A DNA stretch of 64,000 nucleotides from Glycera tridactyla (GCA_965644265.1 OZ286473.1:72354001-72418000); one strand, 5' to 3'. Positions 1 to 64,000 are shown, counted from the first letter of the stretch. Program-made: numbers and translations. Notes: generated by a model from the letters alone, not told the origin.

Positions 1-1
1 A

Positions 2-220
2 CAGTTGGTCGTTGTTGGCGGAATCATAGATTCCGATTATCGGGGGGAGATATGCGTTATTCTACATAATCTGTCTCCAACGGAAATCACTACTGTCAGT
101 GCTGGTAGGAAATTTGCGCAACTAATCATCCAACCCTATCAAAAAGAAGTTCATTTTTCATTGAAAAGGTCATTGAATAAAAGCGATAGAGGTTGCGAGG
201 GATTCGGATCGTTGGACTGA
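2..220 (+). CDS. dut: dUTPase, C-terminal part (5' end outside the window)
   Basis: Motif III GIIDSDYRGE, motif IV-like GRKFAQL and motif V DRGCEGFGS occur in the correct order. Confidence 0.93.
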   Translation, partial: QLVVVGGIIDSDYRGEICVILHNLSPTEITTVSAGRKFAQLIIQPYQKEVHFSLKRSLNKSDRGCEGFGSLD

Positions 221-223
221 TAA

Positions 224-853
224 ATGAAGGTGTACGTCATAGAAGGATTGATTGGAGCCGGCAAAAGTTACCTTCTGGCACGTTTGAAAAACGCTTTTAA
301 GCACGATCCTCAGTACAGGTTTATTGCAGAACCGGCACACCTCTTTCAGCATTTCTGCGAGCACAAAGTATTCTCCCTTCTGCAAGAAAACCCGAAAGAG
401 TACGCTGTTTGCTCTCAATTGCATATTTGTAGAACTTTAGCTCAATACTATCGTGTGCAAGCTGAACTCTGGAGCAGTGAACAGACAATTGTGACCGAGC
501 GGTTTCACACTTCTCCTATTATTTTCACCAACACTCTATATCGCCAGGGGTATTTGTCGACTTTTGCCCGCGATTTACTGCTGGACGTATCGCGAGAGTG
601 TTCCGCAAATCTCGACTTGGGAGCGGATGGTATATATTACCTGTCTACGGATATCGACACTTGTCTAAAACGCATTGAGGATCGCGGTCGTACCGGGGAA
701 GTAGAATTTGTGAAGAGACAATATCTTGAAAATCTTTCTACTTCTTACAGGGAATATTTGGACTCCGTTGAGACACCTGTGAAAGTATCAGCTCATTTTC
801 AAGATTTTGAAGAACTTTTGGAGAACGTCGTGCAGTTCATCACCCAGAAATGA
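224..853 (+). CDS. Deoxynucleoside kinase (dNK/TK2-like family)
   Basis: P-loop IEGLIGAGKS, ER-containing motif TERFHTSPIIF and lid motif RIEDRGRTGE; 209 aa. Confidence 0.9.
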   Translation: MKVYVIEGLIGAGKSYLLARLKNAFKHDPQYRFIAEPAHLFQHFCEHKVFSLLQENPKEYAVCSQLHICRTLAQYYRVQAELWSSEQTIVTERFHTSPIIFTNTLYRQGYLSTFARDLLLDVSRECSANLDLGADGIYYLSTDIDTCLKRIEDRGRTGEVEFVKRQYLENLSTSYREYLDSVETPVKVSAHFQDFEELLENVVQFITQK

Positions 854-1476
854 GTCCGCCCGAGTGTTGTATCTGGTGCGCCGATCCCAACTACCCGCTA
901 GTGTCGGGAAAGGCTTATTGTACCAAGTGCCAAGCTAAAGGCCAAGAATGCGTCCGATGTAAAAGACCGATGCCGAGCAAGTACTATACACTGAACTCGC
1001 GTAGGTGTAATGCTTGCCATAAGAAATACCTCAAAGAACGCAAGAACATCAAGAAACGCTCACACCCCAGCAGTGAAGAAGAAGAGGAGGAGGAGGAAGA
1101 AGACGTGGTGGAGATGAAAGAGTTGAGCGATAGCGATAGCTCCCCGCCGGAAGAAGAAGTAGAAGAAATCACTAAACCTCCAGCGAAGAAGATGAGGAAA
1201 ACTGCTTCCCCTAAACCCAGCACGTCGTCAGAAGCTAGAAAGAGTAGCAACGCAGCAGCGGAATCCTCTTCATCAGAAATTACCGCCGTAACAACTTCGT
1301 CGGGAGTAACGAGTGCTACTGCTACAGCTGCAACCACCACCGCCAAACCGAGAGCTCGGCGCCAATATACCCGACGCCCGAAAATCCCACCGTTCATCCA
1401 AGCAGTCAATGACACTCTGAAAAATCGAGTCGTCTTTGTGCCCATCATCTGGCCCGAAGACATCAACAAAGTATAA
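850..1476 (+). CDS. Cys-rich putative zinc-finger protein with acidic and Ser/Thr/basic low-complexity tail
   Basis: Four CxxC pairs (CIWC, CTKC, CVRC, CNAC), a poly-Glu run and basic clusters. ATGA overlap with the kinase stop. Confidence 0.75.
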   Translation: MSPPECCIWCADPNYPLVSGKAYCTKCQAKGQECVRCKRPMPSKYYTLNSRRCNACHKKYLKERKNIKKRSHPSSEEEEEEEEEDVVEMKELSDSDSSPPEEEVEEITKPPAKKMRKTASPKPSTSSEARKSSNAAAESSSSEITAVTTSSGVTSATATAATTTAKPRARRQYTRRPKIPPFIQAVNDTLKNRVVFVPIIWPEDINKV

Positions 1477-1821
1477 ATGTCACTCAACACCAATGCCCGC
1501 GTCATTCACGCCCTATCAAAATCTTCACCGAAACGAATGAAGGAGTTTGTCAGCGAAACAGATGATAAATTCATCAATTTTATTTGGAACTGTGCAGAAA
1601 AAATACGCAGAGGTGATATATCTTGCAATCGAAATACACTGAAGAAATATTTCAAGCAGACGAGAAAACGCCCGCGTAACTTGAGAGAGAAACAGGCTCG
1701 ATTACAGAGTGGTGGATTCATCGGTGCAATCGTGGGAGCATTAGCCCCTCTAGCCATAAAAGCCATCGCAGGTGCAATTGCTAAGAAGAATCGCAAACGT
1801 AAAAAACGGGCCCGAAAATGA
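1477..1821 (+). CDS. Small basic Polinton protein with GG-hydrophobic tail, resembling the adenovirus pX/mu precursor
   Basis: C-terminal QSGGFIGAIVGALAPLAIKAIAGAI followed by a K/R tail; starts immediately after the preceding TAA. Confidence 0.75.
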   Translation: MSLNTNARVIHALSKSSPKRMKEFVSETDDKFINFIWNCAEKIRRGDISCNRNTLKKYFKQTRKRPRNLREKQARLQSGGFIGAIVGALAPLAIKAIAGAIAKKNRKRKKRARK

Positions 1822-2072
1822 ATGTGAAAGATTGCTGTTGTTGTTTGAAAGAGGGTATGCAATTGAACGTTTCTTGCAAATATGCCTGTTGCAATTCTAC
1901 ATTAGATACACCAGATGGTTTTGAGCGACAAGAAGAGGATACACCTGAGGACGCTGTACCATCAAATTGGAAATGCTGCTGCTTTTTCTTCACCAGATCG
2001 CCTTTACCGGTGGGGGAAGAAACGTTTCAAAAGTTTGACTCGACGAGAAATTCGAGAATTCCTAGAGAGTGA
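1818..2072 (+). CDS. Possible small Cys-rich protein overlapping the integrase 5' end
   Basis: Begins with an ATGA overlap like neighbouring real genes and fills the 1822-1914 gap (MNVKDCCCC...CKYACC), but overlaps the integrase by 158 nt. Confidence 0.3.
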   Translation: MNVKDCCCCLKEGMQLNVSCKYACCNSTLDTPDGFERQEEDTPEDAVPSNWKCCCFFFTRSPLPVGEETFQKFDSTRNSRIPRE

Positions 2073-2871
2073 ACCCTCCTACACCCTGCATCGACCCGCC
2101 ATTAAGAAATTCCCGCGCAGACAAACTTATGCTAAACATGTGAACTACCTGTGGCAATTGGACTTGGTTGACGTGAGTACGTTAGCTAAAACCAATAGGA
2201 ATTATCGATTTTTGCTCGTGAAAATCGATGTTTTGTCAAGGTTAGCTCACGTTGTTCCCCTCAAAACGAAAAGTGCCAGTGATGTAGTGCATGGATTCAA
2301 GAAACTTTTGGCAAAAAGCAAACAACAACCTGTTAAAATTCAGACGGATCGAGGTCGGGAATTTTACAACAGACTGTTTAAAGCTCTCCTCCAGAAGAAA
2401 GGCATTGTGCATTACTCAACTTTGAACGTGGAAAAAGCTGCATTAGTTGAAAGATTGAACCGCACGCTGAAAAATATCATGTATAAATACTTCACTGCCA
2501 AAGACACCACATCATATTGGAGAGTGTTGGATAAAATTGTTGACACCTATAATTCCAGAAAACATCGGAGCATTGGGATTGCCCCCGCAAAAGTTACCAA
2601 AAAGAACCAGCACCAGATTTTTGAAAAGCTTTACGGCAAACATCCTCGCACGGTGGATTTAAACACTTCCAAGTACAAAGCCGGAGATCGCGTGAGAATT
2701 GCCAGATATCGCTATGTTTTCACCCGTGGATACACTCAGACATTCACCAAAGAAGTGTTTAGAATTCTGAAAGTTCTACCGACAAATCCTTTCACCTATG
2801 AACTGATCGATTCCACGGGTGATATAATTGTGGGGTCATTTTATGCCGCAGAACTCAGCCGAGTCGGATGA
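1915..2871 (+). CDS. int: Retroviral-type DDE integrase (Polinton family)
   Basis: Catalytic triad in WQLDLVD, IQTDRGREF and ERLNRTLK; C-terminal GSFYAAEL; 318 aa, uninterrupted. Confidence 0.95.
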   Translation: MVLSDKKRIHLRTLYHQIGNAAAFSSPDRLYRWGKKRFKSLTRREIREFLESEPSYTLHRPAIKKFPRRQTYAKHVNYLWQLDLVDVSTLAKTNRNYRFLLVKIDVLSRLAHVVPLKTKSASDVVHGFKKLLAKSKQQPVKIQTDRGREFYNRLFKALLQKKGIVHYSTLNVEKAALVERLNRTLKNIMYKYFTAKDTTSYWRVLDKIVDTYNSRKHRSIGIAPAKVTKKNQHQIFEKLYGKHPRTVDLNTSKYKAGDRVRIARYRYVFTRGYTQTFTKEVFRILKVLPTNPFTYELIDSTGDIIVGSFYAAELSRVG

Positions 2872-3524
2872 GTAATTTCAACGTTTTTGATGCCCGACTC
2901 AAATTCCCATTTTCTCTAGTCATTGGTGGACCGAGCCAATCTGGCAAGAGTACTTGGGTATGCGAGCTCATAGAACATGCTCCGAGGTTGATCGACACTC
3001 CTCTGAAAAAAGTAGTCTGGTTTTATGGGGAAATGAGCGACACTATTGTCTACCTGCATGCAGCCTACGGTTCATTTATTGAAACGGTGAAAGGTCTCCC
3101 CACGAGTTTCGAGGAATACCTCGTTTCTGGGACACTCATCGTGCTGGACGATTTGTATGCCGAAGCGGGGTCTTCCCAAGCCGTTGCCAAATTATTCACG
3201 CGTCAATCACACCACAGAAAAGTCGGGGTGATTCTCATCACGCAAAATATATTTTCGGAAGGCAAACAGCGGAAAACCATCACTAAATCTGCACACTATT
3301 GGGTTCTCTTCAACAACCCTCTGGATAGGAGCGTGGCATATTCGCTGGGCTTGAAAATCATGCCGCAGGACATCAAAACTTTCATGCATATATACAATGC
3401 CGCCACCAATAAGCCACACGGGATGTTATTTATCGATGGTACACAAGACATTGTGCCCGAGGCACGTTTTCGTTCGGATATATTCAACCCTCAGTATCAG
3501 TTAGTTTATATCCCCCTACGATGA
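2868..3524 (+). CDS. A32/FtsK-like DNA packaging ATPase
   Basis: Walker A GPSQSGKS, Walker B LIVLDD and the Polinton-type SHH...ITQN motif. Confidence 0.93.
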   Translation: MSNFNVFDARLKFPFSLVIGGPSQSGKSTWVCELIEHAPRLIDTPLKKVVWFYGEMSDTIVYLHAAYGSFIETVKGLPTSFEEYLVSGTLIVLDDLYAEAGSSQAVAKLFTRQSHHRKVGVILITQNIFSEGKQRKTITKSAHYWVLFNNPLDRSVAYSLGLKIMPQDIKTFMHIYNAATNKPHGMLFIDGTQDIVPEARFRSDIFNPQYQLVYIPLR

Positions 3525-3820
3525 ACTCGCGCACACGTCCATTTGTTGGTTTAGTCCACGTTACGGAATCTGTACAAAAAACAAAAGACCTGATCGAGTG
3601 GGGTTCTAAAGAACATATCGAGGCCTTATGCGAGTGTATATATAACATCCTGATTGGGAATGTTCCCATACCAAAGAGTCTGACAAGCCAGCTCAAACGA
3701 TCTCGGACTACATTGCGAGCTGTGATCGGTAAAAACATTTCTTTACGTATGAGGAGATTGCTGATAAAGAAAAAAATTCGCCTAGTGAAACGCATGTTGA
3801 AGCACACGTTGCGAAGATGA
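3521..3820 (+). CDS. Small basic Polinton protein, probable paralogue of 1477-1821 lacking the GG tail
   Basis: The segment IEALCECIYNILIGNVP aligns by eye with INFIWNCAEKIRRGDI of the 1477 ORF; K/R-rich C-terminus; ATGA overlaps at both ends. Confidence 0.7.
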   Translation: MNSRTRPFVGLVHVTESVQKTKDLIEWGSKEHIEALCECIYNILIGNVPIPKSLTSQLKRSRTTLRAVIGKNISLRMRRLLIKKKIRLVKRMLKHTLRR

Positions 3821-4368
3821 GTTTCACCGAAAGTGTCATCATCCCACTATCGGTGTTTGAAAAATGTAATTTCACCAAAGAAACAGAAGAAAACATATTA
3901 CTCGACGAGAAATTACCATCCAGTAAAAAAATGATGTTATATCAACAAAAACTGATGAGGAAAAGAACGAGAGAAGACCGTCTCAAACAGCCCGATACCA
4001 CAACAGACACCACACCATTTGCAGAAGACATCCTTTCTCGTACACCGAGTCGTCATCATCCCGTGGTGGACAACATCATCAAAATCGTCAAACAACACCC
4101 AGAGTCCATCAGATGGAATGAGAATTATGAAGTAGTTCTCAACGACAAATTACTACCGAACACCAATATCTTAGATATACTACAATATCTGTTGAACACC
4201 AAAGTGATCACGAGTGGACGAGATGTGCCTATAGCATCCGAAAGAATCAAGGAGGCATTACTAGATATTGGTGTTCCTTCCAGTTGGTTTCCCCGCAGAA
4301 GTTCTCGAAAGAAATCAGAAAGTCAAACAGGCAAAGGCAGATTGAAATGGGCGAAATGGCGACTTTGA
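3817..4368 (+). CDS. Conserved Polinton/Maverick protein of unknown function
   Basis: 183 aa. Motifs KKMMLYQQKL, IRWNENYEV..LPNTNILDI and LLDIGVPSSW recall the conserved protein usually found between the ATPase and minor capsid genes (from memory, not searched). Confidence 0.7.
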   Translation: MSFTESVIIPLSVFEKCNFTKETEENILLDEKLPSSKKMMLYQQKLMRKRTREDRLKQPDTTTDTTPFAEDILSRTPSRHHPVVDNIIKIVKQHPESIRWNENYEVVLNDKLLPNTNILDILQYLLNTKVITSGRDVPIASERIKEALLDIGVPSSWFPRRSSRKKSESQTGKGRLKWAKWRL

Positions 4369-5153
4369 AACATATGTACATCACCCTTCCTTCAAATGTA
4401 AGGTCAGACGAGTACAGCGAAAACATGATCGGGCATTATCATACCATCATACCAGAAACTCTTGATTTCTCCAATGGGCTGTGGGAATGTGCATTGGTCG
4501 AATTTGCTTTCCCCTGCACCTGGTATAACGTGACCGAATCGGAAAATGAGATAGCAGTCACTCTCGATCGTGGTGCAAGGAAAAGAACTCTAGATTCTCA
4601 TATTTCCGCCGGGTTTTATGAGTCCATCCCCAAATTGTTATCCGAGATGAATGACGTCATCGGAATAATGGGAGGGGTGTCAAGCAGGCTTGTTTTCAAC
4701 GAATTCAATAGAAAAGTCGGTTGTAAAGTTTATAATGGTGAAAAAATCCTGTTGAAAGCCGCCCTACGTCAAAAACTTGGATTTACACAACATGACGTTC
4801 TCGATCGTACGCGCTGGATTGCAAATCACCGATACACAACTGTCCATGCCGGTCACGTGGCCTGCTTAGATCCGTCACTTTACAATATATACATCTACTC
4901 GAACATTGTGAAAAACTCGGTGGTGGGCGGGGTCTATGCGCCTCTATTAAGAACCGTCACTCTCGATTCCACCGTAGGTATCTTGTCATACCAGAATATG
5001 ATATTTGACAGTCCTCATTATGTACCGCTAATACAAAGCTACGTAAAACACATCGAAATCAAAATTGCGGACGATCAAGGAGACGTCATCCCATTCAAGT
5101 TTGGAAAAATCATCGTGAAACTACACCTTCGTCAAAGACCCACGGCAATATGA
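4356..5153 (+). CDS. Minor capsid (penton-like) protein
   Basis: N-terminal YITLPSN...WECALVEF..P and C-terminal IYSNIV...PLLR...Y.PL...IEIKI.DDQG..IPF; lies upstream of the major capsid gene. The start could be 4347, 4356 or 4374. Confidence 0.85.
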   Translation: MATLKHMYITLPSNVRSDEYSENMIGHYHTIIPETLDFSNGLWECALVEFAFPCTWYNVTESENEIAVTLDRGARKRTLDSHISAGFYESIPKLLSEMNDVIGIMGGVSSRLVFNEFNRKVGCKVYNGEKILLKAALRQKLGFTQHDVLDRTRWIANHRYTTVHAGHVACLDPSLYNIYIYSNIVKNSVVGGVYAPLLRTVTLDSTVGILSYQNMIFDSPHYVPLIQSYVKHIEIKIADDQGDVIPFKFGKIIVKLHLRQRPTAI

Positions 5154-5545
5154 GACGATGCGGTTACACCCCGAACAAAAACTTTTACCAGAATTATTAT
5201 GCTGAAGGGAATGCTCTTCCCTATTTTCAGGGGGAATTATACCAGCGAGGAAGCGGACTCGGGTCGAGGATATTGTCCACGATGTGGAACATCGCAGGTC
5301 CCCTAATAAAACCCAGGGCAACCAAACTTCTCGGACAAATCACCAAGAAAGTCGGACTGAACCAAGGTGTGCGCAGTAAAATCGCAAGACGAGCCATCGA
5401 ATTAGGTCTGGATACGGTGGACAACCTGATACAAAAGACCAAGAAGAAAAAAACGAAACAACAGACTCGTAAACGCAAAAATCATCCGTCCCAAACTTCG
5501 AAAAGATCAAAACGGCGACGCGTGGTGGAAGACATCTTGGATTAG
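5150..5545 (+). CDS. Basic core protein (pVII-like)
   Basis: YY...LPYFQG..YQRGSGLG motif followed by an amphipathic helix and a K/R-rich C-terminus. Confidence 0.75.
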   Translation: MRRCGYTPNKNFYQNYYAEGNALPYFQGELYQRGSGLGSRILSTMWNIAGPLIKPRATKLLGQITKKVGLNQGVRSKIARRAIELGLDTVDNLIQKTKKKKTKQQTRKRKNHPSQTSKRSKRRRVVEDILD

Positions 5546-5554
5546 CGCGTCATC

Positions 5555-6892
5555 ATGAGTCTCATGCACAAATGTTCGCAAGAATGCCCCCGACCCGAGT
5601 TGAATTTATTCAGCATCCCACCAACTCAGACTAGCATATTGAAAGTACACTATAGAGATTATCACCCGTTGACGTCTCTCGACAGAGGAGGTCCCATCCA
5701 ATTTCGCATCATTTCTGGAGATACCGATTTCGTCGATCTTCGACATGCCGTCCTGTATCTCAAAATGAAAATCATAAAGACGAACGGAGATGACATCGCG
5801 GCACCTGCTGCAGATGCTACACCGACAAATCAATCCCTTGTTTACCCCATATGTTACATTCATGCCACTCAGTTCAAGAACATCGAAATCGCTGTCAATG
5901 GTCGACAAATCGGGGTGAGCGAAACCATGTACCCTTATAAAGCTTATTTCGAGGCTTTACTATCACACGGCGCAGATGCGAAAGATCACACTCTAGCTGC
6001 GGGTATGTTTTACCAAGATACTGGCGATTTCGACGAGAGAGATGTTGCTTCGGAATCACCGGCTGCGGGGAAAGGAGCTGTGTCCAGATTCAAAAAAACT
6101 CAATATTCAACTACATTTGAAACAATTGGCCAAATACACCACGAGTTGTTCAATCAAGATAAACTTCTACCTAACAACACAGAGATACGCATCGTTCTTC
6201 ATCGGGCCGATAACGCTTTCTCGCTGATGTGCAAATCAGACACTCATACCAATTTCAAGATAGAAATAAGCGATGCTCAGCTGAAAGTACCTCACTGCGA
6301 AATATCTTCTCACGTTTTAGAAGCACTTACCAAACAGCTTCAAACGCGACCTTACCTATACGAAATCAAGCGCACCAGAGTGCGTTGGTATAGTAGGAAT
6401 AGCGGAACGAGTGATTTGAGTGAGGCCAATCTGATCAACGGGATCATCCCTAGAAGAATCGTTCTAGGCATCGTTGAAAGTTCTGCTTTTTCCGGCTCGT
6501 TCCAACATTCTCCATTTAATTTTCAGCATTTCAAAGTCAGCTCGTTGGTGTTGAGAGTTGATGGGCTGACCGTCCCTTTTCAGTGTCTGTCCATGGATTA
6601 CGACGAGGACTGTTACATGCAAGCTTATTTATCGCTGCTGCAGTGCACGGGAATTCTCTACAAAGATGCAGGCATCAAGATCTCACCGAGTGCTTATCCC
6701 AACGGCATGTGTCTGTATGCATTTGATCTTGGATTAGCCAATCGCAGCTCGCTCAATCTTCTCCACGAGGGAACCGTGTCAGTCGAAATCAAATGTGCAG
6801 CTAACACCACCGCAAGTGCTACCGTGATTGCCTACTGCGAGATGGACGACATTTTGGAATTGGACAAAACAGGTGTCATAATCGATGATTGA
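5555..6892 (+). CDS. Major capsid protein (double jelly-roll, Polinton type)
   Basis: N-terminal C..PELNLFSIPPTQTSI, later PRRIVLG..SAFSG...SPFNFQHF; 445 aa, uninterrupted. Confidence 0.92.
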   Translation: MSLMHKCSQECPRPELNLFSIPPTQTSILKVHYRDYHPLTSLDRGGPIQFRIISGDTDFVDLRHAVLYLKMKIIKTNGDDIAAPAADATPTNQSLVYPICYIHATQFKNIEIAVNGRQIGVSETMYPYKAYFEALLSHGADAKDHTLAAGMFYQDTGDFDERDVASESPAAGKGAVSRFKKTQYSTTFETIGQIHHELFNQDKLLPNNTEIRIVLHRADNAFSLMCKSDTHTNFKIEISDAQLKVPHCEISSHVLEALTKQLQTRPYLYEIKRTRVRWYSRNSGTSDLSEANLINGIIPRRIVLGIVESSAFSGSFQHSPFNFQHFKVSSLVLRVDGLTVPFQCLSMDYDEDCYMQAYLSLLQCTGILYKDAGIKISPSAYPNGMCLYAFDLGLANRSSLNLLHEGTVSVEIKCAANTTASATVIAYCEMDDILELDKTGVIIDD

Positions 6893-7430
6893 AGAAATGA
6901 ACAACAGACAAATTAGCGCACTACTCAATAGTAACAGTACAGTATCCCGTGTTTTCAAAGGGGTATTCCCCCGAGACGCTGAACTTGAACGCGAGGACGG
7001 GGCTTATGTTTTCAATACAGATAAAACGGGTGACTCGGGTACACATTGGATTGTCTGTATCATCGATCGTAGTTCTCAGAATTTCTATTTTGATAGTTAT
7101 GGTTTACCCCCACTATTTGAGGAGTTTGAAATCTTCTTAGCACCCAGCTACGATTATAGTACTGAACAATTTCAACAATTTTATTCCTCTGTTTGTGGGC
7201 ATTATTGCGTGTATTATATCACCCAATACGCTAGAGGATTGACCCATAGTGAAATATTAGAAATTTTAGCTCAGAAACAAAATATAGATGTGTATGTAGC
7301 GTTATTCACCTCGCAAACATATAATGTCAATTTAGAAATATTTGATGTACCGTATGTGAGAAAACAAATTTCACAACTCCGTTCATATTTTCATAAAAAA
7401 TATGAACAGAAATTTGGCAATGAATCTTGA
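6885..7430 (+). CDS. Adenain/Ulp1-like cysteine protease (virion maturation)
   Basis: His in NTD...GTHW, Asp in YFDSYG and Gln/Cys in QQFYSSVCGHYC, in clan CE order. Confidence 0.93.
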   Translation: MIEEMNNRQISALLNSNSTVSRVFKGVFPRDAELEREDGAYVFNTDKTGDSGTHWIVCIIDRSSQNFYFDSYGLPPLFEEFEIFLAPSYDYSTEQFQQFYSSVCGHYCVYYITQYARGLTHSEILEILAQKQNIDVYVALFTSQTYNVNLEIFDVPYVRKQISQLRSYFHKKYEQKFGNES

Positions 7431-8343
7431 CCCGTCTGGCATTCAAGATCATCTTGGTTACCTTCAAAGACAGGTATTCGATGCTGACCCACAAAGACTT
7501 TTCTATCTGCTTGAAGGTCAGTATCTGTCTCCTCTCAACGCCCACCAGCTGAAAAAATCATTACTCTCATTCCGATTATCTGACCTGGAACAGTATGGGA
7601 GTTTTGTCATTAATTTCTGTGTCTACCAAGATATTAACAATTGCCAATCGATTGCCAAAGTTGATCATTGGGCAAGGATCAGCTATCAACAAATATACGC
7701 AATTCTAAGTACATTGAACAAGATGTTTGACATCGTGGATTCTCCTTCATCGAATCGAAAATTGCATGACTTCCATTATTTTTTGTACTTGTTCAAACTT
7801 AGAATTGAAGGATTGGTTCTGGCTACTAACTTTGATTTTATAGTAGAAGAGAGTCCTCTACCGAAACCCAGTCTTTTTTCTCTATGTTGGCACGTGTTGA
7901 TGAGAGACATCAGACTCTCTCATCAGAATCAAATATATAAAATACTTTTGACTGGTGCCACCAATCGCAAATTAGAACCACCATTGAACACACTGCATTA
8001 CCTTCCATATTTTGAAGAAACCAAACTGATTTGTGCGGTTCCAGTCAAATTTATTTTTAGATATACCAATTATTATACCAATCATCTTCCATTTGAACAG
8101 TTTCACAATCAAGAAACGAACCTCTGTTTAGTTTGTAATGCTAGAATTTTACATCTACCTGGGGATTTTTGTATTCACTCTTGCAAGTCATGTATAGGTC
8201 TTTGTCGCTGTCTTCCATGTTCTGACTGTGAATTCAATCAACGAAAAATATTTGATTTCCTGCGAAACTATAGAGGAAATCGTAATATTTGTTTGATGGA
8301 TTTATTGGAAGAAGATAGAACAAATGGGTACACTGTTTTGTAA
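7402..8343 (+). CDS. Orphan 313-aa protein with a BC-box-like motif and Cys-rich C-terminus
   Basis: Long ORF directly after the protease; contains PSLFSLCWHVL and CLVC...CIHSCKSC..LCRCLPCSDC. An alternative start lies at 7420. Confidence 0.7.
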   Translation: MNRNLAMNLDPSGIQDHLGYLQRQVFDADPQRLFYLLEGQYLSPLNAHQLKKSLLSFRLSDLEQYGSFVINFCVYQDINNCQSIAKVDHWARISYQQIYAILSTLNKMFDIVDSPSSNRKLHDFHYFLYLFKLRIEGLVLATNFDFIVEESPLPKPSLFSLCWHVLMRDIRLSHQNQIYKILLTGATNRKLEPPLNTLHYLPYFEETKLICAVPVKFIFRYTNYYTNHLPFEQFHNQETNLCLVCNARILHLPGDFCIHSCKSCIGLCRCLPCSDCEFNQRKIFDFLRNYRGNRNICLMDLLEEDRTNGYTVL

Positions 8344-8376
8344 ACCAAAAATTTGTTCTCTCTTTTTCAGCTCATA

Positions 8377-8859
8377 ATGTCTCAGCCTCTCCTCCCCGCA
8401 TACGTATCCCGAGTATTTGTGCCGTTCGTCTCCGAATGTGTTTCTGAGGCAATCAAGACAGTGGTCGGTCCCAATGCGTCTCCGTTCTCGTTCGAACAAG
8501 TTAGAGCAGCTCGCGAAGTGACCGACCTCAGCGAGCTAGATTGGTGTGCCACCGAGTGTGTTTCCCCGTGGCTCACACCCGAAGAACAGCGGAATGCCAC
8601 CGAGGAATTGGTTGCCGGCAAAACAAAATGGGAAATACAGCTATTATTTCCCGATTATACTCCCACGTGTTACACGCGTCACGTCAGTTGTATGAAATCA
8701 CAACCATACGTGGTACTCATGCAACGAGACGCTCCGTGGTGGGATATAAAACTGCCCGTTGAAGAAGATCCCGACCCCGTCGTGGTGGAGTTGTGTCGTA
8801 AAAACACAACTCAAACATCTCTCACCATGCACGAGCGATGGAATAACGATTGGAACTGA
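8377..8859 (+). CDS. Orphan 160-aa protein
   Basis: ATG at 8377 inside the 8353-8859 open frame; protein-like composition; last ORF of the packed block. Confidence 0.65.
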   Translation: MSQPLLPAYVSRVFVPFVSECVSEAIKTVVGPNASPFSFEQVRAAREVTDLSELDWCATECVSPWLTPEEQRNATEELVAGKTKWEIQLLFPDYTPTCYTRHVSCMKSQPYVVLMQRDAPWWDIKLPVEEDPDPVVVELCRKNTTQTSLTMHERWNNDWN

Positions 8860-8930
8860 TTCCTCGGTAGTACTATTGTTCTTCGGGTGGTAAGTTCACG
8901 CGCAAATGTATTTTCCGGTAAAATGTTTTG

Positions 8931-9009
8931 GTTTTTGTTTATTGATTATATAGCACGAAGTTTGAGGATTAGTTTTTGTTTATTGATTATATAGCACGAA
9001 GTTTGAGGA
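8931..9009. repeat. Tandem duplication, 41-bp period, 2 copies
   Basis: GTTTTTGTTTATTGATTATATAGCACGAAGTTTGAGGA at 8931 and 8972. Confidence 0.95.
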
Positions 9010-10303
9010 ATGTTACAACAAATTAATTGTATATTTATTGTCTGTGGGATGTGGTGGGAGTCCAGGGTTTTTCTATAGATGGTGACCACCGATGGGCGTG
9101 GGTCATTTACTTTCAAGTGTTGCCATCGAGAGGTGATATAGCTTAAATGGTAATATCACCCCTTCTCTCTCTATAGTTTTCAAAAGGGGGTGGGGAAATC
9201 CGAATGAAAAAATCATACCTGTGAAATTCTCTATAAATCTATCTTTAGGTATTTCCTTACAAAATTACACTATCATTTGATTACTTTTTCTTCACATCTA
9301 TTCTCTCTCTCTCTATTCTTGATTCTTCAGCGAATTAGTCCTCAAGTGTAGATAACTGATAGGTTTACTATTAGTTATTTCCACTCGACAACTTTTTCAA
9401 ATTCCTTCACCATTTTGTGTTCTAGATTCATGTAAGTGATGTCTGCAGAAGGACGGAACATCTAACTTTCATTGATCGTGAACACACATATATATATATA
9501 TATATATATTATATACACGCACATACATATACATAACAACGAGGGCATTAATCCCTGCACTGATATGGTTCTTCTCCAGCTCTAGCATCAGTCGCGTTCA
9601 AAAATATCTTCTCGCTGTTACAGAGGATCACTCTGTAGCATCATTTTGAGTCATGTCCTTCTTGCAATCTTTCACATGTATGACCACCATGTCATGCTCT
9701 TTGTGGATATCTTTCACTTCACAGCTCACGCAGTTGCTGTCATAGCAGATCCTCTTCTCGCCATGTTGTCGAAACTCTTCGAGCGCACTAGGTTCCGGGG
9801 TATTAAATTCATGTACTGAGGCTATCCATAAATGTTCACTGGTACTCCACAATATTGCCCCTCGCAATGATGTGTGACTAGCATCACGTGATATATATAT
9901 ATATATACGAGTTTAATCCTTCATAACGCTACTGTCGTTGAAAGAAGTGTATTAAATTAGTATGCCGTCATTAGGACAGAAATAATGCCCATCGTGGAGT
10001 AATAGATTGCAGATGTGCATCTGCCGGTTCCTCATTTCCTCCATCTGTGTGTGTGTGTGTGTGTGTGATACAGAGAGAGAGAGAGGTCTTCTCCAGAAAG
10101 TGTTCACTTTTGGGTCTTGTAGACTAGCATCCGCTTGCTAGCAGAAAAGAGAGAGACGGTTCTCCAGAACCACATATGCTGCACTCATATTCCCGTCCTC
10201 CTGTATGAATTTTGACATGTTTTTTCACAACATCAAAATTTTAGATGGTGTTTTTCTTGCTGAATATATGGTTCCCCCCCTTCGATTCTTATGATATACA
10301 CAT

Positions 10304-10341
<38 letters not shown>

Positions 10342-11023
10342 AATTGAACGAGTTTAATCCTTCATAACGCTGATGTCGTTGAAAGAAGAAGGAGTAAAAA
10401 CAAAAATACCAGTCATATTTCTTGCTGACATCGGTCGGCGGGCCCCGCACTAGGTTCTAGATATCTTCTCGCTGTTACAGAGGATCACTCTGTAGCATCA
10501 TTTTGTGCCATGTCCTTCTTGCAATCTTTCACATGTATGACCACCATGTCATGCTCTTTGTGGATATCTTTCACTTCACAGCTCACGCAGTTGCTGTCAT
10601 AGCAGATCCTCTTCTCGCCATGTTGACGAAACTCTTCGAGCGCACTAGGTTCCAGGGTATTAAATTCATGTACTGTGGCTATCCATAAATGTTCACTGGT
10701 ACTCCACAATATTGCTCCTCGCAATGATGTGTGACTAGCATCACGTGATAAATATACGAATTATATCCTTCATAACGCTACTGTCGTTGAAAGAAGTGTA
10801 TTAAATTAGTATGCCGTCATAAATTGAACGAGTTTAATCCTTCATAACGCTGATGTCGTTGAAAGAAGGAATAAAAACAAAAATACCAGTCATATTTCTT
10901 GCTGACATCGGTCGGCCGGCCCGCACTAGGTTCTAGATATCTTCTCGCTGTTACAGAGGGGATCGGTTCTGTAGCGAATGTCCTCTCATTCAACCCTCGA
11001 GGTCTTCTCCAGAAAGGAGCATT

Positions 11024-11225
11024 GGATCTTGTAGACTAGCATCCGCTTGTTAGCGGTTCTTCTGCTATGTTGATGGATATTGTCCCTCCACCACAATTGT
11101 TTGATCAGAACCAGCCATCACAGTATCTGCATGGATCTTGTAGACTAGCATCCGCTTGTTAGCGGTTCTTCTGCTATGTTGTTGGATATTGTCCCTCCAC
11201 CACAATTGTTTGATCAGAACCAGAC
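11024..11225. repeat. 109-bp tandem repeat, about 2 copies
   Basis: GGATCTTGTAGACTAGCATCCGCTTG starts at 11024 and 11133. Confidence 0.9.
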
Positions 11226-12213
11226 ATCACAGAATTTGCACTTGTAGCTGCTTCCCTTTGAGTGAGTTGATTTGTTCTCTCCGAAAGTTTGTAGACAAAA
11301 AATAATATTTTAGACGGAGAGGGTGTTCTTCTCACTGTTGGTGTTCTCTGAATGTTTAGTTCCCCCTGATTCTTTGTACCCGTGATATATATATATAAGT
11401 TGATCGAGTTTGGTCTTTCATAACGCTGATGTCGTTGAAAAGAAAGAGTATTTCTCTGAATGTTTAGTTCCCCCTGATTCTTTGTACCCATGATATATAT
11501 ATATATATATATATATATAAGTTGATTTAGTTTAGTCCTCCATAACGCTGATGTCGTTGAAAGAAGGAGTAAAACAAAAAATACCAGTCATATTTCTTGC
11601 TGACATCGGTCGGCGGGCCCCGCACTAGGTTCTAGATATCTTCTCGCTGTTACAGAGGATCACTCTGTAGCATCATTTTGTGTCATGTCCTTCTTGCAAT
11701 CTTTCACATGTATGACCACCATGTCATGCTCTTTGTGGATATCTTTCACTTCACAGCTCACGCAGTTGCTGTCATAGCAGATCCTCTTCTCGCCATGTTG
11801 TCGAAACTCTTCGAGCGCACTAGGTTCCAGGGTATTAAATTCATGTACTGTGGCTATCCATAAATGTTCACTGGTACTCCACAATATTGCTCCTCGCAAT
11901 GATGTGTGACTAGCATCACGTGATAAATATACGAGTTAAATCCTTCATAACGCTACTGTCGTTGAAAGAAGTGTATTAAATTAGTAAGCCGTCATAAATT
12001 GAACGAGTTTAATCCTTCATAACGCTGATGTCGTTGAAAGAAGGAATAAAAACAAAATACCAGTCATATTTCTTGCTGACATCGGTCGGCCGGCCCGCAC
12101 TAGGTTCTAGATACCTTCTCGCTGTTACAGAAGAGATCGGTTCTGTAGCAAATGTCCTTCTCATGTTTATTCAGCCCTCTTCTCCAGAAAGTGTTCACTT
12201 TCTCTTGGGCATT

Positions 12214-12525
12214 GGATCTTGTAGACTAGCATCCGCTTGTTAGCGGCTCTCCTGCTAGGTTGTTGGATATTGTCCCTCCACCACAATTGTTTGATCAGAA
12301 CCAGCCATCACAGTATCTGCATGGATCTTGTAGACTAGCATCCGCTTGTTAGCGGTTCTCCTGCTATGTTGATGGATATTGTCCCTCCACCACAATTGTT
12401 TGATCAGAACCAGCCATCACAGTATCTGCATGGATCTTGTAGACTAGCATCCGCTTGTTAGCGGTTCTTCTGCTATGTTGATGGATATTGTCCCTCCACC
12501 ACAATTGTTTGATCGGAACCAGACA
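12214..12525. repeat. 109-bp tandem repeat, about 3 copies
   Basis: Same unit, starting at 12214, 12323 and 12432. Confidence 0.9.
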
Positions 12526-13449
12526 TCACAGAATTTGCACTTGTAGCTGCTTCCCTTTGAGTGAGTTGATTTGTTCTCTCCGAAAGTTTGTAGACAAAAA
12601 ATAATATTTTAGACGGAGAGGGTGTTCTTCTCACTGTTGGTGTTCTCTGAATGTTTAGTTCCCCCTGATTCTTTGTACCCGTGATATATATATATATAAG
12701 TTGATCGAGTTTGGTCTTTCATAACGCTGATGTCGTTGAAAAGAAAGAGTATTTCTCTGAATGTTTAGTTCCCCCTGATTCTTTGTACCCATGATATATA
12801 TATATAAGTTGATTGAGTTTAATCTTTCATAACGCTAATGTCGTTGAAAAGAAAGAGTATTTCTCTGAATGTTTGGTTCCCCCTGATTCTCTGTACCCAT
12901 GATATATATATAAGTTGATCGAGTTTAATCTTTCATAACGCTGATGTCGTTGAAAAGAAAGAGTATATCAGTTGATCGAGTTTAGTCCTTCATAACGCTG
13001 ATGTCGTTGAAAAGAAAGAGTAAAATCAAAAATACTATTTCAGATTCTTTCTGGTCCTTAATAACCGTCTTGTGTTGAACAGAAGGACCAGAAAGTTTCT
13101 CTTAACAATAATATAGGTTCCAAGGTATTGAGTTCATGTACTGTTGTGATTCCTCGTGCACTGGCAATGGATTTCTCCCCCCATGTTCTGCAAAGAGGAA
13201 GTCTTCTTCAAAAATGTTAGTGAGTCCTGTAGACTAGCTCACATTACGCATCTGGTTATCAACTTCTTTGAACGCCTTATCTGCGAGTTCAAGCTCTGTC
13301 TTTGCTTGATTCAAGGTGACTTGTGCAGATGACTGGCAAGCCTCCATTGCCCTGATCTGATTGTTGTATTGGGTCGTCCTCTTAATAACCACTCGACATA
13401 ATATAGTTTGTGCTCAGTTTGTGTCATTTTTCTCATGATTCTTTGTACC

Positions 13450-13508
<59 letters not shown>

Positions 13509-14264
13509 TTGATCGAGTTTGGTCTTTCATAACGCTAATGTCGTTGAAAAGAAAGAGTATTTCTCTGAATGTTTGGTTCCCCCTGATTCTCTGTACCCAT
13601 GATATATATATAAGTTGATCGAGTTTAATCTTTCATAACGCTGATGTCGTTGAAAAGAAAGAGTATATCAGTTGATCGAGTTTAGTCCTTCATAACGCTG
13701 ATGTCGTTGAAAAGAAAGAGTAAAATCAAAAATACTATTTCAGATTCTTTCTGGTCCTTAATAACCGTCTTGTGTTGAACAGAAGGACCAGAAAGTTTCT
13801 CTTAACAATAATATAGGTTCCAAGGTATTGAGTTCATGTACTGTTGTGATTCCTCGTGCACTGGCAATGGATTTTTCCCCCCATGTTCTGCAAAGAGGAA
13901 GTCTTCTTCAAAAATGTTAGTGAGTCCTGTAGACTAGCTCACATTACGCATCTGGTTATCAACTTCTTTGAACGCCTTATCTGCGAGTTCAAGCTCTGTC
14001 TTTGCTTGATTCAAGCTGACTTGTGCAGATGACTGGCAAGCCTCCATTGCCCTGATCTGATTGTTGTATTGGGTCGTCCTCTTAATAACCACTCGACATA
14101 ATATAGTTTGTGCTCAGTTTGTGTCATTTTTCTCTATGTTACAGAAAGATCAGTCCTCTCTCTTCTGTTTCAGAATACTGTAAACTAGATATTTAAATAA
14201 TGTGTTGTTATGTCTAAATAAAATACCTTCTCTCTCTCTCTCTATGTTACAGAAGGATCTTAAA

Positions 14265-14771
14265 ATGTCGTCATCATCGCCCCATCAAAAAGCATCGCTA
14301 CCTCAAGCATTTTTAACCTCTCGCTCATCAGAATATATTATTTTATTAACAAAAACTATCTGGGTGCAATTAATTATTTTAACTACCGAAATAATGGAAG
14401 AATTAGCGGGGGACTATATTAATCATGATGAAAAATTCCAATCATTTGACTTGTGCTTAGTGAAACTTTTAGAAAATTTAGAATTTGAGGAACTCTTCCA
14501 CATATTGTACGAGAATGAACAATATTTACGAACAATGTCTCAGGTGTGGGAAAATCGAACTGTTGGGGAGATTATCAAAAGACAATCAAAATTAACTAAA
14601 AATATAGTAATAGAAGATGTTGAAATTTATACTAATAAAATCAAAAAAGAATTAACAGATGGTCATCATATAAATGAATTTAGAGACATTGTTTGTACTA
14701 ATAGCAAACGCCAGTCATTCTCGGACAGTACTGCCATTTTAGATGATTGTGAAAAATTAAAAATTTATTAA
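14265..14771 (+). CDS. Orphan accessory protein (168 aa from ATG 14265, or 125 aa from ATG 14394)
   Basis: Only long AT-rich open frame after the array; charged helical composition; preceded by a pyrimidine tract and TTACAG at 14247-14252. Confidence 0.5.
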   Translation: MSSSSPHQKASLPQAFLTSRSSEYIILLTKTIWVQLIILTTEIMEELAGDYINHDEKFQSFDLCLVKLLENLEFEELFHILYENEQYLRTMSQVWENRTVGEIIKRQSKLTKNIVIEDVEIYTNKIKKELTDGHHINEFRDIVCTNSKRQSFSDSTAILDDCEKLKIY

Positions 14772-14827
14772 TATGTATATATATAATTATAACTACAACT
14801 GTGTCTGTGATAATTACAACTGTGTAT

Positions 14828-14886
<59 letters not shown>

Positions 14887-15333
14887 CTAGTTGAATATAT
14901 GTATATACTACTTGAATATATAAGTAAACCATGAACCACTAGTATCCAAATATATGTTCACGGTTGTTTTTCAATATTTAGAACAATTAGTATTAATTGA
15001 ATTTGATGGTAGGGGATATTTAGATGGTTCATTTCAGATATTTGTTGTCGAAAATAACATTAGTATCTTGTCTGTATATGTATGTGTTCAAATCTAGCAC
15101 CGCCGGTACAGTCTTGTGGTGCATCAGTTTCTACAATCCCCGTCGACTTTCTCGATATATGCGTCAATTTCTACAATTCTAGTCGAGTTTCCCGATGTAT
15201 ACGCCAAGTTCTGCAGACGGGTTCATCATCATCATATGCGTTTGATATTTGATTGTATTAAAATATATGTTGATATTAAAAATTCAAAATATATATATTA
15301 TATTTTGTTCAATTTTATCATAATATCACAGCT

Positions 15334-15379
<46 letters not shown>

Positions 15380-15385
<6 letters not shown>

Positions 15386-17506
15386 CCTTCTGTTGAAATC
15401 CCAGAAGGAGGAGTCTTGAATGAACTCACCCCTGCTCAGTAAGTGTGCGTATCAATATAGCATAAATGACGTCAAATCTAAATCAAATGTATCACCTGCA
15501 AAAACATAACATATGTGTGTGTGTGTGAATGTTACCTTCTGATGAAAAACCCAGAAGGAGGAATCTTGAATCAGCCCACTACATGTGCATCACAATATAG
15601 CACTCCCACTGACCCCCCTCTAGAACTTCATTATGTCTACAAGAATGGACTTAGAACTACAAAGGAAAGCAAATAACTTCCACCAGAAATTCATGGTATC
15701 AAACATCACATCAGAAATACCCTGGAAAAAAACATGAGAACTACCCTCAAGAAATGATTGTGTGTATGTTACTTCAACAAGTAGACCCCCCATGAAATAA
15801 TCCAGAGTACAACAAACAGCTGATGAGTTATAGATCATTCAGACTGTAAACATGACTCAATAGCATGCTCCGAGTTTGTGAACTGCATAGGTGAAAACAT
15901 CATGCCTGATCACAAAACAAACAAAATTCATCAGCTTGTGTCTAAGGTGTAAAACACTTCATCTGGGTTGAAAGAATAGTCATAATTTGACCCAATATAA
16001 AATTTTGCTTTCCCACCAGCTGAGTGTCGGGTTTGTGAAAGTAAAGACAACATGAAACAATTTCAAAATTCATCGGCTCGTGTTCAGAGTGTAAAAAACA
16101 TCATAACACACACCTGAACCTCAAAAATAGATATGGACCACCCCCCCAAAACGCTGCATCCTACTAGCTGTGTGTAGGGTTTGTGAGTGTGAAAGCTGCA
16201 TAGATGAAACATCAGGCAATGAAGAATCAGGAGAGAGTGCATCCATCAATTCATCTTCTAGGGTTTGTGAGGACATGGAGACCAATGCGAAATAGACCAA
16301 TCCCCATCCAATTGTTTTTGGGGGTTTGTGAAAGTGAAGCCTGCACAAAGAGAGAGAGGAAACATGATGCTCAATCAAAATGTATCAACTGTAGAGACAT
16401 GGCATGTGCCTGTGAATTTGATGAATTTTACCTTCTGTTGAAAACCCAGAAAGAGGAGAAATCCTGAATCAGCTCACTTTTTCACGAACGTCACAATATA
16501 GCACAAACGACATCAAACCTACAACTCCATCCAAAACCTGAGATTGTGAGTGTATGAGACAAGTGGGTGGTGATAAACAATCTAGATCAAACCCCATCAA
16601 CTCATCCAGGGGTTGTGAAAATGTGGACTGCAAAGCATCAAGTATATTACACAGCAAACCAAACCAAAACCTGAAAGGAGTTCACAGAAAACCTCAGTGA
16701 CTGTAAACAACAATCAGTTGCATGCCCCAGGTTTGTAAGAGTGAAGACTGCAGGGGTGAAAATGACCGTCCTCAAAGAGTCAAAATTCATCAACTCATAT
16801 TTAATAGAGAATGGAACACTTCATAACACTCTGAAAGAATAGACATGATTTGACCCCATACTATATTTTGTTTCCTATTGACTATGTACCGGATTTGTAA
16901 AAGTAAAGGCTGCATGAAACAATTTCAAAATTCATCAACTTGTGCTCAGAATGTGGAAAACATCATCATGACACCCATCTGGACCCGAATGTTGCATCCT
17001 ACCAGCTGTGTGTAGGGTTTGTGAAAGTGAAAGCTACATAACACAAATTTGGAATCAGTGAAAGTCAGAAACTACACAGTTGATATGCTAGGAATCTTTT
17101 ATCTGTAATCCTCACATCAGGCAATGGATAATCAGGAGAAAGTGTATCTGGAATCAGTAAAAGTCAGAAACTACACAGTTGATATGCTAGGAATCTTTTA
17201 TCTGTAATCCTCACATCAGGCAATGGATAATCAGGAGAAAGTGTATCCATCAATTCATCTTCTAAGGTTTGTGAGGACATGGGGGGAGGCCGATGCGAAA
17301 TAAACTAATCCGCATCCAGACCCCATCAACTCATCCGGGGGTTGTGATAATGTGGACTGCAGAGCACCGAATGTATTACCATTTCAACAGCTCACACCAA
17401 ACCAAAACCTGAAAGGTTGATGGACTTCACAGACAGAGAGACCATCATGCAGCTGTGGACAGAAATCATACATTTGTCTCTATCCAACATTTTTATTCCC
17501 TAGCAG

Positions 17507-17538
<32 letters not shown>

Positions 17539-17800
17539 GTGGCAGGCCAGTCGGTGGTAGTATGCAGCCCGCTGCTGCCTCCGCCAGAAATAGACGGAGT
17601 GAGAGAGGGGGCAGATGGTTGGCTCGCATGCGACCACGAGGCAAGAAATCATTCCCAATTCACACGGGTGTGTGCGAGCCAAAGGGAGGGCAGAGAGTGA
17701 GGGAGGAGGAGGAGGGCCAACAGAAGCAACACCTGGAAGATCACCATCCCGTGTTTGGGGTTTGTGGAAGTGAGAGCTGCAGAAATCAAAACAAGATTTG
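15380..17800. repeat. Second diverged repeat array (GGGTTTGTGA...CTGCA units and CCTTCTG/CAGAAGG hairpin units)
   Basis: About 12 copies of GG(G/T)TTGT(G/A)A. Block 15888-16278 resembles 16754-17282. A 99-bp near-perfect duplication starts at 17051 and 17150. Hairpins lie at 15386, 15535 and 16431. Confidence 0.8.
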
Positions 17801-17993
17801 AATTGATTTTGACGAAAGAATCCATTCCAAAACAAATATTCGACTTGCTCGTATGCAATATCGCCAATCGTCATTCTAAGAAAGCCCCAATGCAGCAGAT
17901 TCCAAATATAGACGATGCTCAATTTGACTAACAAAGCGAATGTACAAGAATCCGAATTTTTGAAAGTGAATTGTCCACATTGATTTACTAATG

Positions 17994-18691
17994 CGTTCGT
18001 GCAACCTGAAAATGCGAGTGTGCCAAATTGAAAAGTTGGACCAATAGATGACTTGGTCATATAGCGATAGAATACGTCTGAATACATTCTGACAGAATGT
18101 GTCCGAAATGCAAAGTTTAAGGATATAAGACTTGGTCAAAGAGAAAAGTAAATTGCTCAGATTCATTTACTGGCGCGGTGGCGCGGTTCCCCCACCAGGG
18201 GTTTGTGGCGCGGTGGCGCGGTTCCCCCACCAGTTTGAAGGGTCCCGTTCGTGCAACCTGAAAATGCGAGTGTGGCAAATTGAAAAGTTGGACCAATAGA
18301 TGACTTGGTCATATAGCAATAGAATACGTCTAAATACATTCTGGCCGAAATGCTCGAGAATCCAAAGTTGAAGGATATATGACTTGGTCAAAGAGAAAAG
18401 TAAATTGCTCAGATTCATTTACTGGCGCAGTGGCACGGTGGTGGTGGCAAATTGAAAGTTGGACCCATAGATGACTTGGTCATATAGCAATAGAATACAT
18501 CTGAATACATTCTGTCAGAATGTGGCCGAAATGCTCGAGAATCCAAAATGTAAGGATATATGACTTGGTCAAAGAGAAAAGTAAATTGCTCAAATTCATT
18601 TACTGGCGCGGTGGCGCAGTTCCCCCACCAGGGGTTTGGAGCGGTGGCGCGGTGGCGCGGTGGCGCGGTTCCCCCACCACTATATACTACT
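17994..18691. repeat. Probable right terminal inverted repeat region of the Polinton, built of ~180-250-bp sub-repeats with GGTGGCGC octamer runs
   Basis: Three related units start near 17994, 18246 and 18444, each ending in CATTTACTGGCGC(G/A)GTGGC. The last ends CCACCACTATATACTACT, after which unrelated sequence begins. Confidence 0.65.
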
Positions 18692-19384
18692 ATTTCCTTC
18701 TCTCGAGTACTGCTCGAATGGAAGCATTGCTCTTTTGCTGCCAGCCAGGTAAATAGTTGAATATGTCAGCGTTAGCTTCTCCATAACAAAATATCTGGTC
18801 CCTGTCAGCTTGTGTTCAGAGTTTGCTAGCGTAATCCCTAAATTGGACGGAACCCCCACTACAGCGTAGGGTAGACGATTACTATCGGATTTGTGGGAGG
18901 AGAGGATGTTGGTTAGCCAGTGATTGATGTTGATGGAAGGCGAACAATTATCCCTGACAGTTGGTGCATCCATCGTGTTTTAGTGGGAATAAAACCGAAT
19001 CGTATCATTGTGCAGCCACCGATGTGTTTACAACTAGACCACACACCTGTTTGAGGAAATATTGACTGCAATTTGGCCCTTTAATTTGTCTTTCACTGAT
19101 CATTATTCCATTCCATCATCCCTTTCCAGGTACTCATTTCGTTCGTTCGTGCGTGTTCGCACTCATTCCGTATTCACGCATGCTTATGTAAGTGGGTTTC
19201 TTGCAGACTATAGAAACGTTTCCAGGGACAGATATGAACATTTCTTCGTGATAAATATTGTTTTCTATATAAATTTGGTACGACTCTCAATTATGTCACT
19301 AACTGGGCAAAAAGAGGTTGAGCCCTATTCATTCCATCAATTTTCTATTAGGAACAAAATCATAGGTGCTTCGAGACCAACATA

Positions 19385-20450
19385 GAATGACGGATATCTG
19401 CAAATGACTGCAACAACAAATGAGGACATCCTCATCCGTTCAAATGATGATACTGCACATCAATATCTTGGAAACACATGCCAGCAACATACCAGCAATT
19501 GACAATGTGCATTGATATCGATTTCTGTTTCGTGTGCGAGCAACATATAGACAAAAACATACGTCGATACAATATAATTCTTATCCGTCGTAGTGAGAGA
19601 ATAAGCGGGGTAACTGCAAGTGAAGGGTGGGATGCAATAATGATAGGTATAAGTGAAAGAGTCGGGATGCTTTCGGTGAAATTGAAAGAAACAAACACTA
19701 CAAGGACGAGATACAGGTGCATACAATAGGTTTATATGCAACATTTCTCATTTTCTGCCCTCGATGATTAAATTTGGATGATCGAATTTAGATGATCTGT
19801 GCCGAGACGACGGGGTAATATCATCACGATTCCATGTTCCAACCAATCTGAACATCATGATTTGTTCGTCACGACAAGTTGCAAATTATCAATAGTGTAT
19901 TATCGGGCTGTAGTATTTTACCTCTTTCTCAAGTCGACAAAGATTCTGAGAGTTGTTGTAGAAATATCTAACACCTTGATAGCTCCGCTATCTCGGGGTC
20001 TCGAGTAATCCCACCCGGACGATGAGATGTCAAATCCCACGCATTGCATCCATCTCCCATTGAGAACGGAATGACGGATATCAGCAAATGACTGCAACAA
20101 CAAATGACGACATCCTCATCTAGTCACATGATGATACCGTACATCTATTATCTTGGAAACACATGCCAGCAATATACCAGCAATTGACGGTGTTTATTGA
20201 AACCAACTTCTGTTTCACAGACATGATCATATTTATCCTTGCTAATGACATATGTTGATACAATAAAAAACATAGAGTCGCCTATTCATCGTAGTGAGAG
20301 AGTAAACTGTGTAACTCGAAGTCTGGGATGGAGTGATGATAGGTATGAGTGAAAGAGTCGGAGTGCTGTCAGTGAAATTGTAAGAAAATGTAACAAACAC
20401 CACAGAGACGATTTACAGGTGCATACAATAGGTTTATATACAACATTTCT
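19385..20450. repeat. Diverged direct repeat pair (19385-19748 and 20069-20450)
   Basis: Both start GAATGACGGATATC(T/A)GCAAATGACTGCAACAACAAATGA and end CAATAGGTTTATAT(G/A)CAACATTTCT. Confidence 0.85.
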
Positions 20451-21199
20451 AGCTACCAGTAAGCATATTCCTCGTGAAATACGGTTTGAGCTTTGCTCCT
20501 GATTAAGGTCCTAATGTGATCGAGGTAAACTGAGTAAATCCACCTGTCTATCAATGCAAATTAAGACAGGCTAAGCCTTGCAGTGTCTGTGACTTGCCAT
20601 AAAAACTTGAGGTGTGATTTCAATAATGAATGTCAAGCCAAACACGCCTGACGCTAATTCAATCTGTGCCTCCAGACCCCGCCAATGATAAATGAAGCAA
20701 TCCTCCGAGGTGTTGCTGTGTTGCCGAGAAGTGACTTAGATGTCAGCCATGAATTACAGCCACTCACACAAGGAAGAGGATTATAGTAAAAAAAACATGA
20801 GTGGGATTGACACCGGAAGTATCTCATGAGATGGGATTGGTGGGGGACATCAACCCGAGACCGTTGAGGCCCCACATTGACCTTCTCCGGAACATCCCAA
20901 TATCCCAGTATTGCTTCCTTTTGTGACAACTAGGACAGTCTGAACAATACATTTTCCTCATTTAATGCATGCTGAGTGGTCATTTCACTTTTGATATAAC
21001 ATACATTGCAGTGGGTTCGACCAGACGAACGTGAACAATACTGAATTCATATGGTACAGTTGGAGAACCAGACAAGATACAATGCTGTAATATCGTGGGG
21101 TTGTATTAGATGAATTATCAAGATCATAATTGTCAGTTTGTGTACAAGGTGGATAATTGATGAATACACGGAATAGTCTCAAATTGGCAGAGAAAATAC

Positions 21200-24100
21200 C
21201 TCTGGATTCCAGCAACGTACATATGTTGCATCTTCTTTAACTATAAGCCATGAAGGGTTAATGTAATTTTAATCAGTGGACACTTCAGATGAAACCAGCC
21301 TGATACGTGGGTTGACTACACAAACCATATCTCATAGGCTCAAGGCAAATGGTCCCATTCCCTGACGCGATTACTAGTATCCTCTTCCTTCGATAGTTGA
21401 ATTCAACTGGAAAAATATCCATTATAATTTTCGCGGCTTTCCAGTACTGATACGTCAAGCATCTCGGAAATGCACATTGATATCCATGAATATTTGATTG
21501 TATGTACTTAGATGATTACGCTCCCCGAACTTGTAGAAGACGAGATAGCCAGAGAGACATAACCACCGATAGACATTCCGATAGACCAAATACATGGAGA
21601 GATCCACAGATGTGCAGATAGATGAGCTCAAGCACGGAGTTGGGATTCATTGTGATATCTAGATTGAAAGTGGTCAGTCTGATGGTCAGAGAGGACGACA
21701 TCCCTTCTCTGATGCACTAGCCATGATAGTATTGGCTGATATATGCAAGCTCATGATGGAATGTGCGGATGCCTGCCATGATAAGTTGTGATGCTGCCAT
21801 CATCATAAACAAACATAATGATACTGGTTGCTCTAGCTTTAGTTGGGCTAATCAGGTGCCGAATAAGCAATCTATTTGTATATCATTATGCAATATAGCA
21901 TCAAGTGATATCCAGGGCCAGCCATCGTCCTCTCATAAAACCTCATGAAAATCCATTAATAATCAGACCGTCAAGAGTTCATGAAGCATTGGATGAATGA
22001 GATTGACTTCTGGTGCGATGTTTTCGCAACGAACTTGAGATGGTCAACATGGCATCATGGTGACTTTACTGGGGGCAATTCGACCTTTTTCTCAAGTGAA
22101 ACTGCATGTTCATTACTATTCATTAACCATGACGTGAGTAAGCGAAACATTTCAGCCACTCAACTGACCTCATCACCAGTTGAACGGATTCGAAAAAATG
22201 GCACTATTGCCTTAATTAGAAAGAGTCCAATTCTCATAGCAGACAGAAAAAAAGTTCAATCCCAGATCCTATATGGTAGAATACCGAATAGATTTTCAAT
22301 ATTGTTATGAATCTTTGTCTCAGAGATGACTATACTGGGATTTTCTGATGTATTATCTGACAACCCTGAATTGATTTCACTGAAATATGGTCTTGTACCG
22401 AAAAATCGTAGATCTCCCATTATGTGAAATTTAAGTGAGATATCCTACTCAAAATAGAAGGAAACGATAGAAGCAAACAGTTGGAAAAGGCATACCACCG
22501 AGGTATGCCTCAAGTGGATAAAAACGTATGTGTATGCGGTGATTAATTCGATGTCAGATATCCTAATTATCTCATTCAATCACCGCAGCCAAGGAGAACA
22601 AGCTAGACGGAAAACACTAGCCTCTAGAATAGTCACAATCTAATCAACACTAGAGAGTAGAGAAACTATCGACAATCTCGCTCAAATTAAACACGGACAA
22701 CATACCACCACGGCTATAAGAATAACTCTTACCGGTGTGCCCATGCATACTTGTGAGTAGTGGGAGAGGAGAGTTCGGAATCAGTGGTAGAAAACTGCGC
22801 CCCACAGACATCAGACATGTCAATAATGTATACAGTTGTAAGTGCATCTCAGTTTGGGGTATTAATTCGATGAAGTCGGACCTGCCTACAGGGGCCAGCC
22901 TTGGCTGTAACGCCTTAAATGTAGTAGGTTGAGCAACCCATTGATTGATCACTGAAATGTAGATCTAACTGCAACTCTGTAAAGCAGTACTCATCGAATA
23001 GACATCCATTGATCGAGACAGTCAAAGAAATAAGTACAGCAATGCACTAATTGACAGCATGCTCGAACGATTGATCGATTTATCGATCGATTTGATGACT
23101 AATTGATCAAGTGATTTCATGAAACCAGACTATGTGCTGAAAAGAAGAGCACCCGGGGCTAGGAACCATCCATGCCCTTCATGAAATGTACAGAGTGACA
23201 GGATGGCCGAGTAAACATCAGTAACCATCCATATCTCATCGAAACTTTCAATATGGCCGATGAAACCTCACCCGACCTCCGAATACTGAATTTCCAACAC
23301 CACATTGGAACAAACGTGTGACCCAGTAGTGAGAGGTTATAGAATAAAGAGTACAAAATCAGGAGAAGATCAAGAGAGCAGAAGAAGAAGAGTGAGAAGA
23401 ATAAAAACAACGAGAACAAATATTAGAGGTACCAGTCGCTGGTGAGGAAATCAGATGCCTCTGGGTGTATGTCGGGGTTTGTGTCAGATCATGAAGTCTC
23501 TGTGAACCCTCATACAATCTTGTTGACCCCTAGTACACGAAGAAGCTTCGCGGCCCCCGGTCAAGAATATTTCCATATTCCTCTCAAATTAGCCGGGTTC
23601 AAAACCCTACCCAAATTCCTCTCAAGATACTTCTACCCATGACTGAGGATTGTATATACAGAATGAGTAGATTAGGGAGTTAGCAGAGATGCATACATAA
23701 GGTGCATGGCAGAGAGACATTTTCTAGGATCATCAGTTGACCATTAGTGACTCGAGTGAAGTGGACCCACCTCACTTCGGTGCAGATGAGAAGCATGACA
23801 AGTGAGAAAAGTCCACTCTTGAAATTGGCCTTCATCTCATTACCAGATTGAGAGACAGGTCATTCAAATGTGATGTGTCATCATTATCAAAGCAATATTG
23901 ACAGCTGTCAAGCTAATGGGAACAAATCGGTTGTGACCGAGCCAGCCATTGTACTTCGCACAGATGGGTCATGACTGTAGCTTTCCCACACCCATCAGAC
24001 TTTGCGCGTGTGATGCGAAAGAAAGTTCCTATTAGGTCTCATCATGCTTCAATATATGTGGGTCTCTACATGTATCATACAGGATGTTTGAACATACGTG

Positions 24101-25000
24101 TTCAAGGAGGCCGTCGTTAGACCTCCCAGCGTCTGCCCACTTCCATCAACATTAACATCACATTTGATTCTTATCAATCGATCCTCCACCCAACAACTCG
24201 ATCACCAATCCACCAACCAATCACTCACCTAACTGACCAGCGGACAATGAATATACCAACAAACCTGCAAATCCGCAAACATTCGAACAACCATCCAACC
24301 AACCATCGAATTAACCAACAACCATCAAACCATCTATCCAACAACAATACACAATCCAATCTGGCAACCAATCATTTGGGTTACATTCGAGCCGACCTAA
24401 ATCATCTCTAGTTCCCTGATGAGACGTATAGCGATGCAGAATTTCGACTATTCCTGAAACTCTGAATGACCCCGAGTTATATATCACTTGTTGGTTCAGA
24501 CTGGTTAATTCGCACGGATCCATGTGACCAAGCAATATGTACCGATAATTAGCTCAGGAAATATTGCCCAAGCATATCCCCGTTTTACCTAGCATGAACA
24601 GAACTAGCAAATCCTAACAGGACCTCAAAATGTATAGACATCAGTTAATCACTGGGAAATGTATCCGACTGAAATGGGGCGTTGGTGCCCACACCTTCTT
24701 TTGCATCCACAGAAATAGGTGGATTTATCTGTTCCATGATGTTTAATGGCATGTATCAACCCATATGATTTTGTATGCTTTGTTTTCCTGATTGATGAAA
24801 TCCAGATGTTCTGCCTCCGGCAGAGTTCACTCACAGACCCTGAGCAGAAGATGATTGGGAACCTGAAAGGTTGTCAAGTGAAAGTAGCTGACAGTTCAGA
24901 CACACATCTAACATGAATATAATGAATCTGGCAATGGCATATCCAAATGTCTAACTGGCTGCCAGCTGATACTCAAGTCTGATAGCTATGCTTTCTTTCT
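21200..25000 (-). pseudogene. Possible highly decayed tyrosine-recombinase retrotransposon remnants
   Basis: Faint peptides only: SLCLF...IMAGIRTFHH near 21740-21830 and LLSLDN...LCRRQNI near 24800-24900. No intact ORF. Confidence 0.25.
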
Positions 25001-25919
25001 GGGCAAAGCGTGGTATTTGAAACAAGGAAAATGATCAGGCTCGGAAATACCCTAACTAAACCCAGGTTTTTTGTGATCTCCGTTGGAGATCATTATGCTG
25101 CCACCTCTCTGCTCGAAATGCTTTCTAAGTTTGCCGATTCTGACTCTGGAGGCTGATATGATCAAACGAATCTTGATCGGATCTGTGTGAAAGGATCGAA
25201 TGATCTAATCTAACACAATTTTAAGATGATTTATTGATCTGAGGAACGACAATTCGAGGAAATGTACCGATTACGTAATGGACATTTCGCCATACATTCG
25301 TTTTTGTTGCCGATTACCAAAGCATACAGATACAACAGCTCAGAGATGTATAGCTACGCACAAATAGTAAATGTCTGTCAATCAAGCTCTCTGGGCACGC
25401 CCACTTCAGAGCCGGGACTACTTTTTCACACAAATAGTGCAGTGTATTGGGGCTAAATAACAGATGAAATATCAGACTCACAGTGAAAATGATCATATGA
25501 ATGGATTGCTTTACATCCATTCATCTTATCTGTATGCATGAATCTTGAAAGATCCATGTTTTGGTCAATATGATCATTTGTAGGGGTGTAAAGTAGTGCC
25601 TCTTGTTCGAACCTCATTACCAGGTTTGATGGATCACTGCGCCGATTCATGAATGAAGTTGTAGATGGCATGTGTAAAACCAGCAAATCAGAAAGCAGCA
25701 CTAGCACGAATGAGGGCGATTCGATGAATGTTTCAGTTTGTGATGGATCTTGAGTGTCTGTGAATTTCATAAATTTTCACCTTCTGTTTGGGACCCAGAA
25801 GAAGAAGTCTTGGAAGATCACACCCATGCCCATTGCATGGGCGTCACAATATAGCCCAACAACCAACAACTGGAACATGGCCATAAGACAAATCCACAGG
25901 TGGCTCGCTCATGACTCGC

Positions 25920-25971
<52 letters not shown>

Positions 25972-26007
25972 ATTTCGGAGATCTCTCGGTGCCCCTGGGC
26001 GCTCTTG

Positions 26008-26193
26008 TTATGTAACCTGGCTGTTAATATCTACCTGTCTCTCCCTCAAATTTAGCATCCCACATGCCTAAATACCTACGTTCGAACTTCACAACAAAGT
26101 GAAGATTTCACTAGATGGACCTCCATGCCTCCCCGATGCCTCCAGCCACCTAGTGCCGCCAATGCCTCACTAGTGACCTGGCGACCTCTGTGC
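26008..26193 (-). repeat. DIRS 3' inverted terminal repeat (26021-26193) plus 13-nt terminal extension (26008-26020)
   Basis: Reverse complement of 33337-33510 with a few mismatches; the extension TTATGTAACCTGG is complementary to the ICR. Confidence 0.9.
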
Positions 26194-26247
26194 ATGCGCG
26201 CGGTGTATTTTCACAACAATCAGCGGGACGGATGGGAGGGTCCATCT

Positions 26248-26343
26248 ATTTGAGGGAGAGACAGGTAGGTATTAACAGCCAGGTTACATAAAAAACCTGG
26301 GTTTAGTTAATACCGTCCCTGTCTCTCCCTCAAATTTAGCATC
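26248..26343 (-). other. DIRS internal complementary region (ICR)
   Basis: 26248-26291 is the reverse complement of 26008-26051 (1 mismatch); 26307-26343 is the reverse complement of the 33472-33508 terminus. Confidence 0.9.
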
Positions 26344-26378
26344 AGAATATAGCACGGATGGTGGGCGAATTACCCAAA

Positions 26379-27450
26379 TTACTCAGGAGGCAAAACAACC
26401 GTTTGCTCCACTACTAATGGTCCCAATGAATATAAATCCATTGCTTGACCACAAAGATCACGCAGATAGAAGGTAGCGAAAGTGTTCGCAGACCTCCAAT
26501 ATGCTGCTTGCATGATTTCATGCAAGATGAGTTCCTATTAAACATGCGCCAAGATGAAGCCAATGCTCTCACCTCATGCGCAGAAACTCTTTTTTTCTGA
26601 TAAAGAACCATCAGACTGACTGTGTGCTCTTAAAACAAGATCTTGAACCCATTTCGAGATCCTGTCCACTCTGATTTCTGTCCTACTTGTCTCAGAAATA
26701 GAAAGAAATAACTGTCTCCTGTCTCCTCTAAAATGAGATACCCTATCAAGGTAAATCTTCTGAGCTCTGGCAGGAAAAAGTGTTGCATCATTACCACTAC
26801 CATCAATGGTAGACAAGGCCGGTATCTGAATAAAAGGACTTTCCTTGTCCGAAGGTTGATTCTTTGCAAGAAAACCTGGCAAAGAAGTTAGAGTAACCTT
26901 GGAAAGACTGCAAGTGATCTAATCGCCTGAGGGAGGCCAGATAACGTATGTAACTCGTTCCTTCTTCTTCCAGATGCCAACGCGGTTAAAAACGCGGTCT
27001 TTAGAGTCAAGGACTCCAAACTTGCCTGATCAAGAGGTTCAAATGGAGCTTCCGTTAAGAACCTTAAAACTATAGGCAAGTTCCAGGCTGGTACAATACT
27101 TCTGTGAATCTGCCTCTCTAAAGACATATTACGAAATAAGGATTTCAAGTCTTTAGAATCTAATATTTGGTTGTCAAAATGACAAAAAACTGAAGCAATA
27201 GCCGATCTATAACCTCTCAATGTTTCAACCAACTTCCCTTGATCCCACAGAAATAAGAAAAAATCAATGATCATAGCCAGTGATATATTAACCGGATCAA
27301 CCCGATGGTCCCCACACAACTGGTCCCAGATTTCCCATCGAGCATTGTACACCTTGTCTGTGGACCCCCTGGTTGGTTTAGAGATTCTATTGACTGCCTC
27401 AGCAGAGAAGCCTTTCTCGACTAGAGCATACCTGATAAACACCAGGCGTG
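26379..27450 (-). pseudogene. DIRS tyrosine recombinase, disrupted
   Basis: PAWNLPIVL, ALASGRRRNEL (catalytic Arg region), AHEVRA (HxxR) and W.S.NTFATFYLRDL (catalytic Tyr), split over several frames. Confidence 0.9.
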
Positions 27451-27960
27451 AAGGTTCAGGACTTGAGGCTTCCAATGATTTAGCCTCTTCCCCTTCACCA
27501 CCTTGGTTAGAATGTCCCTGTGAGTCGGCAACTCCACTGGGCTTGTCACAGACATTTCCAGCAAATCCTGAAACCATGCCTGGTTGGGCCACCAGGAGGC
27601 CATACAAATCAGAACAAGGTCTAGATTTTGAAGCTCGTTCAGCACCTCTCTGATGAGGGCTGTCGGAGGATATATATATGCTATTTGGAACTGATCCCAT
27701 GGGATAGACATGGCATCCACGGCCAGTGCCATTGGATCGGGAAAAGGGCTTACAAATACTGGAAGCTTCTTGTTCGCATATGTAGCCATCAGATTTACTG
27801 TTAGTGATACTTGAAACCACTCCAACACCTTCTGAAATGTCGCCCTGTCCGGTTCCCATTCCGTCTGAATTGGTTTGGATCTGGACAGGGTGTCCGCCAG
27901 CACATTCCTGCTCCCCGGATATGTCTGATCTGTAATATTGCCCCTCAACTTTCCACAAAC
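27421..27960 (-). pseudogene. DIRS DNA N6-adenine methyltransferase-like domain
   Basis: NVLADTLSR...VNLMAT..NKKLPVF...VDAMSIPW...YIYPP...ASWWPNQAWF; the usual DLFA motif reads NLMA. Confidence 0.8.
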
Positions 27961-29340
27961 ATTAGAGTCTGCCAGGCAAGGCCACACAGCAATGCGCTGT
28001 GTGTCCCCCATAGATTTCTGATATAGGCCACTGCTGTGGCATTGTCTGACGATAGAAGAACTCTTTTCCCCACTATCCATTCGTGAAAGGTCTCTAGAGC
28101 CAGCAGTATAGATTCCAGCTCTAGGGAATTTATGGACCTTTCTTTGTAACTGAGAGGCCGCTCCCCCAAAACTTCCCTCTCTTCCTGAAATGTCACTGTT
28201 GCCCCCCAGCCTGTCAGAGAAGCATCAGTCGTGATTACTATTTGAGGCTTTGGAGGCTGTAGAGGAATACCTTGTAAAGTATTTCCTCTGGACATCCACC
28301 AGTTCAGTATTTCCAGAACCTCCTCCGACAGAGTGACCAGAGACTCTATGTCGTCGAAGTGAGGTCTCCAAACAGACAAAAGGTAAAGCTGGATTGGTCT
28401 CATATGGAGCCAACCCAGATGGATGACGTCCGAGAGACTGGAAATGTGTCCCAAGAGTCTTGATATCGCTCTTGCTGGTTGGACAGGGCATCTCAAGAAT
28501 AATCTGACACATGCCTCCAGCCTCTCGATTCTCTTCAATGTTGGCTTCACTAGACTCTCTACAGTATTGAATTCTACGCCCAGGTAGGAGAAATTCTGAC
28601 GAGGAGTCAATTCTGACTTCTCCAAATTTACCATTCAACCTAGGCCCTCTGCTATCTCCAGCACATAGTAGAATTGATCTAGAAGGATCGATCGGTTCTG
28701 ATGGCAAATTAACAAATAGTCCAAGTAGAGATGGATTTTTATGCCACGCATATGTAGATGGTGCGCCATCTCTCTCAAAACCATCGTAACGACTTGAGGA
28801 GCAGAGCAAAGGCCGAACAGCAGGGCTCAAAACTGGTAAGCTCTGTCCTTTGAAACTGCAAATCTCAAGTACTTATGATAGTTCTCGTGTATCGGGTGGT
28901 AAAAAAAAGCATCCTTGAGATGGATTGACAACGACCAATCCCCCGGAAGTACTGATTTCACCACTGACCGCACGGTTTTCATCTTGAACGATTGATTGTA
29001 CATCGACCTGTTCAAGGGTTTTAGGTTGATGATAGGACGGAAACCGCCGGTCGACTTGCTCACTAAAAACAGATTGCTGTAATATCCCGGACTTCCGTCC
29101 TTCTGTAGGGGAATTATAGCTCCCTTTTCTAACATCTTGTCTATTTCTTCCTGTAAAGCGAGATGTTTGGGGCTTCCTGTTCTTGGCCCTTAGAATGGCA
29201 AGAAAACCTCTGATAGGTTTGGTTGGATATTGAACGATAGGGAAAAGCCCTTCTCAATTATTTCTAATACAAATCTGTTTTCTGTGATATTTCGCCATGC
29301 TGGCAGGAATTTCATCAGTCTGGCCCCTACACAAGTATCT
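27945..29340 (-). pseudogene. DIRS reverse transcriptase / RNase H, inactivated
   Basis: GYYSNLFLVSK..GGFRPIINLK, IHLKDAF, YLDY, TDASLTGWGA, INSLEL and SDNATAVAYI; in-frame TGA stops at 28827-28829 and 28635-28637. Confidence 0.93.
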
Positions 29341-29361
29341 GACAGAGTCGCGCCCCCCATC

Positions 29362-32300
29362 CTATGGCCGCCTTCCTCGACCCCTACCTGCATGTCTGAA
29401 GGGCCTCCTTTCTTCTCGCTTGTTTGCACCTTGATTTTGGTTCTGTGGAGGTGTATCCTTGAACTCTACCTTCTGGGCTTTGGTTGCTCCTCTACCACGG
29501 CCCATCCCCTTCCAAGAATTGCCCCTTGATCTATTGGCAGGATTTGTCTGCGATTTCTGCTCTGAAAACTGGCTAGTATACTTGGTTGAAGAGGAAGACG
29601 CAGTAAAGCCCATCCTAAAGTCCGTAGACATATTTCTCCTCTTTTCAGATCTTTCTAGGGACAAATCAGCTGCTTCTGTGATTCAACCACAAGAAAGATA
29701 GTCATGGCCAAGAAGCAAACTTCTCAGGTCATCAAAACCACAAGTAATAAATGCAGCAGTTCACCTTTCTTACTGCATGTTGCCCACCACCTTGGCAACC
29801 ATAAACGCTACGTGCTCAACTGAAGTTAGCCCAATCTGCATAGCACACTCAGCTTTTTCTGCTAAGTCAGGTACTTCCTCCACATCTGGGTGCTTGAACC
29901 TGACAGCTGCTGCAAGGGCTGCATCCGTGTGAGAAAGGACCTTCAAAGATTCTCTGATAAGGACCTCATCTTGCGATGATTTTAGTTCAGCCTTAAAAGT
30001 TTTGCCCCATGTAAAATAATCTGGGTCAATGACTGATGAAGCTACTAGATGATCTTCTGACCTGTCCTCAGTAGGTCTAATTCTATAGGCTCTAGAATTA
30101 CAACCAAAACGTACTGGAAAGTTGGCCTCTAGTCATAGCTTCAGAGTGACCACTTTTTCCCACAACAAACTTGTGCAGAGGAGCATCGTCTTCAGTACTA
30201 GGGTGAAACTTCTCTCTCCCCTGAAGAGCCTTGTCCAGAAAATGGGGTACATTTATAATAAGAGGGGATAGAGGGAGAGCTAACTGAGTCATCCTATCTA
30301 TCTCCTTGGACCTATTTTCTGCATCAAAAGAGGAGTTCGAAAGCTCTGGAGCCATACCCCAAGGGTCCATAGAACAAGGGTCGGGTTGTTTCACATAATT
30401 TGGAAGAATTTCCGCAACGAACCTCCTGAATTCGCGCATTCTTCTCATTTGAGCAGGTCTTTCTGTCTCTTTGTTGGTCTCAGGTTCCTCTGCAGTCACC
30501 TTCTTGTTCTTTTCAGAGATTCTAAGCTGTCCCCTCAACTCTACAAGTTCTGATCTCATGCTCTCAACAAGAGCTCTAGTGGACTTATCCTCTGCAGGTG
30601 TTAAAGGTTGATCTCCTGTTCCCTGCCATTGAGTTGAGGGTAAATTATCGGGAGGTGGTCTAGAAACCATAGCTGAAGCTTTGTTTTGCTTCATTCTCAT
30701 CCAGCAAGATGGTGGAGGACGAGACTTTTTAGAAGGAACTGGGTCTCTCTGAGCTTCATAATCTGTCAAAACTTTTCTCTCCCTATACACTGGTCTAGGA
30801 GGAGAAAAATCTGACTGTACCTGATCTTCCTGATGATAAAGTGATCTGGCCATATGTTCTGCTGGATTCTCATCAGAACCAAAGATTCTTTGAGGAAGTA
30901 ACTCTCCGCCCTCATCATCGATAACTATATGAGAATGATTGGAGTCATGATATACCAGACTATCATCTACTGTATATAGAACTACAGAAGAACCCATACT
31001 ACTCTTCTCTAGATCGTCTGAAAACTCAGAAAGAGACTCTCTGCTGCTCATTATAAGACACCTGCTAGAACTTTCCCTTCTTGACTCACTATGATGTCTC
31101 CTGGTAGGTGATCTAGACCTATGACTGGCCCTTTTCTGATCAGAGGAACTCTTCGACTTAGGCCCTTTTGAAACTACATCAGGTCCACTCTGATTCATCT
31201 GATGGTCTGGAGCTGATGCCCGGTGCCCTATCAGCTTAGAAGAAGAGGATCTGCTCTTTTTAGGCTCTGTCACCTCTCTAAGAGATGTCGAACTATGTTT
31301 CGGCCTAGAAGACACATCCATTAATGGCCTGCCCTCCTCCAAACTAGAAGGCCTATGCCCTGAAGATTCAATACTATGCTTAGTAGTTTGCTTCTTAGAG
31401 ACATCTGCAACTGGTAGTGCTCTGCCCAAACCACTATCCTGTAGAATAGTTGATGCCCAGTGCCTGGTCAGCTCTAAACTATCAGCATTGACACTAACAC
31501 TGCTAGGGGTAATACTCCAGTGCCCGGTCGATGCCCGGTGCCTGGTCTGTGATCCTATAGGCTTTACAGCCTCTTCAGCAGAGTCTTTTTGCCGGTGAAC
31601 AGTTGATGCCCGATGCTTGGTAAGCTCTGACCTCTCCATTTTTGAGCTAACAACCTTAGAACTCTTTCTAGAGACATTATCCCGGTGCCCGGTCAATGCC
31701 CAGTGCCCGGTGTGAATGGTATCTTGCTCATTAGAGCTACTTCCTTCAGAAACTGTATCCCGGTGCCCGGACGATGCCTGGTGCCCGGTATAATTTTTGT
31801 TCCCTTCATTTGCACTACCTTCTCTAGCCACACTCTCCCGGTGCCCGGTCGATGCCCAGTGCTCGGCATGTGTTCTTTGATCAGACTTTGAACTATTCTT
31901 CACAGAGTGTGAGTGAGAGTCTCGATGCCCGGTCGATGCCCGGTGCCCCGATCTCTCTATTATGTCTGATATTGGGTCACTCTTAACCGAACCACTGTCC
32001 TGGTGCCTGGTCAATGCCCGGTGCCACATGTGATCCGTTTTCTCTCTCCTGGAGCTATTACTCTTTGCAGAGCTGTGAGAACCATGCATGGTTGATGCCC
32101 GATGCTCGGACTCACTCTTCGAAGTAGTGTCGCCACTCTTCAGCTCCTGACCCGATGCCCGGTCCTTTTGACTCAGACCTATCTGGATCTGATCTGGACC
32201 CGACTGACTGGTCTGAGGCCCTATCATCTGAGCTGACCTAGGTGTCTGTTCTAACATTTTGGTCTGATCTGATTGAATGGTCTGATTTGAGCTTGTAGAT

Positions 32301-32987
32301 GGACTAGGTTCATCAACCTAATGAATATTATGCTTCGCAATAGATCTCAGTAGAAGAGCATGTATCTCTTTCCCCCCGGATCTTGACCAACCAGTTTGAC
32401 CACACATTTACTGACTTCTTTGGGATCCAACTTCGAAAGTGAGCATACCATCCCCACTGAATTGACCTAACCTTGACTAGATCAGAGGCTTTTTGAGGTC
32501 TAATAGGAGGTCTCAATGGCTCATCTTCTCCATCCTTGTCTCTTGAAGATGAAGGCTTGCTCTCTCTTGGCAGTCTACTGGTCCCCACTTGCGGCTCAGA
32601 TTTACGTGACGTCACGGACCTGGCTCTATTTTGCTCCTCATCAGAAACTAGTGGGACAGCAGCAGTTGGAACCCTAGTTTGCATATCGTCAGATGGATCA
32701 AGGACATCAGAGGGTTGCACAGGAACAGGGGACATATTTTGTTGGTGTTTCTGGGCACATTTGTGTTTTCTGTAAGCCCTGCGGTCATAGTGTTTTTTCC
32801 ACAATTCTGGTGACCCCCCCCCCCCACACACATCACAAATGGTCTCCTCCCCCATTTCGTCCTTCCCTCTGCCACAATTCCTACATGAGGGACAGAAATA
32901 GTGTTTGTCCCACGTGGCAAGAAAATGCCCACATTGTCCATTCTGCGACATGATATTCACAGATATTGAATCCAAGGAATCACACAA
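29362..32987 (-). pseudogene. DIRS gag-like ORF1, broken into at least three frames
   Basis: N-terminal Cys/His cluster (CGHF..WDKHYFCPSC..C...CDVC) at 32328-32987, long Ser/His/Arg-rich frame at 30098-32257, RG-rich C-terminus at 29362-29664. Confidence 0.75.
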
Positions 32988-33336
32988 CAGAGAACATATG
33001 CAATGACTGATATGAAAATCACAGATCCCTTACAGAATCATTTCAACATTCATGCGATCAATATGATGAAGTTCATGGATCTCCAAACCGCGTTTGACAC
33101 GGTGGCGTGTACGCGCGAGCGTTAATTCCAACACCGACGTTGGTGCCACAAGTTGTAAATTAGCTAGAAGTTTTGTGACACCCTACAGACTACACATACA
33201 GTATCCTAAAGTATTCCGTCACTATCGTAGCCAGTGAAAACAACATAGGCGTATGCTAATTAACAATTTCCAACGAAAATTGTCCGAGGAATTTTCCAAA
33301 CGGCTATTGCAAATTGGCCGAAAAAAAAAAAACGCC

Positions 33337-33510
33337 GCACGGAGGTCACCAGGTCAATAGTGAGGCATTAGCGGCACTAGGTGGCGGGAGGCATCGGGGA
33401 GGCATGGAGGTCCATCTAGTGAAATCTTCACTTTGTTGTGAAGTTCGAGTGTAGGTAGTTAGGCATGGGGGATGCTAAATTTGAGGGAGAGACAGGGACG
33501 GTATTAACAG
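33337..33510 (-). repeat. DIRS 5' inverted terminal repeat
   Basis: Reverse complement of 26021-26193. Confidence 0.9.
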
Positions 33511-33789
33511 AGTGGTTTTTCATGAGCTGCCAACTTGAGGCCAGAGAAGGAGGGGAGACTGGAAACGCATGAGCATGACTGAACTCTGAATCCAGCAGAA
33601 AATATCCAAGGCCATGGTATGAGAGATGTCAGGTGCTGCGTAGTGGGGCAATTGGTTTCATTTCTGGTGAGCCAGCTGTCGAGAATAATTGCTGATGCTC
33701 CATCAGCATCGATCAGGTAATTGACAAGGGCTCTTCCCAGAATTCTATATATATTGTTGATTCCGTGTCTATGAATGTGGTGCTTCAAC

Positions 33790-33792
<3 letters not shown>

Positions 33793-33844
<52 letters not shown>

Positions 33845-33853
33845 TCTCTCTCT
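33793..33853. repeat. (CT)n microsatellite
   Basis: Direct inspection. A second (CT)n at about 25921-25971 lies just outside the other DIRS end. Confidence 0.95.
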
Positions 33854-35246
33854 GCAATCAGAAAGGTTGTCCTACTTCTATCTGATTGTTTGTTGATTAG
33901 TTGCCCTATATAATTGTTGAATTCACTGAATAATGGAGGATAAAGTGTACGACCATTCTTCAGAGTATATCCGATACTAAGTGGTACCTAGCAGTCCATG
34001 GTGATAGCGAGCTAACTTCTTGAACTGCAAATCAAACTAAACAGGAAATTGCCAAAATGGAGTCTATATTCAATGAACCCATCCTAAATGAGGATAGGTA
34101 TATCTTTATTATGACCGTTCATCGGGAGAGAGATATTGAACTCTTGAGGTCGTCTTACACTTGCATGCTATACCTCATGTGAAATGCATCAATGAAGAAT
34201 ATGGTTCAGGATTCATGGATGTATATGGGTCTTTTGTACGTGGCAGACGGGGTACATTGACTGCGTATCTATATAGGGAAGAGTTATCTACAAGTGTACG
34301 TAGAACAGGTCTCTACATCCTTCGAGCGTTGGGTGCGTACTTGGTGGATGATACCACCGCGAGTAATCACTCATCCAGATCCACCTCTTGAAGATATAGT
34401 AGACTTCCTATCCAACTGGACTGAATAATCATAACACCTTTGGGAAAGGGACTGAAGTAAATCACGACCTAAGATGAAGATTTCCTCTATGATTCAACCT
34501 CTCACCAGGTATGGTTTGCGTCCTGACAGTGGTCAACTCAGTCAGTGTAGGATAAAGTAACTTTACTGCGGTCACTGCAGTTTTAAGATAGCAAAATCAA
34601 TAGGACAGGCAATGGGCCGAACCTTTCTATGGAGGACATTCAGAGATTAGGATCACTCTATCATCATCATTCACCAACTCCGAGAGAAACACTCTCCATA
34701 ATGGAATCCCGGCCTATTGTCTCTTCCAAGTAATCGTTCTTTAATCTCGTCCGGCACTCGCAACAATGGATTGGTGTCTGATGGAATCGAACGCATTCGA
34801 CATAAAAGAAGTTGAGTGGTTTGATGATTCACATCATCGCATTTCCCAATTTTTCTTGATGCGTATCGTATGGGAGATCAAATCCTTATAATATAGGAAT
34901 CCTGCAATCAATGGATGGAGCAATCGTTTGGTTCATTTGTCTTCCCATCTGTTCATCACATATTCAATTCCATTCTCCACTACAGACGAGGGTGGCACAC
35001 AATTCCACACTCTCGTTATTGCTGCTGAACTCACCCGAAACAAAATTTTCCACCAGGTTTGCTCGCATATCCTACTTTTTGCCATTCAAAAACAGGAACC
35101 ATTCCCTGAAATGCTGATAACTATTCATGGAGTTGACTTGCGGGTCTTGGGAAAAAAAGGGTATATGAAATACAATTCGTTCGGGAAGATAACCAAGCCC
35201 ACCGGAGTGTAGGTAGAACTCTGCGTGGTAGTGATGACCGATAGAG

Positions 35247-35920
35247 NNNNNNNNNNNNNNNNNNNNNNNNNNNNNNNNNNNNNNNNNNNNNNNNNNNNNN
35301 NNNNNNNNNNNNNNNNNNNNNNNNNNNNNNNNNNNNNNNNNNNNNNNNNNNNNNNNNNNNNNNNNNNNNNNNNNNNNNNNNNNNNNNNNNNNNNNNNNNN
35401 NNNNNNNNNNNNNNNNNNNNNNNNNNNNNNNNNNNNNNNNNNNNNNNNNNNNNNNNNNNNNNNNNNNNNNNNNNNNNNNNNNNNNNNNNNNNNNNNNNNN
35501 NNNNNNNNNNNNNNNNNNNNNNNNNNNNNNNNNNNNNNNNNNNNNNNNNNNNNNNNNNNNNNNNNNNNNNNNNNNNNNNNNNNNNNNNNNNNNNNNNNNN
35601 NNNNNNNNNNNNNNNNNNNNNNNNNNNNNNNNNNNNNNNNNNNNNNNNNNNNNNNNNNNNNNNNNNNNNNNNNNNNNNNNNNNNNNNNNNNNNNNNNNNN
35701 NNNNNNNNNNNNNNNNNNNNNNNNNNNNNNNNNNNNNNNNNNNNNNNNNNNNNNNNNNNNNNNNNNNNNNNNNNNNNNNNNNNNNNNNNNNNNNNNNNNN
35801 NNNNNNNNNNNNNNNNNNNNNNNNNNNNNNNNNNNNNNNNNNNNNNNNNNNNNNNNNNNNNNNNNNNNNNNNNNNNNNNNNNNNNNNNNNNNNNNNNNNN
35901 NNNNNNNNNNNNNNNNNNNN
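35247..35920. other. Assembly gap (674 N)
   Basis: Run of N. Confidence 1.
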
Positions 35921-38094
35921 TCGGTCCCAGTGATTAGGTATGTGTTTGTCTGGGCAGAGTAAAGAGTGTTGTATGTAGTTACCGGCAGTTCATCAGATAG
36001 AGGAGAGCTGATGAGATCTTATAAAGAAGGAGATGACGACAACCAGCTGCTGATGAATGTTGAGTGAGTACATTCAATTATCGCTGGCAGCCGCCTGCTC
36101 TCAACACTGCATATAGCACAGCATATGATCTATCATCCATCTAAAGTAGGGTCCTGATTGTTTCACCAACAGTCACCTACTTAATAGTATTGATGATCGT
36201 CAGCCTCTCTGTGTCCTTATTTCTCTCTGTAAGTGTGTCTCTCTGCGTCGTCATACTTCACCTCTCTCCCTCTGTTTGGTTTGTCTGACATTTGTTCCGC
36301 TGTTATTCTGTCTGTCCGAATTTTTAAATTGAGTTTGAAACATTTATTTAGTTCGGTACAAGGAGGTCCGGAGACCATATCTTCGTTGAAGACCACAAAT
36401 GAACAGTATATGATGAAGATACAAACTTGCAAGTACATGCATTAAAACAGACAAATGCTCATCATCTCATCTGTCAAAAAGGAAACGACATCAATCAGTC
36501 AGTGCAGAAGAGAGTGAAGTATTTTTACCGGGATGAGACAGAGGTAGAGATGTCCCTCGGCAGGGATGACCACTGAATAAGATCCGGGATGCATAAAATG
36601 CATCAAGCAAAGAGCGAAAGGCATAAGACATTAGGTCAGAGCATCTCGCACGGTATGCCTTCATGAATCAAGTGGCTTCATAGACGAATTTGGTTGAAAT
36701 TAGGTATGAAATTAATTTTCATCCAAAAATGTCTTTTTCAGCAATCCGAGGAGGGCCAAGAGAGCAATGTTTTTAACAATTTTGACCTGAACCAATCCAG
36801 GCTTTCTCAGTTGTCTCGGGTCAGACCATTCCATAATAGCCCGAACTTACAGACATTCAGGAGAGTGGAATTTCTTTTCGCGACAGTATTTCTCCCATTC
36901 TACTGCCCTGATTGGAGAGTGAATAGAGGAGTTTTTATACGTTTGACCTTAGTGAGATCACTCCGATGAATCAAGCTCATCACACCATTTCATCCAATGG
37001 CCATACTTCATCGCAACTATGTTAGAACCCATTTATATTTTATTGGCCTCGACCTCGACATGGGCACACTCACCTGATTGGGTGTCAAATCGACGACGCC
37101 TGAATGGTGTCATAGGATATCAACATGCAATGAATAGTTAAGAAATTTCTGTATACTGTCAAATGATGGTAAACTGAGTATATCATGTTCAGAGGAAATA
37201 TTCCTTCTCTCCCTGATTCAACCTGAAAAGCGATCTATTCAATTCCAGTATTCAAGTTGATTAGAATTGATCGTGATGACGAGTTGGAAGGTCTTTTGTA
37301 TCATCGAGAGAAGCGAGCTGTCGAATGAGTTTCTGGATTATCAGTATGTGAGATTAGGAGTGTATCTGGACCAAACTTCATTTGTCAGAGACTAAACCAA
37401 CTTATTAAGTGCCCTCCTGAAGGTAATTGGAAGAATACACTAGATCAACATGAACATGAAATGTCAGCAATCAAAACAGTGGGCACATGCACTTCAGTGA
37501 TGTAATTCGAGGAAATAATAATCTCAATGTGTCCATAGACACCTATAGTTAGAGGCTCCCACACAATTCCGCTCAGGCAAATCCACTTGCACAACTAGTG
37601 TAACTAGTGTAGCTGCAAGACTAGAGTAACCAATTTACCAGCTTTATTGATCACATTTTCCTGTCGGGTAGTAACCTTCACAGAATGGCAAGCGTCCTGG
37701 ATTAAGGCATACCTGACCACTGCTTATTTTTACGACCTGCAAAATCGAAAGAGAAGTTCCCACTAAGAATGCCAATCAGCAGGAATCTCGAGAAAATAGA
37801 ATTGTGTCAGTGGTATAACATTCTCAAGCACAAAAAACATGGATGCTCACCTATGTATCATAGTCAGTTTTGAACACATGTGTAAAATCGAGTTTTGAGT
37901 CAGTACCACTCAGCACATAATAAGGATGGAAGATGTCCATATTTCCTGTATCGTCATTGAGAGCACGTGTCTGCTTGTGTGTTTGATGCACTCATATGTA
38001 TGAGTGTTTGATTACTCTGTCCCCCTTTTTTTTGTTATCCCTGGCCTAAATAAGGCATATAGTATTGTACGATATATAGATATATGACTCGATC

Positions 38095-38945
38095 CAAATC
38101 AAATCAAATCAAATCAAATAAACTTATTTTAACTCGTAAATACAGACTGTATAGGTATGCAATTAATTGGGCACAATTTTTTCCGGCATACACGAGTGGG
38201 AATGAGTTGCCGTGGTGATCACTACATATATACAACATCACAAAAGAAATTAGGGCAAAAACAAATAAATTGGGAGGGTCATAAGTGTAATAGTTTCACT
38301 CACACTTTTACACACAGACGCATATCCTCAAAAATAAACATTCACACCATATATACTACTTTCAGCGGGTATGGGGAATAACTCCTATCGAATAGGAAGT
38401 TTTATGCTGGGACCTGGGTACAAGGTCCAAACGCTATCTTTAGTATACTTGACATCTTGTATGAAGAACAAGGTTGAAGAGTTCAACAATTACATATCAT
38501 TTCCCCTAAACTTACTCCCCCCATTAGGTTATTGAACCCAGTTCCCAGGGAGTGGTACCTTTTATCGCCTTCTTGAAGGTATCAATGGATGGCATATCTT
38601 TCAGTCCTTTGTCAAGGTTGTTCCAGACGACTGAACCTCTATATCTGAAATTACCCTTGGATCTTTTAAGTTTCAGCTTTGGGATGTAGAGATGGTTTCT
38701 TACACTTGCTCTGGTAGTTCGATGATGATTCTCACTCACGTAGGAAAAAATGGATTTCAGGTGGGTGGGTGTCTTATCGGTTTTTAGAACTTTGAACATA
38801 AAAGTGGCAGAGTGTTTGACTCTCCTCACCCCAAGGGTATCCAGATTCAATTCAGAATGAGTTAGGGCACTGGGGTATCTCTTATTTTTCATTAGAATCG
38901 TACGTGTAGCACAATTCTGCACACGTTGGAGTTTCATTGCATCAC
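38095..38945 (-). mobile_element. 5'-truncated CR1/L2-type non-LTR retrotransposon (ORF2 C-terminus, 3' UTR and tandem tail)
   Basis: LQRVQN.ATR.I...LGVRR...MFK...P..L...TR...FRYRG..VWNNL...SIDTFKK at 38524-38937; (ATTTG)5 tail on the - strand at 38095-38119. Confidence 0.88.
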
Positions 38946-39049
38946 GCTGAGAGAGATTGTCATAGACGATGTCACAGATCCAATTGACTTGTTTTCAAGT
39001 CTGTCCACCTATTCAGTTGAACTGACTAATATCTAATTGCCCGCCTATC

Positions 39050-39600
39050 CATCGTGTGGGCCATGACAAGCAGTTGTTCATGCCTCAAGCAGAGCTAATA
39101 TATTCAAGTATGTGAGAACCTGACAAAAATGATGGAATAGATGGCTTCCGTGCTCATATAATGGAGTTGTTGACCCATGTACGCGAGTATAGCATAACAT
39201 ATGTAGTCGTAACTCAAATCTCTCTTAGCATCTTTGGTGAGACAAAATGTATACAAAAGCTAACCCATTGGGTAGATCATAGTTATTGGTCTCAGCATTC
39301 ATTCAATTATGATGACTTCTGAATGGTTCATCAGCAAAAATTAGTCATACCCTCAGTCATTCGGTACTTTCAGTAAGAGCGGCAAATGAGGTGATTTGAG
39401 TCATAGCCTACCAGCGATTGTCATCTCCTTTGATCGGCGTCTCCTTGGAGACGTCAGAACGGTTAGCATAGATCAACCTCAACTCTTCACAAAATCATTC
39501 ATCATTCAGGGAGAAGTTGGTCGTGTATCTCAACTGAAAGCCTTCTTTATGTCTACGGCTGAGAGCCCTATAGAACGACCAGTATCTAGGCAAGTCAATT
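39050..39600 (-). pseudogene. Possible decayed Ngaro-like RT N-terminus
   Basis: Peptides ALSRRHKEGFQLRY and KEMTIAGR...VP resemble Ngaro RT N-terminal blocks; many stops. Confidence 0.3.
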
Positions 39601-40629
39601 GAAATGAGGTCTTCCTGATACACATACTCTTGTGTGGATGTTACCGAACCCTCTGCGATCTTACTACCAGGACCCTGTTGCATTCAGTTCTGTACCGGAA
39701 TCACACCACATACAGGAATGTGCTATGACTGAAGAAATAGGGATGTTACTTCAAAATCTTGAAATATGCTGAAATAGTATGTCGTTTCGAGCAAAAATTA
39801 TCCGAATAGTAGCATGTCTGGCACATGCACTGGTGAATTAATTGGCACATGTCTGAATCGATGCATCTGGCTGGTTGATTGTTTTATGTCACTTCAACCA
39901 TGTTGGATTGCATGTGAATGAAAGGGCGGATTGATTCTCGAATCGTTTGTCAAGATGATACTTCGACTGTGAATTATCATAGGTCATGTGTTGCATGGAT
40001 AGTTTGTGAAGGACTTTCCTGAGTAAGGTCGTGGAGTTCCGTGGCAAATAATATCTGGTCAAGTGTAAGGAATCTGAACTGGCGAGCATGCCGTAACCAC
40101 ATATACTATGAAATAAAATGAGCAATGGTCATTCTGTAGCACTTGATTGGATTCATTGTCAAAGAGCGATTGGTATTTTCTTAGCGTCATGACGATACAT
40201 CATTTCTCCATACACAGTTGATGATGTCTATTAATGGCTGTTAATGTATTAAACTTCTTTAGTATTTATCAGCAGGTCAGTGGTAAAAGGATTGGGAACG
40301 TGGAAGAATCTGTCGAATAACATATATATTGCACGTTTCCGCGTCATTGCGTCATCAGATATGATGAATGGCGTAGGAAATGTGTTTTGGCTCACACGAG
40401 ATTCATGATGGTGCCTGTATAATTCACCATTGGCAAATCGCAATGATGTTTTTCACAAAAATATGATGCAATGATCAAGTACGTTGATCGCTTTGTCCCT
40501 CCTTTCTACCTAACAGAGAAATGATGAAACAGGGTGGGCCTTTCTCAACCAAACAGCCCAAGTCGACTCTTGGTGACGACACAGAATATATCGAAATGAT
40601 TAAGAAACGTGAATTCGTATGTAGGTTTG

Positions 40630-40850
40630 TATTACTGACGCCGCAGAAATAGTGGACATATATGATATTGCTATTCAGGGAATTCTCGCAAAGTGAAATG
40701 GCTGATATATCAGTTCGATGTATGACAATTTACTTATCGAAATATCATTGAACCATAGGCATCCTGCTACGATTTGGAGGGATTGCTACGGACCTTTCAG
40801 GAATAATACCCTCTACATAATGAGCAAATCGTCTTGGTTTCGCTTGCCAA
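40630..40850 (+). pseudogene. Possible decayed Ngaro/DIRS RNase H fragment
   Basis: ITDAA followed, in another frame, by IE...ATIW...IMSKSS. Confidence 0.28.
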
Positions 40851-42111
40851 GTAGGACAGCGGGAAGAGGGAATAATAAATACTCGAACCTAATAACCACT
40901 AGATATCACTATAATACAGAGGTTTGGTCACCACAACCAGATCACCAGGAGCCTCAAGGTCAGATTTTTGCACAATTATAGCATCACCTACATCCACCCA
41001 CTACAGTGTCATCACACCTGCGCCCATCAGAAACAGATGCGATTCTATGCTCTAAGACGCTGCCACACTTGTAATGTGTTTCAGTTACCCAATCAATATA
41101 TGACTGTCACATCAAATCGAGCCGCTTTGAACATGATCCATCGAATGCCTGGTTTCCAACCTATTAGAGAAGACGGATAAAATACAGAGACTCGCCAACG
41201 GAGAACTATTTTGGTTTCAGTCCCGGACCAAGAGTAGATCAGATGATGGATGACACTGTCCTCGGGATTGTGAAAATAATCGAACGACTTTCATGCGGTG
41301 CAGAAAGCATTTCACCAAGGTTTGCTATGAGTCACAATTTTCATTGAGCATACATCTAACAATATTCACCCTATAGGTTCCCCAGCATTCAATGGAGCTC
41401 ATAACACTAAGAGATATACAGATATAGTTCCAACCCAGGGTGATCATCATCCATTTCCATTTACATAAAGCCATTCGCACAATTTTTCACGAGATCGAAA
41501 TTATAATCAAATGCTTCGATGTATCGTTGATGAAAGATATGAATTTCAACCAGCGATCATTATGGAGACAAGATCGAAATATAGTCGCTCAGTATCAAAG
41601 ACGATACAATCTTACCATCAACCATCTATAGGTAACGTGATTGTCGCTCATGAGTAATAACCCCATGGCTCATGGTAATTTATCCATGATTTGGGAAATC
41701 ATGGCTCGAATGCATTTGGTAGTGATATCATCTAACTGCTTCATGAATTTTCTTCCGAGATAGTTGTTTATTAGATGCAGTGAACGGGTGAAGAACGGTA
41801 GACTTGGTGTCACCTATGGAAATGTGGACCGTTCTCTAGCGCATTACGCTTTCATCCGAATCAGCACGTGCTATCCTAATAACGAACTCAATTAACAGAT
41901 GTTAATGAAAGAAACCGAAAGTTACCATCGCTCACTGGATTGCGTCTGGCGCATCCATCCTTGAAAGTACCAGAAATTATCCGGAAAAACACATATCTAC
42001 AACAAAATGTGAATAATCTCTGAAAAATATTGATCTTTGACGATTTGAGCAGATGATCAAGCGCCATCGGATTTATTCAACTCCCTCTCATCTTGTCTCC
42101 ATCTTCCCGTA

Positions 42112-42325
42112 ACGCTGTCTGTCTGTCGATCTGTCTATCTGTCTGTTTTAATGCCTGTCTGTCTGCTCGCCTCTGTCCATCTGTTCGTCTGTTTTACTGT
42201 CTGTCCGTCCGCTCGCCTCTGTCTATCTGACTGTCTGTCTGCCTGTCTTTCTGTTTTACTGCCTGTCTGTCTGCTCGCCTCTGTCAGTCTGTCTGTCTGT
42301 CGGTCTGTTTGTCTGTCTATCTGTC
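42112..42325. repeat. Degenerate (CTGT)n simple repeat
   Basis: Direct inspection. Confidence 0.9.
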
Positions 42326-45300
42326 TTACGACTCCTAAAATCACACATCTCTCTATCTTCATGAATGGACAACCTTCCCATGTTCATGTTGTTGTTTTGT
42401 GTAGTAAATGATAAAGAACTACATGAGACTTTTTTGGGGGATAGAAGTTAGTCGAGTGCTCATGGTGATTTGTTGAAAGTTAGAGAAGCTTTCAAGTGAT
42501 TCCATCCGGTTCCTTTCTCATGAGACTTGTCACCGAAGAAGCGTTGATATCTGACAAGCAACGGCGAAACAGAATTAGAAGTTGTCGCCAATGCTGACAT
42601 GATCCTCGGAAATCGGATATGAAAGAATGAATGTCTCCGTGAGTCATTCCTCTCCAACAAGCACTCTGTCTGCCACCCTGACAGGCGCAGGGATGCATGA
42701 AGATAATGCTGCGGAGGTTGTCATCCTAATGCCTACACAACTCGAGGTCATGTCAACGTAACAAGATCAAGGAGACGCTTTGCCATTCACTCCACTGATT
42801 TATTGTGACAAATCGCGAGAAACACACATAGCTCCACCTTTGTGTCTGGCATGGTCCCAGTTGAGACTCTCACCATGTATGAACATTTAGATACTTGCCC
42901 ACCCTCTCTAATACGATAAGATCAAGAGTCTGGTCAACAAAACCTGGTCTCACCCGGAAATGGAACTGCATGCGGTCGGACACCAGGCTTACAAGAGCAA
43001 ACTGTAAAATAAAAGTGACATCCATTCTGATTCTCTTCGAACAGAGGACACATCCTCATTCGTGTTATTCTTTTGCAATATTGTTATATTCTAGAAAGAT
43101 GAAGGTACATTCGGTTGTAGGTTGTATTGGGGAAAACGTAGTCATTATTATTCTCATTCTTTGAGCAGTGGTAATGTTGTTATTTCACTAGTCTGCCGGA
43201 AAGAGATGATAAGATTCAAATCTCATCCGGCATCAAGATTACAAATGGTGTGCCCTATATGATATTTGAAGATATTTTCGGACAGTCATGTTCTGAATAT
43301 GAATTTCATAGGACGCCCCATCTAAGGTATGTTTGCCATGTGCATGGGACTAGGTCATGATTATTCATGGCTTGATTTCAAACTGGGGTTGTATGTCCGT
43401 TACCTTAAGTGCTGTCCGGCTATTCGGCATAGTGTGAGTACTAACGTATTGCAATCTAGCCATAGTGATGTGAAGGTAAAATTGACAATCCTTTCCACAT
43501 ATCTACAGAGTCAGATTAAAGTCACTGCTACTCTTTGCCACATTTTTTTCGCACTTCAATGTACATCGCAGATAGCCGCTTCGTTATTGAGCTGGTGCAC
43601 TTTCGACAGGGTCTCGTATGACATAAAATGGGTTTGATGTTCGAAGAACACTAGGCCCACCTATTATCAAATCACTATTTCAGGTCAATTCAGTGCTTGC
43701 ATCTTTGAGAGATTAATTTAAAATGTATCACAAAACAAACTGGCCAGGGTGGTGAATCATATGTCTGAACTCACAAGAAGATAACAATATCAACGATACG
43801 TGAGAATCCGAAGGGTTCTAACAGTGTATTTGTACCTTCTGTAGGATGAGCGTTCATAACCTGTTCGATTGCCCTGCCGTCTCATATGTCCAGGACATTA
43901 TTATTGAGGAAGCATGGAGTGAATTGCATATATTCCCCATGTATGAACAACCCTTCCCGCAACAAGGTTTCGAAAGGAGAGATTGATAGTTTTATCAATA
44001 TTATCTTGATTTTGATATTAAATCTAGATGGATACGTGGACGGAACGCTGGACTATCAGGTGATATGTCAAACTCCATCAACTCCATGACATATATGACA
44101 GACAGTTCTGTGAAGCAGCTCACCTCCTGAAGCATGTTCAATCTTGGCCTGGATTACGCAGGTGTTATGAATCCATGATTGATGGGGTCCATCTGACGCC
44201 ATTCTGACATGCCCTCTATATCTACGTGAACCCTCATATAGAGAACATTACAGTGCTGCATCCAGCATCTGATGCCAGTGGTTGGTTGACAATGGATGCT
44301 GCCCCTGCATTGAAGGTATAATCTATTTTACGATGTCCTAGTCTGTCACTGGAGGACACATAAACAGATCAGAGGACACCTGAACGAGGGACTTCATGAG
44401 TAACAGAAAATTGTGCAATTTCTGAGATGGAAATGTGTTTTAGGATTTCTACGAAATAAGTGATTTTGCCACTCTGATCCGAGCCCATCAGAGAAAGCAC
44501 CAAGACTAGTGGTATTTCAAATTATCCCTATGAAGACAATACTATGCTCGAAATTTCGCATATGGTCTACATGAAATCAGAATCCATGCCATTAGCAGGC
44601 AAGAGGAACATTGGAATTATAAAGTCATGTCATTTCAGCATGCAGTAACTATGAGGGCCTAGATTCACTTATCTTCAGTGAACAACGGAAGGTGCTTTAT
44701 AGCACACCCATATACTAGTTATCTTTGGAGAAATCGGGCAATAGATCAGTACTGTTCCTATCACATATCAAAATGTCACAGAGTGCATTTAGTAGAATGC
44801 GAGCCTAATGAAGTGCTGAGTATTTCTTCCTCAACGTGCCTTCGATACCTTCAATGAGCTGGGTAATATGAAGCCCTTGTATTAAAGTATGTATGGACTT
44901 TGTCATATGTTACAGTGGCACATAATGGTCTGTGCTGCCGGATATTCAGATAGATACCATCCGATGATCAATCCACGTATACGCATCTCATTATAATTAT
45001 TCGAATCTTCATTGCGTAAATATCAAATGAGTACATTTTCTTTAGAGTAAAAAATGTCTCAAACTGTAGGTTCTTTGAATGCACAATTACTTAGTTAGTC
45101 ATTTGGCATATCGTCTGATTGGACAGTCGACGCCTTGCAATTGTGTGGCAATAGCTACCACTGAGTGTACCCCTGATAAAAACGTGTGTTTGCTTTCTTG
45201 ATAAGTGTATCAGCACTAGTGACCTTCACCCCTCCCCTCAGTTAGCCGGATGACATTCGCACAGTACTCTATAATTATCTTAGCCAGGCGACCTCTCAGA

Positions 45301-45439
45301 CTCAGCATAATCACCCTCCTTTTATTTATGGGCCATTCCACAGACGCCTCGTGAGCCCAATCCATATAGTGACCACCCAATAGATGACATCACAGCATAG
45401 ACCACTAGGCCAAGGTGAAGGATGGAGCATGGTGGGAGA

Positions 45440-46270
45440 ATGGATCATAAGTCATGGTGGAAGAGGGGGTGTAGCCGATGGTGAGACCGAGGGTCATAGT
45501 TGATGGTGACCGAGTTAGGTTTAGGTCATGGACGGAGTGTAGGCTATAGGTCATTGTGAGATCGAGGGTCATAGTTGATGGTGGCCGAGTTAGGTTTAGG
45601 TCATGAAGGGAGTGTAGGCTATAGGTCATCGTGATAAAGTATGCTCTTGTCAAAAGGAAGTAGGGCCGTGGTCACGGTGAGTGAGTGAGTGAGTCACTTC
45701 ATGGTTGAGAGAGAGGCCCATAGGACATGGTTAGAGAGAGGCCCAAAGGTCATGGTGAGAGAGTGAGTCATAGGTCATGGCGGGATTGTGGGTCATAGGT
45801 CATGGTGGGATAGTTGGGTATAGGCCATGGTGGGATAGTGGGTCATAGGTCATGGTGGGATTATAGGTCATAGGTCATGGTGGAATAGTTGGGTATAATC
45901 AATGGTGGGATAGAGGTCATAGGTCATGTTAGGATAGTTGGGTATAGACCATGGTGGAAGAGAGGGTCATAGGTCTCGTGAGGATAGTTGGTTATAAGTC
46001 ATATTGAGAGAGAGGGTCATCAGTCATGGTGGGATAGATGGTAAAGGCCATGGTGGGATAGTGGGTCATAGGTCGTGGTGAGATAGTTGGGGTCATAAGT
46101 CATGCAGGGATAGTTGGGTATAGGCCATGGTAGGATAGTGGGTCATAGGTCTTATAAGGATAGTTGGGTATAGACGGGATAGTTGGGTACAATTCGTGAT
46201 GGGAAAGGGGCATGTAATTGATGGTAGGGATGAGGGTCATAGTCCATGGTAGCGGAGTAGCATTTTAGGC
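45440..46270. repeat. Degenerate minisatellite built on GGTCATAGGTCATGGTGGGATAGTT-like units
   Basis: More than 20 variable units by eye; also an ~81-bp duplication at about 45475-45630. Confidence 0.88.
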
Positions 46271-48845
46271 ATGGTGAGAGAGTAGGCTCTTGATCGCATC
46301 GAGCAGTCGTTCATCATGGGGTATTTCTATTTCGAACACCAATTCCAAGCCACATTTCAGGATCTGCTTGAATTCAGGACATAGTTTGCTGAGAACAATC
46401 ACTATTGCACATGAAGACTACGCCTGAAATTTTCAAATGGAATTTCTGGCTGACGATGACTGTAGTAAGAGGGTCTCATTCCTCCTGGAACTCCTGTGAT
46501 TTCACACCATTAAGTGCCTGTCGATCGATTTGATCGGGGTATAAAAATACACAACATACAATCATTTATCAATAAGTCAGCCCCCTCAACTCGGGCACCA
46601 ACCATCCTCCTTGATACAGTAGTCTGTGCCAGACCAAAGTCACTGAACCCACCGAAAAATGCAAATCACTTTTTTATATCACAAAAAGCCGTATGTAATG
46701 ATGTTGCAAGCTTGCTTGGTCTGGCCATGTATGACTGGAGCTGGGATTCATCAAGACTGATCCGGTCAAAAATTGTGTGGAGTCTGTATTGCTATCTCTG
46801 TATGTTTCAGAGAAGTGATGTCCCATTCAGCCCTTTAGTCATCCTCCATCATGGAGGAGGCTGAGAACTCCAGCTATAAGTGATGTATGTGTGTTTGCCT
46901 TCACAACACCAAATGATGCTTGATGTGTAGACCACACACACACAGACTGTCACTACTATTGCCGCCATAGGCAACTCTATTCTAATCTCCTACAATGCGG
47001 ATCCAACGTCGTAGCATAGCATGTCAATTGGGATGAGGTTAATTCTATTTAGTGTCTCGATCCAATATACTTAACTAGCGTCAGTATCAATACAATGGGC
47101 TATTTTCATCACAATAGGGATAGTAGGGGAATACTGAAAATTGTCAGAATGGTCCTGCTTAGTAAACATGCTTTTCGAAATAGGTCGAAAATGCGGTCCA
47201 TTCTATTCCTTGTCTGAACCCGAAAGATTTACTCAGCTTGGAGATTGACACTTTAAGTGTTCTTCATCACACAAGTAAGCGGCGAAGCATAAGGATGGTC
47301 CTTTTTGGTGCATGCTTCTGCAATCGATCATTTATTATTCACTTAGCATGTATACCCATTATCATGTAATTATGCATGGAAGGTACGGAGATGACCATCG
47401 TTGATGGCTATGGCAGTCCTCGTTGATCTTGATCGCTCAGCTGTTCCACGCTACTTTTCTTCTCGAGAAACAAAATCATGATTCCGCCTTTGTCACCACT
47501 TGATGCTGCAATAGGAGAGTTCTGATGCAAATGTAACCACAGGATGGACAGTGTCTGCCCGCACTTATGTACGAATTTGCTCAGATAAGGTATTCATGCG
47601 AAGTGACAGCAATCCAATTTGAGACACTTTCCTGCAATATAGGGCTTTTGCATATAGATTGGTTGATACTGATGGTGAGGTGAGATAATAGCTTTCTCAC
47701 TTCTGAGGCACTCTTGCAATCGGAGAAGGAAGCATGGTCTTCAAGATTATGCAAGACCTCGATGATTGTCAAACAACGATCTAAATTTGCACCGACTGAG
47801 TTTCAAGGTGTTGTTGATGGTTGAATCGTGAATTTTTCGGCGAAGCGGTAGTCTTTCGTCAGAATCTGATGGTTTTCTCTTTCAAATCTGATCCAGGCAA
47901 CTGAAAAATGTCAGTTGCTTACTAGAGGACCCTTCGTGACGTAATGTGTGAAACTACTCTGCTTGTTGCGCCCACTATGCCATTGATTGCTATATGCAGT
48001 CGCACCACCTTTATGACTACATGTCGAGCTGCTCACTCCGGCATGCATGTTCAATCCCTGGCTGGATTAGGCAGATGGCATGAATCTCTGATGGATGGCA
48101 ACTATCTGACCTTATTCTGACAGGATCTCTCTATATAATCACATGAACTATCATGTTGGAATGGCACGAAATGTTTTTCTACGTGGCATGCATAATTGCC
48201 TGCATAGATTCTCGGCCAATGATAATCCACAGCAAGAGACTGTTGAGCGAACAGGACCAACAACCACTAGATGCATACATAGAAATGATGATCAAGAGGA
48301 GGTTCGGGATATCCATGGTGCTGGAAAAATACTACCAAATGTGATTTACATTCGATTCTATATCTCGATTCAGCATAATTATATCAGATGAAACTCCATT
48401 CAACTTATGACGTCACTACCATATGTTTTCATCGTACTAGAACAAATCTGGAAGTCGATTATTAATCAGATTTCAAGGTCATTGTCTCTGGAGTCGAGAA
48501 CAGAATTTACAGAATTTATCCGGCTTTTATGGACTGTGGAAGCAGGCGTTGCCCAGTGTGACCTTTGATGATAATCCAAGTGATGAAGAGAGATTTCATG
48601 AGGTGCCACACCAGAGGGACATGTAGTCTCATGAATATTTGAGGTGAAGACACGTAGGTCAAGGGGAGTTTCAAGCTCATACAGCACATTGTGTACTTTA
48701 AAATGTCCCACTCTGACCTTCCCCGTCACTCATTCAATCCATGATGAGAAGTAGGAGATATCAACATGCGGCGCCCGGTGAAACATATTCCAATCTCGAC
48801 GAGCATACTACCATACTGAGGTTCACAAAAGTTTCATTGAATCCT

Positions 48846-49050
48846 NNNNNNNNNNNNNNNNNNNNNNNNNNNNNNNNNNNNNNNNNNNNNNNNNNNNNNN
48901 NNNNNNNNNNNNNNNNNNNNNNNNNNNNNNNNNNNNNNNNNNNNNNNNNNNNNNNNNNNNNNNNNNNNNNNNNNNNNNNNNNNNNNNNNNNNNNNNNNNN
49001 NNNNNNNNNNNNNNNNNNNNNNNNNNNNNNNNNNNNNNNNNNNNNNNNNN
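48846..49050. other. Assembly gap (205 N)
   Basis: Run of N. Confidence 1.
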
Positions 49051-51554
49051 AATCTGTATGCATTTGAGTAAGTGCTTGTCTGCATATGACTGTTTCTTCT
49101 ATAGAAAAAAACTTTAAAAGACAAAAAATGGTGGTGATCTCACTGTATTGATGAGTGTTGTGGACATGTATGCTTTCACTCGTGAAGCACCTATGAATAT
49201 GCCATGGTTATAGGCGCTATATAAATAACTGTTTCTATCAGTATTATCAGAATCACATGTCTAGATGTGAGATATGCGCATCAGAACAAAGTTGGGAATA
49301 CATATGGTGGGAAACAGTAAGCTCATCTCAACTAATCAGCATCTGGTTTCATTGACAGCTAGGTAACCCTTTGAATTTTGCCAAAGCGGGACATTAATCA
49401 TCAGGAGAAACTGTATGACATGAAAGGGGGAAGGGATCACTGAGAAAAATGTCACGATAGCATGGATGTATTCACATTTACACATAATGAAAATTCTCTA
49501 CGCATCACTACTTCTTCGGTACACTTGTGATATGGATTTATTTCAGCAAACACCCCCCGGAAGGAGGACATCATTCCTCGTGAACTAGAATGGATGGCGA
49601 TGATTCATTTGCGAACTCCATGTATTCCTTCTCGTGATCCTAGATGATCAACAGTGGATGAATAGGTGCATGCGTGTACAAAGTCAGGATAAAAATGTCG
49701 CCTCATATGTCCATAAAAATGCTGGATTTACGATGGAGATGTTTTTTTTGTACATGTCATGAATGGTTTCTGTCATAATGGTACACCACTCAGGGCCCAC
49801 CCAACGATATCATTCACAACGGGACAACATTTTTCAATTAGTATATGCAATCCTTTATTGAGCCGCTCAACCATGGGATTAGATAATGCATGTATGGTGG
49901 AATTTCATCTATAGCCAACCTGTATCATGCTCAAAACACTTTCGCTGCTATAAATGTGTCTCTGTTTTTCTGCTTGTTTATCAACCGAGCAAGCAATTCG
50001 TATTTTTTGTACTGTATCACTCTACTATGTTTCACCTAGGACATATTGTATACGATGATATGTTCTCTCCCACTTTTGAAGGGGAGATGTATCTGAGATA
50101 CACTCCGGAATAAAGTATTTATGGAGCCTTATGAAGCCTTATGGAGCTAGTGTCCTTTTTCTCAATCTATTCATTAATAGACGACTGATGAAGGTCGGCA
50201 AAATCACAATAGGAATTAGTGTGGTATTGAGAGGGGTTTGGCATCGGTTAGTTCAGGGAAATTCACGATCTTTCGCGTGGAGTCTGTGCAGAGTGTGCTA
50301 TCATCAGTGCAGGACCGACACCATGCTTTGGCTTTCTTTACCAATAAAGACATTATTTTGAAGACATGGATATATATATATATGTAGGTGATGTTATACT
50401 GATTGTTCATATTGGATAGAAATGATCCGTGTTCGAAGTTTGGATTTCAAGTACTTATCCTGCTGTGTGATGTTGAGTAAATCATATTCCTATGAAATGA
50501 ATGGATAACGGTCAGTGTACATCTCAACCAGTTAAGTGGTATCTCATCAGAACTTCCTGAGAAAGAATATTGGGTCACATTATAATCTTATTTCGAGATT
50601 GATCCTGTAAAATCCCTACAGTGAGCTGAAAGAAGCAGGAATTGATGGGATAATGGTTCACCAAGATTTATATGAATTCAGAAATCGCTTGGATAATCGT
50701 CTCTGCACTATTTCCAGTGATTCCTGATCTTATACAGTTTATCACCCATCGTGAATGCTGACATTTCGTGATTAGTAGATATTAGCGGTTATTGAACGAC
50801 GCAGAACCAAATGTGAACCAAACATGGAAGAATGGCTCTGATGCGAATAGATTAACTCCGTCGTCGTTTCCTGTAATCTGGAGCAGGTTACGGTAGATTT
50901 CTGTCGCTCTGACCATCTACTGGAGGCTCTTGGTATGTTCGGAATTTTAAGTAACTTGGGTGAGCCTTATTGGCAATATAGTATGTCCATGGTGGTTGTG
51001 TGGAGACATGTCCTTCTTATCATGCAAATTGCTGCCTCTTTCCATGCTGATGTGTTGTGTCTAGAATCCATCCCCACACTTCGTGAGCGATTTGATTTGA
51101 ACAATTCATTTACACTCGCAGCAGAAAGGAGGTCAAAGACGATGTCTTTCTCCCCCCCCCCCTTGAGTCCAAACAGACACAGTCACAATTAGGAGTGACA
51201 ATACAACAACACAAAAATCAAGAAACATTCTTGAAAATAGCACAATGAAATATTGGTAAATGTGAAAAGTAAAAGAAGTGGGAATGGTAGACTATATAAT
51301 TACGAACATAGTATTATGCCAATTGGATTATGACTAGGGTCTGTATTCATCGAGCCGTTGAAGAAGGAGAAAAGTATAGAAAAATTGGAGGCTTGAAGAG
51401 CCATAAGAAGGTTGGCAGGTCATAATGAGAAATCACGTGTCACTTATATGAAATACAATGGATTTCGGCCATACTACATGGTATGCCCTGAATACGTCAT
51501 TTGAAGATGTCATTAGGTGCTAGTCGCCACATCCGTACAGATTATCAGACAAGT

Positions 51555-51744
51555 ACCATTACTGACCAGACTCAATATCATCTGGTATGCCAACCATTAC
51601 TGACCAGACTAAATATCATCTGGTATGCCAACCATTACTGACCAGACTCAATATCATCTGGTATGCCAACCATTACTGACCAGACTCAATATCATCTGGT
51701 ATGCCAACCATTACTGACCAGACTCAATATCATCTGGTATGCCA
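51555..51744. repeat. 38-bp minisatellite, 5 copies
   Basis: ACCATTACTGACCAGACTCAATATCATCTGGTATGCCA at 51555, 51593, 51631, 51669 and 51707; one substitution in copy 2. Confidence 0.97.
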
Positions 51745-54700
51745 ATGAGCCATGTGGGCATCATTCCTCCCATCCTCCTTCTCCCAGGTCACTCGTGAAT
51801 ATCGTCAGGAGATGCATCCTCACATGTTGACGCAGGATCTATCTACCTTTCTTGAAGGCCAATGATGTGTACCGGCTGGAAGACACGTGACTCACATCGT
51901 CGCCAATACGATAATGGCAATCCAGCTGTCCTACCTGAAACATGAAGATGTTTTGCTTTTGTTAGAGGATAAAAATAAATACATAATATATAGAATGATT
52001 CACTTGTAGTTGGCAAGTCATTCATCCATCAGCATTTATATCATGGGAGAATGTTATCCAAGATCTCGAGCTGTTGATGATGGCAGCTGTTCAACGCCTC
52101 TGCGAAGATCGTATTGAATTGAGACATTGTGGTAACTTATCATTCTGTCTGTCAAAATTTGTGGATTCATGTGTCGCTGTCTGTCCATCTGTCTGCCTAC
52201 TTTTTAGTCCGTCTGTCTGTCTATTCATTGATCTGTCCGTCCGTCAGTCTGCCTGAACGCCCGCCTGCCTCCCCTGCGTCTTTGTACCTTGAACGTAACG
52301 GTACTGAAGTGGTCGCTCTGAAAGTCGTAAAGGAATCTAGTGGTCAGTCTGAGTTTTCTCATTGTATCACATCTTTCTGAGTCTAGATCTCCCAGGCCGA
52401 CTGCAATTGCATTGGTCGTCGAAAGGTTAGGGTGTGTATCGAATGATGCAAGCTTCGCTTTTTTCCAATGAGAGTGGTTTGTAATAGCAAGTATTTTTCC
52501 CGATTCCGTCCTCCGGAGAGTATCTCTACCTTCAGGTAATGAGGATTTGGTTAGTGATACAGTATAATTAGCATACATGAAAGTTCAAACGCCCTCGTTT
52601 GAGTAGAGCCGGTAAATAAATTATGTATGCAATACATGGGAGCGGCCCTAGAAATGCTCCCTGTGGGATACCATGTGTTATGGAGGCTTTGCAGGAGATG
52701 GTTCATAGCCTCGAATTGTAACCTGTTTGCCAGTCTGCAATGCCTGTCTATATTCCTGCCTGTCAGTCTGACTGCCTGGTCTCTGCTTGTCTGCTAGAGC
52801 TTACTTGCCTGCTTGCACGGGCACTCACATAAGGGGACTGCCATCGTATATAATGTGGCCTTGGTGTGGCACCATCCTTCCGCTTTTCCTCGATAGCTTT
52901 CCATGTGGGGTTTTAATGAAAACACATATTCGAAATCCTCCGTCATTCATCTTCAGGCTTTGTTTCACCAAAATCACACTATCACCAGGTTTTCATTTTC
53001 TTCACTTATTTCCATCCCTCTGACCACTTCTTATTTCTTTAGTAAAACGGTATCGGTTGTTAGTGGCCAACGCTTTGCCTGTAGTAAATTTTGTCATCAT
53101 GTGAGAAGCAGGTACCGGGCACATCAGTTCTGGGTTACTAAGGCGGCGACTAGGGCTACTAGATTGTGAGATGGTATTGTACTGCAAGCATAGGGCAACT
53201 ACAACTGTGAAGCTGGTTTGAAGTTTGTAATTCAACACATTGGTTGTGTATTCTCCAAACCTGATGCATTTCCTTGTTTCGAGTGCTGAGCTTCGCTAAA
53301 AAGAAAACATGGCTATCGGGCAGGAGTGTCAGCTTCCAGCCAGTTACATGGTTGGATATGCCATCATCAGGTGCAGTATGTTCCTGTTTAAGAGTTAGAG
53401 GTGTGTCTGGACTGTCAGGTACTCTCGATTGACAACAATTCACGTTCCCCATCACCTTGAGTTTGTGAAAGTGATATCTGCAGGTGATAGATCATATAGC
53501 TTCCATGACCAGGAACATATGGCATACATGATCCATCAATAAATCAATCAACGGACTGCCTGCCTTCCTGTGTATGTCACTCCGTATGCCAGTCAGTCTG
53601 TACATATACATCTCGCTGAGAATGGGGAGACACTATGACGAAGACTAAACAATCTCTTTTTTTAATCACGAGGCAGTTCAATACCGACTGCAAATGCCTT
53701 ATCGCTGGGATTTCTGCTGCACTGAGCTTGAAGCTTGACATCCGTGAAATTCTGGCAGGGATCATTGACAGTAGGATGCTTCATTGATTTCCAGATGTTA
53801 TTTAGAGGCCATTCATTGATCGGTGGTAGAATGCTTCATTGATTCCTTGATGGGATAAGGGGGATAATTCCTCGGTCAGACTGGCTGTAACATCACCGCC
53901 ATCAACTCGATCCCAGATTAGCCCGGACTCATCTTAACCTCAAGGAGCTTCCGAGTAAATTTCATCGGAATCAGATTTTTTCAACTGATCCCAGGAACAA
54001 TTCTCCCTAATACGGACGCAGTTTTGCATCAGCTAAATCTGATTAGGGTTTCTGTGATAGTCTTATCATGGTGAGCCTTGATATGGCATATCTAACCACG
54101 TAACTACCGCGAAACTGACATTCAAGCCTGGTACCAATGCTTCATTCTGAGAGAATGTCGGTAAAATAGAGATCTATGAGCATTAAGTTACTGGTGTACC
54201 CAGGGCTACTGTTGTACATCATTGCGTTTTATTTTCGCTGGGAAAAAAATGACTGCAGCAATGAGCATCCCTGCCGAGGGAATAGATTAGATGTGCAATG
54301 TTTACAAAAGAGGCCAAGGGCATCACTATTGAGTCTTAACCGGTTTTTACTCCTTAATTTTTTTTCCTCAGATTGCTTCTCATCACTAGATTGGAAAGTT
54401 GACTCACATCACACCACTCTTCTGTAAATTTGATGGGTTTAGATACTTTCATGATATCCAAGCCGGAGGAGCAAGAGTCGAAGCTGATCGGCTTTGAGTC
54501 AATATACGTTGTACACACACCATTAGATTATATCCACTGGGCTTCCGGATAAATCTGCTGGTCCCAACAATTGGATGTTTCTCCTCAACCACAAGAGGCT
54601 CATATCTAGTCGAGCCGGCTCATTTTCAGATGCAAGTGGCACGTGTTTCGAATAGCAGCAGCAGTATATACAATCTAGCCAAGTATACCACTCTCACCCC

Positions 54701-57700
54701 TCAGTTATATTTCCATGAATCAGAAGTGCTTGTCTCTCTCGCATACTAAGAGCTACACTGAGCACATCCACTCAATTCCTCTGCAGTCCAATTGTTATTC
54801 TAATGGTGTGGTGAGAAGTTGCTGATATTGGTAAGGACTAATTGCTTGGAAGGACTTCAATGACAGATATCGAACCAAAGGGTTATGTATGACACGAGCT
54901 ATGATAGATGGACTTATAACCCTATGCAGAACTCATGAATCCTCTCATGAACCTTGAATATCAGATGATCGCAAGTTACAAGGAGTCATCTCCCATGAGT
55001 CGTCATGATCAATACTAATATCTTGCCTCTGTTCAACAGGCTGACGTGATGAGAGCCTATTGCAAAGTTCAATAGATCCATTACGATTCTACTTGCCGAT
55101 TCTGCACATGAGGTAAGTGATTGATGTTAAAGGAGACAATACGAGATAAGAGACTCAGGGAGATGATGAGTATGGTTTGGGATACAGAACATCTAGCTCG
55201 TTGTTGACCCATCGTGAAGTCAATTTATTGTAATCCTGCCGAGACATCAATGGTTCCTGATACAAATCTATTCTCCAATACATCACTCTTTCATTTGTAG
55301 AACTGAAGAGAGGGGAGGGGTGCGAATCTGAATCAATGTCGAGGATATCCAAAATGGCATATCGGGGGATATGTAGTAGCATTTCTCAGGTATATTCGAT
55401 TCTTCTGTGCAAGTACCTGGTAGTTACCTCAGTGGTGGATTCCAATTATCTGGCGAACATAGCCTCAGCGCTGGCTTGAGTTCAGATGAATTTGAGAATG
55501 GGAGGAAGATGAGGTATGCTTTATTCTCGACTTTATTCAATCAGACAGACACAGCTCCGGCAACGATCCAAAAAGTGTGATATAGTTATGATATGCTTGT
55601 CAAGTTATTGAAGAACCAAACGACCACTTCCACGGCTTGGGCTCTGAGCAAATAATAGCGAAATGTAGACCTCGACAATCAAAAGTCTATCAAGTGTTGC
55701 TAGTGAAAGATGTGCTGAGCTCGAGTATATAAACGGCATGTATCAAGAGATATATAGCTGATGGCATATCGAACTCAAGACAAACAAATCTTCTCTGAAG
55801 CGAAGCTCGATGCTTGAAAGAGAAAGTGCATCTGGAATTGAGAAAAAACGACCAATTTTTTTTACTTTTGAATTGGCGTCATTATACAAGCTGTGAAAAA
55901 TCTAATATGAATAACAAAGGAAGAACGTTCATGAGCAGGATAATTGACCCAAATGTTGAGGATGGGTCCCACTGCTTGGGTCATTCAGGATAAATACAAA
56001 CCCTAAACAAAATATCTTTTTTATATCTATATCTTTGAGTGGTTGCGGTTCAAAATCAGATATTGAATAGACATAGACAAAGATACCCTGAGATTCTATA
56101 TCCCGATTTCATTTCGTTTTCCTTCTCGGAGTACCTTTTCATTGGGCGTTCCGGCACAATATGTCTTCTAGGACTGATACTGGTATCGCAGGGTTAATTA
56201 CCAGCAATTACAATGATACTGTCCCTTGCCTGTTAGACGCGAGAATGTGCAGTAATATATGCATTGATTTGTGATTTTTCACCGCCATTCTCACCAGTAG
56301 AATAGACGCTCTCATGGTTTCACTGCGGTGATGGACGGGGCCGCTGATACAAATAACTCAATGAACAAATCCCATGGTCTGACATTCGATTCCGCAGTCT
56401 GTCATGTTATATCCACAAGTGTAAAATCATCCGCCAAACACAGCCATAGTGAATATAAAACTGCGGATGTCAGTCTTCGTGAATATTCAAGTATATTGGG
56501 ATTCTGGTCCGCTGGGAATTTTATCCAAAAGCAAGTTTCGAGTATTTCTAGTTGAAGTTGACCTGATAAATGGACCACCCACTGAGAATACAAAACAATG
56601 TGGATCAAATAAAATTGAGAAGCAACTGCAATGATTCGAGCTCAGTGCAGTGAGAAACATGTATGAGATGATCAATCAAGAAGAGGGATATCATATTGAC
56701 AACGAGGATATACTCACAGGGATAGCAAATTGAGATATGCCCAACATTTGCTAGCATTATAACACACATCGAAACCAATAAGATTGAATTTAGGTCAGCA
56801 AAAGCGAACTTTCAGCATCATGGTGTCATGTGGTACCTGAGGCGATGAAGAAAGTCTTATTCTTGGATATGCAGGATATATCATCTGGAATATTCGTACA
56901 TGATCATATATGCTCAGGATATCACAGGAAAAAAGAAGTTTAAATGCATTCAGCAATGAGAGACTTCTCTGTCGGCGCCGCAGGGTAAACAGCTGCAGTT
57001 GGAGATATGAGCAGGTGGGCAATTTTGAAGTCATTTCCTCCACAAAAGCTCACACTGATTACGTAATATGACCTACAGGTAGACAATCACAGGAGATGTT
57101 CTGTAGAGCACCATGCATTTTCTTCCTCAGACCTCCAATTCTATTCCCGATCGAATTCTTGCTGCAGTAAGCATGGCAGGAAACTCAAGCCGAGCATGGT
57201 CAGGCACTAAGCCTAGTAACCGATGATATTTGTTATATTACATCAGCGAGTATGAGAATTCGAGGTTCTTGTTGAGTTTCAGTTCTGCAGATTATATCCT
57301 TTCCTTAGAGCAATGCGAAAGATGCCGCTCCATCCGAACGAAGGAATCAATATACACAGATGAGTTGTGAGCCTGAAATATTCAGCCCAAAGGTTGGTGG
57401 AGATTCGGGTCGGTTGTTGATCAGTCAGGTTTGGTACATATCAATTATTTTTTATATTGTTTAGTTACATTTCTGATTGTTCGAGTATGCTTCCAATCGA
57501 TAAATCGTTGATGACTGTTGTATTGATCCTGAGAATAATCAGTAAGTTTGAAATAGTTCATTTGGAAAAACATTGATCACCCATGTTTGGCAGTGGATAA
57601 ATATGGCTCCGACTGATTGATCATCTTATTGATCATGTTGGAGAGCGATCATATATGTCTCAGATAATTAGATAAGGTATGAGAGCAAATGTCCACGTGT

Positions 57701-57924
57701 GTGATTGATTCAGCATGGTTGAGCTGAATCGATATATAGCCTGAGATTCTCTCATCTTGTCTGATGTTTTTCTTCCGCTTGAGATCGATTGGCTTTCACC
57801 AATCTTGATTGATTTCCACAGATATTTTCGATATACCTAATATCGGTGGATTATCCTCGAGATTGATTATATACTAGATCGACTGATCAATTTCGAGCAT
57901 GGTCGAAATGTTTGTGAATGATGG

Positions 57925-58010
57925 ATTACACACACACAAACACACACACACACACACACACACACCCACACACACACACACACACATACACTCTAACACA
58001 CACAATCATA
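57925..58010. repeat. Imperfect (CA)n microsatellite
   Basis: Direct inspection. Confidence 0.95.
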
Positions 58011-61000
58011 CATATATATGTGTTGGGGAGGGAGGGGGTGTGGGTGCGTGTTTGCGGCTGGTTTATTCCATTCGAGATCACTCAAATACGCCCCAGAATG
58101 ATCGATTAGGCGTGAAGGATTGATTATGATTTGATTTATGAGATTCTTTCAGTTGATTCGAAAATGCTCATGTGTCTGGGATCGATGAATCATTCAGGTC
58201 GGGAATGGAAGGGTTTCATTCGAGATATCGTCATGAAGTTTGATGAAGTTTGTCAGGCTTGAGCTCAAGTGTCACAGGATTCGGAAGGTTGACATCCAAG
58301 TGCTCTCAATATCACGCCATAATACGTGCTGATGCTTTGAAATTTGAGATGGGAGCATGCTGAATCTGTTCCAGGCTTCGTGAATACCAGGTTTTTTCCA
58401 ATTCTTTCAGATATCAATTCGTACATCAAACTTCTTGCGTTAGGGTTTAACTGTTGATCGATATTGGTGTGATCATATTCCCCTCTAAATGTTGACAAAA
58501 GAGCCATAATTTTTCACGATGTTCGATCATTTTTTGGTACCCGAAAGCCTTCTCTTGCTCACCTCATGTATCACTGTCTGAATCTATGTCAGAACTGACA
58601 TGTTAATCTGCTGTGCATCCTAAGATGTATATCTTCTGTAGGCCATGCATTATACTCACGTAAGTAGGTGAGTGATAAAAATAAGGGAATTGTAAAGCAT
58701 CCTCGGGTGGGCGGTAACCACGAGACGTGGATATATGGCCCCCATGATATTTTCTGATGAAAAATAAGTTGAGAATTGTTACTTGACATGCATAGGTCAT
58801 ATTCGTTCAACTCCTGTATGACGATGACCTTTTTGAGCGTTATTCCTATATGACCAATAGATCATTGGTGCTGTTCATCTGGATACTGCCCTTCTCTGAA
58901 TTGGCAACACAGCACTGATAGGCTGACGTTCTCTTCCATGGGTTTGGTGTTAATTTTCAATGTAGAGTTCGAGTGTTTTCCTATTGTTTTGCGAGGTGTG
59001 TGGTCACTTTCTTTCAAGCATCAACGATAGAAGTATGATGGTATGTCAATCGATAAGGAGGAGATCGAAATTACTCTTCACAATGTATTCCTACTGATAA
59101 GTGTGTGTATATGAAATTTAGGATCAATCCTTCCGAGGACTGACATTGGCAGATGAAATTTTGAGTTGAATGATGAGGTTAATATAATTCTTTGGGTTTC
59201 AATAAATCACATCTGTTGCACATATTAAGTGGAAGTATGTTTGTTGTAGTATAAAATGCAGTCAATATTGCTGTGAATAATGAAGAGAATTGAGTAAAAT
59301 CCGCGGAGAATTCAAGTACATCTGTCCGAGATATTTATACTGGACATGACTAAGTTGCAGTGTATATTCAGACCGGTGCATTGTTGTTTGAAGTCCGTTG
59401 ACTGTAACTTGTTCTAGCTGACCATGTGGAGGTATGCCTACTTCATCAAAGATTGAGATTTGTATGATGAAACGTGGCAAATGTTGATGAACATTTTATG
59501 TGAGGTTCTACATCGCTGCTCCGCGACAGGAAGATCGAGAAATGATGTTGGTGAAATGTGGCTTTTTGTCTGCTAAGCTGAGAATCATATTATTCTTCCC
59601 ATTGAATTACCAGTAAAGTAATTTCTTATCTTATTCCTAAGATAAGAAGTAAGATAAAAAATCACTTTACTGGATGTCCAAGACCATCTAATTAGTTTTC
59701 AGGGAGATTGATACACGATCTTTGCTTCCTTAATCCATGAACAAGACAAGGAAGGCTACAGACTGACTCAGAAAGAGTGACATTGATGTCTCTTCAACTG
59801 ATATCTTACCTGAAAAAATGATATGAAAAAAGAAGCTGCTTCAAGACTGCTAAGATTGAAAGGAATCTTATGTCTCTCTTAAAGAACGTAGGTGTGTTCT
59901 GATTGCCGCTTCCTACCCAAGGGCGGATGTCGACCTGCCATTTGCTTCATCACAGTTTGGCAATCACTTCTTGTCATGATCTATTTCTGGGGCAGTGAAT
60001 CCCCGATTTATTCATGAAAGTGTCACTTGCAGTCCGAAATAGGTTTCCTTCAACCGGAGTACGAAAATAGACGATTCAACGAGGGCAGACAGTTATACCA
60101 ATCTCATAAAATCCATTCATTCGACAACCCTGTCTTCCTGTCGATATGATTCATTGGTTAGACATCTTTCTCACCATCAATTTTCACCCAAAATCATCAA
60201 GTGATCATTCATTTCGCAAAGTTATTTAGCCAACACATACTGCTTACTCACAAAAATCCATAAGTGAACAAACTTATATCAGCAGATCATATGAGCATAT
60301 GTCGTATTTTATCTGCCTAGCTCAAGGCTTCGTCTGTTTGATGGAATTCCGAGATTCCGTGGATGAATAACCTGATGTCACACCGAATTAATCTTCATAC
60401 ATTTTCATACATTTCCATATAGCCGCAATTCATACGGATAAACCCCAAACTGATTGGCCCTCACATTTCTCTCCTAATTTCACTTTGTCATCCCTCTTCT
60501 AGTTCTGGATTTATGCAAAACTGAATTACGCAGCCCCCAATCAAGATGAGGTTACTTTCAAACTCCATCAAGATATGGTTACACTCACACTCTACATCAG
60601 AAACAGATTTGTGAGGGAATCTGTGAATCACCAGGAGTCATCTTGCGTGAAATGTTTGGGAACGAATGATACATATAAGCTTCAAATCAATACTCGTTAA
60701 AAAATACTGCTCCGTGGAATATCCATTGCACTGATTATCATCGGGTGCCATGAATCAATGTTCCTATTCATTGACTCCCTGTGCAAATGCTGGCACAGTC
60801 ATATCATCAGCAATGAATTCATCTTCGCGATCAAGGGTTAAGTTTAAGGTTTGCTCAACCCCACCCAAGCCATGTCGCACAATAGTTCCAATTAGTATCT
60901 CGAAATTGGTGTGGATTTAACAACGATTGCATTTATTTACTGACCTGCTGACCGCAAAATAGCAGTGTGAGAACTTGCCCAATATAGTTGTCCGACCGAA

Positions 61001-64000
61001 ACCGGGGAAAAAATGGCTGTCATGGGGATATCTTACTCTCACAACCCAATCATTGAACATGTGAATTTCACTCATGGATCACTAAATCATACAATCAAAT
61101 GCTTTAATGCCTTCCAAAATTAAAATGCTTCAACATATATCCATAATGCTCGATTAAACATCAGTTCAAAATTAAATGAAATAAAAAAAGATAAGAGGTA
61201 GAGAGTATTCATATCATCAGCAGTATCAAACCTGATAGAGAGTCAACGTCGATCATGAACTGGCAGGAAATTCCTAGAAGCAGGAGCCAATTTCATGAAA
61301 AGTAGACTTATAAAGAGCTTTCCAAGTGATCCATACAAAGTAGACATGCCTCTACAACACCCATGGCAAGTTACATGGGAATCAGAGCAGTTTATCACCA
61401 TCCATTGGCATGCCGAAAAAACTGTTAAAATTTGTGCCATTTTTTGTCATCTACTGCGGTCCCAAGTGGCAGTGGTGAGAAGAAGGATGCCTGCAAGACA
61501 GGCACCCTTAAAAACAAATATGATAGTTGGGTTAATATTGGCATGACGTCGCTGGAGTGCCACCGCTTGGCAATTATTGGATTATTCAGACCAGACAATA
61601 GACAGACATCAGTCTATTGCCCCTAGCTAATGACACCCCTGGCACTCACCATCAGAAGTACCCATCCTACACAGAAATACACATCTGGCTATGGCGGGAG
61701 TGACTATGTTTCTCTTCCTTGTCTGATCTTTGCTGCAAGATGATGATATAATGGCTGATACTACCATTTATTCCACCCAGTCTATTGATCCCCCCACTGT
61801 GTGCCCGGATATTCGCATACCATCCAACAGAGGTTGCGCCGACTACAAATCTACTCAGTATATCTATCCGATGTCAAGGCCGAAGCTGACAATAACAATG
61901 CCGGAATCGTTTAATGGGGCAAACAGCAAATAGGATGTGCAGTACAGTCATAAACAACATCATGTATTCAGACTCTGAGGTATGTCAATTCTGCTGTGAC
62001 TGATACATACCGGAAGAACATATGTCTCGTGGAACAAACATATCTATCATTCATAGTAATTCAAGTATGTACTACGCTGTCATCTTGTTGAATATTACTG
62101 TAGACAAGCCCTATGTATTGTTGAGCTTAGGGCACATATTCTGATAAACGAAACAGACTAATCAAATTGTATACAATAGACTGACACGTAGCTAGAAATT
62201 ATTCTGACTAAAATGCTTATACATGGAATGCTCAGTATCATAGGTAGGAGACATACATTTCGCTACAAATCCACTGTAGTCAATATCATATGAATTCCGC
62301 GATGAGCAAAAGGTTCTTTCTTGTTTATCCCGTTGCAAGAGACTATCATGCGAATAGATAGATGAACATTTGTCATGGTCATGGTATGTAGGTCAGATAT
62401 ATGAAGAATGCTCACGTTCACCTGCAACAATTCAAACTTATCAGATGTATGGAGAGATTGATCGACAAGTCCATACAGTTTTCCTAAGAAGAAGCTATCT
62501 AAGGTTTCTCATCCTCTTGCGAATGTACCACAGGGTAGCTCGTTTCCTTTAAGAAAAAAATGCTGGGCAGTTTCGATTCATCACTGCCCACACAGTCTTT
62601 CAAATCTGACACATTGAGCTGTCAGATTCCAGCCCCGACTAGATGGCCAGCCAGCCATAATAGATGACCATATTTGTTATACACGTGACAATCATGAAGG
62701 ATATATGATCCCGGAAGTGATCCTCCCCACCCCCACCCCATCCGGTCGCCAGTGATCTATTCACAATATATGTGGAGTGTTAGATTCATGAGAAAAATAA
62801 GAAAGATTATAGTCCATCTCCAATTTCCTTCCATCTTCAGTTGTGTGAGATACATGTTCCTTATTTCCACTGCATCGATCATTCCACAAATGGTCAAAAA
62901 ACACCAACCAAAATACATCGGAACAGCCTACTTCAACAACTAGAATCTACTTCTGGATATTGGATTCGTTTTGAGAGATTCGTTTGCGAATGTGTCCATG
63001 GAACTACAGTCCGATAATATTTGATAACGAACGATTTAAATCTCCTCTATTTGGATCTCATCCACCTCGAACTGTCTGGAACAAAATGTCTGAGGATCAT
63101 ACATGGAGCAACGCCTCGAACTCAGCCAAGGATCATTCTTCCTGCAAAGATTATCTCTTGAAATACAAATCATTTCATATTGAGTGATATATGCATTGAT
63201 ATACCTAAAGTATATTCTGAGGAATGGGAGATGCTATGAAAAGTAGGGACTACGAATGATCCACTTGGTGTAGAGAAATATGCGTGATCTGCCGTTAACT
63301 ACGTGATATGATAGTGACTACTGTCTGGTATTACCACCACCTTATTCTAGATATATAGGCTGATGGTAGTAATAGTACTGCCTAACTGCATTATCTGGCA
63401 CACCTCATCAGGTGCTGCAGTCACTCATTGGCTTTTCTCTATGGCCAGGCGAGAGAGGATGGGCAAACACCCAGGCTGGAATGTGTTTAGATGCAAACAC
63501 AGACCCCGAGAACAGAGTTCAGGGAACTCCTTCTCTGTTCATAGTGCATGTTTAGGCATTGTATACATACTGCCAGCGGTTTTTGCTTGAAAAGATATGC
63601 TATACGGAATATAATGAGCAGTCATTATTTGCGAAGATTGTATCAACTTTGTATACACCTGCAGTTATTACAATACATACTAAAAATCGACTTGCTCTTC
63701 CACACAAGCAGATCGTGCGTAAACTTGGTAATGAAAAAGATCGTACGTAGAGATACTGGATGAGCGAACAGCCCATGTGAATCCAATCTGTATCTTGAAA
63801 GTGTGGCTTGGTACACTATATAGGATATTCAATTCGAAGTGGAACTCAACATTGTGATGGTGTCTTCACCATATACACGTAATTCCATGCTATAGCTCAC
63901 GTGATTCATATATTCCGATCGAATTGAAGTTTTTGTCGAAATTCACTCACGATTCATTCAGCCAAGCTCGAACAAAGGCCCTCTGTATTGGCATCATCGT

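What the first reader, a model, noticed from the sequence alone, without database searches (positions are those of the whole stretch)
9883..13720. Array of about 15 promoter-like modules (TATA at -28 to a TCA initiator-like core) with variable cargo
Seen: an almost invariant core TTCATAACGCT..TGTCGTTGAAA, an imperfect hairpin whose variation falls mainly in the loop. It usually follows a (TA)n run. TATATAA or TACATAAA starts exactly 28 nt before the A of TCA in the copies I measured (12693/12721, 12907/12935, 10336/10364). Three copies have a palindromic E-box ATCACGTGAT just upstream (9883, about 10740, about 11915). Spacing between cores ranges from 57 to about 700 nt, with reshuffled cargo. 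Known: this spacing is the canonical TATA-Inr geometry. Inference: an expandable cassette array of Pol II promoters oriented like the viral genes; the core could also be a recombination boundary. I know of no description of this in Polintons but could not search.
Basis: partly seen in the sequence, partly recalled or inferred. Interest (0 to 1): 0.75.

Follow-up and report, generated by a model that had tools for sequence, protein, structure and literature searches.

The report
Hairpin-promoter repeat array in a Maverick
A virus-like Maverick transposon carries 15 copies of a short AT-rich-plus-hairpin module separated by broken, back-to-front pieces of zinc-finger and coiled-coil-like coding sequence; the array likely grew by repeated duplication and deletion of one old cassette, and the module likely acts as a transcription-control element, which is still untested.

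Summary
In detail: 15 exact cores at 9922-13712, none by chance, none elsewhere in the window. They sit in the gene-poor right arm of a Maverick/Polinton (genes 1-8859, end motif 18686-18691). The reading needs revision. The cargo is not reshuffled foreign DNA: all long spacers share one colinear scaffold and hold broken minus-strand coding remnants, two of them C2H2 zinc-finger pieces. Short spacers are deletion products, and the three E-boxes are one junction copied three times. A strict TATA box at -33..-28 is present in 8 of 15 cores, a looser one in 13 of 15, but the copies share ancestry. The core is modestly more conserved than its flank (P about 0.03), with one compensatory pair; the hairpin is weak. 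Other samples hold the array with other unit orders. Best reading (0.45): a cis-acting promoter/enhancer-type palindrome module amplified by unequal recombination, working like baculovirus or WSSV homologous regions. Neutral decay is the main rival (0.3). No transcript start could be tested. New variant of a known kind; interest 0.4.

The parts
1..8859 (+). Gene block of the host Maverick/Polinton (14 packed ORFs, cut by the window start): dUTPase, deoxynucleoside kinase 224-853, rve integrase 1915-2871, A32-like ATPase 2868-3524, major-capsid-like gene 5555-6892, adenovirus-type protease 6885-7430
   Evidence: ORFs; Pfam; capsid relatives
9055..9475 (.). Likely dispersed host repeat inserted between the genes and the array; contains a long hairpin at 9332-9398
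   Evidence: Several divergent contigs with loose ends at 9055-9411 in 4 of 4 runs; fold z -5.4; dispersal inferred
9488..14260 (+). Whole array: 15 modules plus paralogous spacers
9896..9969 (+). Module 1, type A (loop CTACTGT), core 9922-9943, after a 17-nt TA run; ATTAAA at +29
10337..10410 (+). Module 2, type B, core 10363-10384; CATAAA at -26, AGTAAA at +30
10745..10890 (+). Modules 3 (type A, core 10771) and 4 (type B, core 10843), 72 nt apart; the spacer is a microhomology (CAT) deletion form of the 9944-10362 spacer
11393..11588 (+). Modules 5 (type C, core 11419) and 6 (C-like upstream, B-like downstream, core 11541)
11920..12065 (+). Modules 7 (type A, core 11946) and 8 (type B, core 12018): copy of modules 3-4 within a ~1175-bp duplication
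12694..13038 (+). Modules 9-12, type C, cores 12720, 12828, 12934, 12991; spacers 108, 106 and 57 nt are deletion forms
13502..13738 (+). Modules 13-15, type C, cores 13528, 13634, 13691: part of a 700-bp, 99%-identical duplication of 12794-13493
   Evidence: the duplication junction is not seen in contigs of X1, X3, X5
9883..9892 (.). ATCACGTGAT palindrome ('E-box'), also at 10740 and 11915: one junction between two scaffold motifs, copied with its unit
   Evidence: junction origin inferred
10127..10240 (-). Broken C2H2 zinc-finger coding remnant (38 open codons, ending at the TAG of the shared GACTAGC motif)
   Evidence: Pfam zf-H2C2_2 E 1.3e-5, below cut-off; 140 PDB zinc-finger matches
12447..12608 (-). 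Second zinc-finger remnant (54 open codons; a shorter copy at 11217-11309), a different finger or paralogue
   Evidence: Pfam E 0.0054; identical to the first mainly at H, G, Y, C, C
13937..14113 (-). Coiled-coil-like coding remnant (59 open codons, same TAG; copy at 13237-13413)
   Evidence: only weak helical-protein hits; coiled coil judged by eye
11663..11935 (-). Cys/His-rich open frame of 91 codons (copies 9631-9912, 10488-10760); B-box-like by eye only
   Evidence: no support from Pfam, PDB or two protein searches
12213..12539 (+). 109-bp tandem unit without a core, 3 copies (2 copies at 11023-11240)
13042..13100 (+). Strong 13-bp hairpin downstream of core 12991 (copy near 13742-13800); a 10-bp hairpin holds the same slot in B-type spacers (e.g. 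10473-10497)
   Evidence: z -4.9 and -2.3
14244..14771 (+). Only long ORF downstream of the array (175 aa), no known relatives; its 5' flank repeats the array's TTACAG motif
18686..18691 (+). ACTACT, likely right end of the Maverick, after repeats at 17963-18679
   Evidence: (ACT)2 end motif per PMC8097293 passages

Best explanation
The array is a copy-number-variable repeat region in the accessory arm of a Maverick/Polinton, likely built by serial tandem duplication and microhomology deletion of one old cassette, and its ~48-nt AT-box-plus-palindrome module likely works in cis as a Pol II promoter/enhancer-type element, in the manner of baculovirus and WSSV homologous regions. Shown: 15 modules, one colinear scaffold, broken minus-strand coding remnants, deletion junctions, other unit orders in other samples. 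Inferred: (1) the ancestor was a small family of accessory genes (zinc finger, coiled coil) on the minus strand, separated by this intergenic module; (2) the genes decayed while unequal crossing-over and slippage at the (TA)n runs and the shared module multiplied the units; (3) the palindrome arms and their distance to the AT box were kept because a protein binds them or the fold matters; (4) any + strand transcripts would start in or near the core, be non-coding and antisense to the remnants, and could end at the poly(A)-like hexamer just behind the next core; the only intact gene they could serve is ORF 14244-14771.
For: Colinear marker order in every long spacer and 70-87% identity between spacer types. 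Microhomology junctions for the short units. Recent duplications of about 1175 and 700 bp. Zinc-finger remnants match each other at the finger-defining residues while differing at 17 of 39 bases, and three remnant types end at the same TAG. Among the 12 non-A copies 12 of 48 gap-free columns vary, only 1 in the core, in its loop; scan-corrected P 0.027. All variation inside the core is in the loop. One C-G/T-A compensatory pair in the lower stem. TATA-like hexamer at -27..-25 in 13 of 15, poly(A)-like hexamer at +27..+30 in 9 of 15, against 0.7% and 2.7% of random host positions. Geometry favours + over - (8 versus 1 of 15). Contigs of other samples cover the array and show a unit order absent from the window. 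hr anatomy as described in PMC2855118 and PMC3496565 (passages).
Against: The 15 copies reduce to a handful of lineages, so the counts are not independent, and the motif patterns were chosen after seeing the data. Strict TATA is missing in 7 of 15 and is otherwise supplied by a microsatellite. The conservation excess is modest and could come from gene conversion or hairpin-templated repair instead of selection (inference). The covariation term is 0.01, and 4 of 12 rows break the one covarying pair. The arm duplicates readily without the core (42-, 99-, 109-, 181-bp units), and the GACTAGC motif recurs 13 times (up to 5 edits). No relative of the module was found in three public collections, so conservation across Maverick families is untested. 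hrs are described as several loci around a circular genome; here there is one locus. No binding protein is identified.
Confidence: 0.45

Rival explanations
1. Neutral decay: the same duplication history, but the module has no current function. It is in every unit because units are defined by it and because the (TA)n run and weak palindrome promote slippage and conversion.
For: Core-free duplications throughout 8.9-18.7 kb; broken cargo; weak folding (74-nt windows -8.7 to -14.7 kcal/mol, z below -2 in 2 of 15); hairpin-breaking variants exist (11541, 12991, type A); TATA supplied by a microsatellite.
Against: Loop-only variation and P 0.027 for the core; no gaps over 48 nt while spacers are full of indels; an AT box survives at the same distance in three different forms.
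Confidence: 0.3
2. RNA cassettes: each module starts and ends a short non-coding transcript, and the product matters, as antisense or small RNA against host zinc-finger or coiled-coil genes (for example silencing factors).
For: Cargo is antisense to C2H2 remnants; TATA-like and poly(A)-like hexamers bracket the core; + strand folds more stably than - in 12 of 15 windows; extra hairpins in a fixed slot behind the core; B-type units have a 10-pair complement of the loop about 60 nt downstream (4% of controls reach it).
Against: No Rfam family reaches its gathering score; hairpins from the proposed start are no better than shuffles (z 0.0 to -1.65 in 11 distinct windows); the downstream complement is strong in one lineage only; remnants are short and frameshifted, and identity to host genes is unknown.
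Confidence: 0.13
3. Site-specific recombination sites (integron-like) that shuffle cassettes.
For: Imperfect palindrome with unpaired bases and a 7-nt centre; crossover-like junctions at 12991 and in X6 (12739 to 10386).
Against: Cargo is paralogous, not independently acquired; type A and type B upstream flanks keep their own downstream flanks in 6 of 6 copies; deletion breakpoints lie outside the core at microhomologies; no recombinase other than the rve integrase among the 14 ORFs seen (the left part of the element is outside the window).
Confidence: 0.05
4. Binding-site array for replication or packaging (iteron or adenovirus packaging-domain type) instead of transcription.
For: Palindromic core in many copies; hrs are also proposed origins; an earlier AI note reports a palindrome array beside a zinc-finger ATPase in another Polinton-like element (unchecked).
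Against: The array is 5-9 kb from the end of an element whose replication is thought to start at the termini (recalled); the ATPase here shows no zinc finger; spacing is irregular.
Confidence: 0.04
5. End of a dispersed MITE, SINE or Helitron, or an assembly artefact.
For: On the minus strand the order stem-loop, ATTAAA, (TA)n recalls a LINE/SINE tail (recalled); the whole genome could not be searched; the 700-bp duplication is not seen in three other samples.
Against: No copy in the other 59 kb or on the minus strand; no inverted partner of the core in the array; no tRNA-like head; sequence next to the TA runs is conserved, not variably truncated; array pieces are present in 4 of 4 runs from 3 studies.
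Confidence: 0.04

Closest known systems
WSSV (nimavirus) and baculovirus homologous regions, hrs (PMC2855118, PMC3496565; passages read)
   Same: Repeated units with a conserved central imperfect palindrome and more variable flanks, in non-coding DNA of a nuclear dsDNA virus; unit number varies between isolates; proposed enhancer or origin function.
   Different: One locus in a linear, integrated Maverick; units of 57-702 nt built from decayed coding sequence; a TATA-like box at fixed distance and a poly(A)-like hexamer behind the palindrome; no function shown.
Accessory regions of vertebrate Mavericks (PMC8097293; passages read)
   Same: Variable region between the core gene module and the terminal repeat; (ACT)2 end motif.
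   Different: There the region is described as holding further ORFs; here about 5 kb is a modular repeat array with broken antisense remnants. The passages found mention no such array.
TATA plus initiator promoters of WSSV early genes (PMC2855118; passages read)
   Same: TATA-like box 20-30 nt before a TCA-containing motif; the core also contains ATNAC, the late start motif described there.
   Different: TCATA does not fit the (a/c)TCANT motif; no ORF follows most modules; no start is mapped.
Retroviral LTR U3-R junction (recalled)
   Same: Order TATA, hairpin, poly(A) hexamer within about 60 nt, repeated on both sides of a cargo.
   Different: No TG...CA ends or primer-binding site were seen by eye; the hexamer is absent in 6 of 15 copies.
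Hammerhead retrozyme arrays in animals (recalled)
   Same: Small conserved structured core repeated in tandem with variable spacers; CUGAUG...GAAA letters occur in the commonest variant.
   Different: The catalytic core CUGANGA is not met in any copy, two loop variants lose CUGA, and Rfam has no match.

Membership tests
Maverick/Polinton (host element) | Retroviral-type (rve) integrase | tested here: met
   PF00665 E 1.9e-12 at 1915-2871
Maverick/Polinton (host element) | Packaging ATPase and adenovirus-type protease | tested here: inconclusive
   Pox_A32 E 0.0045 and Peptidase_C5 E 0.00065, both below cut-off, in the expected gene context
Maverick/Polinton (host element) | Double jelly-roll major capsid protein | tested here: met
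   Indirect: 73 relatives at E<=1e-20; 2 of 23 aligned members and P0026, P0061 hit PF21738 weakly; the window protein itself has no Pfam hit
Maverick/Polinton (host element) | (ACT)2 3' end motif | tested here: met
   ACTACT at 18686-18691 after repeated sub-terminal sequence; motif from PMC8097293
Maverick/Polinton (host element) | Protein-primed polymerase B, paired terminal inverted repeats, 6-bp target duplication | not testable with these tools
   Left part is outside the window; no genome held
Baculovirus/nimavirus homologous region (hr) | Repeat units with conserved imperfect palindrome and variable flanks | tested here: met
Baculovirus/nimavirus homologous region (hr) | Unit number varies between isolates | tested here: met
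   Joint 12739 to 10386 in X6; X1, X3, X5 contigs run from 13434 into 14135-type sequence (contigs only)
Baculovirus/nimavirus homologous region (hr) | Several loci dispersed over the viral genome | tested here: not met
   One locus in the 18.7 kb seen; the rest of the element is unseen. Not filed as an hr.
Baculovirus/nimavirus homologous region (hr) | Enhancer or origin activity | not testable with these tools
   Needs reporter or replication assay
Pol II TATA-initiator core promoter | TATAWAWR at -33..-28 of an initiator A (consensus recalled) | tested here: inconclusive
   8 of 15, 7 of them from one lineage; looser hexamer in 13 of 15
Pol II TATA-initiator core promoter | Mapped transcription start | not testable with these tools
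   Only contigs were available; they show no starts
pre-miRNA cluster | Stable ~60-nt hairpin, well below shuffles | tested here: not met
   -8.7 to -14.7 kcal/mol, z below -2 in 2 of 15; z 0.0 to -1.65 from the proposed start; no Rfam family at gathering score
Hammerhead ribozyme / retrozyme array | CUGANGA ... GAAA ... UH core with three stems (recalled) | tested here: not met
   Loops are CUGAUGU, CUAAUGU, CUACUGU; no ribozyme match in Rfam at E<=5
Integron-type cassette array | Unrelated gene cassettes exchanged at the site | tested here: not met
   Spacers are colinear paralogues
Integron-type cassette array | Linked tyrosine recombinase | tested here: inconclusive
   None among the ORFs seen; left part unseen
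Dispersed MITE/SINE/Helitron end | Copies outside the element, on both strands | tested here: inconclusive
   0 in the other 59 kb of the window; genome-wide search impossible

The most novel reading that the evidence does not exclude
Each module is a miniature promoter-plus-poly(A) unit, so the array is an expandable bank of cassettes that makes short capped RNAs antisense to host C2H2 zinc-finger and coiled-coil genes: an RNA-based counter-silencing device carried by a Maverick.
Probability: 0.1. Interest if true: 0.8.

Novelty: new variant of a known kind. Interest (0 to 1): 0.4.

Why it matters
In the papers I could search, almost nothing is said about cis-acting elements of animal Mavericks beyond their ends. 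A module present 15 times, in three natural variants and in several samples, gives a ready test of how an endogenous Maverick is transcribed, and would extend hr-like palindrome arrays to this group. If the RNAs matter (novel case), it would be a counter-defence against host zinc-finger factors. If neutral, it is only a good example of how an accessory arm decays by duplication.

Tried and rejected
Relatives of the core: none in viral contigs, metagenome contigs or genome contigs. Related Maverick loci: none in viral contigs; one in metagenome contigs (L001, 72% DNA identity to window 3373-6286, does not reach the array); its record is not searchable. No whole genome. Sequencing runs: 8 of 10 listed hold part of 9500-14300, none half of its words, no RNA holder on record; X1 and X3 are only guessed to be RNA, contigs show neither strand, start nor level, so depth was not used. 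B-box reading of 11663-11935: no Pfam hit, no hit among longer proteins, two phmmer hits that are tandem-repeat chance matches, an unrelated designed protein in PDB, bacterial trypsin-like leads in the Atlas judged spurious. ORF 14244: no relatives; the Atlas could not read it. Rfam: 15 matches at E<=5, all far below gathering scores, the best on microsatellites. tRNA: 0. A 16th degenerate core near 9530: score 42, below the 95th percentile of host controls, 45. Pre-miRNA-like hairpin from the proposed start (seen): general only in B-type units, rejected as a shared feature. My idea that the TATA geometry works equally in the minus direction was not borne out. Splice-acceptor-like motifs are 2.3 per kb on + in the array against 0.7-0.8 elsewhere, but they are few motifs multiplied by duplication, and no spliced joint was listed; the 8929-8972 joint is a 42-bp tandem duplication. 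One search used a structure out of register with the alignment and is discarded; replace it. Helitron, LINE-tail, Integrator 3' box and Pol III readings were considered by eye from recalled consensus motifs and dropped for lack of fit across all three module types. Earlier findings: nothing by place, sequence or the first word search.
Full report
Observation. The core is real: 15 exact matches on the + strand between 9922 and 13712, none elsewhere in the window at up to 3 mismatches, none in 100 shuffles. Spacings run from 57 to 702 nt. A TA run of 11 nt or more precedes 9 of 15 cores; a strict TATAWAWR at -33..-28 is found for 8 of 15.

Context. Positions 1-8859 hold 14 packed + strand ORFs with dUTPase, deoxynucleoside kinase, rve integrase (E 1.9e-12), weak A32-ATPase and adenovirus-protease hits and a capsid-like gene with 73 relatives, some with weak double jelly-roll hits. 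ACTACT at 18686-18691 fits the (ACT)2 end motif in PMC8097293 (passages read). The array therefore lies in the accessory arm of a Maverick/Polinton. The polymerase, left end and target duplication are outside the window and no genome was held. An animal host is inferred from the named capsid relatives.

The module. About 48 nt, from -26 to the end of the core, align without gaps. Three types exist: A (3 copies), B (3) and C (9, one with a B-like downstream flank). Inside the 22-nt core only two loop positions vary. Among the 12 non-A copies, 12 of 48 columns vary and only 1 is in the core; a scan over all 22-column windows gives P 0.027 (type A left out because its upstream is altered by a junction; columns treated as independent). 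The fold is a 5-bp upper stem, an asymmetric A-rich bulge and a 6-bp lower stem (11 distinct copies). RNAalifold on 12 of 15 copies (three duplicates left out) predicts 10 pairs, one with a change on both sides (CG 4, UA 4, broken 4), covariation term 0.01. Stability is low: -8.7 to -14.7 kcal/mol for 74 nt, z below -2 in 2 of 15; as DNA about -5 to -7 on either strand (3 copies). A TATA-like hexamer (TATAAG, CATAAA, GATAAA, TATATA) lies at -27..-25 in 13 of 15, and a poly(A)-like hexamer (AATAAA, ATTAAA, AGTAAA) at +27..+30 in 9 of 15; random host positions give 0.7% and 2.7%. These patterns were chosen after seeing the data and the copies share ancestry. A mirror test found TATA-initiator geometry on + for 8 of 15 and on - for 1 of 15, against my expectation that the TA run would make it symmetric.

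The cargo. Fourteen marker motifs taken from the window by coordinate occur in the same order in all long spacers, and spacer types align at 70-87% in shared blocks. The 72-, 106-122- and 57-nt units are deletion forms with short microhomologies, and ATCACGTGAT arises where two scaffold motifs were joined, in one unit later triplicated (origin inferred). On the minus strand the spacers hold open stretches: a C2H2 zinc-finger piece at 10127-10240 (Pfam E 1.3e-5, below cut-off, 1 of 11 fragments scanned; 140 PDB matches), a second at 12447-12608 (E 0.0054), a coiled-coil-like piece at 13937-14113 and a Cys/His-rich piece at 11663-11935 that no database supports. The two finger pieces agree at H, G, Y, C, C while differing at 17 of 39 bases, which suggests they diverged while still coding; the finger and coiled-coil frames all end at the TAG of a shared motif. 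The cargo is thus best read as the remains of a small minus-strand gene family, antisense to any transcript from the proposed promoters.

Dynamics. Recent duplications of about 1175 and 700 bp are 95-99% identical. Core-free tandem units of 41-42, 99, 109 and 181 bp show that the whole arm duplicates easily. In 4 of 4 runs from 3 studies, contigs cover parts of the array (bins with depth: 30, 29, 30 and 16 of 30). An X3 contig spans 9098-9633; an X6 contig joins 12571-12739 to 10386-10490 through a core, an order absent from the window; X1, X3 and X5 contigs run from 13434 into sequence matching 14135 onward, without the 700-bp duplication junction. The array is real and variable. These contigs give no strand, start or level, and none of the runs is on record as RNA.

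Mechanism. I commit to a cis-acting promoter/enhancer-type module amplified by unequal recombination (0.45). The duplication history is close to shown; the function is inferred from fixed spacing, loop-only variation and one compensatory pair, all modest. Neutral decay with conversion or hairpin-templated repair explains much of the same (0.3). Functional antisense or small RNAs (0.13) fit the orientation but lack stable precursor hairpins and Rfam matches. Site-specific recombination, packaging or origin sites, a dispersed element end and an artefact are each unlikely.

Comparison. It works most like the homologous regions of WSSV (nine regions of 3-8 units of 250-300 bp with a conserved imperfect palindrome and variable flanks, proposed origins or enhancers; PMC2855118, passages) and of baculoviruses (PMC3496565, passages). 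It is not filed as an hr: one locus was seen and no activity is shown. The Maverick survey describes accessory regions with extra ORFs, and the passages found for 'promoter', 'tandem' and 'noncoding' mention no such array; the adintovirus paper has no occurrence of 'promoter' or 'non-coding' (PMC8502044, passages). Eight literature searches (listings and abstract starts only, apart from the four papers named) showed no description of such an array in a Polinton. The library lacks most subscription papers and Repbase entries, and I read no supplements, so this is weak evidence of novelty. LTR, hammerhead, Helitron and integron features are recalled, not from a call.

Verdict. Observation confirmed; interpretation partly supported; new variant of a known kind; interest 0.4. 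The most novel reading left open, a bank of antisense RNA cassettes against host zinc-finger genes, has probability about 0.1 and interest 0.8.

Noticed in passing
window 9055-9475: Likely dispersed host repeat inside the Maverick arm, with a 67-nt imperfect palindrome at 9332-9398 (z -5.4); many divergent contigs in all four runs.
   Followed up: partly
window 8929-9009: 41-42-bp tandem duplication present in the window but skipped in contigs of X1, X3 and X5; it mimics a GT..AG intron.
   Followed up: yes
window 14244-14771: Orphan ORF downstream of the array, preceded by a pyrimidine tract plus TTACAG (splice-acceptor-like) and an AATAAA at 14217; ORF 8377-8859 has a similar acceptor-like flank at 8370.
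   Followed up: partly
window 15361-17420: A second family of degenerate repeats (63-98% alike) in the Maverick arm, with a 70% match in host DNA at 25754-25859.
   Followed up: partly
window 17963-18691: Sub-terminal region built from 181-252-bp repeats and GC-rich TGGCGCGG units, ending in ACTACT.
   Followed up: partly
window 2-853: The Maverick carries dUTPase and deoxynucleoside kinase genes next to its core module.
   Followed up: no
window 26034-33496: Element with 160-nt inverted ends (94%) and minus-strand ORFs with a reverse-transcriptase RNase H-like domain; perhaps a DIRS-type retroelement. A 78-nt repeat lies in ORF 30098-32257.
   Followed up: no
window 35001-36000: GC drops to 0.14 in this kilobase, with an ORF called at 35234-35962; possibly low-complexity sequence or a gap.
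   Followed up: no
window 45419-46290 and 51517-51783: 25-bp and 38-bp minisatellites in host DNA.
   Followed up: no
X6 contig 24 on window 4569/5259: A joint between opposite strands inside the Maverick gene block in one contig; an inversion or a chimera.
   Followed up: no
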